In this document: positions 1 to 64,000 of the stretch, in pieces
Layout: the number at the start of each line of letters is the position of its first letter
How positions within the stretch are numbered: the stretch's first letter is position 1
Assembly (NCBI GenBank): GCA_005889275.1
Contig: VBFI01000044.1
Coordinates: 22,509-86,508, forward strand
Source of the DNA: Chloroflexota bacterium
GTDB lineage: Bacteria > Chloroflexota > Limnocylindria > P2-11E
Direction: 5' to 3'
DNA length: 64,000 nucleotides
Notes under the pieces: model-generated
Database searches by the model: none
Told to the model about the DNA's origin: nothing
What the model saw: the letters and a program-made list of their open reading frames with translations, nothing else
Program-made: the position numbers and the translations under genes

Positions 1-366
1 CCCGGCCAGACTTCGACCGCGGTCGTCGCGTACTACAACAGCGGGACGCGGGGGTGGCTCGCGGGCACCCTGGGCCAGGTCGCGTACCTCGGCACATGGA
101 ATCCCGAGCCGGGGCAGGACCGGGCGACAGCGCTCGGCGGCGACGGCGGGGGCGGCTCGCCGAACACGGGATGGCCGCGCTACAACCGGGTGGCCGTGCA
201 GCCGGCGGGTTGGGTCGGCCCGAATCAGGTGGCGTGGTTCCAGTTCACCATCGTCGCGCCGTCCGTACCGGGGACCTATCGGCTTTCCATCCGGCCGCTC
301 ATCGAGGGCGCGCAGTGGATGGAGGACTACGGCGTCTTCTGGTTCGTGACCGTCCGCGCGAGCTAG
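1..366 (+). CDS. 3' partial CDS: C-terminal NBR1-like Ig (N_BRCA1_IG-type) domain of a cell-wall-hydrolase-like protein
   Basis: Frame-1 translation from nt 1 (PGQTSTAVVAYYNSGTRGWLAG...GWPRYNRVAVQPAGWVGPNQVAWFQFTIVAP...YRLSIRPLIEGAQWMEDYGVFWFVTVRAS*) is about 60-70% identical to residues 70-200 of the 53485..54786 protein. Stop TAG at 364-366. The 5' end lies outside the window. Confidence 0.6.
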   Translation, partial: PGQTSTAVVAYYNSGTRGWLAGTLGQVAYLGTWNPEPGQDRATALGGDGGGGSPNTGWPRYNRVAVQPAGWVGPNQVAWFQFTIVAPSVPGTYRLSIRPLIEGAQWMEDYGVFWFVTVRAS

Positions 367-1196
367 CTGATCCGGAAGGTCACGGTCCGGACGGAGTTCC
401 CGGCCCGGATCGTGAAGAAGTACGTGTCGGGCGGGAACGATCCAGCCGTCGTGCGCAGGTCGAACGTGACCGTGCCGTTCGATGGCACCTCGCCGGTGAT
501 GTAGCCGACGGTGACCGAACCGCGGGTGTACGACGTCCGATAGGACGCCGCGGCGGGAAGACCAGTGAAGGTCAGATGGAACGTCGTCCCAGCCGGCCCG
601 ACCTGCGGCGACGCGAAGTCAGGAGGAGGCGTCGCCGGGCGCGGCGTCGGCGGCGCCGTCGGCGCCGGCGTGCGCGGGCGGGGCGTGGCGTTGGGTGCGG
701 AGGTGGGGTTCGCGGTTGGATCGGCCGACGCGGCCGCCGACGCGCTCGGCGCCGGATCGCTCGATGCCGCGGGCGTGCCCGTCCCGGAAGGGTCGGCTGG
801 CGGACTCGCTCCCTCGACGGCCGTCGGCGCGGGCGCCAGGAGCTTCGACGACGCGACCGCCGCCCCGCCCAGGACGACGATCAGCACCGCGGCGGAGACC
901 AGAAACGGCAGCGGGCTGCGCCTGGCCGACCCGGTCGGCTTCGCTTTGTTCGCGGCGATCGCCGAATCAGGTACGCGATGCGCGCCGCGCCACTGCGCCG
1001 CGAGCTCGCGGCCCATCGGACCCAGCACGGTCTGGATCCACTCGTTCTCGTCGGTGTCGAGGAACCAGGTCTGGATCGCGTGGATGTCGTTCGGCGGCGG
1101 CGGTGCCTTCGCGGCCGCGCCTTTTTCTTGGATCCACATCTGCTCAACGGGATTCCACGTGAAGACAGGAGTTTCCTGCCGACCCACCTCGGCCAT
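363..1196 (-). CDS. hypothetical single-pass membrane protein: Trp-rich cytoplasmic N-domain, TM helix, Pro/Ala/Thr-rich linker, C-terminal beta-rich domain
   Basis: ATG at 1196..1194 (MAEVGRQETPVFTWNPVEQMWIQEKG...). One hydrophobic segment LPFLVSAAVLIVVLGGAAV. Long P/A/T low-complexity linker. Resembles an anti-sigma-factor-like topology. Convergent with the partial gene at the window start. Confidence 0.4.
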   Translation of the reverse strand: MAEVGRQETPVFTWNPVEQMWIQEKGAAAKAPPPPNDIHAIQTWFLDTDENEWIQTVLGPMGRELAAQWRGAHRVPDSAIAANKAKPTGSARRSPLPFLVSAAVLIVVLGGAAVASSKLLAPAPTAVEGASPPADPSGTGTPAASSDPAPSASAAASADPTANPTSAPNATPRPRTPAPTAPPTPRPATPPPDFASPQVGPAGTTFHLTFTGLPAAASYRTSYTRGSVTVGYITGEVPSNGTVTFDLRTTAGSFPPDTYFFTIRAGNSVRTVTFRIS

Positions 1197-1227
1197 CACG
1201 GTTAGGTTAACGGGCACGCTCGAAAGA

Positions 1228-1785
1228 TTGACCCGTTCGTGGATCGCGGTCGGCACCCAATCGGTGGGTGGGGGTACTAGTACTTTGCTCCTAATTCGGC
1301 GCTTAGCCGTGGAGCGTGAACGCTGGCTGTCCCCGCGCGAATTCGGTGAGCTGTGGGCGCTCTCGCAGCTCTCGCCGGGTATCCATCTCGTAGCCCTCGC
1401 CGGTCTCGTCGGCGATCGCGTCGCCGGGTGGCGCGGCGTCGCGGCGACCGTCGGCGGAATGCTCGTCCCGGCGGCGGCGATCACCGTCGCGGTCACCGTC
1501 GCCTACGGCGCGATCGCCTCGTCGGAGATCGCGCGCGCGGCGCTCTCGGGCGTCGCGCCGACCGCCGCGGGGATGACACTCGCGACCGCCTTGCTCCTCA
1601 TCCGTTCCACGGCGCGTCGCGCGCGGGCGCAGGCCGCACTCGATCTCGCGGTGAGTGCGGCGGCGTTCGCCGCGGGGATCGCGGTGGCGATCCCGACGGT
1701 CGCCGCGATCGCGATTGGCGGCCTCATCGGCGTCGTCGCGCTCGGGCGCGAGCGTCCGACCTCTCGCGAAACACCGGTGGGGTGA
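1228..1785 (+). CDS. chrA: chromate transporter ChrA family, N-terminal-half-type short subunit
   Basis: ...SVGGGTSTLLLIRRLAVERERWLSPREFGELWALSQLSPG... matches the ChrA FGGG...E.V...WL...F.....A.SQ..PGP signature. The start is uncertain: TTG 1228, GTG 1264 and TTG 1285 are all in frame. The stop TGA overlaps the next chrA-half start (GTGA). Confidence 0.6.
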   Translation: MTRSWIAVGTQSVGGGTSTLLLIRRLAVERERWLSPREFGELWALSQLSPGIHLVALAGLVGDRVAGWRGVAATVGGMLVPAAAITVAVTVAYGAIASSEIARAALSGVAPTAAGMTLATALLLIRSTARRARAQAALDLAVSAAAFAAGIAVAIPTVAAIAIGGLIGVVALGRERPTSRETPVG

Positions 1786-2300
1786 TCGTGGATCCGGTCG
1801 GGCTGTTCCTCGTCTTCTTGAAGGCGTCGGCCCTCTCTCTCGGCGGCCTCTCGTCGCTCCCGCTGCTGCGCGCGGATCTCGTGGCGACGCACATCGCGAC
1901 CGACCAGCAGCTGGTGCAGGCGATCGCGATCGGTCGTGTCTCGACCGGACCGAACGGTCTCTACATCGTGAGCCTCGGTTACCTCGTCGGCGGTTTCGCG
2001 GGCGCGGCACTGGCGACGGTCGCCGCCGCGGTCCCGCCGCTCGTCATCATCCCGATCGCGCGGGTGTCGCGGCACCTGTTGCTCACGCCGCCGGTCGCGG
2101 GGCTCGTTCGCGGTGTCGCGCTCGCGACGGCCGGGCTCCTTGCCGCGAGCTCGCTCCAGATCCAGATCGCCGCGGGCGCGACGGCTTGGTGGCAGATCGC
2201 GCTGGCCGCGGCCGCGGTGGTCCTCTCGTACCGCGGGACGATCCATCCAGCGTTCGTCATCGTGGGCGGCGCCGCCGCTGGGATCCTCCTCGGGAGATAG
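1782..2300 (+). CDS. chrA: chromate transporter ChrA family, C-terminal-half-type short subunit
   Basis: MIVDPVGLFLVFLKASALSLGGLSSLPLLRADLVATH...QAIAIGRVSTGPNGLY is a second ChrA repeat with a polytopic hydrophobic profile. The GTG start at 1782 overlaps the upstream stop (GTGA). A split chrA pair is a known arrangement. Confidence 0.7.
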   Translation: MIVDPVGLFLVFLKASALSLGGLSSLPLLRADLVATHIATDQQLVQAIAIGRVSTGPNGLYIVSLGYLVGGFAGAALATVAAAVPPLVIIPIARVSRHLLLTPPVAGLVRGVALATAGLLAASSLQIQIAAGATAWWQIALAAAAVVLSYRGTIHPAFVIVGGAAAGILLGR

Positions 2301-2309
2301 CCGGTCGGA

Positions 2310-3311
2310 CTATTCCTCCGGCGCGATCGCGGCGACGATCGCGAGGTCTTGCGCGCGAACCTTCGCGGGATCGAACTTGCGCAGGTTCGCGGTCATCCTC
2401 GTGAGCAGCTCGGCCATGGTCATCGGGGGTTTCTCGCCCTTTTTCGCGGGGATCCAGCGGACGGGGTTGCACCGAGCGACCACCACCTGGCGAAGGTATG
2501 GGCTCTTCATCCCGCGTTCCTGGAGCGTCTTCACGTGCGCCGCGACGCGATCGTCGATGTCCATGAGCCGCACGGCCCACTGCTCGCGCTGGCGGAGCGC
2601 GGCGGGGAGAGCCGTCTCGAGGAACCGGTCGACGCGGCGGAGCATCGAGTTGTAGGCCGACCCCGCGAAGCGATCGCGCTTCTCGTACGCGCACCCGAGC
2701 GTGAGGAACGCCGGAGATTCGAAGCTCGTCGCGTGCTCCGATTCCTTCGAGCGCGGCTGCTCCTTGGCGAGCGATCGCGCCATGCGGATCACCTCGAGCG
2801 AGCGATCGCGCAGGTTGTGCGCCTTCTCGGTGTTGAGGGCGAGGATGCGGTAGGCAAGCGCCACGTCGTCGGTGAGCAGCGCGGTGATGGCCCGTTGGCC
2901 GAGCTGCTTCGCCGCGGCGATGCGGTGCCGGCCGTTCGGTGACCAGAAGACATCCTTCCCGGGGATGGCGATGACCGGATCGAGGAAGAGGCCCGCGGCG
3001 CCGATCGCTGTCGCGAGGCGGTCCGCGTGGGTCCGCGAGAGATCGCGCTGGAACGGCGTCGCCTCGACGGCGCCGAGCGGCAGCGACGCGAGGATGAGCG
3101 GCGCGCCCGCGTACGGATCGCGATACGCGGCGAGGACCGCCCCGTTCGCCTTCGCGATCTTCGCGCCGAGGTCCCGAACGGCGGGGTCGTCGAGCGTGAG
3201 CGCCGACGCCCCGGCCTCCGGACCCCGCGCCTCGGCCGGCCCGCGCCGGCGCCGCGTGGTCTTCTTCGGAGCGCCCTTCTTCGCGCTTGCCGCGCTCTTG
3301 GCCGGGCTCAT
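2310..3311 (-). CDS. ParB/Srx-fold (ParB-like nuclease domain) protein with a basic N-terminal tail
   Basis: ATG 3311..3309, 333 aa. It starts MSPAKSAASAKKGAPKKTTRRRRG. The motif DPVIAIPGKDVFWSPNGRHRIAAAKQLGQRAITALL matches the ParB-N DGHHR...AA..LG box. The start overlaps the MFS stop (ATGA). The 5' half of the tracked 724-aa ORF is an Arg-rich artefact. Confidence 0.7.
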   Translation of the reverse strand: MSPAKSAASAKKGAPKKTTRRRRGPAEARGPEAGASALTLDDPAVRDLGAKIAKANGAVLAAYRDPYAGAPLILASLPLGAVEATPFQRDLSRTHADRLATAIGAAGLFLDPVIAIPGKDVFWSPNGRHRIAAAKQLGQRAITALLTDDVALAYRILALNTEKAHNLRDRSLEVIRMARSLAKEQPRSKESEHATSFESPAFLTLGCAYEKRDRFAGSAYNSMLRRVDRFLETALPAALRQREQWAVRLMDIDDRVAAHVKTLQERGMKSPYLRQVVVARCNPVRWIPAKKGEKPPMTMAELLTRMTANLRKFDPAKVRAQDLAIVAAIAPEE

Positions 3312-4573
3312 GAATCCCCTCCTGCGTCCGCCGCCTGGGTGATCGCGCGTCGCGGCGCCACGGCGGCGAAGTCTCGCAGACGCCGCCCGCGGGCGGCGAC
3401 GCCCGCGATCACGCCACCGATCACGAGCGCCCCGACGGTCGCCGCTCCCGGTGCGCCGACCAGGGCGGTGGCGACGCCGGTCTCGAGCTGCGAAGCGTTC
3501 GTCAGCCCGCGCGCGACGATGAGGATGAACGACATCACCCGCCCGCGATACGCGTCTTCCGCGGCGAGCTGCGCGATCGCGCTGCGCATGGTCCCCCAGG
3601 TCGCGTCGGCGAAGCCGACGACCGCGAGGATCGCCATCGAGAGCGGGAAGGAGCGCGACCACGCGAAGCCCAGGAGCGCGAGGGCGTAGAGCGCCCCGGA
3701 CCCGAGCATGAACACGCCCTTGCGCCGCACGTCTCCGATGACGACGAGCAGCGCCATGCCCACGATCGCTCCGAACGCGATGCTCGAGAGCAGGAGGCCG
3801 AGGCCTTCGGCGCCCGCGCTCAGCACGTCGCGGGCGAAGATCGTCATGAGCGCCTGGTTGTGCCCGAAGACGGAGAGCGTCGCCTCGATCGCGAGTACCA
3901 GCGGGAGGATCCTGCTCGCCTGAACGTAACGCAGCCCGCCGACGAGCTCGCCGCGGAGCGATCCCCGGGCGCGCGCGGTCAGCGCGGGGACGCGCATCGC
4001 CATGAGTCCACCGATGATCGCGAAGTAGCTCGCGGCGTTCACGAAGAACGGCCACGCGACGCCCGCGCGCGCGATGAGCATTCCGGCGATCGCGGGGCCG
4101 ACGAGGTTCGAGGTCTGGAAGAGCATCGAGTTGAGCGTGATCGCGTTCTGGAGCTGGCCGCGCGGGAGGAGCGTGGGGAAAAGCGACTGCCGCGCGGGAG
4201 CATCGAATGCCGCGATCGTGGCGTTCAGGAAGCTGATGACGTAGATGTGCCAGAACACCACGTGCCCGCTGAGGACGAGCGCACCGAGGACGAGTGACGT
4301 CACGACCGAGGAGCTCTGGGTGATCAGGAGCAAGCGGCGGCGCTCGACCCGGTCGGCCACGGTCCCGCCGAGGAGCGCGAACGCGAAGATCGGTAGCGCC
4401 CGGAAGACGCCGCCGAGACCGAGCAGCAGCGGCGAGTCGGTGAGCTGATAGAGCAGCCAGCTCGTCGCGGTCAGCTCGATCCACGTACCGGACATCGAGA
4501 CGAGCTGCCCCGACCAGTAGAGCGCGTAGTTACGATGAGCGAGCGGTGCCAGCCCTGGCAGGAGGCGCGGCAC
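3308..4573 (-). CDS. MFS transporter (EntS/DHA3-like)
   Basis: 421 aa with about 12 TM helices. It carries the motif FRALPIFAFALLGGTVADRVERRRLL. The GTG start at 4573 overlaps the DUF421 stop (TAGTG). Confidence 0.85.
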   Translation of the reverse strand: MPRLLPGLAPLAHRNYALYWSGQLVSMSGTWIELTATSWLLYQLTDSPLLLGLGGVFRALPIFAFALLGGTVADRVERRRLLLITQSSSVVTSLVLGALVLSGHVVFWHIYVISFLNATIAAFDAPARQSLFPTLLPRGQLQNAITLNSMLFQTSNLVGPAIAGMLIARAGVAWPFFVNAASYFAIIGGLMAMRVPALTARARGSLRGELVGGLRYVQASRILPLVLAIEATLSVFGHNQALMTIFARDVLSAGAEGLGLLLSSIAFGAIVGMALLVVIGDVRRKGVFMLGSGALYALALLGFAWSRSFPLSMAILAVVGFADATWGTMRSAIAQLAAEDAYRGRVMSFILIVARGLTNASQLETGVATALVGAPGAATVGALVIGGVIAGVAARGRRLRDFAAVAPRRAITQAADAGGDS

Positions 4574-5091
4574 TAGGGCCGGTTGCGGAGCTGTCGGATC
4601 CGGCGCTGGGTCCGGATGGACTCGCCGGCTCGCGTCGGGATGATGCTGATCGATCCGTCCCGCTCGAGGATCGCGGCGCGGACGTCCTTGAGATCGTCGA
4701 TGCCGTGCTCGCGGGCGGACATCTCGATGTCCTCGTGCGTCACGTTCTCGCGCTCGAGGTGCTTCTCGATGAACTTACCGTCGTCCACCAGGAGCGTGGG
4801 CTCGCTCGTGAACAGATGCTCGAGGAGCGGCACGCGGTTCGCGACGCGCCCGAACGCGAGGTTCATCGCGACGAGCGTGCAGGCCGCCAGGATGCCACCG
4901 ATCAGCGAGTTGTCGCCGCCGGTCATCGCGTTCTGCACCGCGTTCGAGATGACCAGGATGACGACGAGGTCGACGGCGCTCATCTGCCCGAGCTCGCGCT
5001 TCCCGGCCACCCGGAGGAGCACGAGCACGACGATGTAGACGACCGCGGTGCGCAGGATGATCTCCCACCAGGGCGTCGTGAGGCCGAACAC
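4573..5091 (-). CDS. DUF421 (YetF-like) membrane protein
   Basis: WWEIILRTAVVYIVVLVLLRVAGKRELGQMSAVDLVVILVISNAVQNAM... matches the YetF/DUF421 N-terminus, followed by a soluble C-domain. GTG 5091 lies 4 nt after the RIO gene stop. The upstream part of the tracked ORF is Ser/Arg-rich junk. Confidence 0.7.
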   Translation of the reverse strand: MFGLTTPWWEIILRTAVVYIVVLVLLRVAGKRELGQMSAVDLVVILVISNAVQNAMTGGDNSLIGGILAACTLVAMNLAFGRVANRVPLLEHLFTSEPTLLVDDGKFIEKHLERENVTHEDIEMSAREHGIDDLKDVRAAILERDGSISIIPTRAGESIRTQRRIRQLRNRP

Positions 5092-5095
5092 GGGC

Positions 5096-5848
5096 TCAGG
5101 ATGACAAAAGCTGGCTGGCGAAGCGCGCGGGCGAATCCCCGACCACGGCGAGAGCCGCGCGGACGTCGATCGCGACGCCCATCCGGACGAAATACGAGGC
5201 CGCGCGCTCGACGTCTCGGACGAGCAGCTCTCGCGCCGCGGGATGGGTGACCGCGTCGACCGCCTGCGAGAAATCGATGAGAACGGCCCGCCCGCGCCAC
5301 CAGAGGACGTTGAACGCGGAGAGGTCCCCGTGCACGACGTCGGCCTCCAGCATGCGGCGGATCTCGAGCTGGACCTCGCGCCAGACCAGCCGGGCGGTCT
5401 CTCGGTCGAGATCGATCTCGGTGAGCCGCGGCGCGGCGCGGTCGCCGTCCCCGACGAACGCCATCCGGTATCCGTCGGCGACCTGCTCGACCGGCGGTGG
5501 CACGGTGACGCCGGCCTCGTACAGCCTCGTGAGCGTCGTCCACTCGTGGTCAATCCACCGCGCCTGGATCGCCTGCTGGCCGAAGCGCGTACGGTTCCGG
5601 ATCGCACGCGCCTCGCGCCGGCCTCCTGCGCCCCAGACACCGGCATAGCGATAGTCGTTGCGGAACCCACGGCTCCGCCGCTCCTTGAACCGCTTCTCGG
5701 CGATGAGCGACGTGCGCTCTGGGCCGATCCGCGCGATGAGATGCACCTCGCTTTCCTTGCCGGTCTTGAGCACGCCCATGGGGACGTCGTCGTACGGCGC
5801 TCCCACGAGCCAGTCGCTCGCGAAGAGTGGCGGTCGCGCCTCGGGCAT
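5096..5848 (-). CDS. RIO1-family atypical serine protein kinase
   Basis: Motifs ESEVHLIARIG, VHGDLSAFNVLWWRGRAVLIDFSQAV and RDVERAASYF match RIO1. ATG 5848 has a GGAGG Shine-Dalgarno 5 nt upstream. Confidence 0.8.
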   Translation of the reverse strand: MPEARPPLFASDWLVGAPYDDVPMGVLKTGKESEVHLIARIGPERTSLIAEKRFKERRSRGFRNDYRYAGVWGAGGRREARAIRNRTRFGQQAIQARWIDHEWTTLTRLYEAGVTVPPPVEQVADGYRMAFVGDGDRAAPRLTEIDLDRETARLVWREVQLEIRRMLEADVVHGDLSAFNVLWWRGRAVLIDFSQAVDAVTHPAARELLVRDVERAASYFVRMGVAIDVRAALAVVGDSPARFASQLLSS

Positions 5849-6019
5849 GCGTCCTCCAGGTCGGAGGCGGCCAAGAGCGAGCGGCGCGCGCGGCGCTAGA
5901 AGGTGGGCGGCCTCGGGGTAGGAAGGCCGGCGGCGTCGCGTGCGGTACGTTCGCTCAAATCCGGCCTCCTGTCGTCGATGTCGACCTCGCGGTCGCGCGC
6001 GAAGCGTAGCAGCCGCGGC

Positions 6020-6928
6020 CTAGGGGGTCGAGGTCGGCAGCGGACCGCGCGAAGGGAACGCCGGGACCACGAGCTCCTTCTCGAAGATCTTCGCGCGCGG
6101 CGTATCGCTCAGGAATCTCATGATGCCGGCGCTGATCGCGGCGGCGACGACATCCGCTTTGTCGATCATGAGCGCCCGGTCGTCGTCGTTGGAGAGGTAA
6201 CCCATCTCCAGGATCACCCCGGGGGTGAACGGGGAGACCGCATGCTGAAAGCGGGTCCAGCTGAAAACGTAGTAGCCCCGCATCGCGTTCGAGATGTGCG
6301 TGCCGTCGTAGTCGAGACCCGTCGCCTTCGCGTACGCGGTCTTGACGTCGTTCAGCAGGGCGTCTTCGTAAGGGCCGCGTCGCGCGCTGTGGGCCATCTT
6401 GAAACCGCTGAGCTCACCGACGCCGTCGCTGTCGGCGTGCAGCGCGACGACCGCGTCCGCGAGATACCCCGGCGGAATGGTCGTCGGCAGGATGTCGACG
6501 GCGATGCCGCTCGAGTTCAGCAGCACCGCGACGCGCTGCGCGATGTCGAGGTTCAGGTCGACCTCATTCACCCCCTCCCAGGAGGCGCCCGTCTGCACGA
6601 CGAGCTTGGTGAGCTCCGGGGGAGCCTCGTCGGTCTTCCAGTGACCGACCTGGATCCCGACACGTCGCGGGCCGATCGGAATGTTCTTGGGCAGGGGGAC
6701 GCGAAGCGTGCCGATAGCGCCCGGGCTCGCGCTCGGTCCGGGCGTTTGCAGGATCACGCCGCCGGGTGGAGCCGCGGCCGACCACGGGTCGTCCGGGTCA
6801 CCCGGGTCGGTACCGATCTGCCCGAGGGGCGCGCCCGCTGGGACGAATCCGGGATCGACGGCGGCGGTCACCGCCCGCGTCACGACCGCGCCGCTCACCG
6901 CGGCGTTCGCGACGAGAACGACCGCCAC
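6020..6928 (-). CDS. N-acetylmuramoyl-L-alanine amidase (Amidase_3, CwlD/AmiC-like), secreted
   Basis: GHWKTDEAPPEL...ALHADSDG...SGFKMAHSARRG matches Amidase_3. The GTG at 6928 is the first canonical start, but the in-frame upstream sequence (FLIRLLGGVAALAAVV) looks like the n-region of a signal peptide, so the true start may be non-canonical. Confidence 0.75.
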   Translation of the reverse strand: MAVVLVANAAVSGAVVTRAVTAAVDPGFVPAGAPLGQIGTDPGDPDDPWSAAAPPGGVILQTPGPSASPGAIGTLRVPLPKNIPIGPRRVGIQVGHWKTDEAPPELTKLVVQTGASWEGVNEVDLNLDIAQRVAVLLNSSGIAVDILPTTIPPGYLADAVVALHADSDGVGELSGFKMAHSARRGPYEDALLNDVKTAYAKATGLDYDGTHISNAMRGYYVFSWTRFQHAVSPFTPGVILEMGYLSNDDDRALMIDKADVVAAAISAGIMRFLSDTPRAKIFEKELVVPAFPSRGPLPTSTP

Positions 6929-7087
6929 GACGACCGCGGCAAGCGCCGCGACGCCGCCGAGAAGTCGGATCAGGAAGCCATCCTCACGCTCGCATTCTCG
7001 AACACGCGATCATCTCGAAGAGCACCTGCACGACCCGGTCCCGACGCGATCCGACATCCACGAGACGCAACGGATACCCAGGCTCCA

Positions 7088-8179
7088 ATGAAATGGGTTC
7101 GCCCGGGGCGAAGATCGGCCGTCCGACTTCCATCCGGCCGAACGACCGGCCGTCACTGGCAGACTTCGCCCGTGCGAGATCTCAACGTCCTGACCGACGA
7201 GCCGCTCAACGCGGAGACGAGGCTCGACCGGCAGGACGGCGCCATCACGCCGGCCGGTCGGCATTACGTGCGAACCCATTTCGCGATGCCCGACCCGAGC
7301 GCGGAGCTGGTCATCGAAGGCGATCGCCGGATCACCCTCGCGGCGCGGCAAGTCCGCGCCCTTGGGGGCACGACGCTGGCCGTCACGCTCGAATGCGCGG
7401 GCAACGGCCGGCGTTTCATCGAGCCTGCGACGCCGGGCGAGCAGTGGGGCCTCGGCGCCGTCGGCACGGCCGAATGGACCGGCGCGCCGCTCCGCCTGCT
7501 GCTCGAGCGGGCGGGAGTCGGTCCCGGCGCGAGGGAGGTGCTCTTCCGGGGAGCGGACAGAGGCGTGGTGGCGGACGTCGGCGCGCGTGTCGCCTACGAG
7601 CGGTCGCTTCCGATCGCCGACGCGCGCCGCGAAGACGTGATCGTCGCCTGGGCGATGAACGGCCGTCCGATCCCGCGCGAGCACGGCGGTCCGCTTCGGC
7701 TCGTCGTTCCCGGCTGGTATGGCATGGCGTCGGTGAAGTGGCTCGCCACGATCGCGGTGCTCGATCGATCCTTCGACGGCTTCTATCAGCGTGATCGCTA
7801 CGTCATCGACGGTCGACCGCTCCGCGAGATCGCGCCCCGCGCGGTCATCACCTCCCCCGGCGACGGCGCCCTGCTCTCCGGGTCGATACTCGAGATCAAG
7901 GGGTACGCGTGGTCCGGGGCGGCGCCCGTCGAGCGCGTGACGGTCGGCGTGGGAGCCGATCGAGCCGACGCGGACCTCGGCGAGGCCCCTTCGGCATATG
8001 CCTGGCGTCCCTTCACCAGGAAAGTCGCCCTCGCCTCCGCAGAGCGATTAGACCTGGTGGTGAGCGCGCGGGCGACCGACGCGGCGGGGAACGTTCAGCC
8101 GGAGGTCCCGGTTTGGAACGCGCTCGGCTACGGGAACAACGCGGTCCGGCCCGTGCGGGTCCGCCTCTCCCCGCGTTAA
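7088..8179 (+). CDS. sulfite oxidase-like molybdopterin oxidoreductase (Moco domain plus dimerisation domain, no heme domain)
   Basis: LTDEPLNAETRLDRQDGAITPAGRHYVRTHF...LECAGNGRR...PGWYGMASVKWLATI and a C-terminal Ig-like dimerisation domain. ATG 7088. No signal peptide. Confidence 0.8.
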   Translation: MKWVRPGRRSAVRLPSGRTTGRHWQTSPVRDLNVLTDEPLNAETRLDRQDGAITPAGRHYVRTHFAMPDPSAELVIEGDRRITLAARQVRALGGTTLAVTLECAGNGRRFIEPATPGEQWGLGAVGTAEWTGAPLRLLLERAGVGPGAREVLFRGADRGVVADVGARVAYERSLPIADARREDVIVAWAMNGRPIPREHGGPLRLVVPGWYGMASVKWLATIAVLDRSFDGFYQRDRYVIDGRPLREIAPRAVITSPGDGALLSGSILEIKGYAWSGAAPVERVTVGVGADRADADLGEAPSAYAWRPFTRKVALASAERLDLVVSARATDAAGNVQPEVPVWNALGYGNNAVRPVRVRLSPR

Positions 8180-9225
8180 GCGACTCCCTCGCGATCGGGC
8201 GCAAAGATCTGGCCGACGTCGTCCAGCATCGCTCCGGCGCGGCGGGCGACCTCGGGGAAGAGCGCCTGCGCTCCCACGATGTTCGACTCGGCGCCCGAGT
8301 GCGGGTTCACCACACCGTCGTCGACGCCGTCGGCCACGCGTCCGGCCACGCGGTCGTAGACCGGCTGCCCGGCCGGATTGCGGCCATCGAACCACGCGCG
8401 CGCGTGATCGCGCCATCGGGCGTAGGCCGCCTCGCCCGTGGCGATGTGCAGGCGGTCCATCACGTAGACGGCGGACGCCACGTCGTACGGCAGCACCCTG
8501 CGCTCGGGGAAGGCCTGCTCGATGTCCGGCGTAATCACGCTGCGCGCGCTGCGCCGCGCGATCTCGAGGAGATCCGGACGATCCAGCACGACCGCGGCCT
8601 CCGCGAGGACTCCCTCCTGCACGTGCCCCCAAAGGTGCGGACGCTCCTCATTGGGTGAGTTCAGCAGCACGTCGCCGCGGCGGCACTCGGCGATCTCCTC
8701 GCACCAGCGTTCGAGGGTCTCGCGCAGCACCGGGGTCAGCCCGGCGTGCATGAGGTCCAGCGCCGCGAGGACATGGATCGCGCGGACGTCCGCCGGAGCC
8801 TCGTGCGCCGTCGCCCAGGCGAAGCCACGAGCGAGCGGGACCGCGACCCGATCGTCGCGGAGCGCCAGGTGCGCCTTCGCGAGCGCGCGGACGGCGCGCG
8901 CCTGCCAGAACCCGCCGCCGGGGTAGGAGGTCGGGCCCTCGTCGTTGATCGCGCCATCCCAGTCGTGGAGGAAGTTGTGGAACCGCCCGTCCTCCCGCTG
9001 CATGTAGAGGACGAAGTCGAGAAGTCCGCTCCCCCACGCGCGCAGGCGAGCGTCTCCGGTCTCGTGCGCGAGATCGAGGAACAGGATCACCGCTCGCGAG
9101 GCGTCGTCCACGCAGGCGACACCCTCGAACCCGAGATCCGCCGCGACGAGCGCGCGGTCCTCGCCGTTCGCGTAGACCGAGAGCGCGAGTGCGCGCGGCC
9201 CCACCGCGGGGACCCGGCGCGTCAA
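8176..9225 (-). CDS. (alpha/alpha)6-barrel, AGE/six-hairpin glycosidase-like protein (putative sugar epimerase or hydrolase)
   Basis: 349 aa. The family assignment is tentative (GGGFWQARAVRAL...YVMDRLHIATGE). TTG start 9225, 13 nt after the GH130 stop, so it is last in the GT4-GH130 operon. Confidence 0.4.
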   Translation of the reverse strand: MTRRVPAVGPRALALSVYANGEDRALVAADLGFEGVACVDDASRAVILFLDLAHETGDARLRAWGSGLLDFVLYMQREDGRFHNFLHDWDGAINDEGPTSYPGGGFWQARAVRALAKAHLALRDDRVAVPLARGFAWATAHEAPADVRAIHVLAALDLMHAGLTPVLRETLERWCEEIAECRRGDVLLNSPNEERPHLWGHVQEGVLAEAAVVLDRPDLLEIARRSARSVITPDIEQAFPERRVLPYDVASAVYVMDRLHIATGEAAYARWRDHARAWFDGRNPAGQPVYDRVAGRVADGVDDGVVNPHSGAESNIVGAQALFPEVARRAGAMLDDVGQIFAPDREGVA

Positions 9226-9238
9226 ACGCGCGAGCTGT

Positions 9239-10453
9239 CTAAGGATTGTGCCACTCCTGAAGGCTCGCGAGGATCTCGTTCACCGTGAAGTCCGCGGCCG
9301 CGACGCACGAGTCCGCCGCGCCGTAGTACATGCGGATCCGCTCCTCGTCGAGGTGCACGACGCCGCACGAGAAGACCGTGTCGTTGAAGAGCCCGAGCCG
9401 CTCGTACGCGGTCCCCGGCGCCAGGATCGGCACGGGCGAGCGGGCGAGGACTCTTCGCGGGTCGTCCCCGTCGAGAAGGACCGCGCCCATCGCGTAGCGG
9501 TGGGTCCGGTTGACCCCGTGGTAGAGCTCGAGCCAGCCGTCCTTCGTGCGGAACGGCACCGCGGATGCGCCGGTCCGTAACTCGTCCCAGTGGTTCCAGC
9601 GCGGCAGGCAAACGGTCTCGTGGCCGCCCCACTGGAAGAGATCGTCGGAGAACGCGATCCAGATCCCGAAGATCCGGCTGAACGACTGCGGCATCGGCCG
9701 GGTGAGCGCGACGTACTTCCCCCCGATCCGTTCGGGGAAGATGACCACGTCCTTGTGGTCGGGAAGGAAGATGACGCCGCGCCGCTCGAACGTGCGGAAG
9801 TCCTCGGTGGTCGCGAGACTCGTGGTTATCCCCCACCGGGAGACCGACACGTAGGTGATCTGGAAGACCCCGTTCAGGAAGGTGCATCGCGGGTCCTCCA
9901 CGCCGTACTCCTCGACGTCGACGTTCGGCGCGACGGCGGGAGTCTCGTCCACGGTGAACTTCACGCCGTCGGTGCTCCGCGCGACGCGCAGGTGGCTCAT
10001 CTGCGCGAGGTAGTCGGTGTAGCCCTCGTTGATCACCCCGAGGACGCCCGTCCCGTTGCGGTAGCGGATCGAGCGTGGGTCGCGGAGGTCGAGCCCCGGC
10101 AGATCTTTCGGGATGTAGGCGACGACGACCCGCGGCTTGGTGGCGCTCGTGTCGAGGAAGCACATCCCGATCACGTCGTGCTTCGTGTACCCCGTGGGCA
10201 GCGGCCGCAGGACCGGATGCGGCCCGTCGAGGTCGAGCGTCATCGCGCCAGGTGGCGGATCGATGTCGCTCCGGGGGCGCTCGGCGACGCGGAGAAGGAG
10301 GATCGTCTCGCCGTCGAGCTGCGCGGTGGCCGCGTTGAAGGCCGAGACGACCTCGAGCCCCGGCATCGACGGCTTCACGTCGCGGGCGGTGATGAGCGGA
10401 TTCTGTTCGAGTCGGCGGCCGATTCCCGCCGTGCGATCAATGCGGACGGTCAT
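9239..10453 (-). CDS. glycoside hydrolase family 130 protein (beta-mannoside phosphorylase/hydrolase fold)
   Basis: NPLITARDVKP...VFNAATAQLDGETILLLRVAE...DPRCTF...VIFPERIGGKYVALTRP...YHGVN...YAMGAVLLD...MYYGAAD matches GH130. ATG 10453 overlaps the GT4 stop (ATGA). The 5' part of the tracked 680-aa ORF is junk. Confidence 0.8.
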   Translation of the reverse strand: MTVRIDRTAGIGRRLEQNPLITARDVKPSMPGLEVVSAFNAATAQLDGETILLLRVAERPRSDIDPPPGAMTLDLDGPHPVLRPLPTGYTKHDVIGMCFLDTSATKPRVVVAYIPKDLPGLDLRDPRSIRYRNGTGVLGVINEGYTDYLAQMSHLRVARSTDGVKFTVDETPAVAPNVDVEEYGVEDPRCTFLNGVFQITYVSVSRWGITTSLATTEDFRTFERRGVIFLPDHKDVVIFPERIGGKYVALTRPMPQSFSRIFGIWIAFSDDLFQWGGHETVCLPRWNHWDELRTGASAVPFRTKDGWLELYHGVNRTHRYAMGAVLLDGDDPRRVLARSPVPILAPGTAYERLGLFNDTVFSCGVVHLDEERIRMYYGAADSCVAAADFTVNEILASLQEWHNP

Positions 10454-11658
10454 GCGTGCGCGAGTGGAACCTCGGTGGATTCGGCCTCTTCGGGCTCGAG
10501 CCTGGCGACCTCGGGCACCGCGAGAAGCTCGCGCGTGAGCTCGAGCACGCGGCGTCCGACGTTCGGCCAGGCCATCTCTTTCCCGTACTCGTAGGCCCGG
10601 CTCTCGAGCTCCCGCTTGAACTGCGAATCGTCGAGGATGGCGAGCACGGCGCGCGCGAGACCCACGGGATCGCGCGGCTCGACGAGGAGCCCGCGGCCGT
10701 CGGCGAGCGCTTCCGCCGCGTGGAGGTAGCCGGTCGAGACGATGGCTTTTCCGGCGCCGAGGGCGTACGCGAGGGTGCCGCTGGTGATCTGGTTCAGGTC
10801 GAGATACGGCGTCACGTAGACGTCGGTCGCGAGCAGGTAATCGACGATCTCGCGCTGCGTGAGGTACTGGTTCACGAAACGAACGTGGTCGCGCAGGTTG
10901 AGGCGATCGATCTCGGCGACGAGCTCGTTGCGGTATCGCTCGCCCTCCTTCTTCTGGAGCTCGGGATGGGTCTGCCCGACGATGAGGTACAGCACGTTCG
11001 GATCGCGCGCGACGATGCTCGGCATGGCGTGGATCATGTATTCGAGACCCTTGCGCGGATCGACGAGCCCGAATGTCGAGACGATCGTCCGCTTCTCGAC
11101 GCCGAGCTGCCGCTTGAGCCGATGCCGGCCGTGGGGGACGATCGCCGGCATCCCGTGCGGGATCACGACTGGTGGCCTCTCGATGCCATAGACCTCGCGA
11201 AGGAGGCGCGCGGCCGTCTCGGCCATGACCACGACGACCGTGCTGTGCGCGGCGACCTGACGCATCGTCTCGCGCATCCACGGGTCCGGCCGCGGCAGCA
11301 CCGTGTGGAGGGTCGTCATGACCGGCTTGGAGATCTCTGAGAGGAGCGGAACCGCGTGGTCCTCATAGGTCCCGTCGCGATGGACGCCATAAAGTCCGAA
11401 CTCGTGCTGGACGTTCACCACGTCGGCGGAGGAAGCCTGGATCGCCCGTCCGACCGCTCGGTAACTCGCCAGGTCGCCTTGGCGGATCCGCCACTTCACT
11501 TCGGGCCCGTAGGCGCGGGCGGCGTTGGGCTCGTCGATGGCCGCCTGCACCACGCGGACGTTGGGATCGGCGGCCTTTACGGCCGCGATCAAATCGGCGG
11601 TGAAGGTCGCGATCCCGCAGCGGCGTGGCACTGCGGAGGCGACAAAAGCGATACGCAT
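10450..11658 (-). CDS. GT4-family glycosyltransferase
   Basis: MRIAFVASAVPRRCGIATFTADL...EFGLYG...IVSTFGLVDPRKGLEYMIHAM...GQTHPEL...TPYLDLNQITSGTLAYALGAGKAIVST is a GT-B fold sequence with the EX7E region. ATG at 11658. Confidence 0.8.
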   Translation of the reverse strand: MRIAFVASAVPRRCGIATFTADLIAAVKAADPNVRVVQAAIDEPNAARAYGPEVKWRIRQGDLASYRAVGRAIQASSADVVNVQHEFGLYGVHRDGTYEDHAVPLLSEISKPVMTTLHTVLPRPDPWMRETMRQVAAHSTVVVVMAETAARLLREVYGIERPPVVIPHGMPAIVPHGRHRLKRQLGVEKRTIVSTFGLVDPRKGLEYMIHAMPSIVARDPNVLYLIVGQTHPELQKKEGERYRNELVAEIDRLNLRDHVRFVNQYLTQREIVDYLLATDVYVTPYLDLNQITSGTLAYALGAGKAIVSTGYLHAAEALADGRGLLVEPRDPVGLARAVLAILDDSQFKRELESRAYEYGKEMAWPNVGRRVLELTRELLAVPEVARLEPEEAESTEVPLAHA

Positions 11659-11749
11659 TAGACCATCTTGCTCTGAGAGCGCTTGTTTGGTCGGGCGTGC
11701 GGTACCGGGGAACAGTAACCCGAGCTGGGACGCCACGCTTTCGGCGCAG

Positions 11750-11775
11750 CAGGATGTATGCCCCTAACCATCCTG
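11750..11775 (-). terminator. hairpin (CAGGATG-N12-CATCCTG) at the 3' end of the PDO-rhodanese gene
   Basis: A 7-bp perfect inverted repeat spans the stop codon. No U-tract. Confidence 0.2.
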
Positions 11776-13116
11776 AGCCACCGGTAGGCCCGCGCCACGC
11801 CAGGCAGCGAAGCCGCCACGCAGGTTCGCGACCTCCCGCCCGCTCGCTTCGAGGATGCTCGCGGCGAGGCTCGAACGGACGCCGCCGGCGCAGTAGGTCA
11901 CGATCGGTCGCCCAGGAGCCAGCTCGCTGACGCGGTCGCGCACGAGCTCGTACGGGATGTGGATCGCTCCAGGCGCGTGCCCCGCTCGCCACTCCGATGC
12001 TTCGCGCACGTCGACGAGGAGCGCACCGCCGCTCGCGCGCGCGGCCGCCGTCCGTGGATCGAGCTGCTCGATGCGGAGCGCCACTCCGTCTTCAGGATCG
12101 GGCGAGGCGTAGCCGCGTACATCGTCGTAGCCGATGAGCGCGAGCTGCGCGCGCAGGCGCTCGGCCTGCTCGGCGTCGACGGTGAGGATCACGAGCGGCG
12201 TCGCGAACGCCACGGTCGCGCCAACCCGGACGGCGAACGAGTCGTTGGCCACGACGTTGAGCGCGCCACGCCGGTGCCCGGCGCCGAAGAGATGCGGTGG
12301 CCGTGGATCCACCATCACCGTCCCGGGCTGGCGCGGGTCGGGCAGGAACGGCAGCGACCGGCGATCCGCGAGCCCCGCGCCGCGCGCGTTCATCGCGCGG
12401 ACGTGCGGGTAGTACGCGGGCGCGACCGGCAGCCCCGCGGCGATGGCCGCGCGGAACTCGCGATAGTCGCGCCCCGCAGCGCGGGCGACGTCGTTGTGGC
12501 GGCGCTCGAAGCCGAGCGTCGTCCAGCGTGAGCCCGCGACCTCCGCGGCGCAGGCGCTCCCCCCACCATGCGTCGGGAAGACCGCGACGTAATCGGCGAG
12601 CGGAAGCACCTTGTCGCGGAGCGTGTCGTAGGCCGAGCGGGCGAGCTGATCCTCGAGCTCGGGGCCGAGGAGATCGACGCGCGCGATCTGCCCGACGAGG
12701 AGAGCCCCACCGGAGAAGAGGTACTGGGGATCGTCCGCCCGCCGCCGGTCGGTCACGAGGTAGGCGACGTGCTCCGGCGTGTGCCCCGGCGTCGCCAGGC
12801 ACCGCACCGCGAGCTCGCCAACCACGACGACATCGCCGTCGCCTTGGGCGGCGTGCGGGTACTCCAGAACCGCGGCCGTGCCGGCATGGACGGTGATCGG
12901 CCGAAGCTCGGCGAGCGCCCGTGAGCCGGAGACGTAGTCGTTGTGGACATGCGTCTCGAACGAATCGGTGACGAGGACGCCGAGGCGCGATGCCGCCGCG
13001 AGGTACGCATCGATCTGGCGGTCGGGGTCGACGAGGAAGGCGACCCCGGCGTCCGGATCGGCGACCAGGTAGCTCGCGTGTCCGAGCCCCGCGTCGAAGA
13101 ACTGCTCGATCAGCAA
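11764..13116 (-). CDS. MBL-fold persulfide dioxygenase fused to rhodanese domains (CstB/Blh-like)
   Basis: The N-terminal MBL domain has HVHNDYVSG...TPGHTPEH. The C-terminal rhodanese has catalytic YCAGGVRS. TTG start 13116. Confidence 0.8.
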   Translation of the reverse strand: MLIEQFFDAGLGHASYLVADPDAGVAFLVDPDRQIDAYLAAASRLGVLVTDSFETHVHNDYVSGSRALAELRPITVHAGTAAVLEYPHAAQGDGDVVVVGELAVRCLATPGHTPEHVAYLVTDRRRADDPQYLFSGGALLVGQIARVDLLGPELEDQLARSAYDTLRDKVLPLADYVAVFPTHGGGSACAAEVAGSRWTTLGFERRHNDVARAAGRDYREFRAAIAAGLPVAPAYYPHVRAMNARGAGLADRRSLPFLPDPRQPGTVMVDPRPPHLFGAGHRRGALNVVANDSFAVRVGATVAFATPLVILTVDAEQAERLRAQLALIGYDDVRGYASPDPEDGVALRIEQLDPRTAAARASGGALLVDVREASEWRAGHAPGAIHIPYELVRDRVSELAPGRPIVTYCAGGVRSSLAASILEASGREVANLRGGFAAWRGAGLPVAQDG

Positions 13117-13147
13117 GGCGCGCGCACTCTAGCGCGCACCGGTCGTA

Positions 13148-13321
13148 TCAGCGTCGCGGCTGCTGTCGGACCGCCTTGGCCTCCTGCTCAAGCACCTCTT
13201 CGCCCGGGCCCATGCCGGTCTCGTGGGGATCGAGGACCGTGGGGATGCGTTCCTCGACGCTTTTGCTCTTCGCTTCGGCCTCTTCGGGTGAGTCTTCGGG
13301 GCGCGGCTTCTCTTTGTCCAT
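13148..13321 (-). CDS. small acidic hypothetical protein (57 aa), not in the ORF track
   Basis: ATG 13321, stop 13150..13148. Translation MDKEKPRPEDSPEEAEAKSKSVEERIPTVLDPHETGMGPGEEVLEQEAKAVRQQPRR. GC-rich third positions. No clear Shine-Dalgarno. It lies between the VIT gene and the persulfide dioxygenase gene. Confidence 0.2.
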   Translation of the reverse strand: MDKEKPRPEDSPEEAEAKSKSVEERIPTVLDPHETGMGPGEEVLEQEAKAVRQQPRR

Positions 13322-13349
13322 GTGTCCGGCGTCCGCAAGGGCCGTGCCG

Positions 13350-14123
13350 TTAGCCCGCCCCCGCGGCGAAACCGAGCGCGTGCGGGAGCAGTGTGCCGAA
13401 GATCCAGCCGCCGACCGAGGCCGCCAGTACGAGGCCGACGATCTCGAGACCCGAGACGACGGGGTTCCGGCCGGTGAGCCGTGACTTCGCGAAGCCGAGG
13501 GCGAACATCGAGACGGCCGCGAGGGCGATCGCGACGAAGAGCGCGACGTGAGGCTCGAAGACGAAGAAGGGCGCGAGGGGGATGAGCGACGCGATCGCGA
13601 AGGTCGCCGCGAGAACGAGCGCCCCTTGGAGCGCGCTGTGCCCTTCCTCGACCGTGAGGCCGAGCTCCTTTTCCACCATCGTCTTGAGGAGGACGCCCGG
13701 CGCGCCGGCGAGCTCCGCGGCGACGCGGCGTGCCGCCGGTTCGGAGAGCCCCTCCTGCTCGAGCATGTACGCGACCTCGGCCTCCGACTCGCCTGGCCGC
13801 TCGGCGACCTCCTGTCGCTCCTTGGCGATCTGGGCGAGGAAGATCTCGCGCTGGCTCTTCGAGCTCATGTACTCGCCGGCGGCCATCGAGAGGATCTCGG
13901 CGAGCGCGGCGGCGATGCCGGCGACGAGGACGGCGTAGCGCTGATTCGTCGCGGTCGCGACGGTGATGACCACCACGAGGATGCTCGTCACGCCGTCCTG
14001 CGCCCCGAAGATCGCTTCGCGCACCTCGCTCAGGAGATCGGCCTCGCGTCGCTCCTCGCCGAGATGCGCGGCGAGCCACTCCTTCGTCAGGTAGGGTGGC
14101 GAGTCGGTCGCGGGCGCGGCCAC
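13350..14123 (-). CDS. VIT1/CCC1-family (vacuolar iron transporter-like) membrane protein
   Basis: AIFGAQDGVTSILVVVITVATAT...SMAAGEYMSSKSQRE...LLKTMVEKELGL matches VIT. GTG 14123 lies 1 nt after the rhodanese stop. Confidence 0.75.
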   Translation of the reverse strand: MAAPATDSPPYLTKEWLAAHLGEERREADLLSEVREAIFGAQDGVTSILVVVITVATATNQRYAVLVAGIAAALAEILSMAAGEYMSSKSQREIFLAQIAKERQEVAERPGESEAEVAYMLEQEGLSEPAARRVAAELAGAPGVLLKTMVEKELGLTVEEGHSALQGALVLAATFAIASLIPLAPFFVFEPHVALFVAIALAAVSMFALGFAKSRLTGRNPVVSGLEIVGLVLAASVGGWIFGTLLPHALGFAAGAG

Positions 14124-14124
14124 C

Positions 14125-14442
14125 CTAGATGACGCGGCCCGGACCGCCGGTCTGACCGACCAGCGGAAGGCCCGCGCGGCTCCAGGCGGTGACCCCGCCG
14201 TCCAGGTTCTCGGCCGCGAATCCGGCCGCGCGGAGGCCGCGGGCCGCCCGGTCGCTGCGGCTCCCGCTCCGGCAGACGGCGACCACCGTGCGGTCGCGCG
14301 GGACCTCGCCCATGCGCGCCGCCAGCTCGCCGAGCGGGATGTGCTGGGCGCCGTCGATGTGCCCGGCGTCCCATTCATCTTGCTCGCGGACGTCCAGCAG
14401 ATGCAGCTCGGAATGCCGCTTGCTGACGTCGGTCGGAAGCAT
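14125..14442 (-). CDS. single-domain rhodanese (sulfurtransferase)
   Basis: 105 aa. LLDVREQDEWDAGHIDGAQHIP...AVCRSGSRS has the active-site Cys. ATG 14442. Confidence 0.85.
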   Translation of the reverse strand: MLPTDVSKRHSELHLLDVREQDEWDAGHIDGAQHIPLGELAARMGEVPRDRTVVAVCRSGSRSDRAARGLRAAGFAAENLDGGVTAWSRAGLPLVGQTGGPGRVI

Positions 14443-14458
14443 CCTTCAATTCTGGCGC

Positions 14459-14839
14459 ATGGAGGCGACCGTGGACCCGAAGGCGATGCGCGAACGGCTC
14501 CTGCGGGAGCGTGCCGACCTGGAGGGGACGGTCACCCGGATCCGCGAGCGCCTCGCCGTGCCGCAGCGCGACAGCGGCGGGGACATCGCCCTCGCCGACC
14601 AGCATCCCGCTGACGCGGCGAGCGAGACCGAAGCGCGCGAGCTCGACCTCGCGCGGCTCACCATGTTCGAGGGGAAGATCGAGCTTATCGACGACGCCCT
14701 TGGACGTCTCGACCGCGGCGAGTACGGGCGATGCGTCATCTGCGGTACGGCCATTCCGGACGAGCGCCTCGAGCTCGTACCGGAGACGCCCTACTGCGTC
14801 GAAGACGCGGAGCGAGAACAGCAAAGCTCGACGCGCTAG
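14459..14839 (+). CDS. TraR/DksA-family C4-type zinc-finger protein
   Basis: ...RLDRGEYGRCVICGTAIPDERLELVPETPYCVEDA has the CxxC...CxxC finger and a coiled-coil N-terminus. ATG 14459 (alternative ATG 14489). Confidence 0.7.
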   Translation: MEATVDPKAMRERLLRERADLEGTVTRIRERLAVPQRDSGGDIALADQHPADAASETEARELDLARLTMFEGKIELIDDALGRLDRGEYGRCVICGTAIPDERLELVPETPYCVEDAEREQQSSTR

Positions 14840-14859
14840 GCCGAGGGCACAATGACCGC

Positions 14860-15747
14860 GTGAGGCCTCCGTACCCCGTCGACATCGTGCCGCTCCTGCC
14901 TGACTTTCTCGGGCGACGGCGAGCGAAGCTGACGTTCGCGCTTCGCAGGGCCGAAGAGCTCGGCCTCGACCGGCCGTCGTTCACCTGGGCGATCAACCTT
15001 GGCTACCGCGGCGAACGTGGCGGTGGCCCGGAGCCCGGCGACCTCATGAGCGCGTACGGCACGATCCCCGGGCGTTGGCTGCCGATGGCCGCCGCGGCGC
15101 GGGGCGCCGGCCTGGCCGAGGAGCGCGGCGGGCGCTGGTACCTCACCGGAAAAGGACGCGAGCTCGCGCGCGAGATGCGCGACGCGGCGCGCGCCCATTA
15201 CGCGACGCTTGCGCCGATCCCGAAAGACGAGCTGGCGTTGCTCGCGCGACTCCTCGACCGCGCGTTCGAGTCCGGTGTGAAGGCATCCGAGCCTCGCGAG
15301 CGGATGCACACACCGTTCGCGATCGCGTACCGCGCCGGCGACGACCCACCGGACGGATCGTTCGCCCAGCTCGACGCGGCCATCTACGGGCTGTGGCAGG
15401 TGCGCGACGACTGCCACTTCGCCGCGTGGCGCGCCTCGCGACTGGGCGGACCGGAGCTCGAGGTCCTCACGCGCGTGTGGCGCCGCGAGGCCGAGGACCC
15501 CACGGCGCTCGCCGAGCTTCTGCCGCACCAGCGCGCCGAGGATGTCGACGCATCGCTCGCGCGCCTGCGCGAGCGCGGGCTCATCGCCCCGGGCGTGCTC
15601 CGCGCGACCGACGAGGGCGCGGAAACCCGGCAGCGGATCGAGGACGAGACCGACCGGCTTTTCTTCACCCCGTGGCCCGACGAGGTCGGTGCGAAGGGTG
15701 CCTGGATCGCCGAAAGGCTCGGCGCCGTGAACGCGGCTCTGAGCTAG
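14860..15747 (+). CDS. hypothetical protein (possible winged-helix-like)
   Basis: GTG 14860 lies 20 nt after the DksA-like stop, with GAGGG upstream. 295 aa. No recognised family. The tracked ORF start at 14731 overlaps the DksA gene. Confidence 0.45.
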   Translation: MRPPYPVDIVPLLPDFLGRRRAKLTFALRRAEELGLDRPSFTWAINLGYRGERGGGPEPGDLMSAYGTIPGRWLPMAAAARGAGLAEERGGRWYLTGKGRELAREMRDAARAHYATLAPIPKDELALLARLLDRAFESGVKASEPRERMHTPFAIAYRAGDDPPDGSFAQLDAAIYGLWQVRDDCHFAAWRASRLGGPELEVLTRVWRREAEDPTALAELLPHQRAEDVDASLARLRERGLIAPGVLRATDEGAETRQRIEDETDRLFFTPWPDEVGAKGAWIAERLGAVNAALS

Positions 15748-15812
15748 CTGGGCGGTCGAGCTAGCGGGCCCGTACCAATACTGGCACGTCTTTTGCCACA
15801 ACTTCGTTACAC

Positions 15813-16547
15813 ATGCTTGATCAGGAGGCCGCGCCCAGCACGCGGCCGGTCGCCACGGGTGGCCGGATCCTGGTGGTCGACGACGACCGGGACGTCGCGA
15901 CCCTGGTCGGTACGGTGCTGACCGAGGCCGGTCACGAGGTCCACGCGATCACCGATGCGCGCCAAGCGATGGCCGCGTTCGCCGAGCTGCGCCCCGACCT
16001 CGTCACCCTCGATGTGCTCATGCCGAGCGTCGACGGGATCAGTCTCTGCCTGGAGCTCCGTCGCAATTCGGACGTACCAGTGCTGTTCCTCTCGGCGAAG
16101 GACGACCCGCCCGATCGCGTGGTTGGCCTGCGGATCGGCGCCGACGACTATCTCGGCAAGCCGTTCGACAACGACGAGCTCGCCGCGCGCGTCGAGGCGC
16201 TCCTCCGCCGCGATCGCACGCGCACCGACCACGGCAAGGAGCGGCAGCTCCGCTTCGGCCGATTCATCGTCGACCTCGCGAGCCTGCAGGCGGTGGCCGG
16301 GGACCGGCAGCTTCCCCTCACGCCGACGGAGTTCAAGCTCCTGCGCACGCTCGCGGGCGAGCCCGGCCGCGTGTTCACCCGCGACGATCTTCTCGTCGGC
16401 GTGTGGAGCTACGAGCCGGGGAGCGACACGCGTCTGGTCGACGTCCACGTCGGACGGCTGCGCAAGAAGCTCGAGCAGGCCGAGATCAGCGAGGTGTCGA
16501 TCGAGACGGCGCGCGGTTTCGGCTATCGGCTGATCGCCCGCTCGTAA
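15813..16547 (+). CDS. OmpR-family response regulator (receiver plus winged-helix), orphan
   Basis: ILVVDDDRDV...LDVLMPSVDG...LSAKDD receiver and a C-terminal Trans_reg_C (GFGYRL). No histidine kinase nearby. Confidence 0.9.
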   Translation: MLDQEAAPSTRPVATGGRILVVDDDRDVATLVGTVLTEAGHEVHAITDARQAMAAFAELRPDLVTLDVLMPSVDGISLCLELRRNSDVPVLFLSAKDDPPDRVVGLRIGADDYLGKPFDNDELAARVEALLRRDRTRTDHGKERQLRFGRFIVDLASLQAVAGDRQLPLTPTEFKLLRTLAGEPGRVFTRDDLLVGVWSYEPGSDTRLVDVHVGRLRKKLEQAEISEVSIETARGFGYRLIARS

Positions 16548-17598
16548 CCGCGCGTCGCGCACGAACGGACTCCGCGAGCGACCGCAGCATGACCGCCGTC
16601 GCGTCCCAGCCGATGCACGCGTCGGTGATGCTCTTCCCGTAGACCAGCGGATCGGTATCGGCGTCCTGGCGTCCGTCCTCGATGAAGCTCTCGGCCATCA
16701 CCCCGACGATCCCGCGCTCGCCGCTCGCGATCTGCGCGGCGACCTCACGCGCGACCTGCGCCTGCCTCGTGTGGTCGCGGCCGCTGTTGCCGTGCGAGAG
16801 GTCGATGACGACCCGGGCCGGCAGCTCCGCCGCGCGGAGCGCATCGAGGGCCCCGGCGACGCTCGGCCGATCGTAGTTCGGGCCAGGCGTGCCGCCACGC
16901 AGGACCACGTGCGCGCTCGGATTCCCGCCGGTCTCGACGATCGCGGCGAGGCCCTGCTCGGTCACACCCATGAAGCTGTGCGGCTGTGTCGCCGCGCGGA
17001 CGGCATCGATCGCGACCTGGACGTTCCCGTCGGTGCCGTTCTTGAACCCGACCGGCATCGAAAGGCCTGACGCCAGCTCGCGGTGCACCTGACTCTCCGT
17101 GGTACGCGCGCCGATGGCCGCCCACGCGACGAGGTCGCTCGTGTACTGGGGCGAGATCGGGTCGACGAACTCACACGCCGCGGGGACGCCGATCTCGACG
17201 AGATCGAGCAGCAGCCGCCGCGTCATCCGCAGCCCGTCGTTGATCCGGAAGGTCCCATCGCTGTGGGGATCCGAGACGAGGCCTTTCCATCCGACGCTCG
17301 TGCGTGGCTTCATGAAGTACGCGCGCATCACGATCATGAGATCGTCGCGGAGCTCGTCGCCGATGCCCCGCAGGCGGCGCGCGTAGTCGAGCGCCGCGAC
17401 CGGGTCGTGGATCGAGCACGGCCCGAAGATCGCGATGAGCCGATCGTCGGCATCGTCGAGGATGACGACGACCTCCTCGCGCCATCCCGCGACCGCGCGC
17501 GAGCCGTCCTCGGAGAGCGAGAGCTCCTCGAGGATGATCGCCGGCGGGACGAGCGGGCGGTACCCGGTGACCCGGAGGTCGCGTGTCCTCATCGGCAT
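16486..17598 (-). CDS. aroG: 3-deoxy-7-phosphoheptulonate (DAHP) synthase, class I
   Basis: IFGPCSIHDPVAALDYARRL...KPRTSVGWKGL...FKNGTDGN...GVMAESF matches AroG/F/H. ATG 17598 with GGAAG upstream. Confidence 0.9.
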   Translation of the reverse strand: MPMRTRDLRVTGYRPLVPPAIILEELSLSEDGSRAVAGWREEVVVILDDADDRLIAIFGPCSIHDPVAALDYARRLRGIGDELRDDLMIVMRAYFMKPRTSVGWKGLVSDPHSDGTFRINDGLRMTRRLLLDLVEIGVPAACEFVDPISPQYTSDLVAWAAIGARTTESQVHRELASGLSMPVGFKNGTDGNVQVAIDAVRAATQPHSFMGVTEQGLAAIVETGGNPSAHVVLRGGTPGPNYDRPSVAGALDALRAAELPARVVIDLSHGNSGRDHTRQAQVAREVAAQIASGERGIVGVMAESFIEDGRQDADTDPLVYGKSITDACIGWDATAVMLRSLAESVRARRAVTSGRSADSRNRAPSRSTPR

Positions 17599-17610
17599 AT
17601 TCTTCCTGAC

Positions 17611-18126
17611 GTGCCGCTCTACGGCTACCGCGGGAAAACGCCGAAGGTCGCGGCCGACGCGTTCATCGCTCCAACGGCGGTCCTGATCGGCGACGTGACC
17701 GTCGAGAGCGGCGCCTCCGTCTGGTTCGGCACGGTCCTCCGCGGCGACATGGATCGGATCGTGATCGGCGCGCGCTCCAACGTGCAGGACAACTCGACGA
17801 TCCACACGGACGAGGGCGAGCCCACGCTTGTCGGCCCAGATGTGACGATCGGCCACAACGCCCTCGTGCACTCGAGCGTCATCGCCCGGAACGTGCTCAT
17901 CGGGCAGGCCGCGGTCCTCGTGGGGGGCAACGTCATCGGCGAGGAGACGATCGTCGGCGCGGGCGCGGTGCTCCCCGAGAAGTTCTCGCCCCCCGCGCGA
18001 TCGCTCGTCCTCGGGGTGCCGGCGAAGGTCGTCCGCGAGACGCGGCCGGACGACGCCCGCTGGACCGTGCGAGCCGCGGAGCACTACACCGACCTCGGGC
18101 GCTGGTACCGCGAGAACTTGCGATAG
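17611..18126 (+). CDS. gamma-carbonic anhydrase family (hexapeptide-repeat, PaaY/CaiE/YrdA-like) protein
   Basis: MPLYGYRGKTPKVAADAFIAPTAVLIGDVTVESGASVWFGTVLRGD...TIHTDEG...IGHNALVHS. GTG 17611 lies 12 nt from the divergent aroG start. Confidence 0.85.
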   Translation: MPLYGYRGKTPKVAADAFIAPTAVLIGDVTVESGASVWFGTVLRGDMDRIVIGARSNVQDNSTIHTDEGEPTLVGPDVTIGHNALVHSSVIARNVLIGQAAVLVGGNVIGEETIVGAGAVLPEKFSPPARSLVLGVPAKVVRETRPDDARWTVRAAEHYTDLGRWYRENLR

Positions 18127-18257
18127 CGACCCTCCGGCTCACCGGCCACGACCTTTCGATCGCCGACGTCGTCGCGGTCGCGCGCGAGGACATCGCGGTC
18201 GGTCTCGACCGCGCCGCGGAGCGCTCGGTCCAACAGGCGGCCAAGGTCGTCTCGCAG

Positions 18258-19490
18258 ATGGCCGGCGGGGACGAGCCGGTGTACGGCGTGAACACCGGGT
18301 TCGGCGACCTTTCCACCGTGCGGATCCCGCACGACGAGCTCCGCGCGCTTCAACGCAACCTCGTCCGCAGCCACGCCGTCGGCGTCGGCCCGGGCGACCT
18401 CGCGCCGCTCGCGCACGCCGCGCTCGTGCTTATCGGCGAAGGCGAGACCATCGAGGGGACGAAGCGGCGCGCCGGCGGAGAGGCTCTCCGTGCCGCGGGC
18501 CTCAAGCCCCTCGAGCTCGCGCCGAAGGAGGGTGTGTCGCTCATCAACGGCACGCAGGTGATGACCGCCATCGGGTGCCTGGCGCTCCACGACGCGGAGG
18601 TCCTCGCGACGACGGCCGACGTCGTCGGCGCGATGTCCGCCGAGGCCCTGCGCGGGACCGACCGCGCGTGGGACGAGGAGCTGCACGCGAGCCGGCCGCA
18701 TCCCGGACAGCAGACCGTCGCCGGCAACCTGCGCGCGCTCATGGCCGGCAGCCCGAACGTCGCCTCGCACCGCGTCGGAGACCCGCGCGTCCAGGACCCG
18801 TACTCGGTGCGCTGCATGCCGCAGGTGCATGGCGCGACGCGCGACGCGCTCGGCTACACCCGGCGCGTCCTCGAGGTCGAGATCAACGCGATCACCGACA
18901 ACCCGATCGTGTTCGCGGAAGACCACCGGATCGTGAGCGGCGGCAACTTCCACGGGCAGCCGGTCGCCATCGCCCTCGACCTCGCGACGATCGCCGTGGC
19001 CGAGCTCGCCGACATCAGCGAGGCGCGGATCGATCGCATGACGAACGGCCACACGAGCGGGCTGCCGGCTTTCCTCTCGCCATCGCCGGGCACGAACTCA
19101 GGCTTCATGGTCGCGCAGTACACGGCGGCGGCCCTCGTCACCGAGAACCGGATGCGCTCGTTCCCCGCGTCGGTCGAGTCGCTGCCGACGTCGGCCGGCA
19201 TGGAGGACCATGTGAGCATGGGCGTCCACGCCGCGCACAAGCTCGCCGAGGTCGTCCGCAACACCCGCGACGTGCTCGCGATCGAGGCGCTCTGCGCAAC
19301 GCAGGGCCTCGACCTCCTCGAGACGACGACGGCGCCGGCCGTCGAGGAGGCGCGCCGGGTGGTTCGCGAGCGCTCAGGGCGGCTCGAGGCCGACCGCTCC
19401 CTCGCCGGCGACATCGCGAACATGTCGGACGCGATCGCGCGTGAGGTGTTCATCGCCGCCGTGCGCGTGCGCCTCCCGGAGCTCGCCTGA
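18258..19490 (+). CDS. hutH: histidine/aromatic ammonia-lyase family protein (HutH-like), lacking the MIO-forming Ala-Ser-Gly segment; possibly non-functional
   Basis: Strong HAL homology: YGVNTGFG, LQRNLVRSHA, GDLAPLAHAALVLIGEG, NGTQ, DPYS.RC.PQV, SGGNFHG. However, AVGVGP is joined directly to GDLAPL, so about 47 residues including the ASG triad are missing in frame. Conserved N-terminal homology continues upstream to about 18123 with no ATG/GTG/TTG. Confidence 0.6.
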   Translation: MAGGDEPVYGVNTGFGDLSTVRIPHDELRALQRNLVRSHAVGVGPGDLAPLAHAALVLIGEGETIEGTKRRAGGEALRAAGLKPLELAPKEGVSLINGTQVMTAIGCLALHDAEVLATTADVVGAMSAEALRGTDRAWDEELHASRPHPGQQTVAGNLRALMAGSPNVASHRVGDPRVQDPYSVRCMPQVHGATRDALGYTRRVLEVEINAITDNPIVFAEDHRIVSGGNFHGQPVAIALDLATIAVAELADISEARIDRMTNGHTSGLPAFLSPSPGTNSGFMVAQYTAAALVTENRMRSFPASVESLPTSAGMEDHVSMGVHAAHKLAEVVRNTRDVLAIEALCATQGLDLLETTTAPAVEEARRVVRERSGRLEADRSLAGDIANMSDAIAREVFIAAVRVRLPELA

Positions 19491-19491
19491 G

Positions 19492-19953
19492 GTGAAGCGC
19501 ACGCTCACGGTGAATGGCGCCGGCCGCGAGGTCGATGTCGCGCCGAGCGTCTCGCTTCTCTCGGCGCTACGGGACGACCTGGGCTTGACCGCGACGCGCT
19601 ACGGCTGCGGCCGCGGGCAGTGCGGCGCCTGCTACGTGATCGCCGACGGGCGGGCCGTGGCCTCGTGCCTGCTCACCGTCGACCAGGCGGCGCGGATGGA
19701 GATCACGACCGTGGAGGGCCTGGCGACGGACGGGACGCTCAGCCCGGTGCAGCAGGCGTTCGCCGACCTCGACGCGATGCAGTGCGGGTACTGCACGAGC
19801 GGCATGCTCATCTCCGCGACCGCCCTTCTCGACCGCGACCCGGAGCCCGACGAGGCGGAGGTGCGCGACGCGCTCGCCGGCAATCTGTGCCGCTGCGGCG
19901 TCTACGGCCGTGCGATCCGCGCCGTGCTCACGGCGGCGGAGGCGCTTCGTTGA
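19492..19953 (+). CDS. (2Fe-2S)-binding small subunit of a xanthine-dehydrogenase-family molybdoenzyme
   Basis: CGRGQCGAC...CQCGYCTSGM...CRCGVY motifs. GTG 19492. Confidence 0.85.
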   Translation: MKRTLTVNGAGREVDVAPSVSLLSALRDDLGLTATRYGCGRGQCGACYVIADGRAVASCLLTVDQAARMEITTVEGLATDGTLSPVQQAFADLDAMQCGYCTSGMLISATALLDRDPEPDEAEVRDALAGNLCRCGVYGRAIRAVLTAAEALR

Positions 19954-21941
19954 GCGGCTGGGGCGAGGAGCGCCGCGAGGACCTCGCGCAGCGCATCCGC
20001 GTGGAGCCCGACGGCACGGTCGTCGCCCTCTCCGGCAAGATCGACTTCGGACAGGGGATCCGCACCGCGTTCGCGCAGATCGTGGCCGACGAGATCGACG
20101 TGCCCATCGAGCACGTGCGCGTGGTCCTGGGCGACACCGCCGAGACGCCGTTCGATTTCGGCACGTTCGGCAGTCACTCGGTGGCGCAGGAGGCGCCGCT
20201 GCTGCGGAAGGCGGCGGCGTTCGCGCGGCGTCAGCTCATCGAGCGCGCCGCTCGCAGGCTCGCGCTCGGCGCCGAGCGCCTCGACACGGAAGCCGGCGCG
20301 GTCGTCGGCGGAGGCCGGCGCATCGCCTACGGCGAACTCGTCGACGGCAGGCACCTCGCGGGTCCCATCCCCGACGAGGTCCCGCTCATGCCGCCGGCGC
20401 GCCGCCGCTACAGCGGTCAGCCGATGCCGCGGCTCGAGGCGCGCGACATCGTGACGGGACGAGCGACCTACGTCGCCGACCTCCGTCTCGACGGAATGCT
20501 CCGCGGTGCGATCGCCCGCCCGCCGTCGCGCGGCGCGAAGGTCCGTTCGGTCGACGACGCGAGCGCGCGGAAGCTCCCGGGCGTCGTCGCCGTCGTCCGG
20601 GATGGGGACGTGGTCGGGGTCGTCGCCGAGCGCGACGAGCAAGCGCGCGCGGCGGCCGCGGCCCTCGAGATCGACTGGGAGATCACGCCGCTCGAAGGCC
20701 CGAGCGCCGAGGTGCCGATGCGCCAGGATCCCGGCGTCGACGCGGCGCTCGCGAAGGCCGCGAAGCAGGTTGAGCGAACCTACGTCCTGCCACCGATCGC
20801 GAACGCCCCGATCGGACCGAGCGCGGCCGTCGCCGACGTCCGCGCCGACGGCGCCACGGTGTACGTGGGTACCCATCGCCCGTTCGGGATCCGCGAGCAG
20901 GTCGCGAAGACGATCGGCCTGGAGACCGCGAGCGTACGCGTCGTCCCGCTGATCACGAGCGGCACCTACGGTCGCAACACCCTGGGCGACGCGACGCTCG
21001 AGGCCGCGATCCTCAGCAAGGGAGCGCGGCGCCCGGTCCTCCTGCAGTGGACGCGCGAGGAGGAGTTCGCGTGGTCGCCGTCCCGGCCCGAGGCGGTGCT
21101 CGAGGTGAGCGCGGGACTCGACGACGGCGGTCGCATCCTCGCGTGGCGCTACGAGGAGCACACGAACGTCCACACCGCCGCCGGGCTCGAGCCTCGCGTC
21201 CTCGGCATGACCTCCGGCCGGAACGCGATCCCGCCTTACGCGATCCCGAGCGCGTCCGTCGTGCTGCGCATCGAGCCGACGCGACTGCGCACGGCGAACT
21301 TTCGCTCGCTCGCGGCGTCGGAGAACGTCTTCGCGATCGAATCGTTCATGGACGAGCTCGCGAGCGAGACGAAGCAGGACCCGCTCGCCTTCCGCCTCCG
21401 CCACATCGCCGATCCGCGCCTGCGGCGGGTCGTGGAGCGGGTCGCCGAGCGGAGCGGCTTCGGCGAAGGGCCGGGCGAGCGTCGCGGCCGTGGGATCGCG
21501 TGCACGATCTATCACGACACGTACGTCGCGCAGGTGGCCGAGGTCGAGGTCTCGCCCGCTGGCGCCGTGCGCCTGGTTCGCGTCTGGTGTGTCGTCGATC
21601 CGGGCGAGGTGCTCAACCCCGATGGCGTGCGCAATCAGGTCGAAGGCGGGATCCAGCAGTCGGCGTCGTGGACGCTCCTCGAGGAGCTGCACCACCGTGA
21701 CGGCCGCGTGGTGACCACCGGGTGGGACGCCTACCCGATCGCCACGTTCCGCGATGCGCCGGAGTCGATCGACGTCCTGGTCGAGGGGGACCCCGCTGCG
21801 CCGCCCACCGGCGTCGGCGAGCCCGGCGCGGTGCCGATCGCCGCCGCGATCGCGAACGCGGTCTACGCCGCGTGCGGGGCGCGCGTCCGGGAGCTGCCGA
21901 TCACCCGCGACCGGGTGCGGAAGGCGATCGCCGGCCGCTAA
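19950..21941 (+). CDS. molybdopterin-binding large subunit (aldehyde oxidase/xanthine dehydrogenase family, IorB-like)
   Basis: KIDFGQGIRTAFAQIVADEIDVPIEHVRVVLGDTAETPFD... The TTG start at 19950 overlaps the small-subunit stop (TTGA). No FAD-binding medium subunit nearby. Confidence 0.8.
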   Translation: MSGWGEERREDLAQRIRVEPDGTVVALSGKIDFGQGIRTAFAQIVADEIDVPIEHVRVVLGDTAETPFDFGTFGSHSVAQEAPLLRKAAAFARRQLIERAARRLALGAERLDTEAGAVVGGGRRIAYGELVDGRHLAGPIPDEVPLMPPARRRYSGQPMPRLEARDIVTGRATYVADLRLDGMLRGAIARPPSRGAKVRSVDDASARKLPGVVAVVRDGDVVGVVAERDEQARAAAAALEIDWEITPLEGPSAEVPMRQDPGVDAALAKAAKQVERTYVLPPIANAPIGPSAAVADVRADGATVYVGTHRPFGIREQVAKTIGLETASVRVVPLITSGTYGRNTLGDATLEAAILSKGARRPVLLQWTREEEFAWSPSRPEAVLEVSAGLDDGGRILAWRYEEHTNVHTAAGLEPRVLGMTSGRNAIPPYAIPSASVVLRIEPTRLRTANFRSLAASENVFAIESFMDELASETKQDPLAFRLRHIADPRLRRVVERVAERSGFGEGPGERRGRGIACTIYHDTYVAQVAEVEVSPAGAVRLVRVWCVVDPGEVLNPDGVRNQVEGGIQQSASWTLLEELHHRDGRVVTTGWDAYPIATFRDAPESIDVLVEGDPAAPPTGVGEPGAVPIAAAIANAVYAACGARVRELPITRDRVRKAIAGR

Positions 21942-22801
21942 CGCTCCGGGCGGACGGTCTTCGGAGGCAGCTGCGGCGCGGGCCCGTACGGCACCGGGAT
22001 GAACTCGACTCCCGGACGCCGCTGCGTCGCCTGTGGGAAGAGATCCATGACGTCGTAGATCTCGCGCGGCATGTCCTCGCGCACGTCGATGCCGAGCGTG
22101 CGCAGCTCCTCGACGCCGAGCGCGTAGTCGTGCGTCCACTCGCCCGTCGCGAGCTTCGTCGCGATCCGCTCGGCGTCGGGCTCGCTGTGGTGCTCGAGCA
22201 GGAGCATCTTCACGGTCGCTTTCACCTGGCGGAGCGCCTTCTCGGCGAGGTCGCCGAGGATCAGGGTCTGGTCCTCGCGATTCGGATTTGGCTGCGCGAG
22301 GGCCTTCATGATCGACGCCGCCGAGAACGAAGCCTGCGGCGTGCCGAGCTGCGGATCGACCGGACCGAGGACGGCGTTCGCGTCCATGACGATCTCGTCC
22401 GCGGAGAGGGCGACGAGCGCGCCCCCGGACATCGCGTAGTGAGGCACGAAGACGGTGACCTTGCCCTTGTGCCGTTTCAGCGCGAACGCGATCTGCTCGG
22501 CCGCGAGCACGAGCCCGCCGGGGGTATGCAGAAGGAGATCGATGCCGAGGTCGGGCGGCGTGAGCCGGATCGCGCGCAGGACCTGCTCGGAGTCTTCGAT
22601 GTCGATGTAGCGGGCGATCGGGAAGCCGAGGAAGCTCATCGTCTCCTGTCGATGGATCATCGAGATGAAACGGGTTCCCCGCTTGTGTTCGAGATCGGTG
22701 AACTTGCGGTTGCGGCGCAGCTCGAGCATCTGCTTCTGGTACAGCGGGATGAAGAACTGGCCAAGGATGAAAAGCCAGAAGAGCCAGGAGATGTCGAACA
22801 C
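21938..22801 (-). CDS. serine dehydrogenase proteinase (SDH/ClpP-class, S49-like) family membrane protein
   Basis: FWLFILGQFFIPL...ISMIHRQETMSFLGFPIARYIDIEDSEQVLRAI...HTPGG...MSGGALVA matches Pfam SDH_sah. GTG 22801 with AAGGAG upstream. The rest of the tracked 557-aa ORF is junk. Confidence 0.7.
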   Translation of the reverse strand: MFDISWLFWLFILGQFFIPLYQKQMLELRRNRKFTDLEHKRGTRFISMIHRQETMSFLGFPIARYIDIEDSEQVLRAIRLTPPDLGIDLLLHTPGGLVLAAEQIAFALKRHKGKVTVFVPHYAMSGGALVALSADEIVMDANAVLGPVDPQLGTPQASFSAASIMKALAQPNPNREDQTLILGDLAEKALRQVKATVKMLLLEHHSEPDAERIATKLATGEWTHDYALGVEELRTLGIDVREDMPREIYDVMDLFPQATQRRPGVEFIPVPYGPAPQLPPKTVRPER

Positions 22802-22846
22802 CGCCGTACAGGATGCTCCTTTCGCTGGTCCGTATCGTTCAGGGCG

Positions 22847-23587
22847 GTGGTCGCGCCCCGAGCCGTCATCTTCGATCTCGGCGGGACGCTCGTGCACTGG
22901 TCCGACTGGGACACCGGCGCCGACCAGAAGTGGGCAGCCTCGTACGATCAGCTCGTCACCCAGTTCGCCGACCGCCGCTGGCCGTCGCGCGAGGCGTACG
23001 TCATGGCGATGCGCGAGGCCGAGCGCGAGCACTGGCGTCGCGTCGATACCGAGCACTGGAGCGGCCCGCCGACCGGCCTCGTCCGGGTCGGCTTCGATCG
23101 CCTGGGCGTCCCCGTCAGCGGCGCCGAGCTCCTCGGCGCGATGGACGGCTACGCGAAAGCGATCGCGGGATGGTCGACCGTCGATCCGGACGCGATGCCG
23201 ACGCTCGCGCTCCTGCGCGAGCGCGGCTACCGGCTCGGGCTCCTGTCGAACACGTGGTGGGCGGCCGACTGGCACAACGCGGACCTCGCGACGCATGGGC
23301 TCGCCGGCCTCATCGACGTCATCGTGTACACGTCGGATCTCCCGCATTCGAAGCCGCATCGCAGCGTGTTCCACGAGGTCGCGCAGCGGCTCGACGTCAC
23401 GCCCGAGGAGTGCGTGATGATCGGCGACCGCATGGTCGACGACGTGTCCGGAGCGCTCGCGGTCGGCATGCGCGGCGTCTGGCGCAAGAACGCGTCCGGT
23501 TTCCCGTCGTCGATCGCGGTGCCGACCGCTGAGGTCGAACGTCTCTCGGAGCTGCCCGCGCTTCTGCAGAAGTGGGGAGGGGCGTAG
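22847..23587 (+). CDS. HAD-superfamily hydrolase
   Basis: VIFDLGGTLV (motif I), LLSNT (motif II), GDRMVDDV (motif IV). GTG 22847. Confidence 0.75.
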   Translation: MVAPRAVIFDLGGTLVHWSDWDTGADQKWAASYDQLVTQFADRRWPSREAYVMAMREAEREHWRRVDTEHWSGPPTGLVRVGFDRLGVPVSGAELLGAMDGYAKAIAGWSTVDPDAMPTLALLRERGYRLGLLSNTWWAADWHNADLATHGLAGLIDVIVYTSDLPHSKPHRSVFHEVAQRLDVTPEECVMIGDRMVDDVSGALAVGMRGVWRKNASGFPSSIAVPTAEVERLSELPALLQKWGGA

Positions 23588-24105
23588 TGGACGTGCGCCG
23601 ACGCTGCGCATGGGCTTCGCGAGAGCCGCTTCGCTCGTATCACGATCGCGAGTGGGGAACGCCGCAGCACGCCGATCGACCGCTCTTCGAGTTTCTCGTG
23701 CTCGAGGGCATGCAGGCCGGCCTCTCGTGGGAGACGGTCCTTCGCAAGCGGGCGGCGTTCCGCCGCGCCTTCGCGAGGTTCGCTCCGGCCAAGGTCGCGT
23801 CGTTCGGTTCCCGCGACGTGACCCGCCTCCTGAAGGACACGGGCATCATCCGCAACCGGGCGAAGATCGAGGCCGCCGTCGCCAACGCGAGGGCGTTCCT
23901 CACGGTCCAGAGGGAGTTCGGAACGTTCGACGCCTACGTCTGGCGGTTCACCGACAAGGACAAGCTCTCAAAGGAGCTACGCGCGCGTGGCTTCCGCTTC
24001 GTCGGCCCGACCATCGTCGAATCGTTCATGCAGGCGGTCGGCATCCGCAACGACCACGAGCGCGGCTGCTACCGCTGGTCGGAGCTGCGCGCCCTCGCGC
24101 GGTAG
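23587..24105 (+). CDS. tag: DNA-3-methyladenine glycosylase I
   Basis: RCAWASREPLRSYHDREWGTPQHADRPLFEFLVLEGMQAGLSWETVLRKR matches Tag. GTG 23587 with GGGAGGGG upstream, overlapping the HAD stop. Confidence 0.9.
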   Translation: MDVRRRCAWASREPLRSYHDREWGTPQHADRPLFEFLVLEGMQAGLSWETVLRKRAAFRRAFARFAPAKVASFGSRDVTRLLKDTGIIRNRAKIEAAVANARAFLTVQREFGTFDAYVWRFTDKDKLSKELRARGFRFVGPTIVESFMQAVGIRNDHERGCYRWSELRALAR

Positions 24106-24107
24106 GC

Positions 24108-24147
24108 CGGGGGAGCTGCTGACGCGATCGCCGCGGCGTCAGCCCCC
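24108..24147. terminator. GC-rich hairpin between the convergent tag and hypothetical genes
   Basis: GGGGG-AGCT-GCTGACGC gatcgccgcg GCGTCAGC-CCCC. An 8-bp perfect stem is extended by G/C pairs. No U-tract follows. Confidence 0.3.
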
Positions 24148-24214
24148 GAGAGCGGTGAGTCGGACGATCGGAATCTGGCGACACATCGCCTCCCCGCGCG
24201 CCAGCTGCCGGCGC

Positions 24215-24691
24215 TCACGCCGCCACGGCTTCGGCCGGCCCATCGCGCAGCGGGCGCAGCCCGCGGCAGGAGATTCCGCTCGTCACCATGTGGAACAGCT
24301 CCTCGGCCGCCCAGCCGATGTCGTCGAACAAGATGCCCTCGTAGTGGTGGTCCGCGGCGCCGGGCGGCGTCTCGCAGTGACGGTGCGGCACGTCGTCATG
24401 CCAGTGGTACGCGAAACGACCACTCGGACGCGGCGCAAGGTGCAGGTCGTAGAGGTAGGCGTACCGCTCGGGGTCGGGATCCCACAGGTGCTTCTCGATG
24501 AACACCAGCGTCGCGATCTGCGGCAAACCCCATCCCGGGATGTCGACGCGCACCAAGAGTTTCGTGGTGTCGCCGTTCGGACCGTTGGTCGTGCCGTAGG
24601 AGACCTGGCCGTACCGACCCGTGAATGCCTTCACGATCTCCTCGAGGCGCTGGTGGTATTCCTGGGCCATCAGACGTTGGCCGGATCTCAC
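24215..24691 (-). CDS. hypothetical protein (His-rich HWHDD..HRH motifs)
   Basis: 158 aa with no recognised family. The GTG start overlaps the upstream HTH gene stop (GTGA), so the two form a two-gene cassette. Alternative ATG at 24670. Confidence 0.5.
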   Translation of the reverse strand: MRSGQRLMAQEYHQRLEEIVKAFTGRYGQVSYGTTNGPNGDTTKLLVRVDIPGWGLPQIATLVFIEKHLWDPDPERYAYLYDLHLAPRPSGRFAYHWHDDVPHRHCETPPGAADHHYEGILFDDIGWAAEELFHMVTSGISCRGLRPLRDGPAEAVAA

Positions 24692-24978
24692 CGAGCGACG
24701 ACGGGCCGTCGCTTCCGCCGGTCCTCGTCGATCGCGAGGTCCGAGCCGTCAATCGTGATGCGCCTCGGCTTGGCCGCTTCCGGGTTGAGCCGGCTCACCA
24801 CGGCGGCGAGCGGGATGCGGTAGGTCTTCGGACCGAGCTTCACGGCGTAGAGCTCTTTCCGGTGGATCCAGTCCATCACCGTGGAGGGATCCACCTCGAT
24901 GAGCGTCGCCAGCTCGGTCGGCGTGTAGAACGGCTTTGGCTCGAACCCCAGTACCGCGCCCGCCTCCATATCCGGCAT
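24688..24978 (-). CDS. excisionase/MerR-like helix-turn-helix (HTH_17) DNA-binding protein
   Basis: FYTPTELATLIEVDPSTVMDWIHRKELYAVKLGPKTYRIPLAAV. ATG at 24978 or 24969, with GGAGG adjacent. Confidence 0.65.
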   Translation of the reverse strand: MPDMEAGAVLGFEPKPFYTPTELATLIEVDPSTVMDWIHRKELYAVKLGPKTYRIPLAAVVSRLNPEAAKPRRITIDGSDLAIDEDRRKRRPVVAR

Positions 24979-24990
24979 ATCCTCCAAAAC

Positions 24991-25017
24991 TGTATATGGC
25001 GTATTTGGCGTTGTCAA
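24991..25017 (-). promoter_or_regulatory. sigma-70-like promoter (TTGACA-N15-TATACA) for the HTH/hypothetical cassette
   Basis: On the minus strand: TTGACA acgccaaatacgcca TATACA gtttt GGAGG at ATG. It sits in a locally AT-rich patch at about 24985-25050. Confidence 0.4.
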
Positions 25018-25095
25018 GCCACCGCATCCCAACACTCGATCTGGACCTGCTTCGACGAGCCAAGCCGACCACGGAGCGCGCCTCTGGCAGGTCGG

Positions 25096-26271
25096 CTACC
25101 GCGGCGGTGAGAAGCTGAAGAGCGCTCCCTCGTTGGGATTCTGGTCCTGCGTATAGATCACGTCGTTCGCCTCGTCGTACGCGACCCCATGCGCCCCGAC
25201 CGCGGTCGGGATATTCGTCACGAACGCGATCGGATTGCCCTTGAAGATCGACATGACTCCACCGCGATTGAAGTTCGAGGCGGCGAAGAAGAAGCGGTCG
25301 GCCTTCGCACTGTAGAAGACGCCGTCGCCAGCACCAGTCTGGTCGAACGTCGTCAGGACTTTCCCGCCGGCGAGGTCCCAGGAGACGGCGATTGGCACGG
25401 CTCTCGCGCTGCAGCCGAGAAGCGCCTGATTCGTCGTCGGGTTGATGGCGAGCCCGTTCGGGCTGCACTTCGCGACGACGTCGTACTTCTGGACCATGGT
25501 GTCCTTCGTCGGGTCGAACTTGAACACGGCGTTCTGCACGGAGCTCGTCATGTACATCATGCCGTCGGCTGAGTCGTAGCGCGGCTGCTCGAGGCCCTCG
25601 CCCAGGTTGTCGAACTTCTTGACGATCGCGTTCGTCGACGCGTCGATGACCGTGACGATGCCGTCGTCGCTGTTCGCGATGTAGATCTTCTTGTCCTTCG
25701 AGTCGTAGTCGAGCTCGTCGGCACGCATCTTCCCGCCGGTGCTGACCTTCGCGATCACCGTGTCCGTCGTTGACGACCCCGGCGCGATGTCGATGATGGC
25801 GACGTTGCTGTCGTTCAGCCCCGCGAAGATCTTGTTCACGTTCTTCGCGACGACGACGCCGTTCGGACCGCTGCCCGTCGCGATCGTCTTCACGTACTTC
25901 GCGCAGGAGGTCGCGACGTCGAACACGTCGATCCCGTTGTCGGTGCGGTCCGTCACGTAGAGGCGATGCGCGGCCTGGTCGATCTCCATGATGTCGATCG
26001 AGGCGGTCTTGCCGGCGATCGGCGGGATGGGGATCTTCGCGACCGCGAGGAGCGTCGTGTTCGCGGCGATCGCGGGAAGCAGCGTGGGCGCCGGTGTCCC
26101 CGCGCTCGGCGCGGGCGCGGTCACCGGTCCGAGCGTCGGACACGGCGACGCGGTCGGGGCGGGCGTCGCAGAGGCCGCGACCGGGGTCGCGGTCGGCGTC
26201 GTCGCGGCGGGAGCGTTCGCGGCGCACGATACGATCACGAGCGACGCCGCGAGAAGGCTCACCCCACGCAC
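25096..26271 (-). CDS. YVTN-family beta-propeller repeat lipoprotein
   Basis: Signal with lipobox (LLAASLVIVSC). Repeated YVTDRTDNGIDVFD / IYIANSDDGIVTVID beta-propeller blades. GTG 26271. The overlapping 513-aa ORF is an artefact. Confidence 0.7.
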   Translation of the reverse strand: MRGVSLLAASLVIVSCAANAPAATTPTATPVAASATPAPTASPCPTLGPVTAPAPSAGTPAPTLLPAIAANTTLLAVAKIPIPPIAGKTASIDIMEIDQAAHRLYVTDRTDNGIDVFDVATSCAKYVKTIATGSGPNGVVVAKNVNKIFAGLNDSNVAIIDIAPGSSTTDTVIAKVSTGGKMRADELDYDSKDKKIYIANSDDGIVTVIDASTNAIVKKFDNLGEGLEQPRYDSADGMMYMTSSVQNAVFKFDPTKDTMVQKYDVVAKCSPNGLAINPTTNQALLGCSARAVPIAVSWDLAGGKVLTTFDQTGAGDGVFYSAKADRFFFAASNFNRGGVMSIFKGNPIAFVTNIPTAVGAHGVAYDEANDVIYTQDQNPNEGALFSFSPPR

Positions 26272-26324
26272 GCGCGAGAGTGTGGGGCACGCCAGGCGAG
26301 CGACCGGTTGCAGATTTGCGCGGC

Positions 26325-27995
26325 TCAGCTCCCCCGACGATGGATCACCCGGCCGCCCAGGATCGTCATGTCGACCTCCGTCGAGGCGATGTCTCGGGCG
26401 CCCAGCGGCAGGATGTCGCGCGAGAGGACCACGAGGTCGGCGAGCTTGCCCAGGGCGATGCTTCCCCTTTGGTCCTCCTCGTACGACGCGTACGCCGGAT
26501 TGATCGTGTACGCGGCGATGGCCTCCTCGACCGTGAGCGCCTCTTCGGGATGCCATGCACGCTCGACCGCGAGCGCGATGTTCTGCAGTGGCGCGAGCGG
26601 GGTGGCGCGCTGCTCGTTGAAGCTCCCGGGCCAGTCCGACACCAGGTCGAGCCGCGCGCCGGCGTCGCGGAGCGAGCGCCAGGCGTGCGCGGTCTTCGCG
26701 CGCTCCGGTCCCAGGCGCCGCTCGACCGTCCGCATGTCGTTCACGAGGTGCTGCGGGGTGACGTCGACGATGAGCCCGAGCTTCCCGATGCGCTCGATCT
26801 CGCGAGCGCTCGGGTACCAGGCGTGGATCACGCGGAAGCGGCGGTCACGCGGCGGATTGGCGCGGATCGCGGCCTCGTACCAGTCGAGAAGGAGCCGGTG
26901 CGCCTTGTCGCCGATGGTGTGCACGACCGGATCGAAGCCGGCGGCGTCCGCGCCCGCGATGTCCGCGGCCATCGTCTCCTCGTCGACGAAACGGAAGGTG
27001 AACGAACCGGCGTAGTCGGGCTCATTCGCGTACGGGGCGTCCATGAGGAATCCATCGATGAACGCCTTGAGGCCGCCGAAGCGGATGCGGCCCTCGTCCG
27101 TCCGCGGGCGAACGCCACATGCGAGCACGTCTCGCCACACCGCGAGCGTCAGGAACGCGTAGACACGCATCGTGAGCCGGCCCCGCCGCTGCAGCTCGCG
27201 GAAGAGCGCGAGGTCGGTCGCGCTCCGTTCGACGTCGGTGTGGAACAGGTGCCGTCGCGAAACCTCGTCGAGCCGGGTCACGTCGTGGATCCCGGTGATC
27301 CCCGCGCGGCGCAGCTCCTCGAGCGCCGACTCCGCCCCCGCGACCATGAGCTCGAGATTCGCCGGCGGCATGAGCTCGGCCATCCGCTCCCCCGCACGCC
27401 CGAGGAGGATGCCAGTCGGCATACCGTCGGCATCGCGCCGGATCTCGCCGCCCCGAGGGTCAGGTGCGCGCCGGTCGAGACGGGCGCGGGCGAGCGCGAG
27501 CGAGTTCGCGACGTAGGCGCCGTCGACGCGGCGCAGCAGGATCGGGTGATCGGGGGCCACGGCATCGAGGCGCCGTCGGTCGATCGGCATCGGCGCGGGC
27601 CGTGGCGCCCCTTTCTCGTCGGCGGCCCACGCCGCGGCGGCATCGAGATCGCCGCCCGTGAGCCACAGGCCTTTCGGTACCCGACGCGCCGACGTCGCGA
27701 TCTTCTCGAGCACCGCGTCGGCGTCGCGCTCCTCGTAGAGGCCGACGCGGAAGGTCCAAGCCGCGGCGTTGCCGAAGTGCGTGTGCGCGTCGATGAACCC
27801 GGGAAGCGCCAGGCGGCCGGCCAGCTCGACGACCTCGGTCCGCGGTCCGGCGAGGGGCCGGAGATCCTCGTCGGTACCCACGGCGACGATGCGCTCGCCG
27901 CGGACCGCCACCGCCCGCGCCTCGGGCCGTCGTGGGTCGACGGTCCATACGCGGCCTCCGCGCAGGATGAGGTCGGCCGGTTCGGCCGTGCTCAG
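26325..27995 (-). CDS. amidohydrolase-family (Amidohydro_3, metal-dependent TIM-barrel) hydrolase
   Basis: PGFIDAHTHF, HTIGDKA and C-terminal ALGKLADLVVL motifs. The conserved N-terminus (AEPADLILRGGRVWTVDP) extends upstream of the first GTG (27911). The likely start is CTG 27995, overlapping the upstream stop (CTGA). Confidence 0.75.
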   Translation of the reverse strand: MSTAEPADLILRGGRVWTVDPRRPEARAVAVRGERIVAVGTDEDLRPLAGPRTEVVELAGRLALPGFIDAHTHFGNAAAWTFRVGLYEERDADAVLEKIATSARRVPKGLWLTGGDLDAAAAWAADEKGAPRPAPMPIDRRRLDAVAPDHPILLRRVDGAYVANSLALARARLDRRAPDPRGGEIRRDADGMPTGILLGRAGERMAELMPPANLELMVAGAESALEELRRAGITGIHDVTRLDEVSRRHLFHTDVERSATDLALFRELQRRGRLTMRVYAFLTLAVWRDVLACGVRPRTDEGRIRFGGLKAFIDGFLMDAPYANEPDYAGSFTFRFVDEETMAADIAGADAAGFDPVVHTIGDKAHRLLLDWYEAAIRANPPRDRRFRVIHAWYPSAREIERIGKLGLIVDVTPQHLVNDMRTVERRLGPERAKTAHAWRSLRDAGARLDLVSDWPGSFNEQRATPLAPLQNIALAVERAWHPEEALTVEEAIAAYTINPAYASYEEDQRGSIALGKLADLVVLSRDILPLGARDIASTEVDMTILGGRVIHRRGS

Positions 27996-28222
27996 CCGGC
28001 GCGGCGCCGCGCGTTGCGGCCGGCGCGATAGAGGTTCGCGAGCACGAGCGCCAGCACGAGCGCGAGCAGCACCCAGCCGGCGTTCTCGCTCAGGACGTCG
28101 GTGCCCGAGTGCGCGATGACCCAGGTGAGCGCGAGCGCCAGGATCGCTCCGATCGCGAGCTGCCCGTCGTCGACGAGGAGCCCGTAGGTGTTGTCCCAGA
28201 TCGCGCGGAAGACGCTAGACAT
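27992..28222 (-). CDS. small two-TM membrane protein (76 aa)
   Basis: MSSVFRAIWDNTYGLLVDDGQLAIGAILALALTWVIAH...AGWVLLALVLALVLANLY is low in Arg and hydrophobic. It overlaps the upstream membrane gene by 8 nt. Confidence 0.55.
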   Translation of the reverse strand: MSSVFRAIWDNTYGLLVDDGQLAIGAILALALTWVIAHSGTDVLSENAGWVLLALVLALVLANLYRAGRNARRRAG

Positions 28223-28982
28223 TCCGCGCCTCCACCCGCGCGCCCTGCGGGAGCAGGCCGCCCAGCATGCGGACCGCGATCCAGCTCGCGAGGAGGAACG
28301 ACCCGAGGATCACCGGGATCGAGGCCGCGTCACCGGGCCATGCCGCGCCGACGCCCTCACCGAACCAGAAGATCCCGAAGCTCGAGAGCATCGCGCCGAC
28401 GCCGAACTTCATCCAGTTCTCGGGCACCGCGGTCAGGGGCGCGCGGAGCGCCGAGGCGAGCGCGATGACGATGATCCCCGCGGCGATCGCGCCCAGGATC
28501 GCGGCGTTCATCGCGCCGACGCCTTTCGCGCCGAACGCGATGACGATGAACGCGACCTCGGTCCCTTCGAGGAGGACCGCCTTGTAGGCCACGATCATCC
28601 CGATCCAGTCCCAGCGGTTTCGGCGAAGCCCCTGCGCCCTGAGCTCAGCGACCTCGCGGCGGTAGATCTCCTCCTCGTCGTGGACGGCGACGATCCCGGC
28701 GAAACGGAGGACGGCCTTGCGGAGCCAGCGCAGACCGAAGAGGAGAAGGAGCGTCCCGACGATGCCGAGGAGGAGGTGCTCCGGGACGACCGTGACGAGC
28801 GCCACCCCGAGGGTCGCGACGATGAGCGCGAGCGTGAGCGTGGCGAGCGCGGTGCCGACGAGCGGCGCGCGCCAGCCCCTGGTGATGCCCACCGCGAGCA
28901 CGATCGTCGTCGCCTCGACGAACTCGACCGCGCTCGCCAGGAACGACGGGGTCGCGGCGATCGCGACCGTCGCAAGGTCCAT
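28215..28982 (-). CDS. polytopic membrane protein with an internal two-fold repeat (possible cation transporter)
   Basis: 255 aa and about 7 TM segments. Two repeat units begin AVEFVEATTIVLAVG and LLEGTEVAFIVIAFG. ATG 28982 lies immediately after the SBP stop (TAGATG). Confidence 0.6.
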   Translation of the reverse strand: MDLATVAIAATPSFLASAVEFVEATTIVLAVGITRGWRAPLVGTALATLTLALIVATLGVALVTVVPEHLLLGIVGTLLLLFGLRWLRKAVLRFAGIVAVHDEEEIYRREVAELRAQGLRRNRWDWIGMIVAYKAVLLEGTEVAFIVIAFGAKGVGAMNAAILGAIAAGIIVIALASALRAPLTAVPENWMKFGVGAMLSSFGIFWFGEGVGAAWPGDAASIPVILGSFLLASWIAVRMLGGLLPQGARVEARNV

Positions 28983-30623
28983 CTAACCCTCCACCCAGGC
29001 GTCGTTCATGGCCGTGCCGGTGAGACCGTCCGGTCCGGGTTTGAAGTCGTGCACCTTCGTCGCCATCGCTTCGACGCGGACTTGGCTCATGACCCCGACG
29101 AACGGCAGGATCTCCATGACCCGCTTCTGCGCATCGACGTACGTTTGCTTGCGCTCCGGCGTGTTCAGATCCTGTCCCTGTCCCTTTACGAGGAGCGCAT
29201 CGAGCTGCGGGTCGTTCGTGTTCGAGAAGTTGCTGCCCGAGACACGGTTCGCCGAGTGATAGCAGACCCGCAGGACGCCGTCCGGGTCGATGCTCGTCGA
29301 CGACGTCGCCGCCATGTTGTGCTTGTACGCGCGGACGTAGTCGAGATACGGGCCGCGCTCCATCACCTGGACCTTGAGATCGATCCCGACGTCGCGAAGC
29401 TGCGACTGCATCGCCTGTGCGATCTCGGTCCAGGGGCTGCGGAAGGTCGCGAGCGCGATCTCGAGATTCTGGCCGTTCTTCTGCCGGATCGGACCCGAGC
29501 CCTGCTTCCATCCGGCGTCGTCGAGGAGTTTCTTCGCCTTCGCCGGGTCGAACGTGAAGGTCTTCTCGATCGTGTCGTCGCGCGCCCAGACGCCTTCCGA
29601 GAGCGGACCGACCGACACGTGGTGGACGCCGAAGAAGATCTTTTCGACGATCGACTTCCGGTCGACGGCCCAGTTCGCCGCCTCGCGGACCGCGTGGTCG
29701 TCGGTCGGCGCCCGCGCGACGTTCATGCTGAACCCGAGCGTGTGGCTCGCGCGCGGCGACATCACGAACCGGAAGCGCTTGTCGTCCTTGAGCCGCGCGT
29801 AGTCCGCCTCGGGGATCTCGTCGATGAAGAGGTTCTCGCCGCTCTCGAGCGTCGCGACGCGCGTGGAGGGCTCGGTGATCGCGCGGAACTTCAGCTGGTC
29901 GAGGTACGGCGCGGCGCGGTTCTTGAAGAGCTCGTTCCCCCAGTTGTAGTCGGGGTAGGCCTTCAGCGTGACGACGCCGTCCGGCGACCTGCCCGCGAAC
30001 ATGAACGGGCCCGAGCCCACCGGCTCCGTCGCGACGTCGCCGGGCTTGAGCGTCGCGAGGTACTTCGGCGAGAGGACGCCGAAGAAGTACCGCCAGATCT
30101 GGAGCATGAACGCGGCATAGGGCTGCTTGAAGCTGAAGACGACCGTCTTGTCATCCGGTGTGGTGATCTTGTCGATCGGGCCGACCAGCGAAACGACGGC
30201 GCCCGCCTTCGTCTTCGGATCGAGGATCCGTTCGAACGAGCCTTTGACGGCCGCCGAGGTGAGCGCGCTGCCGTCGTGGAATTTCACCCCGTCTCGGAGC
30301 GTGAAGGTGAACGTCTTCGACGAGTCGGTGATCGTCCACTTCGCGGCAAGCGCCGGGTAGAACTTCTGGTCGCTGTCCATGGTGATGAGCGTGTCGAGGA
30401 TGTTCTGGGCGATCTCGCCGGCCGCGGCGCCGGTCGTGAGCGCGGGATCGATCACGTCGATCTTGTCCCACTGCCCCCAGGTGACCGTCCCGCCCTTCGT
30501 CGGCTTCAGCGACGCCGATGCGGTCGGCGCGGTGGCCGCCGGTGCGCACGCGAAGATCGCGACACTCGCCGCCGCAAGGGCCGAGCGCCGCAGGAACTCG
30601 CGACGGTACATCTGCTCGTTCAT
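28983..30623 (-). CDS. ABC-type substrate-binding protein, family 5 (DppA/OppA-like), Tat signal
   Basis: MNEQMYRREFLRRSALAAASVAIFA is a twin-arginine signal, followed by an SBP_bac_5 fold. ATG 30623 overlaps the aminotransferase stop (ATGA). GGGGGAG Shine-Dalgarno upstream. Confidence 0.85.
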   Translation of the reverse strand: MNEQMYRREFLRRSALAAASVAIFACAPAATAPTASASLKPTKGGTVTWGQWDKIDVIDPALTTGAAAGEIAQNILDTLITMDSDQKFYPALAAKWTITDSSKTFTFTLRDGVKFHDGSALTSAAVKGSFERILDPKTKAGAVVSLVGPIDKITTPDDKTVVFSFKQPYAAFMLQIWRYFFGVLSPKYLATLKPGDVATEPVGSGPFMFAGRSPDGVVTLKAYPDYNWGNELFKNRAAPYLDQLKFRAITEPSTRVATLESGENLFIDEIPEADYARLKDDKRFRFVMSPRASHTLGFSMNVARAPTDDHAVREAANWAVDRKSIVEKIFFGVHHVSVGPLSEGVWARDDTIEKTFTFDPAKAKKLLDDAGWKQGSGPIRQKNGQNLEIALATFRSPWTEIAQAMQSQLRDVGIDLKVQVMERGPYLDYVRAYKHNMAATSSTSIDPDGVLRVCYHSANRVSGSNFSNTNDPQLDALLVKGQGQDLNTPERKQTYVDAQKRVMEILPFVGVMSQVRVEAMATKVHDFKPGPDGLTGTAMNDAWVEG

Positions 30624-31981
30624 CGTGAGGCTCCCCCACCCGTGGTCGTGATCGCGAGCGACGCGTCGAGGATGTCCAGCCCTTCGTCGAGCTGCGCGTC
30701 CGAGATCGTGAGCGGCACGAGCGTGCGGATGACGTTCGAGTAGAGGCCTGCGCGCAGCAGGATCAGCCCGCGCTCGCAGGCCGTACGGATGGTCGCGTCT
30801 ACGGTTGCCGGGTCGGGCTTCTTCGTGGTGCGGTCGCGGACGAGCTCGATCGCGCGCATCGCGCCGAGCCCGCGGACGTCGCCGATCACCTCGTGCCGCG
30901 TCGCCATCTCGGCGAAGCGCTCGCCGATGACGCCGCCGATCCGCGACGCCCGCTCCAGCAGCCCGTCGCGCTCGATGATCTCGATCGTCTTGATCGCCGC
31001 GGCGCAGGCCACCGGGTGCCCGCCGAACGTGCTGCCGAGCGATCCGGGGCCGAGCGCGTCGAAGAGCTCGGCGCGGCCGGTGACCGCCCCGATGGGGAAA
31101 CCCGCGCCGAGCGACTTCGAGGTGATGAGAAGGTCGGGCGTCACGCCCGAGTGCTCGATCGCGAACATCTTGCCCGTGCGCCCCATGCCGGTCTGGATCT
31201 CGTCGGCGATGAAGAGGATGCCGTGGCGGCGGCAGATGGCCGCGATCCGCTTCAGGAATCGCGCCGGCGGGACGACGAACCCTCCCTCGCCCTGGACCGG
31301 CTCGACGATCACGGCGGCGACGTGCTCGGGCGCGAGGTTCGTCTCGAGGACCTGCTCGAACAGGCGCACGTGGAGCTCGCCGAGCTCATCGTCGCCGACC
31401 TCGGCGATCGGCCGGTAGGGATACGGGTAGGGCACGTGCGCGACGTTCGGGGTCGTGGAGCGCATGAACGCCATCCGCGAGCTCTTCGTCTTGCCGGTCG
31501 CGGTCATCGCCGTGTACGTGCGTCCGTGGAAGCTGTTCTGGAAGGCGATGACCCACTCGCGGCCGGTCGCGACGCGGGCGATCTTGATCGCGTTCTCGAC
31601 CGCTTCGGCGCCACTGTTCGCGAAGACGCTCTTCGTCGCGACCGCGGTGCCCCCGCTCTTCGGGTAGATCCGGTCGAGCTCCTGCGCGAGCCGCACGTAC
31701 GGCTCGTAGGTCACGACCTGCGCCGACACGTGCGCGTATCGCTCGAGCTGCTCGCGCACCGCTCCGATGACCTCGGGATGCTGATGCCCGAGGTTCAGCG
31801 CGCCGATGCCCGCGACGAAGTCGAGATAGCGGCGGCCCTCCGGGTCGAACAGCTCGGCGCCGGACGCCCTGGCCACGACGACCGGGGTCCCGACGTGCAG
31901 CCCCTTCGGGACGAATCGCTCCCGCAGCTCCCGGACCTCCGCCGTGCCGGATCCACTCCGAGTTTCGATGAGCGTGCTCAC
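30620..31981 (-). CDS. gabT: class-III PLP aminotransferase (4-aminobutyrate/omega-aminotransferase-like)
   Basis: FDPEGRRYLDF...NSGAEAVENAIKIAR...EPVQGEGGF...DEIQTGMGRTGKMFA...TSKSLGAGFP matches GabT. GTG 31981 overlaps the RpiR stop (GTGA). Confidence 0.85.
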   Translation of the reverse strand: MSTLIETRSGSGTAEVRELRERFVPKGLHVGTPVVVARASGAELFDPEGRRYLDFVAGIGALNLGHQHPEVIGAVREQLERYAHVSAQVVTYEPYVRLAQELDRIYPKSGGTAVATKSVFANSGAEAVENAIKIARVATGREWVIAFQNSFHGRTYTAMTATGKTKSSRMAFMRSTTPNVAHVPYPYPYRPIAEVGDDELGELHVRLFEQVLETNLAPEHVAAVIVEPVQGEGGFVVPPARFLKRIAAICRRHGILFIADEIQTGMGRTGKMFAIEHSGVTPDLLITSKSLGAGFPIGAVTGRAELFDALGPGSLGSTFGGHPVACAAAIKTIEIIERDGLLERASRIGGVIGERFAEMATRHEVIGDVRGLGAMRAIELVRDRTTKKPDPATVDATIRTACERGLILLRAGLYSNVIRTLVPLTISDAQLDEGLDILDASLAITTTGGGASR

Positions 31982-32901
31982 GCCACTTCCCCTTTCGTCC
32001 GCTCGTCGATCCGAGCGCGCAATTCCTGAAGCTCCTCGGCGGCGGCCAGCGCGCCGGCGCGATCGCGACGGGCCAGCCCGAAGAGAAGCGCGTCCAGGAC
32101 GACGACCGTGATCGCCGACAGATGGAACATGCCGCCCCCCGCCCGGCGCGCCGAGAGCGCCACCGTGAACTGGCCCGCGAGCGCGAGACCGAGCGTGTCG
32201 GTGATGAGGAGCGAAGGAAGCGCGAGCTCCCGGGCACGCTCCAGCGTGAGCTCCGCCTCGGGGCTCGAGCGGTCGTAGGCCAGGACGACGACGACGTCGC
32301 CGCGGCGCATGTCGATGAGCACGTCCGCGAGCGCCTGGCCGCGCGCACCGACGGAGAGCGCCGAGCGCCGCATGCGCCGGAGCCGGGCCGCGAAGTATTC
32401 GGCGAGCGGCGCGTTCGGGCCGAGTCCCTGCACGACGACTCGCTGCGCGCCGGCCATGAGCTCGAGCGCTCGCGCGAAATCGGTCGCCCGGAGGGTCTCG
32501 CGCGCGTCATGGAGCAGCTGCAGCTCGGTGGCGAGGACGTGCTCCAGCACCGCGGCTGGATCATCGCCCAGGTCCTCAAGGCTGCGGCCCAGGCGGAGCG
32601 TCGGCGTGGCCCGGGTGCGCAGCGCCTCACGCAGCTCGGCCTTGAGCGCGGGCAGTCCGGTGTAGCCGAGCGACTGCGCCGCGCGGATGACCGTCGCATC
32701 GCTCATGTCCAGCCGCGCGGCGATCTCGACCGCCGAGAGGAACATGACCTCCTCGCGATGCTGCGCGAAGAAGGTGGCGACGCGATCCTCGGCCGGACTG
32801 AGGCTCGCGCGCGCCGCGGCGATCCGCTCCTCGAGCGATGGCTCGGCGACCTCCGCCCGGCGGGCATGCCCGTGGCCCTGCGCGGCCTCAGTAGCGTTCA
32901 C
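31978..32901 (-). CDS. RpiR/MurR-family transcriptional regulator (HTH_6 plus SIS domain)
   Basis: LSPAEDRVATFFAQH...VEIAARLDMSDATVIRAAQSLGYTG is the HTH. The SIS region is QRVVVQGLGPNAPLAEYFAARL. GTG 32901. The upstream part of the tracked 702-aa ORF is junk. Confidence 0.75.
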   Translation of the reverse strand: MNATEAAQGHGHARRAEVAEPSLEERIAAARASLSPAEDRVATFFAQHREEVMFLSAVEIAARLDMSDATVIRAAQSLGYTGLPALKAELREALRTRATPTLRLGRSLEDLGDDPAAVLEHVLATELQLLHDARETLRATDFARALELMAGAQRVVVQGLGPNAPLAEYFAARLRRMRRSALSVGARGQALADVLIDMRRGDVVVVLAYDRSSPEAELTLERARELALPSLLITDTLGLALAGQFTVALSARRAGGGMFHLSAITVVVLDALLFGLARRDRAGALAAAEELQELRARIDERTKGEVA

Positions 32902-32964
32902 TTCAGCACCGAGTGCAGACTGTAGTGTATGCTGCGAGACGATTTCAACTGGGGCGGTGAGGCG

Positions 32965-34119
32965 ATGGCAGCAGCGGAGCTCACCACGATCGAGATCAGC
33001 GGCTCGCGCGGTGAGCTGGGTCGGCAGCATGGCGAGGCCGCCCGGAGCCAGATCGGCGAGTCGATCGGCTACTACCGCGAGTCGTTCAAACGCATCACCG
33101 GCCTGGAATGGGCCGAGATCCGCCGGAACGCCCCGCGCTGGGTGCAGCCCATCGACGCGTACCTGCCGGGGATCACCGACGAGATCCGCGGTATCGCCGA
33201 AGGCGCGGGCGTCGACTTCGCCGAGATCCTCGCGCTCAACGCGCGCGGCGAGCTGTCGACGCACAACCCCTTCGCCGAAGCGGCCGAGGAGGGCTGCTCC
33301 TCGTACGCGATCTTGCCCGAGGCCTCCGGCGACGGACACGTGTACTGCGGCCAGAACTGGGACTGGCGCTGCGAGACCTTCGGGACGGTGATCCTCCTGC
33401 GCATCGTTCAGCCGGGCCGGCCGACCATCATCATGCAGACAGAAGCCGGTCAGGTCGGGCGTCACGGCGCGAACTCGGCGGGCATCGCGCTCAACGCGAA
33501 CGGCCTCGGTGCCCGCTGGGGCAAGGGCATCGGCGTTCCCCAGCCGATCATCCGCCGCAGGATCCTGGAGGCGCCGGAGATGCAGACCGCGCTCCGCGCC
33601 GTCTTCGACTCCCGCCAGTCGCTCTCCACGAACCTCCTGGTGACCCACCGCGACGGCTTCGCCATCGATCTCGAGACGACGCCTGACCGCCATGGCTGGA
33701 TGTACCCGACGGCCGGCCTCCTCGTGCATACCAATCACTTCATCGCGTTCGTGCCCGAGCAGATCGCGGCGACCTATCGGCCCTTCTCGGTGAATTCGCT
33801 CTGGCGCCTTCCCCGGCTCACCGAGGGGCTGCGCGCGGCGAAGAGGCCCGGCGACAGCGCGGAGGTCCGTGGCGCGATCGGGGCCGCCCTCCGCGATCAC
33901 TTCGGCTATCCGAACTCGGTCTGCAAGCACGGCGACGAGGCATCTCAGGGGACGGACCTCAATCAGACGATCGCCTCGAGCATCGTCGATCTCACGACCG
34001 GCGAGTATTGGCTGGCGGCGGGGAATCCGTGCGAGGGCGAATATCGGAAGCTGCCCTGGAACATCTACGACGAAGCGGGAGCGCATCCGCGACAGGTGGC
34101 CACTGCCGGTCGGGCGTGA
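32965..34119 (+). CDS. peptidase C45 / acyl-CoA:6-aminopenicillanic-acid acyltransferase-family Ntn-hydrolase
   Basis: The autoproteolytic Gly-Cys site is EEGCSSYAIL...CGQNWDW. ATG 32965 with GGTGAGG Shine-Dalgarno. Divergent from the RpiR gene. Confidence 0.7.
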   Translation: MAAAELTTIEISGSRGELGRQHGEAARSQIGESIGYYRESFKRITGLEWAEIRRNAPRWVQPIDAYLPGITDEIRGIAEGAGVDFAEILALNARGELSTHNPFAEAAEEGCSSYAILPEASGDGHVYCGQNWDWRCETFGTVILLRIVQPGRPTIIMQTEAGQVGRHGANSAGIALNANGLGARWGKGIGVPQPIIRRRILEAPEMQTALRAVFDSRQSLSTNLLVTHRDGFAIDLETTPDRHGWMYPTAGLLVHTNHFIAFVPEQIAATYRPFSVNSLWRLPRLTEGLRAAKRPGDSAEVRGAIGAALRDHFGYPNSVCKHGDEASQGTDLNQTIASSIVDLTTGEYWLAAGNPCEGEYRKLPWNIYDEAGAHPRQVATAGRA

Positions 34120-35072
34120 TGCGCGAAGCGACGCTCCGCGTCTACTCGGGACGCAACCGTCCGGACCTGACGCCCATATACCGGCTTTTCGAGCGCCTCA
34201 CGGACACGAGGGTCGAGGTGGAGATGATCTACCACCTCGACGTCGAGCGACGACTCGCCGAGGAGCGCCACGATCCGATCGCGGACGTGCTCGTCACGAA
34301 CAGCCAGGTCGCGGTCGAGGCGGTCCGCGGATCGGGACTCTTCGAGCCGTACGCGCCGGAGGTCGCGCGCGGGTTCGACGAATGGCTCCGCGCGCCCGAC
34401 CACTCATGGCTCTCGTTCGCGGCGTGGCCGCGGACCGCGATGATCAATCGCCGCCTTCTTCCCGACCCCGCGAGCTGGCCACGGACGCTCGAGGAGCTCG
34501 CGGCCGAGCGCTTTCGCGGGAAGATCTCGATGGCAACGACGAACGAGGAGACGACGGTCTCGCAGTGGAGCGCGATCCGCGCCGCCAGAGGCGACGACTT
34601 CGCCTGGCACCTTCTGGACCGGCTCCGCGCGAACGGCCTCCGCACCTACGGATCGAACAAGGCGACGCGGGAAGCGCTCGTGCGCGAGGGAAACGCGATC
34701 GCCCTCGTGAACTCGTCGAACTACCACGTGTTCCTAATGGAGGGGAACCCCGTCGGCGAGGCCTGGCTCGATCAGGAGCCCGGAGGGCTCGGAACGCACG
34801 TCGAGGCGCACGTGGTCGCCGTGGTGAAGGGCGCCCGTCACGTTGAGGCCGCGCGGTCCTTCGTCGATTTCCTGCTCTCGGCCGATACGCAGACCCTCCT
34901 CGCGCGGATGTTCGGCGAGACGCCGGTGAACCCCGCGGCGATCACCGGATCGGTCCGGCCGCTCGCGCAGATCAGACGCACCGCGGTCGCCCTCGCGAAG
35001 ATCACTGAGCTCCGGGACAGCACGCGCGCGCAGCTGGCCAAGCGGGGCTTCGCCCCACCGGCCGGCGACTAG
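34119..35072 (+). CDS. SBP-fold protein (Fe3+/thiamine-type periplasmic-binding-protein family) without a signal peptide
   Basis: MREATLRVYSGRNRPDLTPIYRLFERLT...VLVTNSQVAVEAV is an SBP_bac_1/8-like fold. No N-terminal hydrophobic signal is present. ATG 34119 overlaps the C45 stop. Confidence 0.65.
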   Translation: MREATLRVYSGRNRPDLTPIYRLFERLTDTRVEVEMIYHLDVERRLAEERHDPIADVLVTNSQVAVEAVRGSGLFEPYAPEVARGFDEWLRAPDHSWLSFAAWPRTAMINRRLLPDPASWPRTLEELAAERFRGKISMATTNEETTVSQWSAIRAARGDDFAWHLLDRLRANGLRTYGSNKATREALVREGNAIALVNSSNYHVFLMEGNPVGEAWLDQEPGGLGTHVEAHVVAVVKGARHVEAARSFVDFLLSADTQTLLARMFGETPVNPAAITGSVRPLAQIRRTAVALAKITELRDSTRAQLAKRGFAPPAGD

Positions 35073-35080
35073 GACGGACC

Positions 35081-36343
35081 GTGCTCGACTGGCTCAGCGT
35101 CGACGGCAAGAAGCTTCTCGCGACGCGGGTCCTGCGGACATTCGCGTACGGCTACCTCGCGGTGGTCCTCGGTCTCTTCCTCGACAAGCTCGGGATGTCC
35201 CCGATCGAGATCGGCCTCGTCTTCACCGCGGCTATCGCCGGCTCTGCGGTGATGACGGTCTTCTGGTCGCTCATCGCCGACCGTTACGGACGGCGGCGCA
35301 CCGTCGCGACCATGGCGGTGCTCATGGCGATCGGCGGTCTCATCTTCGCGGGGACGAGCAGCTTCTGGCTCCTCCTCGTCGGCGCGTTCACCGGGACGAT
35401 CAGCGCGACGAGCTCCGAGGTCGGCGTGTTCCAGACCGTCGAGCAGGCCGTGCTCCCGCAGACCGCGCCGAACGAGCGCCGCACCTGGCTCTTCTCGATC
35501 TACAACATGGCGGCGAACTTCGCGGGCGCGTTCGGCTCGCTCGCGGCGGCCTCGGTCGGATTCTTCGCGGCCCACGGTCTCGCGGGCGCCGATGCGTATC
35601 GCCCGCTTTTCGTCTTGTACGCGCTCATCGGCCTCGCCAACCTCGCGATCTTCCTTACGCTTTCGGACCGGGTCGAGCTCGCGCACGTCGAGGGGCAGCG
35701 CCGCTTCCTCGGTGTCCACCGCTCCGCCGGGACCGTCGCGAAGCTCTCGGCGCTCTTCGGGCTCGACGCGTTCGCCGGTGGCTTCGTCGTCCAGTCGGTC
35801 GTCGCGTACTGGTTCTACCTGCGCTGGGGACTCGATCCCGCGGCGCTCGCCGGGATCTTCTTCTGGGTCGGGATCCTGTCGGGGTTGTCGCTCCTCGCCG
35901 CGGGCTGGCTCGCCGAGCGCATCGGTCTCCTCAACACGATGGTGTTCACCCACCTCCCGTCGCAGTTCGCACTCCTGCTCATCCCTCTCGCGCCGACGGC
36001 GGGGCTCGCGGTGGCGCTCTACCTGGCGCGCATGAGCGTCTCTCAGATGGACGTGCCGACCCGGCAGTCCTACACGATGGCGGTGGTCGACCCCGACGAG
36101 CGCACCGCCACCGCGGGCATCACGAACGTTGCCCGGACGAGCGCCACCGCGATCGCGCCGACGTTCGCGGGCATGGCCTTCAGCGCGGCGGCCCTCGGTC
36201 TTCCGTTCTTCATCTCGGCTGCGCTCAAGATCGTGTACGACGTCGCCATCTACGCGACCTTCCGGAACGTGCATCCTCCCGAGGAGCGTGCCCGCCGCGA
36301 ATCGCGGCAGGTCCCGCCGACGCCGGAGACGACCGCGACGTGA
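35081..36343 (+). CDS. MFS transporter
   Basis: 420 aa, 12 TM helices, with IADRYGRRRTV between TM2 and TM3. GTG 35081 with AGGA upstream. Confidence 0.85.
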   Translation: MLDWLSVDGKKLLATRVLRTFAYGYLAVVLGLFLDKLGMSPIEIGLVFTAAIAGSAVMTVFWSLIADRYGRRRTVATMAVLMAIGGLIFAGTSSFWLLLVGAFTGTISATSSEVGVFQTVEQAVLPQTAPNERRTWLFSIYNMAANFAGAFGSLAAASVGFFAAHGLAGADAYRPLFVLYALIGLANLAIFLTLSDRVELAHVEGQRRFLGVHRSAGTVAKLSALFGLDAFAGGFVVQSVVAYWFYLRWGLDPAALAGIFFWVGILSGLSLLAAGWLAERIGLLNTMVFTHLPSQFALLLIPLAPTAGLAVALYLARMSVSQMDVPTRQSYTMAVVDPDERTATAGITNVARTSATAIAPTFAGMAFSAAALGLPFFISAALKIVYDVAIYATFRNVHPPEERARRESRQVPPTPETTAT

Positions 36344-36384
36344 GCGCGCCAGCGGGTAGGCTCTAGCCCGCCGAGAGGGGAAGC

Positions 36385-37329
36385 GTGGCCAGGTACGTCG
36401 CGCAAAGGCTCGCCGAGGCGGTCCCGGTCCTGCTGCTCGCGTCCGTCCTCGTCTTCTCGATCCTGCATCTGGTTCCCGGCGATCCGATCGACGCCATGAT
36501 CGGCGCCGCATCGTTCGGCGTGGGCGATCGGACCGCCCAGGAGCAGCTCGTCGCGCAGCTCCGCGAGCAGCTCGGCCTGAACGATCCGCTGCCGCTTCAG
36601 TACCTGCGCTGGCTGTGGAACGCGACGCATCTCGACCTCGGCGAGTCGTTCATCCGCCACCAGCCGGTGATGAAGCTCATCGGCGACCGGCTCCCGAGCA
36701 CGGTCGAGCTGGCGGGCGCGGCCCTCGTGCTGTCGGTGAGTCTCGGCGTCGTGCTCGGCCTCCTCGCCGCGGTGAAGCGCAACTCGCCGATCGATCGCCT
36801 GGTCATGCTCTTCTCGCTCGGCGGCGTCTCGATCCCGAGCTTCTTCTTCGCGATCCTGTTGATCCTGCTGTTCTCGGTCACGCTCGGCCTCGTTCCCGCG
36901 ACCGGCTCGGGCAGCCTCGACCGGCTCATCCTTCCGGCCCTCGTCCTCGGCTACGAGGGCACGGGCCTCATCGCGCGGCTCACGCGCGCGTCGCTCCTCG
37001 ACGTGCTCGGGCGCGAGTACGTGCGGACGGCGCACGCGAAGGGGCTCGCGCCGCGCAGCGTGCTTCTCGGTCACGCGATGCGCAACGCGCTCATCCCAGT
37101 GGTGACGATCGTCGGTCTCCAGCTCGGCCGCCTCCTCGCCGGCAGCGTGATCGTCGAGACGATCTTCGCGCGGCAGGGGATCGGGCAGCTCGCGATCGAC
37201 TCGATCATCGCGAAGGACTACCCGGTGGTACAGGGCGTGATCCTGCTCACCGCGACGACCTACGTGATCGCCAATCTTCTCGTCGACGTGTCGTATGGCT
37301 TCATCAACCCCAGGATCCGCGCCGCCTAG
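36385..37329 (+). CDS. dppB: ABC transporter permease (DppB/OppB-like)
   Basis: MARYVAQRLAEAVPVLLLASVLVFSILHLVPGDPIDAM...EYVRTAHAKGL...AMRNALIPVVT. GTG 36385 with GAGAGGGGA upstream. Confidence 0.85.
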   Translation: MARYVAQRLAEAVPVLLLASVLVFSILHLVPGDPIDAMIGAASFGVGDRTAQEQLVAQLREQLGLNDPLPLQYLRWLWNATHLDLGESFIRHQPVMKLIGDRLPSTVELAGAALVLSVSLGVVLGLLAAVKRNSPIDRLVMLFSLGGVSIPSFFFAILLILLFSVTLGLVPATGSGSLDRLILPALVLGYEGTGLIARLTRASLLDVLGREYVRTAHAKGLAPRSVLLGHAMRNALIPVVTIVGLQLGRLLAGSVIVETIFARQGIGQLAIDSIIAKDYPVVQGVILLTATTYVIANLLVDVSYGFINPRIRAA

Positions 37330-37346
37330 CGTCGGCCGTCCTGCCC

Positions 37347-38093
37347 GTGGCCATCGCCATCGACCCGTTCAAGCAGAGCCTCAAGGATTCGCTGCTCGCG
37401 CCCGGCACGCAGGGTCATCCGCTCGGCACGGACCAGTTCGGCCGCGACGTCTTGCTCCGGCTCATCGACGGCGGGCGCGCGTCGCTCTCGATCGGCTTCG
37501 CCGCCGTCGCGATCGCGATGGTGTCGGGAGGCCTCGTGGGGCTCGTCGCCGGGATGCGCGGCGGCTGGGTCGATCGGGCACTCATGCGGCTGGTCGACGT
37601 GGAGCTCGCGTTCCCCGGGATCCTCCTCGCGCTCATCATCGTGACCATCCTCGGCCCCGGCCTCGAGAAGGTCGCGATCGCCGTCGGGGTCGGCGGCATG
37701 CCGCGGTTCGCGCGCATCGTCCGCGGCTCGGTCCTCTCGACAAAGCACGAGCTGTTCATCGAGGCGGCGCGGAGCGTCGGGGCGAGCGAGCGGCGTGTCG
37801 CGTTTGCGCACGTCATGCCGCAGGTGCTCGGGCCGGTCATCACCATCGCGACGTTCGGACTCGCCACGGCGATCTTCTCGATCGCGGCGCTGTCGTTCCT
37901 CGGGCTGGGCGCGCAGCCCCCCGCCGCGGAGTGGGGCCTCATGCTGTCCGACGCGCGCCGCTACCTGCGGATCGCGTGGTGGCTCGCCGTGTTCCCTGGG
38001 ATCACCGTCACCTCGGTCGTGCTCGCCGCGAATCTCCTCGGCGACGCGGTACGCGACGCGCTGGATCCCCGTCTCTTCAGCAAGGCGGACTGA
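37347..38093 (+). CDS. dppC: ABC transporter permease (DppC/OppC-like), N-terminally truncated (TM1 absent)
   Basis: ...IAIDPFKQSLKDSLLAPGTQGHPLGTDQFGRDVL...EAARSVGASE. The first in-frame start after the dppB stop is GTG 37347. The upstream frame has no TM1. No ATPase genes follow. Confidence 0.6.
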   Translation: MAIAIDPFKQSLKDSLLAPGTQGHPLGTDQFGRDVLLRLIDGGRASLSIGFAAVAIAMVSGGLVGLVAGMRGGWVDRALMRLVDVELAFPGILLALIIVTILGPGLEKVAIAVGVGGMPRFARIVRGSVLSTKHELFIEAARSVGASERRVAFAHVMPQVLGPVITIATFGLATAIFSIAALSFLGLGAQPPAAEWGLMLSDARRYLRIAWWLAVFPGITVTSVVLAANLLGDAVRDALDPRLFSKAD

Positions 38094-38129
38094 GCTCCGC
38101 ACGGTCAGCGGAGCGCCGTCGGCTTTCGG

Positions 38130-38384
38130 CTACCGTCCGAGCGCGCGGCGGGCGGCCTGGGCCGAGCTCATGCGTTTGCTCTTACCCGGCGCGAGGGCCA
38201 CTCGGCGATGAACGTTGGACACCGCGTCACGCGGCAGATCGTGAATGAACGCGGCGGTGTTGTCCTTGAACAGCGGGATCTCGGGGACACGCTCCCAGCG
38301 CATGACCGCCGCGGCGAGATCCTTGGCCAGCGCCTTTCGGTTCTTGAACGTTCCTTCGGTGGCGTACACGTCGATCATCGGCAT
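38130..38384 (-). CDS. tautomerase-family protein (4-oxalocrotonate tautomerase-like, Pro1)
   Basis: MPMIDVYATEGTFKNRKALAKDLAAAVMRWERVPE. ATG 38384 makes Pro the catalytic residue 2. AGGAG lies 6 nt upstream. The tracked start at 38420 is too far upstream. Confidence 0.65.
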   Translation of the reverse strand: MPMIDVYATEGTFKNRKALAKDLAAAVMRWERVPEIPLFKDNTAAFIHDLPRDAVSNVHRRVALAPGKSKRMSSAQAARRALGR

Positions 38385-38404
38385 CGGCTGTCTCCTGGGT
38401 GGAA

Positions 38405-38457
38405 ATATGACGACCGTCATATCGTCGGCCGCACCTTAGCCTATGTCGATCGTCATA
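38405..38457. promoter_or_regulatory. two palindromic operator-like sites between the divergent tautomerase and TetR genes
   Basis: ATATGACG-ac-CGTCATAT (38405-38422; perfect 8-bp arms) and TATGtCGATCGtCATA (38442-38457). Both share a TATGACG/CGTCATA half-site. Confidence 0.5.
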
Positions 38458-38475
38458 GTCAAGGGGGTGCGCCGG

Positions 38476-39054
38476 ATGGGCAAGGAGAGCCGGGCCAGCA
38501 TGGTGCGGAGCGCCGCGTCGCTGATCCGTACCCGCGGCGTGAGCGCGACGTCGTTCTCGGACGTGCTGGCGGACAGTGGAGCGCCGCGCGGATCGATCTA
38601 CCACCACTTTCCGGATGGAAAGGCGCAGCTCGCCGCGGACGCGATCCGCTGGACGTCGGACCGGGTGCTCGCACACCAACGCGAGTGCCCCGCGACCACG
38701 GCGGCAGGGGTGCTGAACTGCTTCATCGACATGTGGCGGCAGGTCGTGGTGTCCTCGCGCGGCACCGCCGGATGCGTCGTGGCGGGCGTCGCGATCGACA
38801 CGGTCGCCGGCGACAAGGCCTTGATCGACGTCGTCCGCGCGACGTTCCGGTCCTGGGTCGACTTGCTGGCCAAGCAGCTCGCGGCCGTCGGTGTCCCACG
38901 TGAGCGAGCACGGGCCATCGCGGTCGCGACGGTGGCCGGCATGGAGGGCGCGCTCATCCTGTGCCGCGCCGAAGGTCGGAGCCGGCCGCTCGAAACCGTG
39001 GCTGCCGAGCTCATGCGTTTGCTCCCGCCCGACGCGAGGGCCACTCGGCGATGA
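38476..39054 (+). CDS. TetR/AcrR-family transcriptional regulator
   Basis: [44 protein letters not shown] is the TetR_N HTH. ATG 38476 with AAGGGGG upstream. The tracked start at 38443 overlaps the operator. Confidence 0.8.
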
Positions 39055-39233
39055 TCTCCGCGCTCGTCGGACCCGCGCTCCCCGATGGTCGCACGGCTCG
39101 GGGCGAGGGCGAGCCACGCGCGCGACGATCGACGGCGCGCGAATGGGCCTCCTGGATCCACGGGGCCGAGTTCGTCGGTGCAGACGTTCCTCGACCGGCA
39201 CGACCTCGGCGGGCCGGGTGGACAATCCCCCTC

Positions 39234-40883
39234 GTGAGCATCGCGACCCGCGTCGTCCGCGCCCCGCGAGGGGCGGCGCTGGAGTGCCGGGCCTGGCCGC
39301 AGGAGGCCGCGTTCCGCATGATCCAGAACAATCTCGACCCCGAGGTCGCCGAGAAACCGGATGAGCTCATCGTCTACGGCGGCACCGGGCGCGCGGCGCG
39401 CTCGTGGCAGGCGTTCGACCGGATCCTCGAGACGCTCCGGCGCCTGCGGAACGACGAGACGCTGCTCGTCCAGTCGGGAAAGCCCGTCGGCGTCTTCCGC
39501 ACGCACGAGTGGGCGCCGCGCGTGCTCATCGCGAACGCCCTCATCGTCCCGCGATGGGCGACATGGGACGAGTTCCGCCGTCTCGAGGACGCCGGTCTGA
39601 CGATGTACGGGCAGATGACCGCGGGGTCGTGGATCTACATCGGCACGCAAGGGATCCTCCAGGGCACCTACGAGACTTTCGCGGCGATCGCGCGGCGCCA
39701 TTTCGCGGGGACGCTCGCCGGCAAGCTCGCGCTCACGGCGGGACTCGGCGGGATGGGCGGCGCGCAGCCGATGGCGATCACCATGAACGAGGGCACCGCG
39801 CTCGTCGTCGAGGTCGATCCGCTGCGCGCGCGGCGCCGGCTCGCGCAGGGGTTCCTGGACGAGATCGTGACCTCGCTCGACGACGCGCTCGAACGTGCGG
39901 AGCGGTATCGGACCGAACGGCGAGCGCGTTCGGTCGGCCTCGTGGCGAACGCCGCGGACGTCCTTCCCGAGATCGTTCGCCGAGGCACGCGCATCGACGT
40001 GGTGACCGATCAGACGAGCGCGCACGATCCCCTCGACGGCTACGTCCCCGCGGGCGTCGCCGATCCCGCCGCGCTGCGCGAGCGCGACCCGGAAGAGTAC
40101 GTGCGACGCTCCCGTGCCTCGATCGCGCGTCACTGCGAGGCGATCGTCGCGCTCGCGCGCCGCGGTGCGGTCGCGGTCGATTACGGGAACAACCTCCGCG
40201 GTGAGGCGAAGGAGGCCGGTTTCGCCGACGCGTTCAGCTATCCCGGCTTCGTGCCCGAGTACATCCGGCCGCTCTTCGCCGAAGGCCGCGGGCCGTTCCG
40301 CTGGGTCGCGCTCTCCGGTGACCCCGAGGACATCCGCCGCACCGACCGGCTCGTGCTCGAGCTCTTTCCCGAAGACTTGACCCTGTCCCGGTGGATCCGC
40401 CTCGCCGGCGAGCGGGTCCCGTTTCAGGGACTCCCCGCGCGGGTCTGCTGGCTCGGATACGGCGAGCGCGCCGAGTTCGGCGAGCGGATCGACGAGCTCG
40501 TCGCGAGCGGCGAGCTCACGGCCCCGATCGTCATCGGACGCGACCATCTCGACTCCGGGTCGGTCGCGTCGCCATTCCGTGAGACCGAGAACATGCGCGA
40601 CGGGAGCGACGCGATCGCCGACTGGCCGATCCTGAACGCGCTCGTGAACACGGCGGCGGGCGCGACGTGGGTGTCGGTCCATCACGGCGGCGGCGTCGGG
40701 ATCGGCAACTCGATCCACGCGGGTATGGTCGCGGTCGCCGACGGCACGCCGCTCGGACGCGAAAAGCTCCGGCGCGTGCTCACGACCGATCCGGGCACCG
40801 GAGTCATGCGGCACGCCGACGCGGGGTATCCGGACGCGATCGACTTCGCGCGGAAGAACGGGATCGACCTGCCCAGCACCTAG
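39234..40883 (+). CDS. hutU: urocanate hydratase
   Basis: [32 protein letters not shown]...[12 protein letters not shown]...[17 protein letters not shown]...GNNLR...[12 protein letters not shown]...VMRHADAGY is near-complete HutU homology. GTG 39234, 549 aa. Confidence 0.9.
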
Positions 40884-40893
40884 GATTCGCGCG

Positions 40894-41976
40894 GTGTCCG
40901 CGCTCCGCGGCGTGCTCGCTCCCTACGCACTCACGCGCATCCTCACGGCGGTCGTCGCACTCGCGGCCGCGGCGCTCTTCCCCTCCCCGACGATCTGTCC
41001 CGACGTATGTCATCCGTCGACCAACCCTCTGCTCGACGTCGCGACGCGCTGGGACTCGGGCGCGTATCTGGCCCTCGCGCGCGATGGCTACTCGGCGGCG
41101 GTACCCGCGAACAACGCGTACTTCCCGCTCTTTCCGTTCCTCATGCGCGCGCTCGGCGCACCATTCGGGGGGAGCGACGACGCGTACCTCGCCGCGGCGG
41201 TCGTCGTGTCGAACGTCGCGCTGCTCGTCGCGGTCGCTTACCTCTTCGCGCTCGTGGCTCTCGACCGTGAGGGCGCGACGGGCTCGCGCGCGGTGCTCTA
41301 CCTGCTCGTGTTCCCGACGAGCGTCTTCCTCGCCGTCGTGTACCCCGAGTCGCTCTTCCTCGCGCTCGCCGTCGGGTCCGTGTATCACGCCCGGCGCGGC
41401 GACTGGCTCCTCGCTGGCGCGCTCGGCGGGCTCGCCGCGCTGACGCGGCCGTTCGTCGGCGCGGCCCTCTGCCTTCCGATCGCCATCGAAGCGCTCCGCC
41501 AATCGCACGTGCGCGCGGGCCTCGCCTCGGCGGCGGTCGCGCCGGCCGCGCTCGTCGCGTGGCTTCTCGCGCTCTGGCGCATCACCGGCGACCCGAGGGC
41601 GGTGCTCACCGCGGAGGAGAGCTGGGGCGTCCGGCCGGCGTTCCCGACCCAGGCGTTCGCGGACCTCTTCGACCCGCGCGTCTACGGGTTCCCGTTCCTC
41701 GTGCTGTTCTCGACGATCTTCGTCGCCGTGCTCGTCGCCCTTTCGTGGCGGACCCTTCGGCCCAGCCTCGCCGCGTACGGCACGATCGTCTTCCTCGTCT
41801 CGGTCTCTACCGGATCGCTCACGTCGGCGCCGCGCTACTACCTCACCGTCTTTCCCGCGTTTATGGTCCTCGCCATCGTCGCCCAGGGCTGGGTCGGCCG
41901 GGCCTACGTCGCGGTCGGCGCCGCGGTGGGCGTGATCCTCACGGCGATGTTCGCGCTGTGGTACTGGGTCGCCTGA
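40894..41976 (+). CDS. polytopic membrane mannosyltransferase-like protein (PIG-V/GT76-like)
   Basis: 360 aa and about 9 TM helices. WDSGAYLALARDGY...NAYFPLFPFLMRAL. GTG 40894. Confidence 0.55.
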   Translation: MSALRGVLAPYALTRILTAVVALAAAALFPSPTICPDVCHPSTNPLLDVATRWDSGAYLALARDGYSAAVPANNAYFPLFPFLMRALGAPFGGSDDAYLAAAVVVSNVALLVAVAYLFALVALDREGATGSRAVLYLLVFPTSVFLAVVYPESLFLALAVGSVYHARRGDWLLAGALGGLAALTRPFVGAALCLPIAIEALRQSHVRAGLASAAVAPAALVAWLLALWRITGDPRAVLTAEESWGVRPAFPTQAFADLFDPRVYGFPFLVLFSTIFVAVLVALSWRTLRPSLAAYGTIVFLVSVSTGSLTSAPRYYLTVFPAFMVLAIVAQGWVGRAYVAVGAAVGVILTAMFALWYWVA

Positions 41977-43084
41977 TCTCTGGCCGAGACCGGCGCGGCA
42001 GCGTCGCGACGGCGATGACGCAGACGAGCACGACACCGAGGAAGTGCATGAGGATGGGCACGAGGGTGCCGACCTGCTGCGGCTCCATGAGGACCCACGC
42101 GACCACGATGCCCACGACGACGAGCGCACGCTCGCGGGGTGGTCGCGACCCGGCGCGACGCAGGGTGTCCGCCGCGAGCGGGAGCGACAGGATGAGGAAG
42201 GTCGTCCAGAAGTACCCGAACGGCGCCAGGTACCCGGCCGTCGCGAGCGTGAGGCCGTGCCAGGTGTCCTCGTGCGCCGGATCGCGCCGCGCGGCAACGC
42301 CCGAAAAGATCGCGACGAGGATCGCCGCGATCGCCAGGCCGATCGGGAAGGCTTCCGACCAGAAGATCGCGGCGAGCTCCGGCGGTCCCGGTCGGGCGAT
42401 GTGCGCGTAGACCCAGTCCTGTTCGAGGAGCCGGGGCGCGAAGCGGACGTACTCGGCGGTACGGTCGGGGAGCGCGAGCGCGCTCAGCGCGAGCGTGACC
42501 ATTCCGATCGCGGCGCCGGCGGCGACCGGCCGCCACCGGCCCGAAGCGATATAGAAGAGGAGCAGCGTCAAGGGCAGGAACTTGAGCCCGACCGCTGCCG
42601 CGAGCAGAAGGCCGGCGACGAACGCGCGCTCGCGGAAACGCCACGCGGCGAGCGCGAGCCCGAGCGAGATGAGGTTCACGTTCCCGAGAGTCACCTCGAG
42701 GACGAGCCCGAGGAAGAAGACGTAGCCGGCGGCTGCCCACGGGCGCCATGACCACTTAAGCGGGCGGATGAGCGCGACGCCGACGGCGACCGCGAACACG
42801 ACCTGGATCGCCGTCCAGATCCAGAGCGCGACCTCGAAAGGCATGAGCGCGAACGGGACGAAGAGAAGCGCGACCGCGGGGAGGTAGCGGTACTCGTCGG
42901 GGAGGCCGAGGATCGTCTCCGGTCCCGGATAGAGGGGGGCGCCGGAAAGGATGTGCCGTCCGGCGAGCCAGTACGCGCGGAAGTCGTACCCCGCGGGCAG
43001 CGCGGTCGCGACGAGCAGCGCGGCGAGGAGCGCGAGGACCGCGACGACGACGCCGGCGGCCCAGAGCAGCCGCGGCACGGTCAC
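41939..43084 (-). CDS. GT87/DUF2029-family polyprenol-phosphate-mannose-dependent glycosyltransferase
   Basis: LPAGYDFRAYWLAGRHILSGAPLY matches the DUF2029 motif, followed by a polytopic membrane region. GTG 43084 overlaps the CDGSH stop (GTGA). The tracked 517-aa ORF extension is junk. Confidence 0.65.
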   Translation of the reverse strand: MTVPRLLWAAGVVVAVLALLAALLVATALPAGYDFRAYWLAGRHILSGAPLYPGPETILGLPDEYRYLPAVALLFVPFALMPFEVALWIWTAIQVVFAVAVGVALIRPLKWSWRPWAAAGYVFFLGLVLEVTLGNVNLISLGLALAAWRFRERAFVAGLLLAAAVGLKFLPLTLLLFYIASGRWRPVAAGAAIGMVTLALSALALPDRTAEYVRFAPRLLEQDWVYAHIARPGPPELAAIFWSEAFPIGLAIAAILVAIFSGVAARRDPAHEDTWHGLTLATAGYLAPFGYFWTTFLILSLPLAADTLRRAGSRPPRERALVVVGIVVAWVLMEPQQVGTLVPILMHFLGVVLVCVIAVATLPRRSRPEIRRPSTTARTSP

Positions 43085-43284
43085 CGCTCGGTCGGTTCTG
43101 GCTCGAAGGACGGGCGCGAGACGAAGTCGACACGGCGGTGCGTCTCGTCGCAGTACGGCTTCTTTGCCGAGTGTCCGCAGCGGCAGAGCTTCACCGTGTG
43201 CCCCTCCGCGACGCGGTGCTCGCGCCCGTCCGCGTCGAGGATGGTGATCGGCCCGGTCACGATGTACGGGCCGTTCGCCTCCAT
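43081..43284 (-). CDS. CDGSH iron-sulfur domain protein
   Basis: MEANGPYIVTGPITILDADGREHRVAEGHTVKLCRCGHSAKKPYCDETH has the C-x-C-x2-S-x5-P-x-C-D-x2-H signature. Confidence 0.8.
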   Translation of the reverse strand: MEANGPYIVTGPITILDADGREHRVAEGHTVKLCRCGHSAKKPYCDETHRRVDFVSRPSFEPEPTER

Positions 43285-43304
43285 CCGGATGGTCGGCCCG
43301 CCGG

Positions 43305-43814
43305 TCACGCGTTCTCGCCGTGGTAGCGGCCGCGGTATCCCTCGGCCGTCGCGGCCGAGAGCCTGAAGAACACGATCTGCGCGACGCGCGCGCCGCGCTG
43401 CAGACGGTAGCCGCGCGAGTTGAGCACCGAGAGCAGGCCCTCGCCACGGCCGGAGTAGCCCGCGTCCCAGACCGCGCTGTGGATCGAGACACCCGAACGC
43501 AGCAGGCTCGAGCGTGGCCGCGAGAGGGCCATGAGGTCGACGGGCAGGTTCACCTTCTCGCGGTAGGTGATCACGTACGCCCCGCGATGGAGGTCCCACC
43601 ATCCGTCCTTGTCCGCCTGCACCTCCTCGCGGGCCGCGGGTTCGCGCACGGCGTCGGCCGCGCCGAGCAGGCCGGGCGAGGTGAGCCGCTGGACGCGCTC
43701 CACGCGGAGGTCCACTCCGTTCGGCTGAAGCTGGAGCGCGAGGTCCACATCCTCGATCAGCGGAGGCGTCGCCGCGAGGGCGGCGCGAAGCTCTTCGCGA
43801 GAGAGGACGCTCAT
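43305..43814 (-). CDS. dcd: dCTP deaminase/dUTPase-superfamily protein
   Basis: SRPRSSLLRSGVSIHSAVWDAGYSGRGEGLL matches the Dcd family. Confidence 0.7.
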   Translation of the reverse strand: MSVLSREELRAALAATPPLIEDVDLALQLQPNGVDLRVERVQRLTSPGLLGAADAVREPAAREEVQADKDGWWDLHRGAYVITYREKVNLPVDLMALSRPRSSLLRSGVSIHSAVWDAGYSGRGEGLLSVLNSRGYRLQRGARVAQIVFFRLSAATAEGYRGRYHGENA

Positions 43815-43853
43815 CCGAGCGCGATGCTAGGGCGCGGATGACAGAATCGCGCG

Positions 43854-44333
43854 ATGCCGCCGAACGCGCCGAAGACCGTCGCGGCTTCGAAGACCGTGAT
43901 GTCGAGGACGATGCTGCCCTCGGACGCGAACCCCTACGGCAACGTCCACGGCGGCGAGGTCATGAAGCTCATCGACGCCGTCGCCGGAGCGGCGGCCACG
44001 CGACACGCCCGCGCCCGCGTGGTGACGGCACGGATCGACGAGCTGTCTTTCCTTGCGCCCGTCTACGTCGGACACCTCGTCACCGCGAAGGCGTCGGTGA
44101 ACCACGTCGGGCGGACGAGCATGGAGGTCGGGGTCCGGGTCGAGGCGGAGGACATGCTCACGGGCGAAACGGCGCACGTCGCATCCGCGTACCTGGTCTT
44201 CGTCGCCACCGACGAGCATGGGCGACCGATCCCCCTCCCTCCGGTGACCGCCGAAACGGACGAGGAGCGCCGCCGCATGGCCGCGGCCGAAACCCGGCGC
44301 TCGCTCCGGCTCCACCGCCCGCGGACACCGTAG
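43854..44333 (+). CDS. hotdog-fold acyl-CoA thioesterase (YciA-like)
   Basis: MLPSDANPYGNVHGGEVMKLIDAVAGAAATRHA...ELSFLAPVYVGHLV. Confidence 0.8.
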   Translation: MPPNAPKTVAASKTVMSRTMLPSDANPYGNVHGGEVMKLIDAVAGAAATRHARARVVTARIDELSFLAPVYVGHLVTAKASVNHVGRTSMEVGVRVEAEDMLTGETAHVASAYLVFVATDEHGRPIPLPPVTAETDEERRRMAAAETRRSLRLHRPRTP

Positions 44334-44370
44334 GCGACGTAAACTCCGCCCGTTCCGCGGGAGGTGTGAG

Positions 44371-45381
44371 ATGAGAAACGCCGCACGGATCGTCGCCTCG
44401 TTCGTCGCCGTCGTGCTCGTGGCTGTCGCCTGCAACGCGCCGCGCGCAGGCTCGCCAGCGGCGACCGCGCAAGCGAGTGGCACGCCGAACTTCACGGGGA
44501 AAACGCTCAACATCGTCACCGGGGGCACCGGTGCGGTGTACATCGTGTACGGCGCGGGACTCGCCGAGCTCCTGAACAAGAAGCTCGGGACCGCCGCGAG
44601 CGCCCAATCGACGACCGCCTCCGTCGACAACATGAAGCTCATCCGGGACGGCAAAGCCGACGTCGCGTTCACCCTCGCGGACACCGCCTACGACGCGGTG
44701 AACGGCACCGGCTCGTTCGTGGCGCCCGAGAAGAAGGCCGACGCGAAAGTGCTGGCGGTCCTCTACTCGAACCTCACGCATCTCGTGGTGAAGGACGGCG
44801 GCGGAATCAACACCGTCACCGACCTCAAGAGCAAGCGCGTTTCGATGGGCTCGGCCGGCAGCGGCACCGAGGTCATCGCGAACCGGACGCTCGAGGCTTA
44901 CGGCATGGACCCGGCGAAAGACATCGCGCGCGAGCGTCTTGGCGCCCAGGATTCCGCGAACGCGCTCCGCGACGGGAAGATCGACGCCTTCTTCTTCTCC
45001 GGAGGTCTCCCGGTGCCCGCGGTCCTCGATCTCGCGACCGGCACGAAGATCAAGATGCTCGACCTCAGCGACAGCATCTCGAAGATGGCCACGAAGTACG
45101 GGAACTTCTACTTCCCGATCAAGATCCCGAAGACGACATACAACACGGCGTCCGACGTGACCGTGTCCGGCGTCGCGAACCTCCTCGTCGTCCCCTCCAA
45201 CTTCGATCCGGCCCTCGCGCAGGCCATCCTCGCGACGATGTTCGACAACAAGGCGGACCTCGTGAAGGTGCATGTCGCCGCGAACGACCTCACTCTCGAG
45301 ACCGCGACCGTCGGTTCGCCCATCGACTTCCACCAGGGAGCGATCGACTATTACAAGTCGAAGAACGCTTGGAAAAAGTAG
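44371..45381 (+). CDS. TAXI-family TRAP transporter solute-binding lipoprotein
   Basis: Lipobox LVAVAC. LNIVTGGTGAVYIVYGAGLAELLN...DVAFTLADTAYDA...VSMGSAGSGTEV matches Imp/TAXI. GGGAGG Shine-Dalgarno upstream. Confidence 0.85.
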   Translation: MRNAARIVASFVAVVLVAVACNAPRAGSPAATAQASGTPNFTGKTLNIVTGGTGAVYIVYGAGLAELLNKKLGTAASAQSTTASVDNMKLIRDGKADVAFTLADTAYDAVNGTGSFVAPEKKADAKVLAVLYSNLTHLVVKDGGGINTVTDLKSKRVSMGSAGSGTEVIANRTLEAYGMDPAKDIARERLGAQDSANALRDGKIDAFFFSGGLPVPAVLDLATGTKIKMLDLSDSISKMATKYGNFYFPIKIPKTTYNTASDVTVSGVANLLVVPSNFDPALAQAILATMFDNKADLVKVHVAANDLTLETATVGSPIDFHQGAIDYYKSKNAWKK

Positions 45382-45868
45382 GAGGGACGCCCTTGTCGCG
45401 CTCGTCGCGGGACTCCTGACGGCGACGGGTGCGGCGCTCGCCGTCCCTGTCCCGGTCCTCAGCATCAGCGACGGCGCGGCTGAATACGTCGCGCCCCTCG
45501 AGCCCGGCGAGCCGCTCCTGTACTCATATCGCCAGTCGATCTACCAGGTGACCGTGTACGAGGACCTCGCGCGCGTCGGCGACGGCATCGGCATCGAGCG
45601 GGCGCGCTCGAGCGATATCCGTTCGATCGAGTACTTCGGCTGGCGGGGCGAGCCCGTCCGCCAGGCGGACGGCCTGTGGGCGGAAAACGCGCCCGCGAGC
45701 GTGGCCGTCGATCCCGAGCTCGTGATCCGTATCACGCCCGCCGGCGAGCAGCGCCTCGCCACCGCGCGCTGGGACCTCGTGCTGAAGCCGCGTTTCGGTG
45801 AGACCGTGGTCCACGTTCGCGCCCAGGACCGCCCGTGGCTCCTCGCGGTCCTCGAGGGCAGGCGATGA
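45272..45868 (+). CDS. DUF1850 membrane protein (TAXI-TRAP accessory)
   Basis: RRDALVALVAGLLTATGAALAVPVPVLSISDGAAEYVAPLEPGEPLLYSYRQSIYQV matches DUF1850. Listed from the tracked ATG 45272, which overlaps the SBP gene by about 110 nt. The conserved part begins at about 45380 without a canonical start. The stop overlaps the permease start (ATGA). Confidence 0.55.
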   Translation: MSPRTTSLSRPRPSVRPSTSTRERSTITSRRTLGKSRRDALVALVAGLLTATGAALAVPVPVLSISDGAAEYVAPLEPGEPLLYSYRQSIYQVTVYEDLARVGDGIGIERARSSDIRSIEYFGWRGEPVRQADGLWAENAPASVAVDPELVIRITPAGEQRLATARWDLVLKPRFGETVVHVRAQDRPWLLAVLEGRR

Positions 45869-47895
45869 GCGGGCCCGAGATCATCGCGCGGCCCGACCTC
45901 GACGCGGTCCTCGCCGAAGACAAGACCAAGGAGCTCATCGAGGAGTTCGAGGCCGAGGCGAAGACCCGGACGTTCACCGGGGCCTGGGACGCGTTCGTCA
46001 CGTCTCTCGCGGTCGGGACGACGCTCTTCGCGCTCTATTTCGCGGCAGCGGGGGCCGAGATCCCCTTCGTCGGCATCCAGCTCGTCCCGTCGTTCGTCCT
46101 CTTCGGGCAGACGATCACGACGCCGCAGATCTACGTGATGATCTTCCTCAGCGCGATCCTGGTGCTCACGTTCCTGCTGTACCCGATGCACCCGCGATTC
46201 ATCAAGCGGGTGAACGTCGTCGACCTCGCGCTCGTCGTGGCCTCGATCGCGATCACCGCCTACGTCTTCCTCAACTTCGAGTCGGTCATCTACCGGGTGA
46301 ACAGCCCGAACGAGTGGGACTTCACCTTCGGGGTCATCGCCATCCTTACGGTGCTCGAGGCGGGGCGGCGGACGATCGGCTGGCACCTCCCCGCGATCGG
46401 CATCGCGGCCATCGCGTACGCGTACTTCGCCGACTTCATGCCCGGGCCGTTCCGGGGCCCGCCGAAGAACCTCGACGACATCGTCTCGAACCAGTACCTC
46501 GGGCTCGACGGGATGCTCGGGACGCCGCTGCAGGTCGCGGCGACCTTCATCATCCTGTTCACGATCTACGGCGCGATCCTCGATTACACCGGCGCCGGAA
46601 AGTTCTACGTCGACCTCGCGTTCGCGCTGACCGGCCGCCGCCCGACCGGCGCCGCGCGGACGGTGACGGTCGCTTCCTTCCTCCTCGGCACGGTCTCGGG
46701 TTCGGGCGTCGCGACGACCGTCACGCTCGGGTCGATCACGTACCCGATGCTGAAGAAGGCCGGGCACGATCGCGAGTCGAGCGGGGCGATCCTCTCGGCC
46801 GGCGGCATCGGCGCGGTGATCTCGCCGCCGGTGCTCGGTCCGGCGGCGTTCCTCATGGCCGGCATCCTCGGGATCAGCTACCTGCAGGTCGTGATCATGG
46901 CGATGATGCCGACGATCCTCTACTACCTCGGCATCCTCCTCACGATCGAGGTCGACGCGCGCCGCCTTGGCGCGCGGGAGATCGCCCTCGACGCGCCTGG
47001 CTTCTGGTGGCTTACGAAGCGTTACTGGTACCAGTACACGTCGCTCTTCGCGATCATCGTCTTCCTCGTCGCCGGGTTCTCGACGATCACGGCCGTCTTC
47101 TGGTCGATCGTGGTCGCGATCCTCGTGTCGTACATCCGGCGCGAGACCTCGCTGGGGCCGCGCAAGCTCGTGAACGCGCTCGCCGCGGGGACGAAGCAGG
47201 TGCTGCCGGTCGGCGCGACGACCGCGGTGGCGGGCATCGCGGTCGGCATCCTCCTCCAGACTGGGCTCGGGCTGAAGATCTCGAGCCTCATCCTGGCACT
47301 CGGTTTCGGCAACCTCATCGCGACGCTCGTCGTCTCGGGGATCGTGCTCTGGGTACTCGGCCTGTCACTCCCGATTACCGCGACGTATCTCGTCGCGGTC
47401 CCCACGGTCGTGCCCGCGCTCGCGACCCTCGGCGTTCCGCTGCCGGCCGCGCACATGTTCGTCTTCTATTACGCCGTGCTCTCGGAGGTCTCGCCGCCGG
47501 TCGCGCTCTCGCCGTTCGCCGCCGCCGCGATCACCGGCGGGAATCCGTACAAGACCATGATGCTCACGTGGAAGTACGCGCTTCCGTGCTTCCTCGTCCC
47601 GTTCATGTTCACGCAGCCTGAGGGACTCGCGATCCTGTGGACCGGAGTGAGCATCCCCGAGGCCGCGCTCGCGTCCGTCTCGGCGGCCGTCGGGATCATC
47701 GCGCTCGTCGCGGGCGTCGGCGGCTATCTGCTTCGGCCGACCAATCTCGTGGAGCGCATTTTTCTCGTCGTCGGCGGCGTGCTGCTCGTCGCGCCGGGGC
47801 TCGTCGCGGATGTCACCGGGCTCTCGCTCTTTGGACTCGCGGCGGCGTCGCAGCTCGTGCGACGCGCCCGCGCGACGGCGGTGTCCGCGGCCTGA
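45865..47895 (+). CDS. TRAP transporter fused DctQ/DctM-type permease (TAXI system)
   Basis: 676 aa and more than 18 TM helices. ATG 45865 with GAGGG upstream. Confidence 0.85.
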   Translation: MSGPEIIARPDLDAVLAEDKTKELIEEFEAEAKTRTFTGAWDAFVTSLAVGTTLFALYFAAAGAEIPFVGIQLVPSFVLFGQTITTPQIYVMIFLSAILVLTFLLYPMHPRFIKRVNVVDLALVVASIAITAYVFLNFESVIYRVNSPNEWDFTFGVIAILTVLEAGRRTIGWHLPAIGIAAIAYAYFADFMPGPFRGPPKNLDDIVSNQYLGLDGMLGTPLQVAATFIILFTIYGAILDYTGAGKFYVDLAFALTGRRPTGAARTVTVASFLLGTVSGSGVATTVTLGSITYPMLKKAGHDRESSGAILSAGGIGAVISPPVLGPAAFLMAGILGISYLQVVIMAMMPTILYYLGILLTIEVDARRLGAREIALDAPGFWWLTKRYWYQYTSLFAIIVFLVAGFSTITAVFWSIVVAILVSYIRRETSLGPRKLVNALAAGTKQVLPVGATTAVAGIAVGILLQTGLGLKISSLILALGFGNLIATLVVSGIVLWVLGLSLPITATYLVAVPTVVPALATLGVPLPAAHMFVFYYAVLSEVSPPVALSPFAAAAITGGNPYKTMMLTWKYALPCFLVPFMFTQPEGLAILWTGVSIPEAALASVSAAVGIIALVAGVGGYLLRPTNLVERIFLVVGGVLLVAPGLVADVTGLSLFGLAAASQLVRRARATAVSAA

Positions 47896-47898
47896 CGC

Positions 47899-47915
47899 GA
47901 AGGTACCGAACCTTC
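47899..47915 (+). terminator. short hairpin GAAGGT-accga-ACCTTC immediately after the TRAP permease stop
   Basis: A 6-bp stem 4 nt downstream of TGA 47893-47895. No U-tract. Confidence 0.2.
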
Positions 47916-48106
47916 CGGACCGAGCACGAAATCTGCACTGCTCGAGCGAAGTGGATCAGCCTGCTCGTCGGGAAGCGAGCGACCGCGTGCGCGAGAGCGT
48001 CCTCGACGCGCTTCGCCGGGTCGGCCCGCCGGATACGGGATCCGAGCAGCCGCCGCGCGCGCCACGCGGCGCCGCCGAAGAGAGCACCCCGAGCACGTAG
48101 TCTCCG

Positions 48107-48610
48107 ATGGCCCGCGTCGGCTCACGCCGGCCGCCTGAAGATGGCGATGCGGAGGCTGAGCCCCTCTCCCAGAGCGTCACTCATGTGATCGAAGAGGCGC
48201 GGATGCTCATCCCCGGCGTGACGGCGTTCCTCGGCTTTCAGACCATCGCGGTGTTCAACCAGGGATTCTTGCGGCTCGCTCACAACGAGCAGGTGGCTCA
48301 TCTCGTCGCGATGTTCCTGACGCTCGCCTCACTGGTGCTGTTGCTCACACCGGCGGCCTATCACCGGCAGATGGAGTCGGGTTGGGCGTCCGAAGGGTTC
48401 GTCACGCTCTCGTCGCGTCTCATCACCGCCGCGACGCCGGCATTCGCGCTCGGGATCACGATCGACTTCTATCTCTTGGTGCGCATGGTCACCGAGAATC
48501 CCTACGTCGCGGCCGCCGTCGCGCTGATCACGCTCGCGATGACCGCCTTCCTCTGGTACGGCATCGCGCGGATCAAGCCGCTCGCGAAGCTTCTTCGGCG
48601 GCCCGGCTAG
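48107..48610 (+). CDS. hypothetical membrane protein (DUF6328-like)
   Basis: EEARMLIPGVTAFLGFQTIAVFNQ followed by 3-4 TM helices. ATG 48107. Confidence 0.5.
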   Translation: MARVGSRRPPEDGDAEAEPLSQSVTHVIEEARMLIPGVTAFLGFQTIAVFNQGFLRLAHNEQVAHLVAMFLTLASLVLLLTPAAYHRQMESGWASEGFVTLSSRLITAATPAFALGITIDFYLLVRMVTENPYVAAAVALITLAMTAFLWYGIARIKPLAKLLRRPG

Positions 48611-48626
48611 CGTCGACCGAGCGGGC

Positions 48627-48800
48627 TCAGCTGCGCTTGCGGGACCCCTTCGTCTCGCCCTTCTTGCGACGGGTCTTGTTCGTGGTCGCGGCCGCGATCC
48701 GCGCCGCCACCTTCGGCGAACGGCCTCGCGCGCTCTCGCTTCTCTTGATGTGCTCGTACTGGCGCTTACGCTTCGCGCTCTTCACGCCTCTTGGGGGCAT
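48627..48800 (-). CDS. small highly basic protein (57 aa)
   Basis: ATG 48800 preceded by GGAGGTG and a 5-nt spacer. Translation MPPRGVKSAKRKRQYEHIKRSESARGRSPKVAARIAAATTNKTRRKKGETKGSRKRS. Confidence 0.55.
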   Translation of the reverse strand: MPPRGVKSAKRKRQYEHIKRSESARGRSPKVAARIAAATTNKTRRKKGETKGSRKRS

Positions 48801-48890
48801 CGGGTCACCTCCGGTATCTCTTCGGTCGAATACCGGCAAAATCCGGACCACCTCGCGCCCGGACGCGAGTCCGGTGGCTACGCTCGCCTC

Positions 48891-50123
48891 GTGCGAACGG
48901 CGTGGCTGATCCTTGTGCTCGCGGTCGCGGCCTGCGCGGCCCCGGCCACCCAGGTCGCGACGGCGTCACCGACCGCATTTCCGTCCGACCTCGGGGCCAC
49001 CGCCTCCCCGAGCTCCTCGCCCACACCCGAGCCGTCGGCCAGCGCGACTCCGCCCGCGCGCACGATCGATGTTGTCGACGGCATCGAGTTCGCGATGATC
49101 ACCGGCCCCGCGGATCTGCGGCTCGAGACGGCGATCAGTCGAGCTGATGAGGCGGTGATCGCGAGCTCGGTGGCCGCCGACGTCGAGGCGGTGCAGCGGG
49201 ACTTCGCCCGTTCCTTCACCGCCCGTCCCCTCGTGTACGTGTTCGCGACGAGCGAGGGGTACGCGAGAGGCCTCGCGCGCGTCTTCGGCTACTCGACGGC
49301 CACGGCCGCCTTCGTCGCCGACAACTCGGTGTCCTTCTTCGAGCCATCGCTTCTCGCGATAGCGGTGAACTGGCAGGCGATCGGCGATCGGCGTCCGGTC
49401 GCGGCGATCCGCCACGAGCTCACCCACCGGCTGACTCTCGACGCGTGCGCGCCGCGCTGCGATCTCGTCCCCGCGTGGTTCAACGAGGGCGAGGCCCGCC
49501 TCGCCGAAGCGCTCGTCCCGGGAAGCGACTGGCGCATGGTCCGCGTGCGCTACGAGGCGGCCTCGATGGCGGCGACGAACACGCTCATTCCGCTGAACAC
49601 GCTCGTGTCGCAGCTCACGTGGAACTCGCTGACCGACTGGGCGGGCTACTACAAATATCAGGAGGCGGCGCGCGCGACGGAGCTCCTGCGCGAGGACGTC
49701 GGGGGCGATGCGCCGATCGCGCGTATCTACGAGCGAATCCGCCGCGGCGAGAACCTCGCCCAGGCGTACGCCGCGCTCGCGGGGCGCCCGTTCGACGAGT
49801 TCGTGGCCGGCCTCGGAGAGCGGATGCGCGCCGCCGTGCCACCGGCGCCGGGCATGATCACCCTGCCGCTCGCACCGGAAGGGTCCGGGTCGAGCTATCT
49901 CCTGTACGGGTTCGCGCCGACGACGACGGTCACGCTCACGATCAGCGGACCACGTGGCTCCGAAACCTCGCCGGTGACGATCTCCCCGTTCGGCGCGGTC
50001 TTCGATGGCCTTCCGGCCACGCGATCACCGGGCGGCTACACGCTCTCGATCCAGCATCCGGGTGGCGTGATCACCGCGAAGGTGCGCAAAGCGGGTCGCG
50101 GGGCTCCCGGCGACACGCGGTAG
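48891..50123 (+). CDS. secreted HExxH zinc-metalloprotease-like lipoprotein
   Basis: GTG 48891 gives MRTAWLILVLAVAAC (lipobox). IRHELTHRL is an HExxH motif and NEGEARLAE supplies a downstream Glu. A beta-sandwich C-domain follows. The tracked start at 48750 overlaps the opposite-strand small gene. Confidence 0.55.
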   Translation: MRTAWLILVLAVAACAAPATQVATASPTAFPSDLGATASPSSSPTPEPSASATPPARTIDVVDGIEFAMITGPADLRLETAISRADEAVIASSVAADVEAVQRDFARSFTARPLVYVFATSEGYARGLARVFGYSTATAAFVADNSVSFFEPSLLAIAVNWQAIGDRRPVAAIRHELTHRLTLDACAPRCDLVPAWFNEGEARLAEALVPGSDWRMVRVRYEAASMAATNTLIPLNTLVSQLTWNSLTDWAGYYKYQEAARATELLREDVGGDAPIARIYERIRRGENLAQAYAALAGRPFDEFVAGLGERMRAAVPPAPGMITLPLAPEGSGSSYLLYGFAPTTTVTLTISGPRGSETSPVTISPFGAVFDGLPATRSPGGYTLSIQHPGGVITAKVRKAGRGAPGDTR

Positions 50124-50125
50124 GC

Positions 50126-50323
50126 CTACATGCGCGGCTTGGCGGATTCTCCGGTCGCGAGCCACCGTTCGACTTTGGGGATGTAGCGCTTTGGATCACG
50201 TGCGAACGTCCCGAGACATCCGGCGCCGCAGAATGCGTACTCGCGCTCTGGCCGCTCGAGGGTGAGGCCCTTTTCGCGCTGCTCGGCGACGTCCACGATC
50301 ATGTCGCAGACCGGGTCGAGCAT
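50126..50323 (-). CDS. YHS-domain protein
   Basis: MLDPVCDMIVDVAEQREKGLTLERPEREYAFCGAGCLGTFARDPKRY matches DPVCGM...C..C (YHS). An alternative upstream GTG is also in frame. Confidence 0.6.
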   Translation of the reverse strand: MLDPVCDMIVDVAEQREKGLTLERPEREYAFCGAGCLGTFARDPKRYIPKVERWLATGESAKPRM

Positions 50324-50379
50324 CTTTCCATGAGTGTTCACTCCCCAAGCGTAGACGTCCCCCGACCGGGGTAGCCAAA

Positions 50380-50691
50380 ATGACCCACCCTCGTACGGGG
50401 TTCCCGCGAGCCCGCTGCCGGCGCAGAGTGCGCGACGTGGAGCAGGTGGCTGGCGGGCCATGGGACCGAGCAGGCGTCGACCGCGAGACCTGGTACGCGG
50501 CGCGGCTGATGGCTGCCGCGATCCGGGAGACCGTCCGGCTCGCCCTCAAGCCCACCGAGCGCGACGAAGCGTTGCCTGCTGACCACGAACGCCTTGGTGA
50601 GTACGCCGACGGCCTCGTCATGGCCGTAGAAGATGGCGACCCCGAGACCGTGGCGATGCTCGTGCGTCGCGCCAAGGGGTCGGTGAGCTAG
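50380..50691 (+). CDS. hypothetical small protein
   Basis: The Arg-poor C-terminal 70 aa (AARLMAAAIRETVRLALKPTERDEALPADHERLGEYADGLVMAVEDGDPETVAMLVRRAKGSVS) look like real protein. The start is uncertain. Confidence 0.25.
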   Translation: MTHPRTGFPRARCRRRVRDVEQVAGGPWDRAGVDRETWYAARLMAAAIRETVRLALKPTERDEALPADHERLGEYADGLVMAVEDGDPETVAMLVRRAKGSVS

Positions 50692-52025
50692 GGGCCCCCG
50701 CGTCCGCGGTACGGGTTCGTACCGCGTGTCGTGCTCTGAGCCTGCGTCCGCGTCACCGTGAAGCCGTTCCCATCGCTCGAGAGGCTCGAAGGCTGCGCAA
50801 GCACCTCGCCCCGGCCATTGATCATGGACACCGGCTTCGCCCCGAGCTGCGCGAGGTTCATCGTCTTGCCGTCGCGGACCGCGCTCGCCTTCGAGACCGC
50901 CAGGGTCCCGAAATTGTCGAGCGGCACGATCCCGCGACCCGCGCTCGGCGCCTCCTGTACCCACTCGGCCGAGGAGAGCGACGACGCGTACTGCACGGTC
51001 TGGTCGTAGGTCTCGCCGGTCGTGTTGTTCTTCAGCGCGATCGCCCAGTCGTTGCCCGATTTCGCGGTGATCGAGACGGTGACCGAGTCACCGGCGCTTA
51101 CCGACAACGCGACCGTGCGCGACGTCTGCGGGAGCATTTCGATCCAGGCCTCGTAACGCACGCCGCCATTCGTGGTGACCGTCGCCTGCGTGCCGGCCTG
51201 GATGAGGTCGCGGCTGCTCACCCCGCCGATGCCGACCCAGGTCGCGTCCGCGCCCGCCGACGCAGATGAGACTTGCGGGACGGTCCAGGTGCCGGTGACC
51301 GACGTGAACGTGCCCCCCGACGCCGCGTACCCCGACCAGTTGCTCGAGCTGCTCGACGAGGACGCCGGATTGCCGGGGACGACGCCGGGCGTGCCGGTCC
51401 CGGTCGACGGGCTGATGGTCTGCGCGTCCGGCTGCACGTCGCTCTGGATCTTCCAGATCCCGTTCTGCTGTACCAGCGTGTAGTTGTTCCGGTCGGTCCG
51501 CTCGTCGACCGATCCGTCGTCGTAGGTCGAGCGCCAGGTCTCGAAGGTCGTCGCCTGTGCGGTGGCGCCGCTTACGGTCACGGCACCGAAGTCGAGCTTG
51601 GTCAGCTCTATCGCGGTGACGCCGCTGGTCGCGAGATCGCTGTCGATCTGCAAGAGCTCCTGGTAGTACGAATCGGTCGCGGTCGCCCGCATGAGGGAGA
51701 CGTCGTGCTGGGCGAACGCCTTCGCCTGCGCGTCGTTGGCCTGCTGGATGACGTCCTTGACCGCGGCGACCGCCGCCGGGTCGTTCGCGCTCGCGCTGGA
51801 CGCCACGCCGCTCGGGGCTCGAGCCACCGCGTCGCGCACACCCGAAACGACGCTCGGGAGCTGGAGCCGGCCGGTGAACGTCGCGAGAAGGAAGGCGATG
51901 AGCCCGACGCTCAGGAGCCGCCAGACGTTCACCCCGGAGGCCGGTTGCTTCGGGGGCGGTGGCGGCGCGACCGGGGCGGTCGGAACGGTCGACTCGTTCG
52001 TCGCGTTTCCTTCGAGCATGTCCAT
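50688..52025 (-). CDS. membrane-anchored peptidase G1 (eqolisin/scytalidoglutamic peptidase) family protein with an NTF2-like middle domain
   Basis: The C-terminal 200 aa align to scytalidopepsin B: SNWSGYA, TWVGIGG, LIQAGT (catalytic Gln), YEAWIEMLP (catalytic Glu), GDSVTVSITA. There is an N-terminal TM helix. ATG at about 52025. Confidence 0.7.
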   Translation of the reverse strand: MDMLEGNATNESTVPTAPVAPPPPPKQPASGVNVWRLLSVGLIAFLLATFTGRLQLPSVVSGVRDAVARAPSGVASSASANDPAAVAAVKDVIQQANDAQAKAFAQHDVSLMRATATDSYYQELLQIDSDLATSGVTAIELTKLDFGAVTVSGATAQATTFETWRSTYDDGSVDERTDRNNYTLVQQNGIWKIQSDVQPDAQTISPSTGTGTPGVVPGNPASSSSSSSNWSGYAASGGTFTSVTGTWTVPQVSSASAGADATWVGIGGVSSRDLIQAGTQATVTTNGGVRYEAWIEMLPQTSRTVALSVSAGDSVTVSITAKSGNDWAIALKNNTTGETYDQTVQYASSLSSAEWVQEAPSAGRGIVPLDNFGTLAVSKASAVRDGKTMNLAQLGAKPVSMINGRGEVLAQPSSLSSDGNGFTVTRTQAQSTTRGTNPYRGRGGP

Positions 52026-52040
52026 AGCCTGCGGCCTAGC

Positions 52041-52128
52041 GGTCAACGCACGATGAAAGCCACCTATGCCGAAGGTAAGAAAACGGCTCATTCGACCGAA
52101 CGGCTACCGGTCAACGGTACGAAAAAGA
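52041..52128. repeat. imperfect about 20-nt direct repeat (CGGTCAACGcacGAtgAAAG / CGGTCAACGgtaCGAaaAAAG) in an AT-richer intergenic region
   Basis: The copies are at 52041-52060 and 52109-52128, between the G1 peptidase start and the phosphoesterase stop. Confidence 0.4.
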
Positions 52129-52150
52129 GGGTGTTCTGGCGGGTCGGTGG

Positions 52151-53077
52151 CTAGGGGGCTTGCGGGGCTAGCAATTCGGTGAGCGACCGCGCCGTCGTGG
52201 CCGCGCCGAGCCGCGGGATGTGGAAAAGATCCTCGATCGTCGCGAGGAGGGAATAGTGGTCGTAGGCCACCTCACTCTGGCGTGGCGTCAGCCCGGGGGC
52301 GGCGGCGATGAGCGGCACGACGTTCGGCCCGCCGCCGCTGCCCTCGTCCCAGACCACGAACAGAACGCTACCCGCGCGCCACCCCGGCGAGGCGACGATC
52401 CGGCCGACCATCCCATCGAGCCATGGACCCGCGACCGAGAGCGCGCAGTCGTGCCCGTCATGGCAGAGATCAGGTGTGATCCAGACGAAGCTCGGCGTGG
52501 TGCCGGCGAGATCGCTCTCGAGGGCATCGAGCGCAACGACGTTCTCTGGACAGCCGCCGCCGTAGTACGCGAACGGGTTGTGCTTGACGGCGTAGGGATA
52601 CGGGCTCCGGAGGCAACCCGCTTGCGTCATACCTTCCATGTACGCGCGCCAGGTCACGCCCGCCGCGGTCAGCTGCGCGCCGAGGCCACCGGCCGGGAGG
52701 ACGTGGTAGGCGTCGTCGGTGATGCCCCAGGTGCTTCCGGACGTGAGCGCGAGATAGTTCGGCAGGCTCGGACTCGCGACCGCGTGGTAGTTCGTCGCGA
52801 GGGCGGCCGTTGCCGTGAGCGCCTTGATCGAGGGGGCCGTGAGCGCACGCGCGAGGGACGAGTTCTCCATGACGATGACGAACACGTGCGCCGCCTGCGA
52901 CGTGGTCGGTGGCACGAGCTTGACCGGGGTTTGGTCCGGCGTCGCGCTCGGCGTTTGCGCCGGCGCCGCGTTCGGCGTGCTCGAAGCGCCCCCGCTCGGG
53001 GTTGGCGATGACGCGACCGGCGCTCCGCACCCCAGGAGCAGGAGCGCGACGATCGTGATGAGCCCAATGCGCGGCAT
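52151..53077 (-). CDS. phosphoesterase-family (AcpA/phospholipase C-like, PF04185) lipoprotein
   Basis: Lipobox LLLLGC. VFVIVMENSSLARAL...ASPSLPNYLAL...DLCHDGHD matches the Phosphoesterase family. Confidence 0.7.
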   Translation of the reverse strand: MPRIGLITIVALLLLGCGAPVASSPTPSGGASSTPNAAPAQTPSATPDQTPVKLVPPTTSQAAHVFVIVMENSSLARALTAPSIKALTATAALATNYHAVASPSLPNYLALTSGSTWGITDDAYHVLPAGGLGAQLTAAGVTWRAYMEGMTQAGCLRSPYPYAVKHNPFAYYGGGCPENVVALDALESDLAGTTPSFVWITPDLCHDGHDCALSVAGPWLDGMVGRIVASPGWRAGSVLFVVWDEGSGGGPNVVPLIAAAPGLTPRQSEVAYDHYSLLATIEDLFHIPRLGAATTARSLTELLAPQAP

Positions 53078-53112
53078 GGAAACATTCTGACGCCGGCCAC
53101 TAGCATCAGCTC

Positions 53113-53448
53113 ATGGCGGACGGACTCGATGCCGCGCGATCGTTCGTGAAGGCCGTGCAAGACAAGGACGCGGACGCGGCGGCACAACTCTGCGCGGACG
53201 ACGTCGAGATCGTTCTCCCCTTCGCCGGCGGACCCTTCCACGGACGCGACGGTGTCCGGCAGATGGTCCGCATGGCCCCCGCCGAGCTTGTGCAGAGCCT
53301 CCGTAACGAGGACGCGAAGGGGGACGAAGTGCGCATCACCACGCTCACCCGCGCGCCCGGGATCTTCGCCAACTACACGACCTGGGTCTTCCAGATGACC
53401 GGCGACCGGGTGAAGCGACTCACGTTCGAGCTGCGCGCCGCGAATTAG
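53113..53448 (+). CDS. SnoaL/NTF2-like domain protein
   Basis: 111 aa. ARSFVKAVQDKDADAAAQLCADDVEIVLPFAG...VRITTLTRAPGIFANYTTWVFQM. Confidence 0.65.
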   Translation: MADGLDAARSFVKAVQDKDADAAAQLCADDVEIVLPFAGGPFHGRDGVRQMVRMAPAELVQSLRNEDAKGDEVRITTLTRAPGIFANYTTWVFQMTGDRVKRLTFELRAAN

Positions 53449-53484
53449 GCTGCCGCCCACCACGCGTAGCCAACACGAGTCGCG

Positions 53485-54786
53485 CTAGGGCTTGGTGAGA
53501 ACGATCGCGTTGGGGAGCAGCCGGCCCGGGCCGACCTTGTAGGAGCCACCGATCCACATCGCCGCGGTGCCGCCGCCGTCCAGGTTGAGCCCGTCACGGG
53601 CGCCCAGCGCCTGCATCACGTAGGCGAGATCGGTCACGTTCGCGTTCGTCGCGATCACGAGGTACACGTAGGTGCCGTCGACCCCGATCGCGCCCTTGGT
53701 CCCCTTTGCGAGCTGCGACGCCGATTGCTCCGCCTCCGAGCTGATCACCGCGCCGTTCTGCAGCAGGAGCGGGTAGTTCGTGATCGCCGCGGTCACGGGC
53801 GTCTGCTGCTGGAAGTAGACGAAGCTGCGGCGATAGACCGACGTCGTGGTCCCGTTGAACGCGAGCAGGCCGTTCTGCCCGTTGAGCGCGTTGTAGTTGA
53901 GCCATCGTCGCAGCGTGCTGTTGTAAACCGCGTAGTCGTACGAGTTGACCTTTCCGGCGCAGGCCGCGTAGTCCGGCGGACAGAGATACGTCCCGTTCAT
54001 GCCGGCGTACGCGTTGGTCTCCGCCGCGTACTGAGCGAGCGGCTTCGCGGGGCAGTTGTTCAGACATTCTGTCGTGTTCGCGGTGAGCGTCTTCACCGTC
54101 ACGTCGGCGAGGCGCTCTTTCACGAGATGGACGCCGAAGGTGCCGCGCGCGGTGGCGACGTTCTGAAAGCCGTACCCGGTGCCGAGCACGGGCGGCGCGG
54201 GTGGTGAGGGCGGCGTTCCGTCAGCGTTGAGCACGGTGACGAGCCAGAAGACGCCGAAGTCTTCGAGCCAGGTGGCGCCTTCGACGAGCGGACGCAGGTA
54301 GAGCCGGTACGAGCCGGCCTGCACGGGCGCCTGGATCGTGAACTGGAACCACGCGACCTGGCTCGGCCCGACATAGGGCGCGGGCTGGATCGCGATCCGG
54401 TTGTAGCGAGGCCATCCTGTCGCCGGCGATCCGTTCGTGCCGTCACCGCCGAGCGGAGTGACCTGATCCTGCCCCGGCTCGGGACCCCACGTCCCGAGGT
54501 AGGCGACCTCGCCCATCCGTCCATTCACCCAGCCCCGCGAACCGGAGTTGTAGTAGGCGACGGTGGCGGTGGATCGCTCTCCGGGACAGAGCGTCGGATA
54601 GCCGCTCTGTCCGTACCACTGCGCGTGAAAGCCGGGCACGCCCGCGGCCAGGCCGGCCGGAGGCGGAATGCCGGGTCCGACACTCGAGGTGCATGTGGCC
54701 GTCGCCGGTGCCGCCTGGGCCGCCGGCGTCGGGCCGACGACGAGCCAGCTGGCGACGAGCAGCGCGGACGCGGCGCGCGCGATCAT
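53485..54786 (-). CDS. secreted NBR1-like Ig domain plus phosphodiester glycosidase (NAGPA, PF09992) domain protein
   Basis: Signal peptide, then an NBR1-like domain (ATVAYYNSGSRGW...GWPRYNRIAIQ...VAWFQFTIQAP...YRLYLRPLVEGATWLEDFGVFW), then a C-terminal ...AIGVDGTYVYLVIATNAN...LNLDGGGTAAMW domain. ATG at about 54786 with GGAGGAG upstream. Confidence 0.7.
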   Translation of the reverse strand: MIARAASALLVASWLVVGPTPAAQAAPATATCTSSVGPGIPPPAGLAAGVPGFHAQWYGQSGYPTLCPGERSTATVAYYNSGSRGWVNGRMGEVAYLGTWGPEPGQDQVTPLGGDGTNGSPATGWPRYNRIAIQPAPYVGPSQVAWFQFTIQAPVQAGSYRLYLRPLVEGATWLEDFGVFWLVTVLNADGTPPSPPAPPVLGTGYGFQNVATARGTFGVHLVKERLADVTVKTLTANTTECLNNCPAKPLAQYAAETNAYAGMNGTYLCPPDYAACAGKVNSYDYAVYNSTLRRWLNYNALNGQNGLLAFNGTTTSVYRRSFVYFQQQTPVTAAITNYPLLLQNGAVISSEAEQSASQLAKGTKGAIGVDGTYVYLVIATNANVTDLAYVMQALGARDGLNLDGGGTAAMWIGGSYKVGPGRLLPNAIVLTKP

Positions 54787-54928
54787 CCGAACACCCACTC
54801 TCCTCCGCTAACGAGGCCGCCCCGGGACCAATACGCGCGGACGGTCGGCGGTGGCCGCGTCCTTCATTTGGAGGACATCACGACGGCAATTTGATACCGA
54901 TGCGCGTCGCTAAGATGACGAGGACCTC

Positions 54929-55438
54929 GTGGACGTTTACGACGCGGCTCGCACGCTCCTCGCGGTTCGCCGCTACAAGGCGAAGCGGATCCCGAAAGAT
55001 CTCGTGCGAAAGGTCGTGGAAGCTGGTCGGCTGACCGCGAGCTCGGTCAACCTCCAGCCGTGGCACTTCATCGTCGTCGAGGACGCGGAGATGCTGCGCA
55101 AGCTCGGGGCGGCCTCGCGGACCGGCCCGTACATCGCGAGTGCTCCCCTGGCGATCGCGGTCGCCGTCGAGAAGGCGAGCGAGTACGCGGTCTCCGACGC
55201 GAGCCGGGCGATCCAGTCGATGTTGCTCGTCGCCTGGTCTGCCGGCGTCGGCTCGAACTGGGTCGGCTTCACAAAGATGACGAAGGTCGCCGAGCTCCTT
55301 GGCGTTCCCCGCGAGCTCGACGTCCTCGCCGTTCTGTCGTTCGGCTACCCCGAGGCGAAGCTCGGTCGTGGAAAGAAGAAGCGAAAGCCGCTCGGCGAGG
55401 TCGCGCATCGCGAGCGGTTCGGCCAGCCGTTCACGTGA
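54929..55438 (+). CDS. nitroreductase-family protein
   Basis: RRYKAKRIPKDLVRKVVEAGRLTASSVNLQPWHFIVVEDAEM...LLVAWSAGVGSNWVG. GTG 54929 with GAGGAC upstream. Confidence 0.8.
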   Translation: MDVYDAARTLLAVRRYKAKRIPKDLVRKVVEAGRLTASSVNLQPWHFIVVEDAEMLRKLGAASRTGPYIASAPLAIAVAVEKASEYAVSDASRAIQSMLLVAWSAGVGSNWVGFTKMTKVAELLGVPRELDVLAVLSFGYPEAKLGRGKKKRKPLGEVAHRERFGQPFT

Positions 55439-56064
55439 CCCTCTCCTACAACCAGGTCGCGGCGCGCGGCCTTGAACGCATCGCGGCGCTCTCGGATGGT
55501 GTGTTCGCCATCGCGATGACGCTCATCGTCTTCGAGATCCGCGTCCCCGATCCGGGCGTCGTCCGCACCGAGCAGGACCTCTGGGCCGCGATGGTCGCGC
55601 TCGGTCCGCGTCTCATCACGTACCTGCTCAGCTTCCTCACGCTCGGGATCTTCTGGACCGGACAGCAGACGCAGTCCCATTATTTCGCCCGGTCGGATCG
55701 TCATCTCGCGTGGCTGCAGCTCGCCTTCCTCGCCGCCGTCGCGCTTATGCCGTTCACGACCTCGCTGCTTGCGGAGTTCATCACCCTCCGCCCCGCGCTC
55801 ATCGCGTACTGGGCGAACATCTTGTTGCTCGGCGTCCTCATCTACGCGTCGTGGCGGTACGCACGGCATGCCGGGCTCGTCAAGCCGGACGCTCCCGTGG
55901 GTCTGTCCGCCGCGATCACGCGCCGCGTCGTCGTCGCGCAGGCGCTCTACGGGCTTGGCGCGGCGATCGGGCTCATCAGCCCGGCGTGGGGGATCGCGTT
56001 CATCGTGATCGTTCAGCTCAACTTCGCGATCGCCCCGCGCATAGGGATTCTCGCGCGGTTCTAG
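55435..56064 (+). CDS. TMEM175/DUF1211-family membrane protein (putative K+ channel)
   Basis: RIAALSDGVFAIAMTLIVFE is the RxxxFSDGV motif. Six TM helices, 209 aa. GTG 55435 overlaps the nitroreductase stop (GTGA). Confidence 0.75.
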   Translation: MTLSYNQVAARGLERIAALSDGVFAIAMTLIVFEIRVPDPGVVRTEQDLWAAMVALGPRLITYLLSFLTLGIFWTGQQTQSHYFARSDRHLAWLQLAFLAAVALMPFTTSLLAEFITLRPALIAYWANILLLGVLIYASWRYARHAGLVKPDAPVGLSAAITRRVVVAQALYGLGAAIGLISPAWGIAFIVIVQLNFAIAPRIGILARF

Positions 56065-56882
56065 CGAGTCGCCTCGGGCGCGCCGATCTCGAAGGAGCGT
56101 TTCGAAAGACCCCACTCGTATCCGTCGATCACCGAGCGGGCCTCGTACGGACGATCGATGACCGCGCCGAGCGAAACGAAGAGCGGGACGAAGTGGTCGG
56201 TGGTCGGATGCGCGATGCGCGCGGCCGGCGCCTTGTGCTCGAAATCGACCAGCGCGTCGATCTCGCGTTCGCCGACGCTCTCGTTCGCCCATGCATCGAA
56301 CTCGGCCGACCAGGCAGGCGGCGGCTGCTCGCCCACCCCGAAACGTGCGAGCCGCAGGTTGTGCGTCATGAAGCCACTGCCGATGATGAGCACGCCCTCT
56401 TGACGAAGCGGCGCGAGTCGACGGCCGACCTCGAGGAGCGCGACCGGGTCGAGGCTCGGCATCGAGATCTGGAGCACCGGTACGTCAGCGTTCGGGTACA
56501 TCTCGACAAGGGGCACGTACGCACCGTGATCGAGACCGCGCTCCGGCTGCTCGCGGACAGGGATCGCCCCGCCGGAGAGGAGCTCGCGGACACGGGCGGC
56601 GAGCGCTGGCGCGCCCGGCGCCGGGTAACGCACGCGGTAGTAGCGCTCGGGAAACCCGTAGAAGTCGTAGACGAGCGCGACCGGCTTCGTGGCACCGATC
56701 GTCAGGGGAGCGGATTCCCAGTGGGCCGACACGATGAGGATGGCCTTCGGCCGAGGCAGGTCCCGGCCCCACGCGGCCAGCTGCTTCGGCCAGGTCGGGT
56801 GGTCGGCGAGCGGAGGCGCGCCGTGGCTGAGGTAGAGGACGGGCATCACCGGGGCGGTCGGGAACGACTGGTCCGTGGACAT
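56061..56882 (-). CDS. ygiD: class III extradiol ring-cleavage dioxygenase (LigB/YgiD, 4,5-DOPA dioxygenase-like)
   Basis: MPVLYLSHGAP...ILIVSAHWES...YDFYGFP...LDHGAYVPL...IIGSGFMTHNL matches YgiD. ATG 56882. The upstream 150 aa of the tracked ORF are junk. Confidence 0.8.
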   Translation of the reverse strand: MSTDQSFPTAPVMPVLYLSHGAPPLADHPTWPKQLAAWGRDLPRPKAILIVSAHWESAPLTIGATKPVALVYDFYGFPERYYRVRYPAPGAPALAARVRELLSGGAIPVREQPERGLDHGAYVPLVEMYPNADVPVLQISMPSLDPVALLEVGRRLAPLRQEGVLIIGSGFMTHNLRLARFGVGEQPPPAWSAEFDAWANESVGEREIDALVDFEHKAPAARIAHPTTDHFVPLFVSLGAVIDRPYEARSVIDGYEWGLSKRSFEIGAPEATR

Positions 56883-56890
56883 CGGGTTCC

Positions 56891-58021
56891 CTACTCCAAC
56901 GCCCCTTTCCGCCCGCTCATTCCTTTGCGCACAGTGACCTTCGCGTACAGACCCATGTCGTCCATCCAGGCCCCGCCGTCGACGACACCACGGAGCGGCA
57001 GGACGTACGTGCCGGGCAGCTCGCTCTTCACCGCGAAGGTAAAGGTCGCGGTGGCGCCCGGCGGGACGATCTCCTCGGTCTGAACCGCGGGCCGGTCCGG
57101 GGTGGGCCAGCCGTCCGCCAGGAACGCGAGGTCCGCGCTGTTGTCGCGGACGCCGAGGCGCGCCTCCTGGTCGGTTCCCTTGCGCCACGCGGTCCCGCCG
57201 GTGTTCCGCAGCTCGATCGAGATGGAGGCGCTCTCGTTCTCCGCGACGCTCGGGAACGCCGACTCCGAGACGAAGCTCGCGTGCACGGTCGCGGCGGTCG
57301 GCGGGGCGCAGAGGCTTGTGAGGTACATGAAGTGCGGCCAATCCCAGGTCGGCCCGGGGTCACTGTGGTTGCTCCCGGGGACCTCGTTGTGTCCGACGAC
57401 GTGCGTGCGGTCGAGGGGAACGCCCTGCCGGGCGGAGATCGCGCAGGCGAGCGCGGCCGCCGCGTAGTACTGCTCGGCGGTGAAGAACGGATTGGTGATG
57501 TGATCGAGCTCGAGCTCGATCCCGATCGAGCGCTGGTTGAACCAGTAATTGCCGGCGTGCCAGGCCGTGTCGGCCTCCCCGACGACCTGGCCGATGTGGC
57601 CGTCGCCTCGGACGACGTAGTGCGCGCTGACGTTCGAGGCCGGGATGCTGAAGGCCTTCAGGGTGCGCGCGTAGCTGATGTCGGTGTAATGGAGGACGAT
57701 CCAGTTGACGGCCGCGCCACCGCGACCCTCGTCGTAGTTCGTCCGGGTCGGCAGCCACTCAGGCTGCGCGACGTATGGAAAGCGGGTCGCGATGAGCAAG
57801 CGCGGCGGTGGCGCGGCGCGTGGAGTCGGCTGCGGCGCGGGAGCGTCCGCGAGCGACGCGGGCGCCAGTTCGTCACGCTGCGGCACGACGGAGACGCGAG
57901 CGACGCACGACGACGTCACGAAGAGACCCGCCAAGAGCAAGATGAGAAGACGCCCCCGCACCACTTCGCGGAACGCGAGCGGCCATGAGACGTTGCGTCT
58001 GCTCGCTCGCACTGGGACCAT
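56891..58021 (-). CDS. N-acetylmuramoyl-L-alanine amidase (Amidase_2/PGRP) with C-terminal NBR1-like Ig domain, lipoprotein-like signal
   Basis: NWIVLHYTD...SAHYVV...HAGNYWFNQRSIGIELE...VVGHNEV...SDPGPTWDW, then SISIELRNTGGTAWRKG...GATATFTFAVKSELPGTYVLPLRGVVDGGAWMDDMGLYAKVTV. Confidence 0.8.
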   Translation of the reverse strand: MVPVRASRRNVSWPLAFREVVRGRLLILLLAGLFVTSSCVARVSVVPQRDELAPASLADAPAPQPTPRAAPPPRLLIATRFPYVAQPEWLPTRTNYDEGRGGAAVNWIVLHYTDISYARTLKAFSIPASNVSAHYVVRGDGHIGQVVGEADTAWHAGNYWFNQRSIGIELELDHITNPFFTAEQYYAAAALACAISARQGVPLDRTHVVGHNEVPGSNHSDPGPTWDWPHFMYLTSLCAPPTAATVHASFVSESAFPSVAENESASISIELRNTGGTAWRKGTDQEARLGVRDNSADLAFLADGWPTPDRPAVQTEEIVPPGATATFTFAVKSELPGTYVLPLRGVVDGGAWMDDMGLYAKVTVRKGMSGRKGALE

Positions 58022-58063
58022 CCCGACCGAAGGTCATGTTGCCTGTGTAACGGCCGATCGAGG

Positions 58064-58510
58064 CTACGTCCGCCCGCTCTGACTCCCGCGATGGTGCGGG
58101 CCCGGACCGAGGCCGAGCGCACCGTGCGTCACTCCGATGCAGCGTCGCGAGATCACCGTCAGGCCGGCCTCGGTGGCGACACGGATCGCTTCATCGGTCT
58201 CGGTCCCCGGCTGAAACCAGAGGATCCGAGCGCCGGCGGCGATGGCCTCCCTCGCCACCGCCAGAGCTTCGCCCGGAGGGCGGAAGACGTCGACGATGTC
58301 GATCGGAACGTCGATGTCCGCGAGGGACGACCGCACCGGCTCGCCAAAGAGCTCGCCGCCCTTCGGGCTCACCGGGATCACCCGGTAGCCCTGCGACCGC
58401 AGGTACGCGGGGATCGCGTGCGCGGCGCGGTCCTCCTTGGCCGATGCCCCGACGACCGCGATCGTCTTCGCCTCGTGATAGATCCGCCGGACGTCTTCGA
58501 GCGACATCAT
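58064..58510 (-). CDS. CoA-binding-domain protein (YccU/YneT-like)
   Basis: IYHEAKTIAVVGASAKEDRAAHAIPAYLRSQGYRVIPVSP matches the CoA_binding_2 Rossmann motif. Confidence 0.75.
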   Translation of the reverse strand: MMSLEDVRRIYHEAKTIAVVGASAKEDRAAHAIPAYLRSQGYRVIPVSPKGGELFGEPVRSSLADIDVPIDIVDVFRPPGEALAVAREAIAAGARILWFQPGTETDEAIRVATEAGLTVISRRCIGVTHGALGLGPGPHHRGSQSGRT

Positions 58511-58554
58511 CGTGTCCCAAACAACGCCAGGCGCTCGCCGATTCCGCGATCCGG

Positions 58555-59433
58555 TCAAGCCGCTCGGCGAAGCCGCGGGTCCAGCTCATCGCGCAGGCCG
58601 TCGCCAAGCACGTTGAACGAGCCGACGGCGAACAGGATCGCGAGGCCCGGGAAGAGCGAGAGCCAGGGCTGGGTGCTGATGAAGTTCCGGCCCTCGCTGA
58701 TCATGACGCCCCACTCGGGTGTCGGCGGCTGCGCCCCGAACCCGATGAAGCTGAGCCCTGCCGCGGCGATGATCGCCGCGCCCATGTCGAAGCTCGCCTG
58801 GATGAGGAGTGGCGCGACGGCATTCGGAAGCAGGTGGCGCGCCAGGATCCTCACCGGATGGACCCCGATGGCCCGCGCGGCCTCGACGAACTCGCGCCGG
58901 CGGAGCGAGAGGATCTGGCCGCGCGCGAGGCGCGCGTAGACCGCCCAGGTGACCGCGGCGATCGCGATGATCGCGTTCGTCAGGCTGGGGCCGAGCGCGC
59001 CGGCGATGGCCATCGCGAGGATGAGCGGTGGAAACGCGAGGAAGACCTCGGTGAGCCGCATGAGCGACTCGTCGACGAGACCGGCCACGTAGCCGGCGAC
59101 GAGCCCGATGCAGGTGCCGAAGATGCCGGCCGACGCGACGACGACCACCCCGATGAAGAGCGAGATGCGCGCCCCGTACAGCAGTCGGCTCGCGATGTCC
59201 CGCCCGAGCTGGTCCGTGCCCAACACGTGGGCCGGCGACGGCGGCTCGAGCCGCGACGCGAGCGCCTGTGTGAGAGGGTCATACGGTGCGAGGAGCGGAG
59301 CGAAAACGGCGCAGAAGGCGAACCCGGCGATGAGCCCGATTGCGAGGACGTTGAGCGGGTTGCGGAGGATCGACGACCGCGCGCCCATGCGCGAGCCGCG
59401 GAGTCGGGTCGATGCCACGAGCGCCTCAGCCAT
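58555..59433 (-). CDS. dppC: ABC transporter permease (DppC/OppC-like)
   Basis: TM1 is present (LNVLAIGLIAGFAFCAVFAPLLAPYDPL). HVLGTDQLGRDIASRLLYGARISL...EAARAIGVHPVR. Start at ATG 59433 or the tracked 59472. Confidence 0.8.
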   Translation of the reverse strand: MAEALVASTRLRGSRMGARSSILRNPLNVLAIGLIAGFAFCAVFAPLLAPYDPLTQALASRLEPPSPAHVLGTDQLGRDIASRLLYGARISLFIGVVVVASAGIFGTCIGLVAGYVAGLVDESLMRLTEVFLAFPPLILAMAIAGALGPSLTNAIIAIAAVTWAVYARLARGQILSLRRREFVEAARAIGVHPVRILARHLLPNAVAPLLIQASFDMGAAIIAAAGLSFIGFGAQPPTPEWGVMISEGRNFISTQPWLSLFPGLAILFAVGSFNVLGDGLRDELDPRLRRAA

Positions 59434-60296
59434 GCTGGATCCGCGGGTCGAGCCAGTAATAGGCGATGTCAACCGCGAGGTTCGCGACGGGATAGACGAT
59501 CGCCGCGAGCAAGGTCACCCCGAGCACTGCGGGGAAGTCGAGGCTCACCGCGGAGGCGGTCGCGTAACGCCCGAGGCCCGGCCAGCTGAAGATCGTTTCG
59601 GTGAGCACCGCGCCTGAGAGCAGGCTGCCGAACGTCAGCCCGATGATCGTCACCGTCGGAATGAGCGCGTTCCGCAGTCCATGGCGAAAGATGACGAGTC
59701 GCTCGGCGAGCCCCTTGGCCCGAGCGGTCCGCATGTAGTCCTGCGAGAGGACCGGTGCGTGTTGGCGGCGGCGGGACGAACGTGTCGAGGCGGCCGCCGC
59801 CGGGGAACCATCCGAGCTGGTAGTAGAAGAGGCCGATCACGATCAGCCCAAGCCAGAAAACCGGTAACGAGCCGCCTGCGAGCGAGAGCAGGCGCACGAC
59901 GTAGTCCGGGACCCGGCCGCGCGAGACCGCGGACCACACGCCGGCGGGGACCCCGAGGACGATCGAGATGAGCAGCGCCGCGAACGAGAGCTCGAGCGTC
60001 GCCGGGAACGAGTCCGCGAGGTCGTCCGCGACCGAGCGTCGCGTGCGGATGCTCTTCCCGAGATCGCCGTGGAGGATGCCGGTCGCGTAGATGAGGTACT
60101 GCTCGGGCAGCGGTCGGTCGAGGTGATACTCGGTGCGGAACTGCGCGATCTGCGCATCGGTCGCGTGATCGCCGAGCGCCGCGGCCACCGGATCGGCGGG
60201 TATGACGTGCGAGATCGCGAACGTGATGACCGAAACTCCGATCATCACGGCCGCGATCCCGACGACACGTTTGAGTAGAAAGCCGAGAAACCGCAT
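59426..60296 (-). pseudogene. dppB: dppB/oppB-like ABC permease gene disrupted by an internal deletion and frameshift
   Basis: The N-terminal 175 aa are in one frame (MRFLGFLLKRVVG...LGWFPGGGRLDTF) and then become junk. The C-terminal 100 aa are in another frame (LSQDYMRTARAKGL...LRNALIPTVT...YYWLDPRIQHG, tracked ORF 59426..59734). Only about 15 residues separate GWFP from QDY, against about 50 in intact DppB. Confidence 0.6.
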
Positions 60297-60311
60297 GGCG
60301 CCGCCTAGCGC

Positions 60312-61925
60312 CTATTTGCTTATCGCTGCGAAATCCGTCCAGTCCATCGGGCTCCACGCGAACCCCTTCACGTTGGACCGCAGACCGAAGGGTTCGGTCG
60401 GCTGGTACAGCACGGCGTAGGGCCCGTTGTGGAGCACGTAATCGGTGATGTCCTTGTACGCCGCGGAGCGCTTTGCCGTGTCGGTGATGAGAGCGGCGTC
60501 ACGGCCTTTGGCCGCGATGGTCTTGTCGTCCCAACCGTTCCGGAAAGCGATCGACTTCGCGGCGTAGTCGGTGAACGGACCGACGTTCGCGTCGGGGTCC
60601 GGGAAGTCCGGCCCCCACAGGATCATGACGAGCTGCCCCTTCTGCGCGCGGTACGTACCGAGCAGTTCGGCCTGCGTCGTCTGCTTGATGTTCACGGTCA
60701 CGCCGATGTTCTTCCAGTCCGATTGCAGCTTCGCCGCGAGGTCCGCCCAGGCGACGCCGCCTGGCGCCGGCCCCGTCGGCACGAGAAGCTCGAGCGTGAC
60801 GGCGGTCTGTCCGGCCTGCTGCAGGAGCGACTTGGCCTTGTTCACGTCGGCCTGGAATGGCGTCGACTCGTTGTAGCCCGCCAGACCCGCCGGCACGATG
60901 TCCTGCACCTTCTTCGCGCCGCCCTTGAACAGATCTTTCACGATGCCGTCGTAGTCGATCGCGGTGCGGAGTGCCTCGCGCACATTGACGTTGTCGAGCG
61001 GCTTCACGGTCACGTTCATGCCGACGTAGACGAGCTGCAGGCTGTTCCCGGTGGTGGTCACGACGCCCGGCTTGCCCTGGAGCGCCGCGATCTGCTGCGC
61101 GCCGAGGTTCCGGGCGATGTCGGCGTCGCCCTTCTCCAGCGCGAACTGCTGGTTCGTCGATTCGGGCACGTGCTTCACCAGCACGCCGCCGAGCGCCGGC
61201 TTTGGACTGCCGCCGTACTGCGGGTTGGCCTTCAGCTGGACCTCAGAGTTCTTCGTCCAATGATCGATCACGAACGCGCCGCTTCCCGACGAGTGGTCGA
61301 GGAGGTACCCGGAGCCCGAGTCGCCGCCGGTCTCCCGGGCCTTCACGTCCTTGGAGTCGACGACGCTTCCGATGGTGAAGGTCAGGACCGCGAGGAAGCC
61401 CTGCGGACTCGCGGTCTTCGGCAAGCTGATCACGACGGTCGACGGATCGGTCGCCTTGATGCTCGAGTCCTTGAGCTGAGCGATGTCCGTGAACAGGAAC
61501 GCCGGCGACTTGTTGAGCTTGAGCACGCGCTGGAACGAGTACACGACGTCGTCGGCGGTTATCGCGTTGCCGCTCGCGAATTTCGCGCCCGAGCGCAGCT
61601 TGAACGTGACGTCCCACTGAGAGCCCGAATCCTTGATGTCCCAGCTCTGAGCGAGGGCGGGCTTGATGGTCGAGAGGTCGGCCCCTTCGAACTTCACCAA
61701 CGTCTCGTAGGCGTTGTGGGCGAGCAGCACGCCGGTGAACTCGTAGGCGACCGCCGGGTCGAATGAGATCAAGTCGCTCGTGTCGGCGTACCAGACCAGC
61801 GTGCTCGCGGCACCGCCGGCAGATGGCGACGGTTGAGTCGAGGCCCCGGGAGCGGCGGCTGGAGTACACGCGGCGGCGATCAGCAGCGCGATGAAGAGCA
61901 GGACCGAAGTGCGACCGAATGACAT
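60312..61925 (-). CDS. ABC-type substrate-binding lipoprotein, family 5 (DppA/OppA-like)
   Basis: Lipobox LLIAAACTP and an SBP_bac_5 fold. GGGGAGGGA Shine-Dalgarno 7 nt upstream of ATG 61925. Confidence 0.85.
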   Translation of the reverse strand: MSFGRTSVLLFIALLIAAACTPAAAPGASTQPSPSAGGAASTLVWYADTSDLISFDPAVAYEFTGVLLAHNAYETLVKFEGADLSTIKPALAQSWDIKDSGSQWDVTFKLRSGAKFASGNAITADDVVYSFQRVLKLNKSPAFLFTDIAQLKDSSIKATDPSTVVISLPKTASPQGFLAVLTFTIGSVVDSKDVKARETGGDSGSGYLLDHSSGSGAFVIDHWTKNSEVQLKANPQYGGSPKPALGGVLVKHVPESTNQQFALEKGDADIARNLGAQQIAALQGKPGVVTTTGNSLQLVYVGMNVTVKPLDNVNVREALRTAIDYDGIVKDLFKGGAKKVQDIVPAGLAGYNESTPFQADVNKAKSLLQQAGQTAVTLELLVPTGPAPGGVAWADLAAKLQSDWKNIGVTVNIKQTTQAELLGTYRAQKGQLVMILWGPDFPDPDANVGPFTDYAAKSIAFRNGWDDKTIAAKGRDAALITDTAKRSAAYKDITDYVLHNGPYAVLYQPTEPFGLRSNVKGFAWSPMDWTDFAAISK

Positions 61926-62000
61926 TGGAACGTCCCTCCCCTGTCGGCGCTCGTTCGGGACGAGCCTACACCGGCCGGGCGGGTAGCCCGGGCACCCTTT

Positions 62001-63080
62001 TCACGACCCGGAGGCGAAGACGAGGCCATCCTCGTGCGAGATCGCCAGTCGCCGCTCCTGGCCGTCGAGATAGCGCAAGGTGGCGAGGAGCGCAAGCTCG
62101 ACGAACACGTCGAGCGTGGCGACGAAACCCGACTCGAGGAACGAGAAGGGCTGAACGAGAAGGAGATCGACGAGGATCGCGAGCTCGAAGAGACGGTAGG
62201 CGCGGGAACGTGACCGCCGCAGCGCGACAAGACCTGCCACGACCATCCCGCCCGCAACCACGCCGGCGAGCACCTGGATCAGCGACGGCACCGTGCTCCC
62301 GGCGGTCGTCTCGTCGAATGCCGCTCGCGCCTCCGCGTTCCCGATGAGCACCCCCACGACGAGCGCGAGGCCGGCGACGACGGTGAGGACGAAGCCGAGC
62401 CCATCGAGGATGAAGATCGCGGCGATGAGGCGCCCGAACCACCGACTCCCGGCGATCGCGGCGTATCGCCGGCTCGCCGCAAGCGAGAGTCTGCGAGCTC
62501 CCGAGGGCGCGCCGGTTGACGGAGCGGCTTCGGCGAACCGCGTACGCAGGGCGGCGACCATCGGCTCGGTCTGGTCCGCGCGGCGAAGGAGCTCCACGGC
62601 GCGGACGCGATCCGACTCGCCAAGCCTGCCGAGCACGAGCCTCTGGGAAAGCTCGATCGCGTTGACCAGGTTCTCCTCTGGCGAGAGCGCGCGGAACGTC
62701 CGCACCTGCCGCACCGTGAGGAAAAGCAGGACGAAGGTGACGTACACGAGCGCGGCCGTGGGCTTGAAGAAGTAGTCGTTGTCCGACGTCACGAACTTGC
62801 CCAGCTCGTCGATGAAGGCGCCGAAGCCCGCCCCTCCGACGAGCGCTGCGACAAGGCGAGTGGTCGAGGAGAGAAAGAGAAGGAGCAGGACGATCGCGAC
62901 CAGCATCCCGAGTCCGCCCCAGAGCACGTGCGCCACGTGGAGGCCGTTTCCACCCAGCTTCGGATAGCCGGTCGCCTCGAGATAGATGCGGATGAGGAGC
63001 ACGGCTGAGATCGCGGCGACGAGAAAGGCGTCCACGAGCTCGGCGTCCGCCGAGCGCAGGGGACCGCGGATGCTCCTCAC
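62001..63080 (-). CDS. hypothetical polytopic membrane protein
   Basis: GTG 63080 with GGAG 5 nt upstream. About 8 hydrophobic helices. No recognised family. The overlapping 382-aa ORF is Arg-rich junk. Confidence 0.5.
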   Translation of the reverse strand: MRSIRGPLRSADAELVDAFLVAAISAVLLIRIYLEATGYPKLGGNGLHVAHVLWGGLGMLVAIVLLLLFLSSTTRLVAALVGGAGFGAFIDELGKFVTSDNDYFFKPTAALVYVTFVLLFLTVRQVRTFRALSPEENLVNAIELSQRLVLGRLGESDRVRAVELLRRADQTEPMVAALRTRFAEAAPSTGAPSGARRLSLAASRRYAAIAGSRWFGRLIAAIFILDGLGFVLTVVAGLALVVGVLIGNAEARAAFDETTAGSTVPSLIQVLAGVVAGGMVVAGLVALRRSRSRAYRLFELAILVDLLLVQPFSFLESGFVATLDVFVELALLATLRYLDGQERRLAISHEDGLVFASGS

Positions 63081-63384
63081 GTCGCTCCAGTCTCGTGCCT
63101 CGCGTACCCGCCACGCCAAGCGACGGAGGACCGAGCAGGGAGACGGCCTAAAGGCTGTCCAGCAGGGCGTCGCCGGGCCCGGCCGACCGGACGAGACCGT
63201 TGAGCGGTTCGCGTACACTGAATGCGACACATCCGGGTTCGAGGAGCGTCATGGCCTGGGAGCCGCGAGTGCTCTCGGGCCTTTTTCTTCATTTCGCCGC
63301 GGGAGGAACCGATCAGGACTCTCATCACATCTGGGTTCACGACGAGCGCCGGCAGGTGCCGTACCGGCTGCAGGGCGGTGTGTC

Positions 63385-63624
63385 ATGCCGCGTAAGAAGC
63401 GAACTGGCTTCGGCGACGTGAGCATCGAGCGGGAGAGGTTCGACCGCGGCGAAGCCCGCTGCCCGAGCTGCAAACGGCCCATCGGACCGGCCGACCAGCC
63501 GGCCTTCGTGCACGGCCTGGGGAGCGGCGAGTCGCGCCTCGCGACGATGCGCTGCGGCAGGTGCCAGGCGATGCTCACCGTCCACTTCGAGGAGCCCCGG
63601 CGAGCCGAACCCTCGAACCCTTAG
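63385..63624 (+). CDS. small zinc-ribbon protein (CxxC...CxxC)
   Basis: MPRKKRTGFGDVSIERERFDRGEARCPSCKRP...MRCGRCQAMLTVHF. ATG 63385 with AGGGCGG upstream. Confidence 0.45.
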   Translation: MPRKKRTGFGDVSIERERFDRGEARCPSCKRPIGPADQPAFVHGLGSGESRLATMRCGRCQAMLTVHFEEPRRAEPSNP

Positions 63625-63992
63625 CGGGCGGCTTCCTCCAGCTGCGGATGTTCGCCCGGCGCGAGGCGCAGGGGACGCGTTTCGGGCGGGCGGATCGGCT
63701 GGAGGTGGATCGCGCGAGCGCGATCGAAGCTCGCGATCCAGTTCCACAGCACGCGCCCCGGGAACATGAGCGCGTCGATGAGCCGTTGTAAAACGATCTC
63801 GAGCGCGTCCGCGACGCGGGCGAGCAGACGGATGGCGTAGACCACGGTCTCCGCGAGAAGCCAGCCTGCCGCCCAGAGCGCCAGGCCGACGAATCCCCCG
63901 ACGAACACGACGCCGACGGCGAGCACGCTCAGCACGAAATACGCGCACGCGGCGGCCGCGACGCACGCGATCACCACGACGAGTCCGATCAC
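63621..63992 (-). CDS. hypothetical membrane protein (may continue beyond the window end)
   Basis: Hydrophobic N-terminal 55 aa (MIGLVVVIACVAAAACAYFVLSVLAVGVVFVGGFVGLALWAAGWLL). The GTG at 63992 lies 8 nt from the window edge, and the frame is open upstream. Confidence 0.35.
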   Translation of the reverse strand: MIGLVVVIACVAAAACAYFVLSVLAVGVVFVGGFVGLALWAAGWLLAETVVYAIRLLARVADALEIVLQRLIDALMFPGRVLWNWIASFDRARAIHLQPIRPPETRPLRLAPGEHPQLEEAAR

Positions 63993-64000
63993 CCCGAGCA

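Follow-up and report, generated by a model that had tools for sequence, protein, structure and literature searches.

Our analysis of a 64,000-nt stretch of DNA that resembles soil Candidatus Limnocylindria (Chloroflexota; hereafter the window) indicates that the six genes at positions 26325-32901 belong to a conserved cluster with two divergent arms, of which they make up one, and that this arm is probably a catabolic operon of ordinary kind into which a resident transporter was captured. The likeliest partners of its family-5 solute-binding protein are ordinary ABC permeases encoded 3.5 kb away. The 255-aa and 76-aa membrane proteins encoded immediately after the binding protein would, on this account, not be its partners, but an ancient and widespread transporter of seven plus two transmembrane (TM) helices in the ILT/LysE superfamily (PF16955, COG4280).

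All six ORFs of the operon lie on the minus strand and have coding-type composition, with GC3 values of 0.89-0.95. An earlier note on this DNA had described an RpiR-led six-gene operon; Pfam and NCBIfam matches confirmed its gene identifications, and the junctions read from the sequence were those it had listed, namely GTGA, ATGA, TAGATG, an 8-nt overlap between the 255-aa and 76-aa genes (ATGTCTAG) and CTGA. The binding-protein gene, the membrane-protein pair and the amidohydrolase gene follow one another without intergenic space (TAGATG, CTGA). Such packing, kept in every clade member, would be expected if the genes were functionally linked, and it counts against our reading of the pair as an independent unit. 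Scanning 7.4 kb for promoter-like sites returned one, against 0.3 expected, just upstream of rpiR (TTGAAA-18 nt-TACAGT, 32919..32948, minus strand, read 32948-32919), and none inside the operon. This site overlaps an 18-nt block (CGCAGCATACACTACAGT) of the divergent promoter region that is invariant in six species. The RpiR protein would control transcription from this conserved promoter directly upstream of its own gene.

The regulator (31978..32901, minus strand, GTG start) combines an N-terminal HTH_6 domain (PF01418, 47.1 bits) with a C-terminal SIS domain (PF01380, 40.1 bits), and no specific orthologue could be named because all NCBIfam equivalog scores were far below their cutoffs. The class-III, GabT-like aminotransferase that follows (30620..31981, minus strand) scored 495.9 bits against TIGR00700 (GabT), for which the cutoff is 506.65. 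The last gene encodes a metal-dependent Amidohydro_3 (YtcJ-like) amidohydrolase (26325..27995, minus strand) with an apparent CTG start overlapping the TGA of the 76-aa gene; without this start the protein would lose its conserved first strand, ADLILRGGRVWTVDP, which lies upstream of the first GTG (27911). Comparison with the closest solved binding proteins, amidohydrolases and C45 enzyme gave no substrate identification. The N-acylated or amino-sugar-like compound, sensed as a phosphosugar, that the earlier note had suggested is a candidate for which the analysis speaks neither way. The flanking hut genes had suggested a carnosine-like or omega-amino-acid dipeptide, but they are found beside the locus in species lacking the operon as well, and this candidate substrate was abandoned.

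The divergent arm, on the plus strand, begins with a C45-family autoproteolytic acyltransferase/hydrolase (32929..34119; the start may be a Met 12 codons downstream), an SBP_bac_6/11-fold protein (34119..35072) whose N-terminus, MREATLRVYSG..., was judged by eye to be without a signal peptide, and an MFS_1 transporter (35081..36343). It continues with dppB (36385..37329), a DppB-type ABC permease gene that is intact in the window and matches BPD_transp_1_N (PF19300) and BPD_transp_1 (PF00528), and with dppC (37338..38093), a DppC-type permease gene whose frame was found by tblastn. The ORF at 37295-38248 was rejected as dppC, having no Pfam match and lying in the wrong frame. The dppC of the window has 158 nt deleted at its 5' end and is without its start codon and TM1. 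Intact dppC genes (318 aa, OppC_N PF12911 and BPD_transp_1) were found in related loci L001-L006 and in the near-identical contigs L094 and L095, and more widely across L092-L097, some of them contigs from other samples whose DppB is identical. A loss confined to one strain or an error of assembly may explain the deletion.

The family-5 (Dpp/Opp/Nik-type) binding protein of the operon, SBP_bac_5 (28983..30623, minus strand; PF00496, 288.8 bits), begins with MNEQMYRREFLRRSALAAASVAIFAC, in which a twin-arginine motif and a possible lipobox Cys were read by eye, in agreement with the Tat signal noted earlier. Its nearest relatives among solved structures are 5u4o, HbpA, AgaA, GsiB, DppA and NikA. 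Permeases with the Dpp/Opp-specific N-terminal domain (PF19300) or with OppC_N pair with family-5 binding proteins. We tentatively assign the binding protein to DppBC because dppB carries PF19300 and the dppC of relatives carries OppC_N, while the SBP_bac_6/11 protein of the divergent arm is seemingly signal-less; dppB would thus encode its cognate permease. The earlier statement that ABC permease and ATPase genes are absent is true of 26325-32901 itself but not of the locus, where dppB and the 5'-deleted dppC occupy 36385-38093 on the plus strand. The nearby ABC partners that the earlier note had named as evidence against its own idea are largely present, as Dpp permease genes that start 3.5 kb from the operon and co-vary with the binding protein. 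Its fallback, in which the binding protein works with a distant ABC system, is in essence the reading favoured here, except that the permeases are nearby and only the ATPases are absent from the window.

No ABC ATPase (PF00005) was found among the predicted genes of the 64-kb window scanned against Pfam, nor beside dppC in related loci, so that an ATPase for a complete importer is missing from both places. A second Dpp-type locus in the window, in which dppB is split into two frames, likewise had no accompanying ATPase gene. Compared with importers of the Dpp/Opp/Nik type (PepT family), the cluster is alike in having a binding protein of family 5 (cluster C) that bears an export signal, and in its co-inherited DppB and DppC types. 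It differs in that the binding protein and permeases are on opposite strands in separate operons, that DppD and DppF genes are absent from both Dpp loci, and that the dppC of the window is 5'-deleted. The dppC deletion, the broken second dppB and the lack of an ATPase at either Dpp locus would also suit a decaying cluster, with the binding protein left as an orphan remnant or turned to a function other than transport, for example sensing. However, neither dppB nor any of the six operon genes is broken, their coding signal is strong, and dppC is whole in L001-L006 and L092-L097, which makes decay improbable.

The larger membrane protein (28215..28982, minus strand) was named by its match to PF16955 (OFeT_1; 41.7 bits, gathering cutoff 26.9), and precomputed PF16955 matches are present on nearly all listed homologues. 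An AF2 model (pLDDT 86.6), alongside hydropathy analysis, gave seven TM helices arranged 3+3+1. The internal two-fold repeat that had been noticed in this protein is real, as alignment of the N-terminal and C-terminal halves of the family with hhalign gave a probability of 97.5% (E 7e-12, 83 columns). ExxE motifs occur in TM1 (VEFVE) and TM4 (LEGTE), with E20/E23 and E139/E142 invariant or nearly so across the family alignment, and FGLRWL in TM3 fits FGX(K/R)XL. The FTR1/EfeU hallmark is R-E-x-x-E in TM1 and TM4, and the Arg preceding ExxE is absent from the 255-aa protein at both sites. A 3+3+1 topology and the FGX(K/R)XL motif in TMS3 have been described for the ILT family, within a LysE superfamily that spans metal exporters and amino-acid exporters (PMC4608589).

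The protein resembles ILT/OFeT permeases (FTR1, EfeU, FtrC, PbrT; TC 2.A.108) in its OFeT_1 match, topology, 3-TM repeat, paired ExxE motifs and TM3 motif. It is unlike them in that its family has VExVE and LEGxE instead of REXXE and an obligate separate or fused 2-TM C-terminal module that is absent from Pfam and NCBIfam, and in that EfeO/EfeB, P19, cupredoxin and multicopper oxidase genes were not seen near the pair. A similar comparison with the GDT1/UPF0016 cation/proton antiporters (CaCA2, TMEM165) found a shared two-fold 3-TM repeat with an acidic motif starting TM1 and TM4. Some relatives match PF01169 weakly (P0490 with 20.4 bits, below the threshold of 27) and JGI labels some members accordingly. 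However, the E-x-G-D-(K/R)-(S/T) motif is absent, the 255-aa protein having E-F-V-E-A-T and E-G-T-E-V-A, and the pair has a seventh TM helix plus the 2-TM subunit. Superfamily membership and motifs thus point to a putative cation transporter. Literature searched under the names PF16955, COG4280 and OFeT_1 yielded no experimentally characterized member, although the family is fairly common, with about 2,400 clusters when sequences are grouped at 50% identity.

The 76-aa protein (27992..28222, minus strand) carries the motif YGLLVDDGQLA followed by TM helices, and neither it nor the 60-85-aa subunits of its family match Pfam or NCBIfam. The pair was surveyed by a contig profile scan with an 11-sequence alignment, and the best 80 of at least 582 matching loci were kept at species level; these 80 come from Chloroflexota, Actinomycetota, Pseudomonadota, Acidobacteriota, Bacillota and Dormiibacterota. 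In 77 of these 80 a homologue of the 76-aa protein immediately follows the 255-like gene, mostly with 4- or 8-nt overlaps, and in the other three the two are fused. Independent gene calls agree on the downstream ORF, and among 5144 control ORFs the sole matches to the 76-aa protein were these downstream ORFs again, called with a longer start. In relatives of about 330 aa, the GL(F/L)VDD..LA and TM module sits at the C-terminus. The natural fusion P0490 was modelled with a pLDDT of only about 60-67 in this module, and we make no claim about packing. P0391-P0393, the top profile matches, were set aside as fusion evidence, as their extra length consists of internal duplications resembling assembly artefacts; P0394 is also longer through an artefact-like duplication, yet has the GLFIDD module fused to it, and it served as one row of the P0490 modelling alignment. 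The 76-aa protein is an obligate 2-TM partner of the 255-aa protein, and conservation between species is highest in the pair, with 85-92% identity compared with 66-92% for the remaining proteins of the cluster.

The family-5 binding-protein gene adjoins the pair in just 4 of the 80 loci (the best 80 of at least 582), all in close Limnocylindria. The pair belongs to a named but experimentally uncharacterized family, PF16955, and in these 80 loci is not conserved beside binding proteins, which is largely the outcome that the earlier note had itself set against its proposal. The binding protein, aminotransferase, RpiR, C45, SBP_bac_6/11 and dppB genes are jointly present in L001-L006, L008, L009 and L011; dppC was seen in L001-L006 only, since L008, L009 and L011 end inside dppB. 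None of these genes, dppC included, had a match in L010 and L012 by tblastn (E≤1e-6) or by a second search (E≤1e-15, at least 45% identity and at least 50% coverage). L010 and L012 are the orthologous locus, with the same flanking urocanase and adenine-glycosylase genes (in L012 hutH too), and both retain the 255-aa and 76-aa genes.

The main proposal of the earlier note was that the 255-aa and 76-aa proteins receive the ligand of the binding protein, as a new binding-protein-dependent secondary transporter with a logic like that of TRAP and TTT systems. In its favour are the gene order and translational coupling from binding protein to larger to smaller membrane protein, the lack of an ABC ATPase and the truncated dppC in the window, and the presence of NikA and opine- or metallophore-type binders among the solved relatives of the binding protein. 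External partners are also not foreign to the superfamily: ILT-family permeases such as EfeU, FTR1 and FtrC act together with proteins outside the cytoplasm. However, adjacency in 4 of the best 80 of at least 582 loci within one narrow clade, the pair without the binding protein in L010 and L012, the gain or loss of the binding protein together with dppB/dppC, the proximity of these Dpp permeases and the intact dppC of near-identical strains argue against the proposal, and we regard it as highly improbable. The likeness to TRAP and TTT is confined to gene-order logic. The proteins here are a PF00496 binding protein with PF16955 and family-less membrane proteins, in place of DctP/TAXI/TctC, DctQ/DctM and TctB/TctA, and the phyletic pattern differs as well. 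A genuine TAXI-TRAP system elsewhere in the window (44371-47895, NMT1_3 binding protein and fused DctQM) looks quite different. If true, the idea would add a third architecture among binding-protein-dependent secondary transporters. A narrower version, in which the clade's resident ILT-like pair was recruited to take a metal-chelate or opine-like ligand from the co-translated binding protein, seems equally improbable; if true, no earlier binding-protein-dependent transporter would have had a permease of the LysE/ILT superfamily at its core.

The neighbours of the pair across phyla are heterogeneous and include ChrB_N, MFS, various ABC systems and two-component systems. An apparent 'ABC ATPase' neighbour cluster (9 loci) was discarded, as it comprised unrelated Rbs-type, FbpB-type and ABC-2 systems sharing only generic ATPase similarity. 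The commonest neighbour is ChrB_N, at 14 of the best 80 of at least 582 loci and in three phyla. ChrB regulates chromate resistance determinants such as TnOtChr of Ochrobactrum and that of Arthrobacter FB24, which has split ChrB-N and ChrB-C genes (PMC3817168, PMC2751784). The neighbourhoods found here are similar in that a stand-alone ChrB_N gene is often in the same operon as the pair (for example in L089), and differ in lacking a ChrA/CHR transporter; nor is there a ChrB_N gene anywhere in the window. The ChrB_N link is a functional hint for other lineages only.

Regulators of the HTH_6 and SIS (RpiR) type adjoin the pair in four unrelated lineages; because of this, the link between regulator and pair may be older than assumed, and it fits poorly with a pure metal role. 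The same association, with the sole promoter-like site upstream of rpiR and the tight embedding of the pair between the binding protein and a metal-dependent Amidohydro_3 enzyme in all clade members seen, would suit a pair that is independent of the binding protein but recruited to the pathway. It could deliver the metal cofactor of the amidohydrolase, or rid the cell of a pathway product that is toxic or charged, as exporters of metals and amino acids are known in the LysE superfamily (PMC4608589). Sister species, however, have the pair at the same locus without these enzymes, and its neighbours across phyla are heterogeneous; we consider recruitment to either putative role a real but rather unlikely alternative.

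We therefore favour capture of a resident transporter by a catabolic operon. The cluster would take up and break down a small nitrogen-containing compound that is peptide-like or resembles an N-acyl or omega-amino acid. The Tat-exported binding protein would capture it outside the cell and pass it to the DppB/DppC permease of the opposite arm, powered by ATPases whose genes presumably lie elsewhere in the genome. The Amidohydro_3 enzyme and/or the C45 hydrolase would then cleave an amide bond in the cytoplasm, and the amino group released would be removed by the GabT-like aminotransferase. The pair was probably resident at this chromosomal position first, and the catabolic genes came together around it within a single Limnocylindria clade. 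Its likeliest activity is transport of a small cation, perhaps a metal, independently of the other genes, with which it would now be merely co-transcribed.

In summary, tight operon packing can mislead. Adjacency and overlapping stop and start codons do not show a shared mechanism, because the catabolic set was, on our reading, assembled around a pre-existing transporter pair. Both Dpp sets of the window, and the relatives of the first, are without an adjacent ATPase gene, which raises the question of shared ATPases in Limnocylindria. The analysis also offers a concrete handle on the uncharacterized PF16955 family: PF16955/COG4280 proteins in general appear to be two-subunit or fused transporters, repeatedly under ChrB_N or RpiR regulators, and these recurrent regulators suggest testable substrates.

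Our study confirmed a six-gene operon on the minus strand at 26325–32901, in a window of 70 % G+C whose proteins have their closest homologues in soil MAGs labelled Candidatus Limnocylindria or Chloroflexota. All six ORFs displayed a strong coding composition (GC3 0.89–0.95), and they encode an RpiR regulator (HTH_6 and SIS), a class-III aminotransferase falling just under the GabT equivalog threshold (495.9 versus 506.65 bits), a family-5 solute-binding protein (SBP5; 28983–30623) whose N-terminus has RREFLRR, then a hydrophobic segment and a cysteine, two membrane proteins of 255 aa (28215–28982) and 76 aa (27992–28222), and an Amidohydro_3 enzyme. The junctions were exactly those listed in the earlier note (GTGA, ATGA, TAGATG, ATGTCTAG and CTGA). 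The CTG start that this implies for the amidohydrolase is reasonable, because codons for the conserved first strand of the family (ADLILRGGRVWTVDP) immediately follow the 76-aa stop codon, in the stretch 27911–27995, and there is no ATG, GTG or TTG in frame upstream of 27911. Comparison of this region in seven sequences, the window and the related loci L001 (10988–11042), L005, L008, L009, L011 and L015, found a canonical start codon after the 76-aa stop in L015 only, CTG at the start position in the window and L008, and CTA in three; in L009 the two ORFs share a frame with one TAG between them. Non-canonical initiation or termination–reinitiation of the amidohydrolase is suggested.

A sigma-70-like site (TTGAAA-18-TACAGT) was located just upstream of rpiR, and 7.4 kb contained no second one (0.3 expected). 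The site shares bases with an 18-nt block, CGCAGCATACACTACAGT (32919–32936), which was identical in six species when the rpiR/C45 intergenic regions of the window, L001, L005, L008, L009 and L011 were compared, and which covers both the ATG of the opposite-strand C45 gene and TACAGT, the −10-like element of the rpiR promoter. The block may serve both arms as an operator/promoter core, and its position and that of the predicted promoter would imply very short mRNA leaders.

Out of this common short control region, five genes are transcribed away from the operon (32929–38093, plus strand), encoding a C45-family hydrolase/acyltransferase, a weakly PhnS-like protein of the SBP_bac_6/11 fold (34119–35072, plus strand), an MFS transporter, a DppB-type ABC permease (36385–37329; BPD_transp_1_N and BPD_transp_1) and a DppC-type permease (37338–38093). 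The SBP_bac_6/11 gene and the C45 stop have 1 nt in common. The SBP_bac_6/11 product, which starts MREATLRVYSG and has no signal peptide by eye, looks cytoplasmic despite its binding-protein fold. Relatives from other metagenomes (L001–L006) have all eleven genes in this divergent arrangement, DppB and a complete DppC (OppC_N and BPD_transp_1) included, and the cluster is shared by the species-level genomes L008, L009 and L011, in which the loci stop inside dppB. The earlier note had described the operon as having no ABC permease or ATPase, which holds within 26325–32901. For the locus, dppB and dppC overturn the first half of that statement, whereas the second half held, as no ATPase was found among the window genes scanned. 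Nor did an ATPase adjoin dppC in the relatives (L001–L006). Family-5 binding proteins partner permeases with BPD_transp_1_N or OppC_N N-terminal domains (the PepT/Dpp/Opp family), and SBP5 is the only family-5 binding protein in the divergent cluster.

The window copy of dppC is missing 158 nt, comprising the start codon and the first TM helix, at the dppB/dppC junction (37329–37338), and short CGTC repeats bound the deletion. The deletion is probably strain-specific or an assembly artefact rather than a property of the lineage, because six near-identical contigs from other samples (L092–L097, 3946–4110) retain these 158 nt; their DppB protein is identical, and the collection's own gene caller assigned a full 318-aa DppC to L094 and L095. 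A decaying cluster, a reading for which the truncated gene speaks and against which these intact copies speak, was considered improbable. A second Dpp-type set was observed at 58555–61925 on the minus strand (SBP_bac_5, 60312–61925; dppB; dppC, 58555–59472), likewise without an ATPase gene and followed by a gene for a CoA-binding protein. Its dppB lies in two frames (59469–60296 and 59426–59734), with approximately 49 nt apparently absent.

The 255-aa protein was placed by profile and topology as the earlier note had proposed to do, matching PF16955 (OFeT_1) with 41.7 bits against a gathering score of 26.9 and showing 3+3+1 TM helices by hydropathy and in an AF2 model (pLDDT 86.6). The internal two-fold repeat is also real, the halves being homologous to each other (hhalign, E 7e-12). 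Residues E20/E23 (VEFVE, TM1) and E139/E142 (LEGTE, TM4) were invariant or nearly so, and TM3 carries FGLRWL. Members of the iron/lead transporter (ILT) family, within the LysE superfamily, have their TM helices arranged 3+3+1 and share an FGX(K/R)XL motif with CaCA2 (PMC4608589), and the 255-aa protein is like them in both respects. A profile search matched approximately 2400 clusters (50 % identity) to the 255-aa family at E ≤0.001, a structure search returned no solved structure like the AF2 model, and we found no paper on PF16955. The top profile matches (homologues P0391–P0394, 327–369 aa) contain exact internal duplications of approximately 60–100 residues, which look like metagenome assembly artefacts and not real architectures.

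The same check applied to the 76-aa protein returned no family in Pfam or NCBIfam, but fused relatives of approximately 330 aa were informative, as their C-terminal extension carries the G-L-(F/L)-V-D-D-x-x-L-A motif of the 76-aa protein and then TM helices. Of the matching genome loci (at least 582), the best 80 were inspected; these are species-level loci from at least five phyla. A homologous 60–85-aa ORF directly followed the 255-like gene in 77 of them, mostly with overlaps of 4 or 8 nt, and was fused to it in the other 3. For most of the 80 loci, neighbouring genes come from a home-made ORF picker. Independent gene calls gave the same arrangement. In a control set of 5144 ORFs from these loci, every match to the module was one of the above downstream ORFs with a longer start. 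Since fused relatives share the motif and all 80 loci pair or fuse the two, the 76-aa protein is, on sequence evidence, a split-off C-terminal module of a 255-aa-type transporter. Profile, topology and repeat place the pair in the ILT/LysE superfamily. Three features set it apart from characterized members: its ExxE lacks the Arg, it has no GDT1 motif, and an additional 2-TM module is obligate.

The headline of the earlier note was that SBP5 and this pair could form an SBP-dependent secondary transporter with TRAP/TTT-like logic. The two lie in one operon in the window, yet SBP5, together with the aminotransferase and RpiR, adjoined the pair in only 4 of the 80 best-matching loci out of at least 582 (L008, L009, L011 and L015), all of them the closest relatives of the window; the amidohydrolase was present in the three whose contigs extend far enough. 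Two more Limnocylindria species (L010 and L012) hold a chromosomal locus that is orthologous, because hut genes and adenine glycosylase flank the bare pair there too (urocanase and adenine glycosylase as in the window, plus hutH in L012). The pair is retained in L010 and L012 and the MFS gene in L012, whereas tblastn found no match in either to SBP5, the aminotransferase, RpiR, C45, the SBP_bac_6/11 protein, dppB, dppC or the amidohydrolase (E≤1e-6 in one search; E≤1e-15, ≥45 % identity and ≥50 % coverage in another). The Dpp permeases thus come and go with SBP5 while the pair stays. In the window, the cluster is flanked by genes for a hutH-like aromatic lyase, urocanase and adenine glycosylase (18123–19490, 38961–40883). 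On the simplest reading, the pair was an ancestral resident around which the catabolic genes may have been assembled; alternatively, these genes were lost in blocks and the pair was spared. Either way, the pair appears to function without SBP5. Its interspecies identity (85–92 %) was the highest among the cluster proteins. Each defining feature of TRAP/TTT systems that was tested came out negative, the operon differing in all of them, and we regard the proposed secondary transporter as very unlikely. For contrast, a genuine SBP-dependent secondary transporter, a TAXI-TRAP system with an NMT1_3 binding protein and a 686-aa fused DctQ/DctM membrane protein, lies 12 kb from the operon (44371–47895, plus strand).

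Across phyla, the pair had varied neighbours at these 80 loci (the best among at least 582). The commonest was a stand-alone ChrB_N gene (PF20229), found at 14 of the 80 in three phyla, often in the same operon and often overlapping the start of the pair by 4 nt; regulator and transporter may thus form a conserved module. ChrB_N neighbours were recorded at L089 (4354–5959), L019, L025, L026, L032, L037, L038, L051, L054, L057, L058, L062, L063, L085 and L086. ChrB regulates in response to chromate (PMC3817168), and an Arthrobacter chromate determinant contains split ChrB-N genes (PMC2751784). MFS transporters and unrelated ABC systems were also frequent neighbours. The pair often adjoined, usually downstream, unrelated transporter genes (L055, 23–4795; L087, 4947–8756; L077, 6127–8783; L012, L013, L016 and L083), among them a ribose-type ABC system, a fused FbpB-type permease with an ATPase, an ABC-2 exporter and MFS proteins, possibly by chance. 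Bona fide HTH_6+SIS (RpiR-family) regulators adjoined the pair divergently in Ralstonia, two alphaproteobacterial MAGs and one Acidimicrobiia MAG (L027, 7049–7879; L050, 7226–7912; L073, 7008–7892; L082, 3464–4474), with no SBP5 or aminotransferase homologue detected at these four loci. The link between RpiR and the pair may therefore be more than a coincidence of the window operon. A further possibility, to which we give limited weight, is that the pathway has recruited the pair, for instance to supply the amidohydrolase with metal or to export a product; these regulators speak for it, and the loci that keep the pair without the catabolic genes speak against it.

Taken together, we favour with moderate confidence a reading in which SBP5 works with a DppBC importer and catabolic enzymes under RpiR control, the pair being an independent transporter. 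SBP5 would be the ordinary receptor of a DppBC-type ABC importer whose ATPase genes lie elsewhere, the amidohydrolase and C45 enzyme would cleave an imported amide or peptide-like compound, and the GabT-like transaminase would take off the freed amino group, with RpiR presumably controlling both arms via the conserved divergent promoter region. The 7-TM and 2-TM proteins would be merely co-transcribed, and their substrate is probably a cation. Among solved structures, the closest SBPs have glutathione, agropinic acid, dipeptides or nickel chelates as ligands, and the closest amidohydrolases are uncharacterized; neither these nor the nearest C45 relatives identified the operon substrate. The operon is a new combination of known kinds, Dpp-type uptake and amidohydrolase/transaminase catabolism with an RpiR regulator, and it is the uncharacterized membrane pair, rather than SBP coupling, that is the part of interest.

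Follow-up and report, generated by a model that had tools for sequence, protein, structure and literature searches.

An RpiR-linked gene island of soil Chloroflexota that pairs a signal-less SBP-fold protein with an MFS permease

Introduction

SBP-fold proteins that act as sensors in the cytoplasm form an established class, which includes AmiC, the partner of AmiR, and NasS, the partner of NasT; in NrtC, an SBP-like domain at the C-terminus gates the nitrate ABC transporter. SBP scaffolds have also been turned into enzymes, as in thiaminase I, which is related to the thiamine-binding protein TbpA, and in THI5/NMT1. In the Cnt system, an ABC importer of the SBP5 type works alongside an MFS exporter. 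AfuA, PhnS and P5PA, which bind hexose phosphate, 2-aminoethylphosphonate and pyridoxal phosphate, respectively, are iron-annotated SBPs with organic anions as ligands. The C45 members that have been characterized are insect Tan, an N-beta-alanyl-amine hydrolase, and IAT (PenDE), an acyl-CoA:isopenicillin-N acyltransferase. IAT is cleaved at G102-C103 and Tan at G121-C122 (PMC10194958), and AfuA, although annotated as an iron transporter, is not one (PMC4546632).

We analyzed a 64,000-nucleotide stretch of DNA from a Chloroflexota bacterium (the window), in which a first-pass annotation had described a divergent operon encoding a C45 Ntn-hydrolase/acyltransferase, an SBP-fold protein without signal peptide and an MFS transporter. 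That interpretation as a whole was partly supported. The divergent arrangement of the three genes is real and conserved, recurring in ~30 independent contigs, and therefore is not due to chance.

Results

The C45, SBP-like and MFS genes together span positions 32965-36343 on the plus strand, and ORF calls, Pfam and NCBIfam bore out the placement and domain assignments proposed for them. They are the front of a five-gene operon consisting of C45, SBP-fold, MFS, DppB and DppC. The operon, previously thought to end at the MFS gene, passes 36343, with DppB beginning 41 bp after MFS, and the stretch 31900-38500 yielded no terminator-like site. With rpiR starting at GTG 32901 and C45 at ATG 32965, the two divergent operons are separated by 63 bp, the length assigned earlier to a shared control region. 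The operon after rpiR encodes a GabT-like aminotransferase, a Tat-lipoprotein SBP5, an OFeT-like permease and an Amidohydro_3 enzyme. The island was found in soil Chloroflexota, and parts of it were also found on Rhizobium plasmids; its existence was confirmed, and its extent is ~12 kb (26325-38093) rather than ~10 kb. Its features are as follows.

26325-27911, minus strand: Amidohydro_3 metal-dependent amidohydrolase at the far end of the island, kept in the cluster (PF07969, E=1.1e-77)
27992-28222, minus strand: 76-aa membrane ORF overlapping the OFeT_1-like gene (ORF call)
28215-28982, minus strand: OFeT_1-like permease with two ExxE motifs (PF16955, E=1.4e-10)
28983-30623, minus strand: SBP5 (NikA/Opp-type) lipoprotein (PF00496, E=8.7e-86)
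30620-31981, minus strand: class-III aminotransferase, GabT-like, first gene after rpiR (PF00202, E=4e-125)
31978-32901, minus strand: RpiR-family regulator (HTH_6 + SIS), 307 aa, GTG start (Pfam HTH_6, E=2.2e-12; SIS, E=3.4e-10)
32891-32904, no strand assigned: operator-like box A, GTAGCGTTCACTTC, overlapping the rpiR start codon
32922-32935, no strand assigned: operator-like box B, GTAGTGTATGCTGC, holding a spurious ATG at 32929 and overlapping a -10-like hexamer for rpiR
32965-34119, plus strand: C45 Ntn-hydrolase/acyltransferase proenzyme, 384 aa (NF040521, PF03417, IAT match)
34119-35072, plus strand: signal-less FbpA/FutA-fold SBP homologue, 317 aa (Pfam SBP_bac_6/11/8/1)
35081-36343, plus strand: MFS permease, 420 aa (PF07690, E=6e-32, 111 bits)
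36385-37329, plus strand: DppB-type ABC permease of the C45 operon (BPD_transp_1_N + BPD_transp_1)
37295-38093, plus strand: DppC-type ABC permease, disrupted here (tblastn, three-frame translation)

The aminotransferase scored 495.9 bits against TIGR00700, slightly below the cut-off of 506.65. SBP5, the presumed receptor for the DppBC permeases, carries a Tat signal (YRREFLRR...AIFAC; hydrophobic signal score 2.32), and its best NCBIfam match, under the cut-off, was the nickel protein NikA. The OFeT_1-like gene and the 76-aa ORF also occur as a pair in L001, L002, L005, L007 and L033. DppB lies downstream of the SBP/MFS pair in ~25 loci. DNA alignment with L023, L017 and L030 showed that a 158-nt deletion takes the N-terminus and TM1 of DppC, whose first in-frame start is GTG 37347; this disruption in the window speaks against the reading favored below. 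The DppBC ATPases are encoded outside the cluster in Limnocylindria and inside it in Rhizobium.

The regulator has an N-terminal HTH_6, a C-terminal SIS and a putative palindromic operator near its own promoter, as expected of the RpiR/MurR family, and a 99%-identical contig (L038) carries an equal 307-aa rpiR gene call. Boxes A and B are the only exact matches to GTAGYGTWYRCTKC in the 64-kb window. The pair is spaced 31-32 bp apart in 12 related loci, and a single exact copy is present in 8 further loci. At box A the DNA is kept though the encoded residues vary (NAT or TTT), and Rhizobium intergenic regions contain tGTAGCGT-N16-ACGCTACa, the half-site of which equals that of the Chloroflexota boxes. 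These GTAGYGT boxes, the putative RpiR operators, are conserved across loci. Since two of them lie in the 63-bp gap, both operons are likely controlled by RpiR.

The C45 protein scored 231.2 bits against NF040521, "C45_proenzyme" (cut-off 85), and 61.7 bits against PF03417 (E=1.1e-16, cut-off 23.2). Its predicted self-cleavage site is Gly110/Cys111 (Cys codon, 33295-33297). The EEGC motif, recognized previously as the Gly-Cys site, aligned to the DGC (Gly102-Cys103) of Penicillium chrysogenum IAT, and the match to IAT 2x1d (E=4.7e-29) placed Cys111 opposite Cys103; Cys111 is invariant among 21 homologues. The AF2 model, of moderate confidence (pLDDT 68.8, pTM 0.75), had IAT as its top PDB matches (TM 0.73-0.78), followed by acid ceramidase, NAAA and bile-salt hydrolases. 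By its profile, Gly-Cys site and modeled Ntn alpha-beta-beta-alpha fold the protein falls within the C45 family, and its activity is predicted. The start called by gene callers, ATG 32929, was rejected in favor of ATG 32965 because it falls within the conserved operator box, and because in relatives such as L005 it is not in the C45 reading frame.

The C45 TGA (34117-34119) and the SBP-like ATG (34119-34121) share one A, at 34119, which constitutes the TGATG overlap noted before. The SBP-like protein begins 8 residues ahead of the first beta-strand of the mature SBP domain, and the sole upstream in-frame extension of its ORF (to 34008) is hydrophilic. The maximal 12-residue Kyte-Doolittle value of its N-terminus was 0.36, or 0.02 with the extension, versus 2.3-3.2 for three exported SBP lipoproteins also encoded in the window. 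No export signal (Sec, Tat or lipobox) was detected by hydrophobicity or from any alternative start, and a signal peptide was found in none of 120 homologues. In loci with the MFS-SBP order, the SBP-like start abuts or overlaps the MFS stop (8001/8001 in L001; a 4-nt overlap in L033), leaving no room for a leader. The signal-less state is thus a family trait. Because it has no export signal, the protein is not a classical capture protein, as the first-pass annotation had argued; the alternative upstream start that might have supplied a signal peptide was looked for and not found. It is likely located in the cytoplasm. Its gene, far from being absent from orthologous clusters, is among their most conserved members.

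The protein matched SBP_bac_6 (E=3.4e-17) and, by phmmer, FutA1 (E=5e-18), and Foldseek comparison of its AF2 model (pLDDT 87.9) with HitA, FutA1 and FbpA gave TM 0.83-0.85 at 18-25% identity. Where hFbpA has its iron ligands H9, E57, Y195 and Y196, the protein has N13, N61, S200 and N201, of which the last three are invariant in the family and N13 is near-invariant, and the FutA1 tyrosines aligned with R14, E144, N201 and the variable position 202. FbpA R101 corresponds to Trp103, and the anion-site residues Asn175 and Asn193 of FbpA are retained as N180 and N198. Family-specific invariants in the canonical ligand loops, with cleft residues assigned through sequence alignment rather than model coordinates, are R12, R14, T60-N61-S62, W103-P104-R105, E143, T145, N180, N198, E229 and H231. 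Beside the SBP-like gene, FbpB permease and FbpC ATPase genes are absent, the neighbors being MFS and DppB/DppC-type genes. The protein thus has the fold and profile of an FbpA-type SBP and lacks the export signal, the iron ligands and the adjacent FbpB/FbpC. These results suggest that it no longer binds Fe(III) in the manner of FbpA. The label "iron/thiamine-type" given to it earlier is overstated, since all four FbpA iron ligands are replaced.

The MFS gene begins 8 nt past the SBP-like stop. Its product has motif A (ADRYGRR) and, by a crude scan, multiple hydrophobic spans, as expected of the superfamily, and belongs to a subfamily with a conserved C-terminal FRNxxPPEE tail; no close solved structure was found. 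The protein contains no GP dipeptide and hence no antiporter motif C (G-x3-GP-x2-GG, TM5), which weakens, without excluding, a DHA-type exporter reading. The term "exporter" used previously was an assumption, given this absence and planctomycete loci in which the module lies beside a FecA-like outer-membrane import receptor. MFS orthologues, with 55% identity in Rhizobium and 37% in Planctomycetales, share an operon with the SBP-like gene in every case. Of 22 genome loci at species level, 21 are informative, and in 18 of these an orthologous MFS gene lies directly beside the SBP-like gene, in either order. In L036 an MFS/spermidine-synthase fusion takes its place, and in L024 the SBP-like gene lies in the island, with neither an MFS gene nor DppBC genes inside 12 kb; the MFS link is thus strong, not absolute. 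The C45-MFS-SBP order occurs in ~1/3 of loci, so that a position sandwiched between amidase and exporter did not hold as a conserved feature. The conserved partner of the SBP-like gene is the MFS gene, together with a Dpp-type ABC importer that the first-pass annotation had not included. This suggests a functional partnership of the SBP-fold protein and the MFS permease in which transport may run in either direction.

In Rhizobium the SBP-like copies are signal-less, unlike the SBP5 that their operon also encodes, which carries a Tat signal; the SBP-like gene is the first after an rpiR-controlled promoter, and the SBP5 gene is adjacent. At two planctomycete loci, FecA-like TonB-dependent receptors (NF041676, 315 bits; TIGR01783, 200 bits) are divergent to a signal-less SBP-like + MFS pair, and no RpiR was seen in the available sequence. 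The C45 gene was not seen in the available sequence at the Rhizobium and planctomycete loci, which makes a direct functional link between C45 and the SBP-fold protein weak. P0241, the closest relative outside the clade (51% identical), shares the motif set, carries a Tat signal and is flanked by TonB-dependent receptors, indicating that the same pocket can also work outside the cytoplasm. P0250, a distant signal-less relative, lies among a TPP enzyme, an IPMS-like enzyme, an HpcH aldolase and an Ldh_2 enzyme, with no transporter. P0253, termed the nearest signal-bearing relative, adjoins a DtxR-type iron repressor, and more distant relatives occur as fusions with ferric-reductase or cupredoxin domains. 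Cupredoxin genes also occur near some loci.

Discussion

We favor, with a probability of about 0.4, an RpiR-controlled uptake-and-breakdown island in which the cytoplasmic SBP-fold protein partners the MFS permease and holds a putative ligand in its cleft. We infer that the substrate is probably amide-linked with polar or anionic groups, and that it could be a peptide-like compound, a conjugate or a chelator. The compound would be imported by SBP5 and DppBC; C45, self-activated by cleavage at Gly110/Cys111, and the amidohydrolase would cut its amide bonds, and the aminotransferase would take off an omega-amino group. The SBP-fold protein would remain in the cytoplasm, its conserved cleft binding the imported ligand or a fragment of it, and would form a two-gene module with the adjacent MFS, either trapping ligand that the MFS admits or loading the MFS for efflux or recycling. 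Sugar phosphates are the usual ligands of RpiR, so a peptide-like or chelate substrate has no obvious fit with this regulator.

The SBP-fold protein could instead be an enzyme whose scaffold has been adapted to act on the imported compound or on an intermediate of the pathway, as thiaminase I and THI5 exemplify. Its likely cytoplasmic location, its translational coupling to C45 through TGATG, the invariant His39, His231, Glu143, Glu229 and Asp218, which could be catalytic, and the place of P0250 in the middle of an all-enzyme operon without transporter would all suit this, as would the Rhizobium cluster, which has just one other candidate enzyme, an MBL-fold hydrolase. We nonetheless think it unlikely: thiaminase I uses a Cys as its nucleophile and the family has no invariant Cys, the closest genomic association is with a permease rather than an enzyme, and P0241, which shares the motifs, is a Tat-exported protein encoded between TonB-dependent receptors, surroundings typical of a capture protein. 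The TonB-dependent receptors at this homologue and the FecA-like receptors divergent to the two planctomycete SBP-like + MFS pairs are also what one would expect if the island took up a metal chelate (metallophore or xenosiderophore), released its iron and recycled the chelator, rather than serving nutrient catabolism. The NikA-like SBP5 and DppBC would then import the chelate, amidases would dismantle it, and the cytoplasmic FbpA-family protein would receive the chelate or a polycarboxylate fragment for re-export by the MFS. Nickel/NikA-type best NCBIfam matches of SBP5 in both Chloroflexota and Rhizobium, the OFeT_1 iron-permease-like gene in the island and L033, nearby cupredoxin genes, the DtxR-type neighbor of P0253, the ferric-reductase/cupredoxin fusions of distant relatives and the metal-citrate binder MctA among the structural neighbors point the same way. 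This reading is doubtful, however, since the tyrosinate, His and Glu iron ligands are all lost, the regulator is RpiR rather than Fur or DtxR, the NCBIfam scores in its favor are far under equivalog cut-offs, no chelator-biosynthesis genes were seen, and both TonB-dependent receptors and SBP5 importers are used for substrates other than metals as well.

A cytoplasmic ligand sensor regulating RpiR or the transporters would have precedent in the established SBP-fold sensors, and the position of the gene immediately behind the rpiR-controlled promoter in Rhizobium and a stoichiometric co-translation with the transporter, which would suit trans-inhibition, are compatible with it. However, neither the window nor any locus examined yielded a gene for an ANTAR or other partner regulator, RpiR has its own SIS sensor domain, and the planctomycete loci keep the SBP-like + MFS pair without RpiR in the available sequence, making such a role quite improbable. 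Least of all do we expect the protein to be exported after all as an extracytoplasmic receptor, for example by Tat "hitch-hiking" on SBP5. The SBP5 proteins of the window and Rhizobium do carry twin-arginine signals, the two genes are adjacent in Rhizobium, and P0241 as a Tat substrate makes the fold Tat-compatible; but we know of no precedent for SBP hitch-hiking, in Limnocylindria SBP5 is encoded by the opposite operon and the SBP-like gene is coupled to C45 or MFS instead, lipid anchoring would be required in a monoderm and the protein has no such anchor, and P0250 lies among cytoplasmic enzymes without an exported partner.

Compared with known systems, the C45 protein shares with IAT and Tan the profile, the Gly-Cys self-cleavage site and the Ntn fold. 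It is only 27% identical to IAT, its locus has no sign of a beta-lactam or acyl-CoA link, and, unlike both, it is bacterial and encoded in a catabolic-looking, transporter-rich operon. The Cnt (staphylopine) system resembles the island in co-encoding an SBP5 (NikA/CntA-like) Dpp/Opp-type importer with an MFS permease, and in the TonB-dependent receptor of diderm relatives; the island differs in lacking CntKLM-type biosynthesis genes, in its RpiR regulation, in a CntA model score of 127 bits against a cut-off of 800, and in its additional cytoplasmic SBP-fold protein and amidases. TRAP/TTT systems likewise couple a binding protein genetically to a secondary, non-ABC permease. Membership was rejected, since theirs is an extracytoplasmic SBP with DctQM/TctAB, whereas the SBP here is signal-less and inside, and its membrane partner is an MFS. 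AmiC, NasS and the NrtC C-terminal domain provide examples of a signal-less SBP fold working in the cytoplasm, but they belong to other SBP classes (LivJ-like, NrtA-like), and the AmiR/NasT ANTAR partner or ABC-ATPase fusion is absent at the island.

With FbpA, FutA and HitA the window protein has the class-II SBP fold in common, but not the signal peptide, the iron ligands or the FbpB/FbpC genes. AfuA, PhnS and P5PA are periplasmic and feed dedicated ABC importers, whereas the window protein is signal-less and scores far under their equivalog cut-offs; yet it lies on a common family branch with them (PhnS models, E ~2e-14) and has a common fold (4r6y, 4r73, 6wce), and its cleft, like that of AfuA, joins Arg/Lys-rich with acidic parts. 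Like AfuA, it is iron-annotated and apparently not an FbpA-like iron binder.

The C45-SBP-MFS operon and its island

The gene content of 32902-36343 was determined from the ORF listing and by profile searches (Pfam, NCBIfam), which gave four genes:

Genes at the divergent C45-SBP-MFS operon
31978-32901, minus strand: RpiR regulator with HTH_6 and SIS domains (profile searches)
From ATG 32965, plus strand: C45 Ntn-hydrolase proenzyme (NF040521, 231 bits against a cut-off of 85; PF03417, E = 1.1e-16)
34119-35072, plus strand: SBP-like protein of the FbpA/FutA fold, 317 aa (SBP_bac_6/11/8/1 profiles)
35081-36343, plus strand: MFS permease, 420 aa (ORF listing and profile search)

Base 34119 is common to the TGA of the C45 gene and the ATG of the SBP-like gene, forming a TGATG overlap. 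The first-pass annotation of this stretch was correct in its gene families, this overlap, the EEGC site of C45 and the placing of C45 in the family of isopenicillin-N acyltransferase (IAT), but its boundaries need correction, as the operon continues into the ABC permease genes DppB and DppC and the island spans 26325-38093. A search for terminator-like sites gave none from 31900 to 38500. DppB starts 41 bp past the MFS stop, and a DppC-type permease was identified next by profile search. The island thus delimited measures ~12 kb, from an Amidohydro_3 gene (26325) to DppC (38093). The opposite operon encodes SBP5 (28983-30623, minus strand), a NikA/Opp-type lipoprotein that carries a twin-arginine signal and a lipobox and is presumed to be the receptor for DppB/DppC. 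No ABC ATPase gene was found in the island (26325-38093) or in any Limnocylindria version of it; the Rhizobium versions contain DppD and DppF directly behind rpiR (5369-7298 in L034, R. puerariae TBRC 4938; 7266-9240 in L037, R. leguminosarum OyaliB p1). The G+C content of the window is ~70%, and for all genes of the region the nearest homologues belong to metagenomes of soil and freshwater and to MAGs that bear the names Candidatus Limnocylindria or Chloroflexota.

Alignment with three close loci (L023, L017 and L030) shows a frame-shifting 158-nt deletion in DppC of the window. This deletion, at the DppB/DppC junction (37295-37350), removes the Arg-rich N-terminus and the first membrane span, leaving the conserved DppC start (ATG 37295, MASSTPGSAPPS) out of frame with the DppC body. 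An independent contig, 99% identical, stops exactly at the deletion junction. This reflects either a loss in the strain itself or an artefact of assembly.

Several other features of the region were observed. An OFeT_1-like permease, which has the two ExxE motifs EFVE and EGTE, and a 76-aa membrane ORF share 8 nt (27992-28982, minus strand); the same pair occurs in L001, L002, L005, L007 and L033, and in L033 it adjoins the MFS and SBP-like genes without the remainder of the island. A secreted beta-propeller (YNCE/lactonase-like) lipoprotein gene (25096-26556, minus strand) extends into the 3' end of the ORF called for Amidohydro_3, and a similar gene lies near P0253 (L039), a signal-bearing relative of the SBP-like protein. 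A histidine ammonia-lyase-type gene (18258-19490, plus strand) and a urocanase gene (38961-40883, plus strand) flank the island; the interval between DppC and urocanase holds a TetR gene (38443-39054) and a 96-aa ORF without family match (38130-38420), and urocanase is also found close downstream of DppC in L005, L016, L018, L023 and L030. A second Dpp-like system (58555-61925, minus strand) consists of an SBP5 lipoprotein (60312-61925) and fragmented-looking permease ORFs (58555-59734).

The SBP-like protein lacks an export signal

The SBP-like protein starts 8 residues ahead of the first strand of the SBP domain. The top 12-residue hydrophobicity in its first 60 residues was 0.36, or 0.02 with the upstream extension, and the same measure gave 2.3-3.2 for the three exported SBPs of the window. 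A signal peptide from an alternative upstream start was rejected: the sole possible extension reaches back to 34008, overlapping C45, and is hydrophilic. Of the 120 best homologues (58-99% identity), 115 have a YSGR motif beginning at residue 8-10, and the other five are truncated or carry short hydrophilic extensions. In the loci with the MFS-SBP order there is no space for a leader, as the SBP start directly adjoins the MFS stop or overlaps it. These sequence comparisons indicate that the signal-less state is real and is a trait of the whole family.

A scan of 1.84 billion cluster representatives recovered 23 at E <= 1e-30, which makes this a narrow family. Signals are also absent from the next relatives (P0246, P0248 and P0250; 41-33% identity), and the gene of the distant P0250 is embedded among cytoplasmic enzymes. 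P0241 (51% identity; L010, 664-1848) has the same motif set together with a Tat signal and a Pro-rich linker, and its gene is flanked by two TonB-dependent receptor genes on a short contig. More distant relatives possess ordinary signals and the NHYYY iron motif. One locus (L012, 25-2002) encodes two tandem signal-less paralogues that share 52% and 40% identity with the window protein; after them come a weak CHAP-like ORF and a fragment of a luciferase-like monooxygenase.

The iron ligands are replaced and the cleft is conserved

The AF2 model of the SBP-like protein (pLDDT 87.9) superposes on HitA, FutA1 and FbpA at TM 0.83-0.85. Residues were matched to H. influenzae FbpA (hFbpA) by sequence alignment, not by model coordinates. 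For six of the positions, PDB mutant entries (H9A/Q, E57A, Y195A, Y196A, N175L, N193L) confirm that they are the studied FbpA site residues.

Correspondence of hFbpA site residues to the window protein (sequence alignment)
His9, iron ligand: Asn13
Glu57, iron ligand: Asn61
Tyr195, iron ligand: Ser200
Tyr196, iron ligand: Asn201
Asn175, synergistic anion: Asn180, kept
Asn193, synergistic anion: Asn198, kept
Arg101, synergistic anion: Trp103
Ser139-Gly140-Ala141, synergistic anion: Asn142-Glu143-Thr145

Ferric-iron binding was rejected because the four FbpA ligands and the FutA tyrosines are all substituted, and the earlier label "iron/thiamine-type" needs correction. Across the family Asn61, Ser200 and Asn201 do not vary, and Asn13 is nearly invariant. 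Family-specific invariants also occupy the canonical ligand loops (R12, R14, T60-N61-S62, W103-P104-R105, E143, T145, N180, N198, E229 and H231). We infer from the alignment that a specific small-molecule site is maintained in the family and that the ligand is polar and probably at least partly anionic. A similar case is AfuA, labelled an "iron" SBP, for which binding of hexose phosphates has been shown (PMC4546632). The top NCBIfam matches of the window protein are aminoethylphosphonate-binding PhnS models, far under cut-off, and "iron(III) transport system substrate-binding protein" is the routine annotation of family members.

The SBP-like gene is tied to an MFS gene across phyla

A scan of one genome per species (185,579 species) returned 22 loci, 18 from Chloroflexota, two from Planctomycetota, one from Rhizobium puerariae and one on an "Acidiferrales" contig that is probably mis-binned. 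A plasmid search added the locus of R. leguminosarum OyaliB p1. The window's proteins were then mapped onto all loci. The Limnocylindria layout consists of rpiR, divergent from C45, the SBP-like and MFS genes, DppB and DppC, with an opposite operon of aminotransferase, SBP5, OFeT-like and Amidohydro_3 genes. An orthologous MFS gene directly adjoins the SBP-like gene, in either order, in 18 of the 21 informative genome loci; where both gene boundaries could be read, the two genes overlap by 4 nt at one extreme and are 8 nt apart at the other. Two layouts were found, C45-MFS-SBP (L001, L007, L027-L032) and C45-SBP-MFS (L002, L005, L015-L023). Between them the SBP-like proteins are only ~60% identical, whereas the neighbouring genes are all 80-90% identical; this points to replacement or fast evolution of the SBP-like gene, with its adjacency to the MFS gene preserved.

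The Rhizobium cluster contains DppF-DppD-rpiR, divergent from SBP-like, SBP5, DppB, DppC and MFS genes. Its SBP-like protein (342 aa; 8095-9123 in L034, accession NZ_JBHMAA010000045, and 9992-11020 in L037) is without a signal, its SBP5 has a Tat signal, its MFS is 55% identical, and it contains an MBL-fold hydrolase and no C45. Of the planctomycete loci, L035 (Planctomycetales) has a FecA-like TonB-dependent receptor divergent to the SBP-like and MFS genes, and L036 has SBP5-DppC-DppB-receptor, divergent from the SBP-like gene and a fused MFS/spermidine-synthase. The one exception is L024, in which the SBP-like gene lies at the far end of the opposite operon and neither MFS nor DppBC is present. 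By this comparison the conserved core is the signal-less SBP-like protein and the MFS, with a Dpp-type importer and RpiR; C45 is a Limnocylindria-specific addition. In a Rosetta-stone search, long SBP-like relatives were fused to ferric-reductase, cupredoxin or propeller domains and never to MFS. A homologue search for the MFS subfamily gave "MFS transporter" names only, and its PDB matches were marginal.

3-Keto-disaccharide-hydrolase domains adjoin the module in two phyla (L037, R. leguminosarum OyaliB p1, 1484-5817; L005, 12125-12793). The Rhizobium domain is fused to a GMC oxidoreductase, beside an alpha-amylase-family gene. These neighbours may hint at a glycoside-type substrate, which would suit the RpiR regulator.

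Control region and putative RpiR boxes

Comparison of the rpiR-C45 spacer across 20 related loci revealed two conserved boxes, A (GTAGCGTTCACTTC, 32891-32904) and B (GTAGTGTATGCTGC, 32922-32935), which are the only exact matches to GTAGYGTWYRCTKC in the 64-kb window. In 12 loci both boxes occur, with a distance of 31-32 bp, and a further 8 have a single exact copy. Box A spans the rpiR start codon; its DNA is kept although the residues it encodes vary among loci (NAT or TTT), an argument for constraint at the DNA level. Box B overlaps the -10-like hexamer of a promoter-like site directed at rpiR and contains ATG 32929, which ORF callers chose as the C45 start. Since this ATG lies inside the box and is out of frame with C45 in L005, the true start is ATG 32965; with rpiR starting at GTG 32901, the spacer is 63 bp, as first annotated. 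The rpiR-operon spacer of the two Rhizobium genomes contains tGTAGCGT-N16-ACGCTACa, with the same half-site as the window boxes, so the regulator and its putative operator appear to move with the module between phyla.

The C45 proenzyme

From ATG 32965, C45 is 384 aa with a predicted nucleophile Cys111, and its EEGC motif aligns with DGC of Penicillium IAT. Self-cleavage occurs at Gly102-Cys103 in IAT and at Gly121-Cys122 in insect Tan, also a C45 member (PMC10194958). The AF2 model, of moderate confidence (pLDDT 68.8), gave IAT as its top match (TM 0.73-0.78), followed by acid ceramidase, NAAA and bile-salt hydrolases. A full-text literature search found no characterised bacterial C45 enzyme, and the C45 gene was not seen in the available sequence of the Rhizobium and planctomycete loci. 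Two paralogous RpiR/C45 clusters, L006 (3859-12244) and L009 (5992-9128), are without SBP-like and MFS genes; L006 has OoxA/B-like FAD oxidases instead, plus SBP5, DppBC and TldD/PmbA, and L009 has two C45 genes in tandem.

Proposed function of the island

The anatomy best fits an RpiR-controlled uptake-and-breakdown island. A substrate would be imported through SBP5/DppBC, its amide bonds would be cleaved by C45 and Amidohydro_3, and the product would be transaminated by the GabT-like enzyme, whose TIGR00700 score is slightly below the cut-off; the presumably cytoplasmic binding protein would work together with the MFS. The assumption that this MFS is an exporter needs revision, as it lacks antiporter motif C and, in diderm relatives, the module stands beside an import receptor. 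Because an ABC importer is also present in the island, a role of the MFS in efflux or recycling is equally possible.

A metal-chelate substrate could be a rival to this scheme or a part of it. FecA-like receptors, the NikA-like SBP5, the OFeT-like permease in the island and cupredoxin genes close by are independent hints of it, as are a DtxR-type repressor adjoining the nearest secreted relative and the ferric-reductase and cupredoxin fusions among more distant relatives, but the SBP-like protein has lost its iron ligands and control is by RpiR. Carnosine or a beta-alanyl amide is an idea only: C45 resembles Tan, and a GabT-like aminotransferase and hutH/hutU are at hand, yet the hut genes lie outside the conserved core and C45 was not seen at the Rhizobium and planctomycete loci. 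A sulfonate or phosphonate found no support: the TPP enzyme after DppC in L002-L004 is acetolactate-synthase-like, not Xsc or phosphonopyruvate decarboxylase, and the enzymes of L014 show no clear pathway. As for the SBP-like protein itself, it may alternatively be an enzyme or a sensor, or may be exported by Tat hitch-hiking.

In its essentials the first-pass description was right, and the finding is real and conserved. The clade has lost its export signal and iron ligands, keeps a strictly conserved cleft and is tied to an MFS across three phyla. At minimum, this would correct a systematic mis-annotation of family members as iron transporters; if the pairing is functional, it would represent a new mode of coupling a binding protein to a secondary transporter. 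Among the unknown gene clusters of Limnocylindria, a soil lineage that is abundant and uncultured, the island is one of the better conserved, and culturable Rhizobium strains carry the core module, which makes the question testable at the bench.

Solute-binding proteins are almost always interpreted as devices for extracellular capture. Cytoplasmic proteins of the SBP fold are known, among them AmiC, NasS, the NrtC domain and THI5. A full-text literature search found no cytoplasmic FbpA-type SBP and no SBP-MFS pair, nor did we find a description of any FbpA-family clade that lacks the signal and is locked to an MFS permease. We tentatively propose, at a probability of about 0.15, that the pair is an "inside-out" binding-protein-dependent secondary transporter, in which the cytoplasmic SBP would dock on the inner face of the MFS, perhaps at the conserved FRNxxPPEE tail, and would either draw ligand inwards by trapping it with high affinity or load the permease with a chelator-like compound that is to be expelled or recycled. 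To our knowledge, such transport has not been described for any MFS, and its logic would mirror that of the ABC, TRAP and TTT systems.

Follow-up and report, generated by a model that had tools for sequence, protein, structure and literature searches.

Two conserved palindromes, predicted operators of a TetR-family regulator, beside a truncated tautomerase gene in a soil Chloroflexi MAG

Two palindromes share one intergenic region

The locus described here lies in a 64-kb stretch of DNA (the window; G+C = 70%) and raises two questions: whether the 91-bp gap at 38385-38475, which separates two short gene models, a tautomerase open reading frame (ORF) on the minus strand and a tetR gene on the plus strand, holds the sites at which the TetR-family protein would control both genes, and whether the tautomerase gene is still whole. 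An earlier note, made from the sequence alone, had described a perfect palindrome with 8-bp arms and a second palindrome in this divergent region, and direct reading of the sequence found both:

38405-38422, strandless: operator 1, ATATGACG-AC-CGTCATAT, a perfect palindrome with 8-bp arms (weight-matrix score 27.8 bits).
38441-38458, strandless: operator 2, CTATGTCG-AT-CGTCATAG, a palindrome with one T/T mismatch pair (weight-matrix score 30.7 bits).

Operator 1 starts 21 nt from the tautomerase ATG in the window and has the core 16-mer TATGACGACCGTCATA (38406-38421), while the core 16-mer of operator 2, TATGTCGATCGTCATA (38442-38457; that is, TATGtCGATCGtCATA, TATGTCG-AT-CGTCATA), contains a single non-complementary pair, T/T, as marked in the earlier note. 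The half-site that the two palindromes had been said to share is indeed common to them, as both match TATGNCG-NN-CGNCATA in the same 7-2-7 layout. The distance of 37 bp given earlier is that from 38405 to 38442; measured like for like, however, the 16-mers lie 36 bp apart, start-to-start and centre-to-centre. When both strands of the 64-kb window were searched for the pattern TATGNCGNNCGNCATA with one mismatch at most, the two matches were operators 1 and 2, against an expectation of 0.03, and two or more matches were found in 0 of 100 shuffles. A weight matrix trained on 84 orthologous sites, from which the window was excluded, gave the third-ranked site in the window only 8.4 bits, and the maximum over 20 shuffles was 13.1. 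A chance origin of the palindromes is ruled out by these pattern and weight-matrix statistics.

A TetR-family gene and its relatives

38476-39054, plus strand: TetR-family regulator, intact, 192 aa, starting MGKESRAS (assigned by Pfam domains and full-length alignment to orthologues).

The assignment of the right-hand gene to the TetR family, also made in the earlier note, is borne out by both of its domains, an N-terminal HTH (PF00440, TetR_N; E = 1.5e-8, residues 12-54) and a C-terminal domain of the all-helical ligand-binding and dimerisation type (PF21993, TetR_C_13_2, LmrA/YxaF-like; E = 1.2e-22, residues 80-177). The closest solved structure is Bacillus subtilis YxaF (1sgm, E = 2e-17), and the protein matched both 1sgm and 3qbm over its full length.

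A search with the TetR protein against one genome per species gave 80 loci. Divergent pairs of a TetR gene and a full-length tautomerase gene were found at L001 to L040 (excepting L008, where the contig ends), L069, L074, L076 and L079, and two metagenome contigs fetched via the tautomerase also carried divergent pairs. At the 45 divergent loci, the tautomerase is 140-146 aa long and the intergenic region measures 75-134 bp (91 bp in the window); hosts of the cassette are Chloroflexota, Dormibacterota, Actinomycetota, Mesorhizobium sp. AR07, a Saccharibacteria-labelled contig, a Thermoplasmata MAG and a Deinococcus plasmid. In a MAFFT alignment of the 45 intergenic regions the palindromes formed the information peaks (consensus tTATGAtGgtCGTCATAg and cTATGncGatCGTCATAGTCAAG), CGTCATAGTCAAG of operator 2 was nearly invariant, and the sequence between and outside the palindromes was mostly unconserved. 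Conservation of the palindromes upstream of orthologous TetR/tautomerase pairs had been named in the earlier note as a check on its reading, and both are conserved in about 40 of the 45 loci. Operator 1 lies 14-28 nt from the tautomerase start codon at these loci (commonest about 20), and the spacing between the operators ranges from 26 to 42 bp (commonest 36-37), a variation that leaves fixed helical phasing or an obligatory cooperativity between the sites unsupported. The alignment shows a predicted consensus operator, a 16-18 bp imperfect palindrome of the form (C/T)TATG-A-Y-G-NN-CGTCATA-G, and, by the same measure, its two copies are shown to be the most conserved non-coding bases of the cassette. 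Synteny of the flanks (Dpp-like permeases, urocanase) was shared with none of the related loci, with homology limited to 38211-39054; as they have no flanking gene in common with the window, the pair behaves as a self-contained cassette in varying contexts.

The same loci bear on the gene starts. The ORF-track starts at 38420 (minus strand) and 38443 (plus strand), said earlier to overlap the operators, do exist and do lie inside the palindromes. The preference for the shorter gene models proved correct: every one of the 45 tautomerase orthologues begins with (M/V)PMID (alignment A2 shows no variation at P2), and a start codon occurs at the position aligned to 38476 in 42 of the 45 loci. An upstream in-frame start of the TetR gene is absent from 22 of the 45 loci, and in 18 the ATG within operator 2 is in frame, near the one-third expected by chance. 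The longer gene models (38420, 38443) were rejected, since conservation is lacking both in the upstream frame and at the upstream start.

Around the cassette, two ABC-transporter permease genes (BPD_transp_1, Dpp/Opp-like; 36385-38093) lie on one side and the urocanate hydratase gene hutU (about 39230-40883; Urocanase_N, Urocanase and Urocanase_C domains) on the other; the permease and hutU neighbours occur in none of the 80+ related loci. An inverted repeat at 38082-38126 (AAGGCGGACTGAGCTCCGC / GCGGAGCGCCGTCGGCTTT; arms of 19 nt that are 79% complementary and separated by 7 nt) runs across the stop codon of the Dpp-like permease gene, which ends at 38093, and may be the terminator hairpin of the transporter operon.

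The tautomerase gene is cut short in the window

38212-38384, minus strand: 5' remnant of a tautomerase-superfamily gene, codons 1-58, starting MPMIDVY, with the first beta-alpha-beta unit only.
38130-38211, minus strand: last 26 codons of the 84-aa ORF, an unrelated tail that reads antisense through the duplicated TetR 3' end and on beyond it.
38161-38211, plus strand: 51-nt direct repeat, a copy (47/51 identical) of the last 16 codons and stop of tetR (repeat family D1).

A protein-collection search with the product of the 84-aa ORF (38130-38384, minus strand) returned 3270 relatives. The best 120 of these were nearly all 139-147 aa long, and the few shorter ones checked were fragments or frameshifted. 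Full-length relatives matched PF01361 at residues 77-122, in the half absent from the window, with 21-27.5 bits against a cut-off of 22. The AlphaFold model of a full-length relative (P0040; pLDDT 76.8) contains two beta-alpha-beta units, and in Foldseek it matched Cg10062, cis-CaaD and fused 4-OT trimers (probability 1.0, E about 1e-6, TM 0.6-0.76). On the evidence of this model, the family of the window gene is the Pro1 tautomerase superfamily, of the double-length kind (cis-CaaD/Cg10062, fused 4-OT). The earlier note had the target as 4-OT-like, which does not fit a two-unit family with its best model matches in Cg10062, cis-CaaD and fused 4-OT; the canonical short 4-OT (about 62 aa, hexamer; native unit of 60-75 aa) was rejected on the length of the relatives and on their two-unit structural matches. 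Full-length relatives share Pro1 and two beta-alpha-beta units per chain with cis-CaaD, Cg10062 and fused 4-OT (PDB 2flz, 3n4g, 6vvr) but differ from them in sequence (15-21% identity) and in matching PF01361 weakly and in the second unit only, and the window copy differs further in lacking the second unit. An overview of the tautomerase superfamily is available (PMC5818174). One member of the family, on the Deinococcus plasmid, is labelled ‘hypothetical protein’ in RefSeq.

In the window itself, proline directly follows the initiator methionine (ATG at 38384), and none of the residues invariant in the family's first unit, Pro1 included, is lost from the 58 kept codons. Relatives match the first 69% of the 84-aa ORF only (75-88% identity among the best relatives listed), and tblastn with a full-length relative as query covered only residues 1-59, so that the complete two-unit chain of about 140 aa is absent from the window and residues 1-58/59 only are present. 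In DNA comparisons with more than 25 orthologous loci, homology of the window starts within 38211-38213, and the 26-codon tail was found in no relative compared. Pfam assigned no family to the 84-aa ORF or to its 58-aa homologous part, and the NCBIfam 4-OT model scored the window product at 13.8 bits against a cut-off of 103. The last 51 nt of tetR (39004-39054) are the source of the 51-nt repeat; the two copies lie 843 bp apart, and their similarity is limited to those 51 nt (alignment A1). The ORF tail is thus the antisense of the repeat followed by unrelated sequence. These alignments show the tautomerase gene of the window as a truncated remnant, cut after codon 58 at the duplicate of the tetR 3' end, and its 84-aa fragment is probably non-functional. 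Of the target put forward in the earlier note, the proline at position 2 (MPMIDVY) stands, whereas the intact gene does not, since homology stops at residue 58-59 (38211-38213). A truncation shared with the short relatives P0021 and P0094 was rejected, as their tails are different frameshift products.

The arrangement suggests a truncation by tandem duplication of 38212-39054 (843 bp) followed by deletion. The duplication is proposed because the unit 38212-39054 has, immediately before it, a copy of its final 51 nt; the deletion would then have removed the greater part of the first copy, and with it the 3' part of the tautomerase gene. Since the four positions at which the repeat copies differ all fall within 9 nt, they tell little about age.

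The truncation might instead be an artefact of MAG assembly, with an intact 140-aa gene and a fully functional circuit in the real genome. The window does come from a soil Chloroflexi MAG contig, a single record (a ‘hypothetical protein’ of a soil Chloroflexi MAG) carries the exact 84-aa product, and frameshifted or short versions of the tautomerase gene, such as P0021 and P0094, are common in metagenome data. We nonetheless consider an artefact unlikely, as a simple collapse would not leave a 51-nt copy that differs from its source at 4 positions, the left flank of that copy is unique sequence that runs on into the permease gene, and the end of homology falls in the same 3 bases for more than 25 loci; chimeric joins, moreover, are usually found at identical repeats, whereas this repeat has diverged. 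A truncated remnant in the genome itself is therefore the reading that we retain.

Several of the related loci are of interest in their own right. One MAG (CAVSSX01, Acidimicrobiaceae) holds two cassette copies, L024 and L028; at L028 (2491-2904, 2959) the tautomerase match is in three pieces, probably through frameshifts, and operator 1 has a 1-nt deletion, and judged by these matches L028 is a second example of a decaying cassette copy. L001 (2625-2906), the locus with the TetR most similar to that of the window (82% identity), has a tautomerase match that runs only to residue 94 of 146, and this may be another truncated or frameshifted copy. In the actinobacterial L023 (2895-2982), the stretch from operator 2 to the TetR start includes a third palindrome, GTATGCTGGACGTCATAG (20.4 bits), after which the CATAGTC context occurs again; this looks like a local duplication of operator 2. 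Cassettes at 57-59% TetR identity occur at L032 (Thermoplasmata archaeon MAG JBAQJJ010000024), which retains operator 1 only, and at L035 (labelled Candidatus Saccharibacteria, a CPR bacterium), and would reflect either horizontal transfer or mis-binned contigs. The 268-kb plasmid of Deinococcus sp. KNUC1210 (L083; NZ_CP092192, 2239-3415) carries a complete cassette with the palindromes CTATGACGAACGTCATAC and ATATGACGAACGTCAGAG, TCAAGG after ATATGACGAACGTCAGAG, a 144-aa tautomerase relative and an adjoining MATE efflux gene.

The motif follows the TetR clade

Over 509 kb of fetched loci, matrix matches of at least 14 bits lay almost only directly upstream of TetR genes, the exceptions being same-strand operons and two outlying matches. 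TetRs at 41-48% identity that have no tautomerase neighbour (Actinomadura, Spirillospora, Variovorax, Undibacterium) keep the motif; at the two loci where the divergent neighbour was checked, it is a PaaI-like thioesterase (Actinomadura, L044) or a lipoprotein-like gene (Variovorax, L080). Where tautomerase and TetR genes are co-oriented in an operon (L073, L075 and L077), the only site is the one ahead of the tautomerase gene, at the operon front. The comparison of loci shows the predicted operator motif following the TetR clade, not the tautomerase. At L044 the same operator would serve a different target, because the divergent gene is a thioesterase and there is no tautomerase. That the adjacent TetR is the binding protein can be argued because the motif stays with TetR when neighbours or orientation change, and we infer that each site is bound by a TetR dimer.

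Among the TetRs of 45-48% identity without a tautomerase neighbour (L041-L067; Actinomadura, Spirillospora, Planobispora; about 2912-2993), many Actinomadura and Spirillospora loci have two or three palindromes upstream of TetR, spaced 28 and 32 bp, and the Planobispora loci L041 and L046 have no matrix match of at least 14 bits. At L044 the thioesterase gene (2409-2888, minus strand) is followed by an enoyl-CoA-hydratase-like reading frame.

The association of TetR and palindromes is positional only, and a different regulator, whether global or linked to the tautomerase, could in principle bind the palindromes while the adjacent TetR is unrelated to them. Such a regulator is improbable: it would have to account for a motif that stays with the TetR clade beside the thioesterase of L044 and the lipoprotein-like gene of L080, and for a site that shifts to the operon front when tautomerase and TetR are co-oriented, and a common hypothetical factor would be needed in at least six phyla; the 64-kb window contains no further strong sites. 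The TetR protein encoded next to the sites thus remains by far the most likely binding protein.

Promoters and the predicted circuit

38457-38462, minus strand: putative tautomerase -35, TTGACT (reverse complement AGTCAA); TTGACT/TTGACA in 40/45 loci, TTGAC in 41/45.
38433-38438, minus strand: putative tautomerase -10, TAAGGT (TANNNT), 18 nt from the -35; nAnnnT in 41/45 loci, TAnnnT in 16/45.
38391-38396, minus strand: tautomerase Shine-Dalgarno sequence, AGGAGA, 6 nt before the ATG at 38384; CTCC/TCCT is conserved there in the alignment.
38454-38459, plus strand: candidate tetR -10, CATAGT, in the right arm of operator 2; CATAGT in 38/45 loci (low confidence).
38461-38467, plus strand: purine-rich, Shine-Dalgarno-like sequence of tetR, AAGGGGG, 8 nt before the ATG; AAGGAGG, AAGAGGA and AAGGGGG are common in orthologues.

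In the alignment, GTCAAG is conserved directly after operator 2, and between the operators conservation is highest at an A and a T, spaced four bases from each other in AGCATGCAC to the left of operator 2; these two bases correspond to -11 and -7 of the putative tautomerase promoter. A sigma-70 promoter scanner gave no hit in the window, because TAAGGT matches TATAAT at 3 of 6 positions; in L015 and in L027, TTGACT-18-CATACT was its sole hit in 500 bp. With this layout, the core of operator 2 would fill the 18-nt spacer between the tautomerase -35 and -10, and operator 1 would lie at about +5 to +20 of the tautomerase transcript, just upstream of its Shine-Dalgarno sequence. The tetR promoter is less clear. 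Conservation of CATAGT does not discriminate, because the same bases belong to operator 2, and a -10 there is doubtful because it would leave a leader of only about 10 nt and clip the Shine-Dalgarno-like sequence; no tetR -35 was found in this region. A tetR promoter symmetrical to that of the tautomerase (-35 left of operator 1, -10 between the sites) was rejected, as no conserved hexamers were seen by eye in the alignment; CATAGT is the one -10-like hexamer for tetR that the alignment conserves.

Our overall reading, to which we give a probability of about 0.8, is that the 91-bp region controls a two-gene cassette, in which TetR would act on two operators at the tautomerase and tetR promoters, with a target that is truncated here. 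The proposal that the TetR protein represses its own gene and a divergent target agrees with the architecture and the conserved sites, although not with an intact tautomerase as the target in this genome. Occupation of operator 2 would shut both divergent promoters (the tautomerase spacer and the likely tetR -10, CATAGT), and one bound dimer would suffice to block them because CATAGT overlaps the tautomerase -35 on the opposite strand. Occupation of operator 1 would impose a further block, confined to the enzyme gene. Family knowledge suggests that a small molecule, plausibly the enzyme substrate or a related compound, would bind the LmrA/YxaF-like C-terminal domain and release the repressor. 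In this genome, the most likely outcome would be autoregulation of tetR and regulated expression of the probably non-functional 84-aa fragment.

Could that fragment be a natural ‘de-fusion’, by which a double-length tautomerase has returned to a short, self-assembling, TetR-regulated form? Canonical 4-OT forms hexamers built from a single beta-alpha-beta unit of about 60 residues, and the 84-aa remnant keeps Pro1, a ribosome-binding site, the putative promoter and both operators. We regard a de-fusion as highly doubtful: conserved positions are kept in the 58 codons though the adjacent 51-nt repeat has 4 differences, but the 26-residue tail would be unnatural, and with both points in view a working short form is still very hard to credit. 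A probably non-functional fragment under TetR control is the outcome that we prefer.

Only 16 of 86 sites are perfect palindromes. Across these 86 sites the arms do not co-vary: positions 5 (A/C/T) and 6 (C/T) of the left arm vary, and the right arm is constant, CGTCATA. As the sites for these arm statistics were selected with a palindrome pattern, the conservation of their outer bases is partly circular, a problem from which the intergenic alignment is free. That the palindromes act as nucleic-acid structure (a leader hairpin, attenuator, riboswitch or DNA cruciform) is scarcely credible, for although the computed fold of the putative tautomerase leader is modestly more stable than those of shuffled sequences (-13.8 kcal/mol, z = -2.05), a hairpin with a 7-bp stem and a loop of only 2 nt is sterically unfavourable, compensatory changes are absent (of the 86 sites, 55 are complementary at pair 5/12 and 41 at pair 6/11, with the left arm alone varying), Rfam gave no match at E ≤1, and the alignment conserves sequence, not pairing, so that a hairpin function is unlikely and recognition by a protein fits.

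Comparison with known regulators

The Tn10 TetR system has tetO1 and tetO2 between tetR and tetA. The cassette resembles it in a TetR-family repressor gene divergent from its target, in two similar palindromes within a short intergenic region and in operators that overlap the divergent promoters; autoregulation, control of the target and release by a small ligand would also be common to the two, the last of these being predicted here. It differs in that the operator sequence of the window is unrelated, the target is a soluble enzyme and not an efflux pump, the C-terminal domain is LmrA/YxaF-like, and the operator spacing is variable (26-42 bp); moreover, the cassette is known from sequence comparison. 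In B. subtilis, YxaF and LmrA recognise palindromic boxes in the promoters of the operons that encode them, and flavonoids act as the releasing ligands. Among solved structures, that of YxaF (1sgm) is nearest to the window TetR, with the same C-terminal family (PF21993), but the sequence relation is distant, the operator sequence is another one, and YxaF and LmrA are co-transcribed with their targets (yxaGH, lmrAB), not divergent from them, and have no tautomerase.

In operator geometry, the two-base centre of the cassette site ATGAYG-NN-CGTCAT is shared with Thermus thermophilus SbtR (TTHA0167) and TTHB023, for which palindromes of 14-16 bp have been defined experimentally (SbtR, TGACYrnnyRGTCA; TTHB023, a 16-mer; PMC7022988). 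The half-sites differ, being GACC/GGTC in those regulators and GACG/CGTC with TA-rich outer bases here; the regulons of SbtR and TTHB023 are fatty-acid genes, and neither protein is among the PDB or family matches of the window TetR. In the literature searched, whose coverage was limited, incidental matches only were found, and no description of the TetR/tautomerase pair or of the CGTCATA half-site. Judged by its sequence layout, the arrangement is textbook TetR architecture, with a broken regulated gene as the local twist.

Implications for the TetR clade and its tautomerase

The cassette leaves the general understanding of TetR regulation unchanged. Since the window gene beside the repressor is a truncated remnant, it should be left out of any tally of working tautomerases. 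For an uncharacterised TetR clade spread over soil Chloroflexota, Dormibacterota, Actinomycetota, some Proteobacteria and a Deinococcus plasmid, the comparison provides a predicted operator defined by sequence, (C/T)TATGAYG-NN-CGTCATAG, and a likely arrangement of the promoter. This clade is linked to an unnamed double-length tautomerase family, ‘hypothetical’ in RefSeq, and the link could aid annotation of the cassette. The cassette could also guide the search for the substrate of the enzyme via the ligand of the repressor, or give an orthogonal repressor/operator pair.
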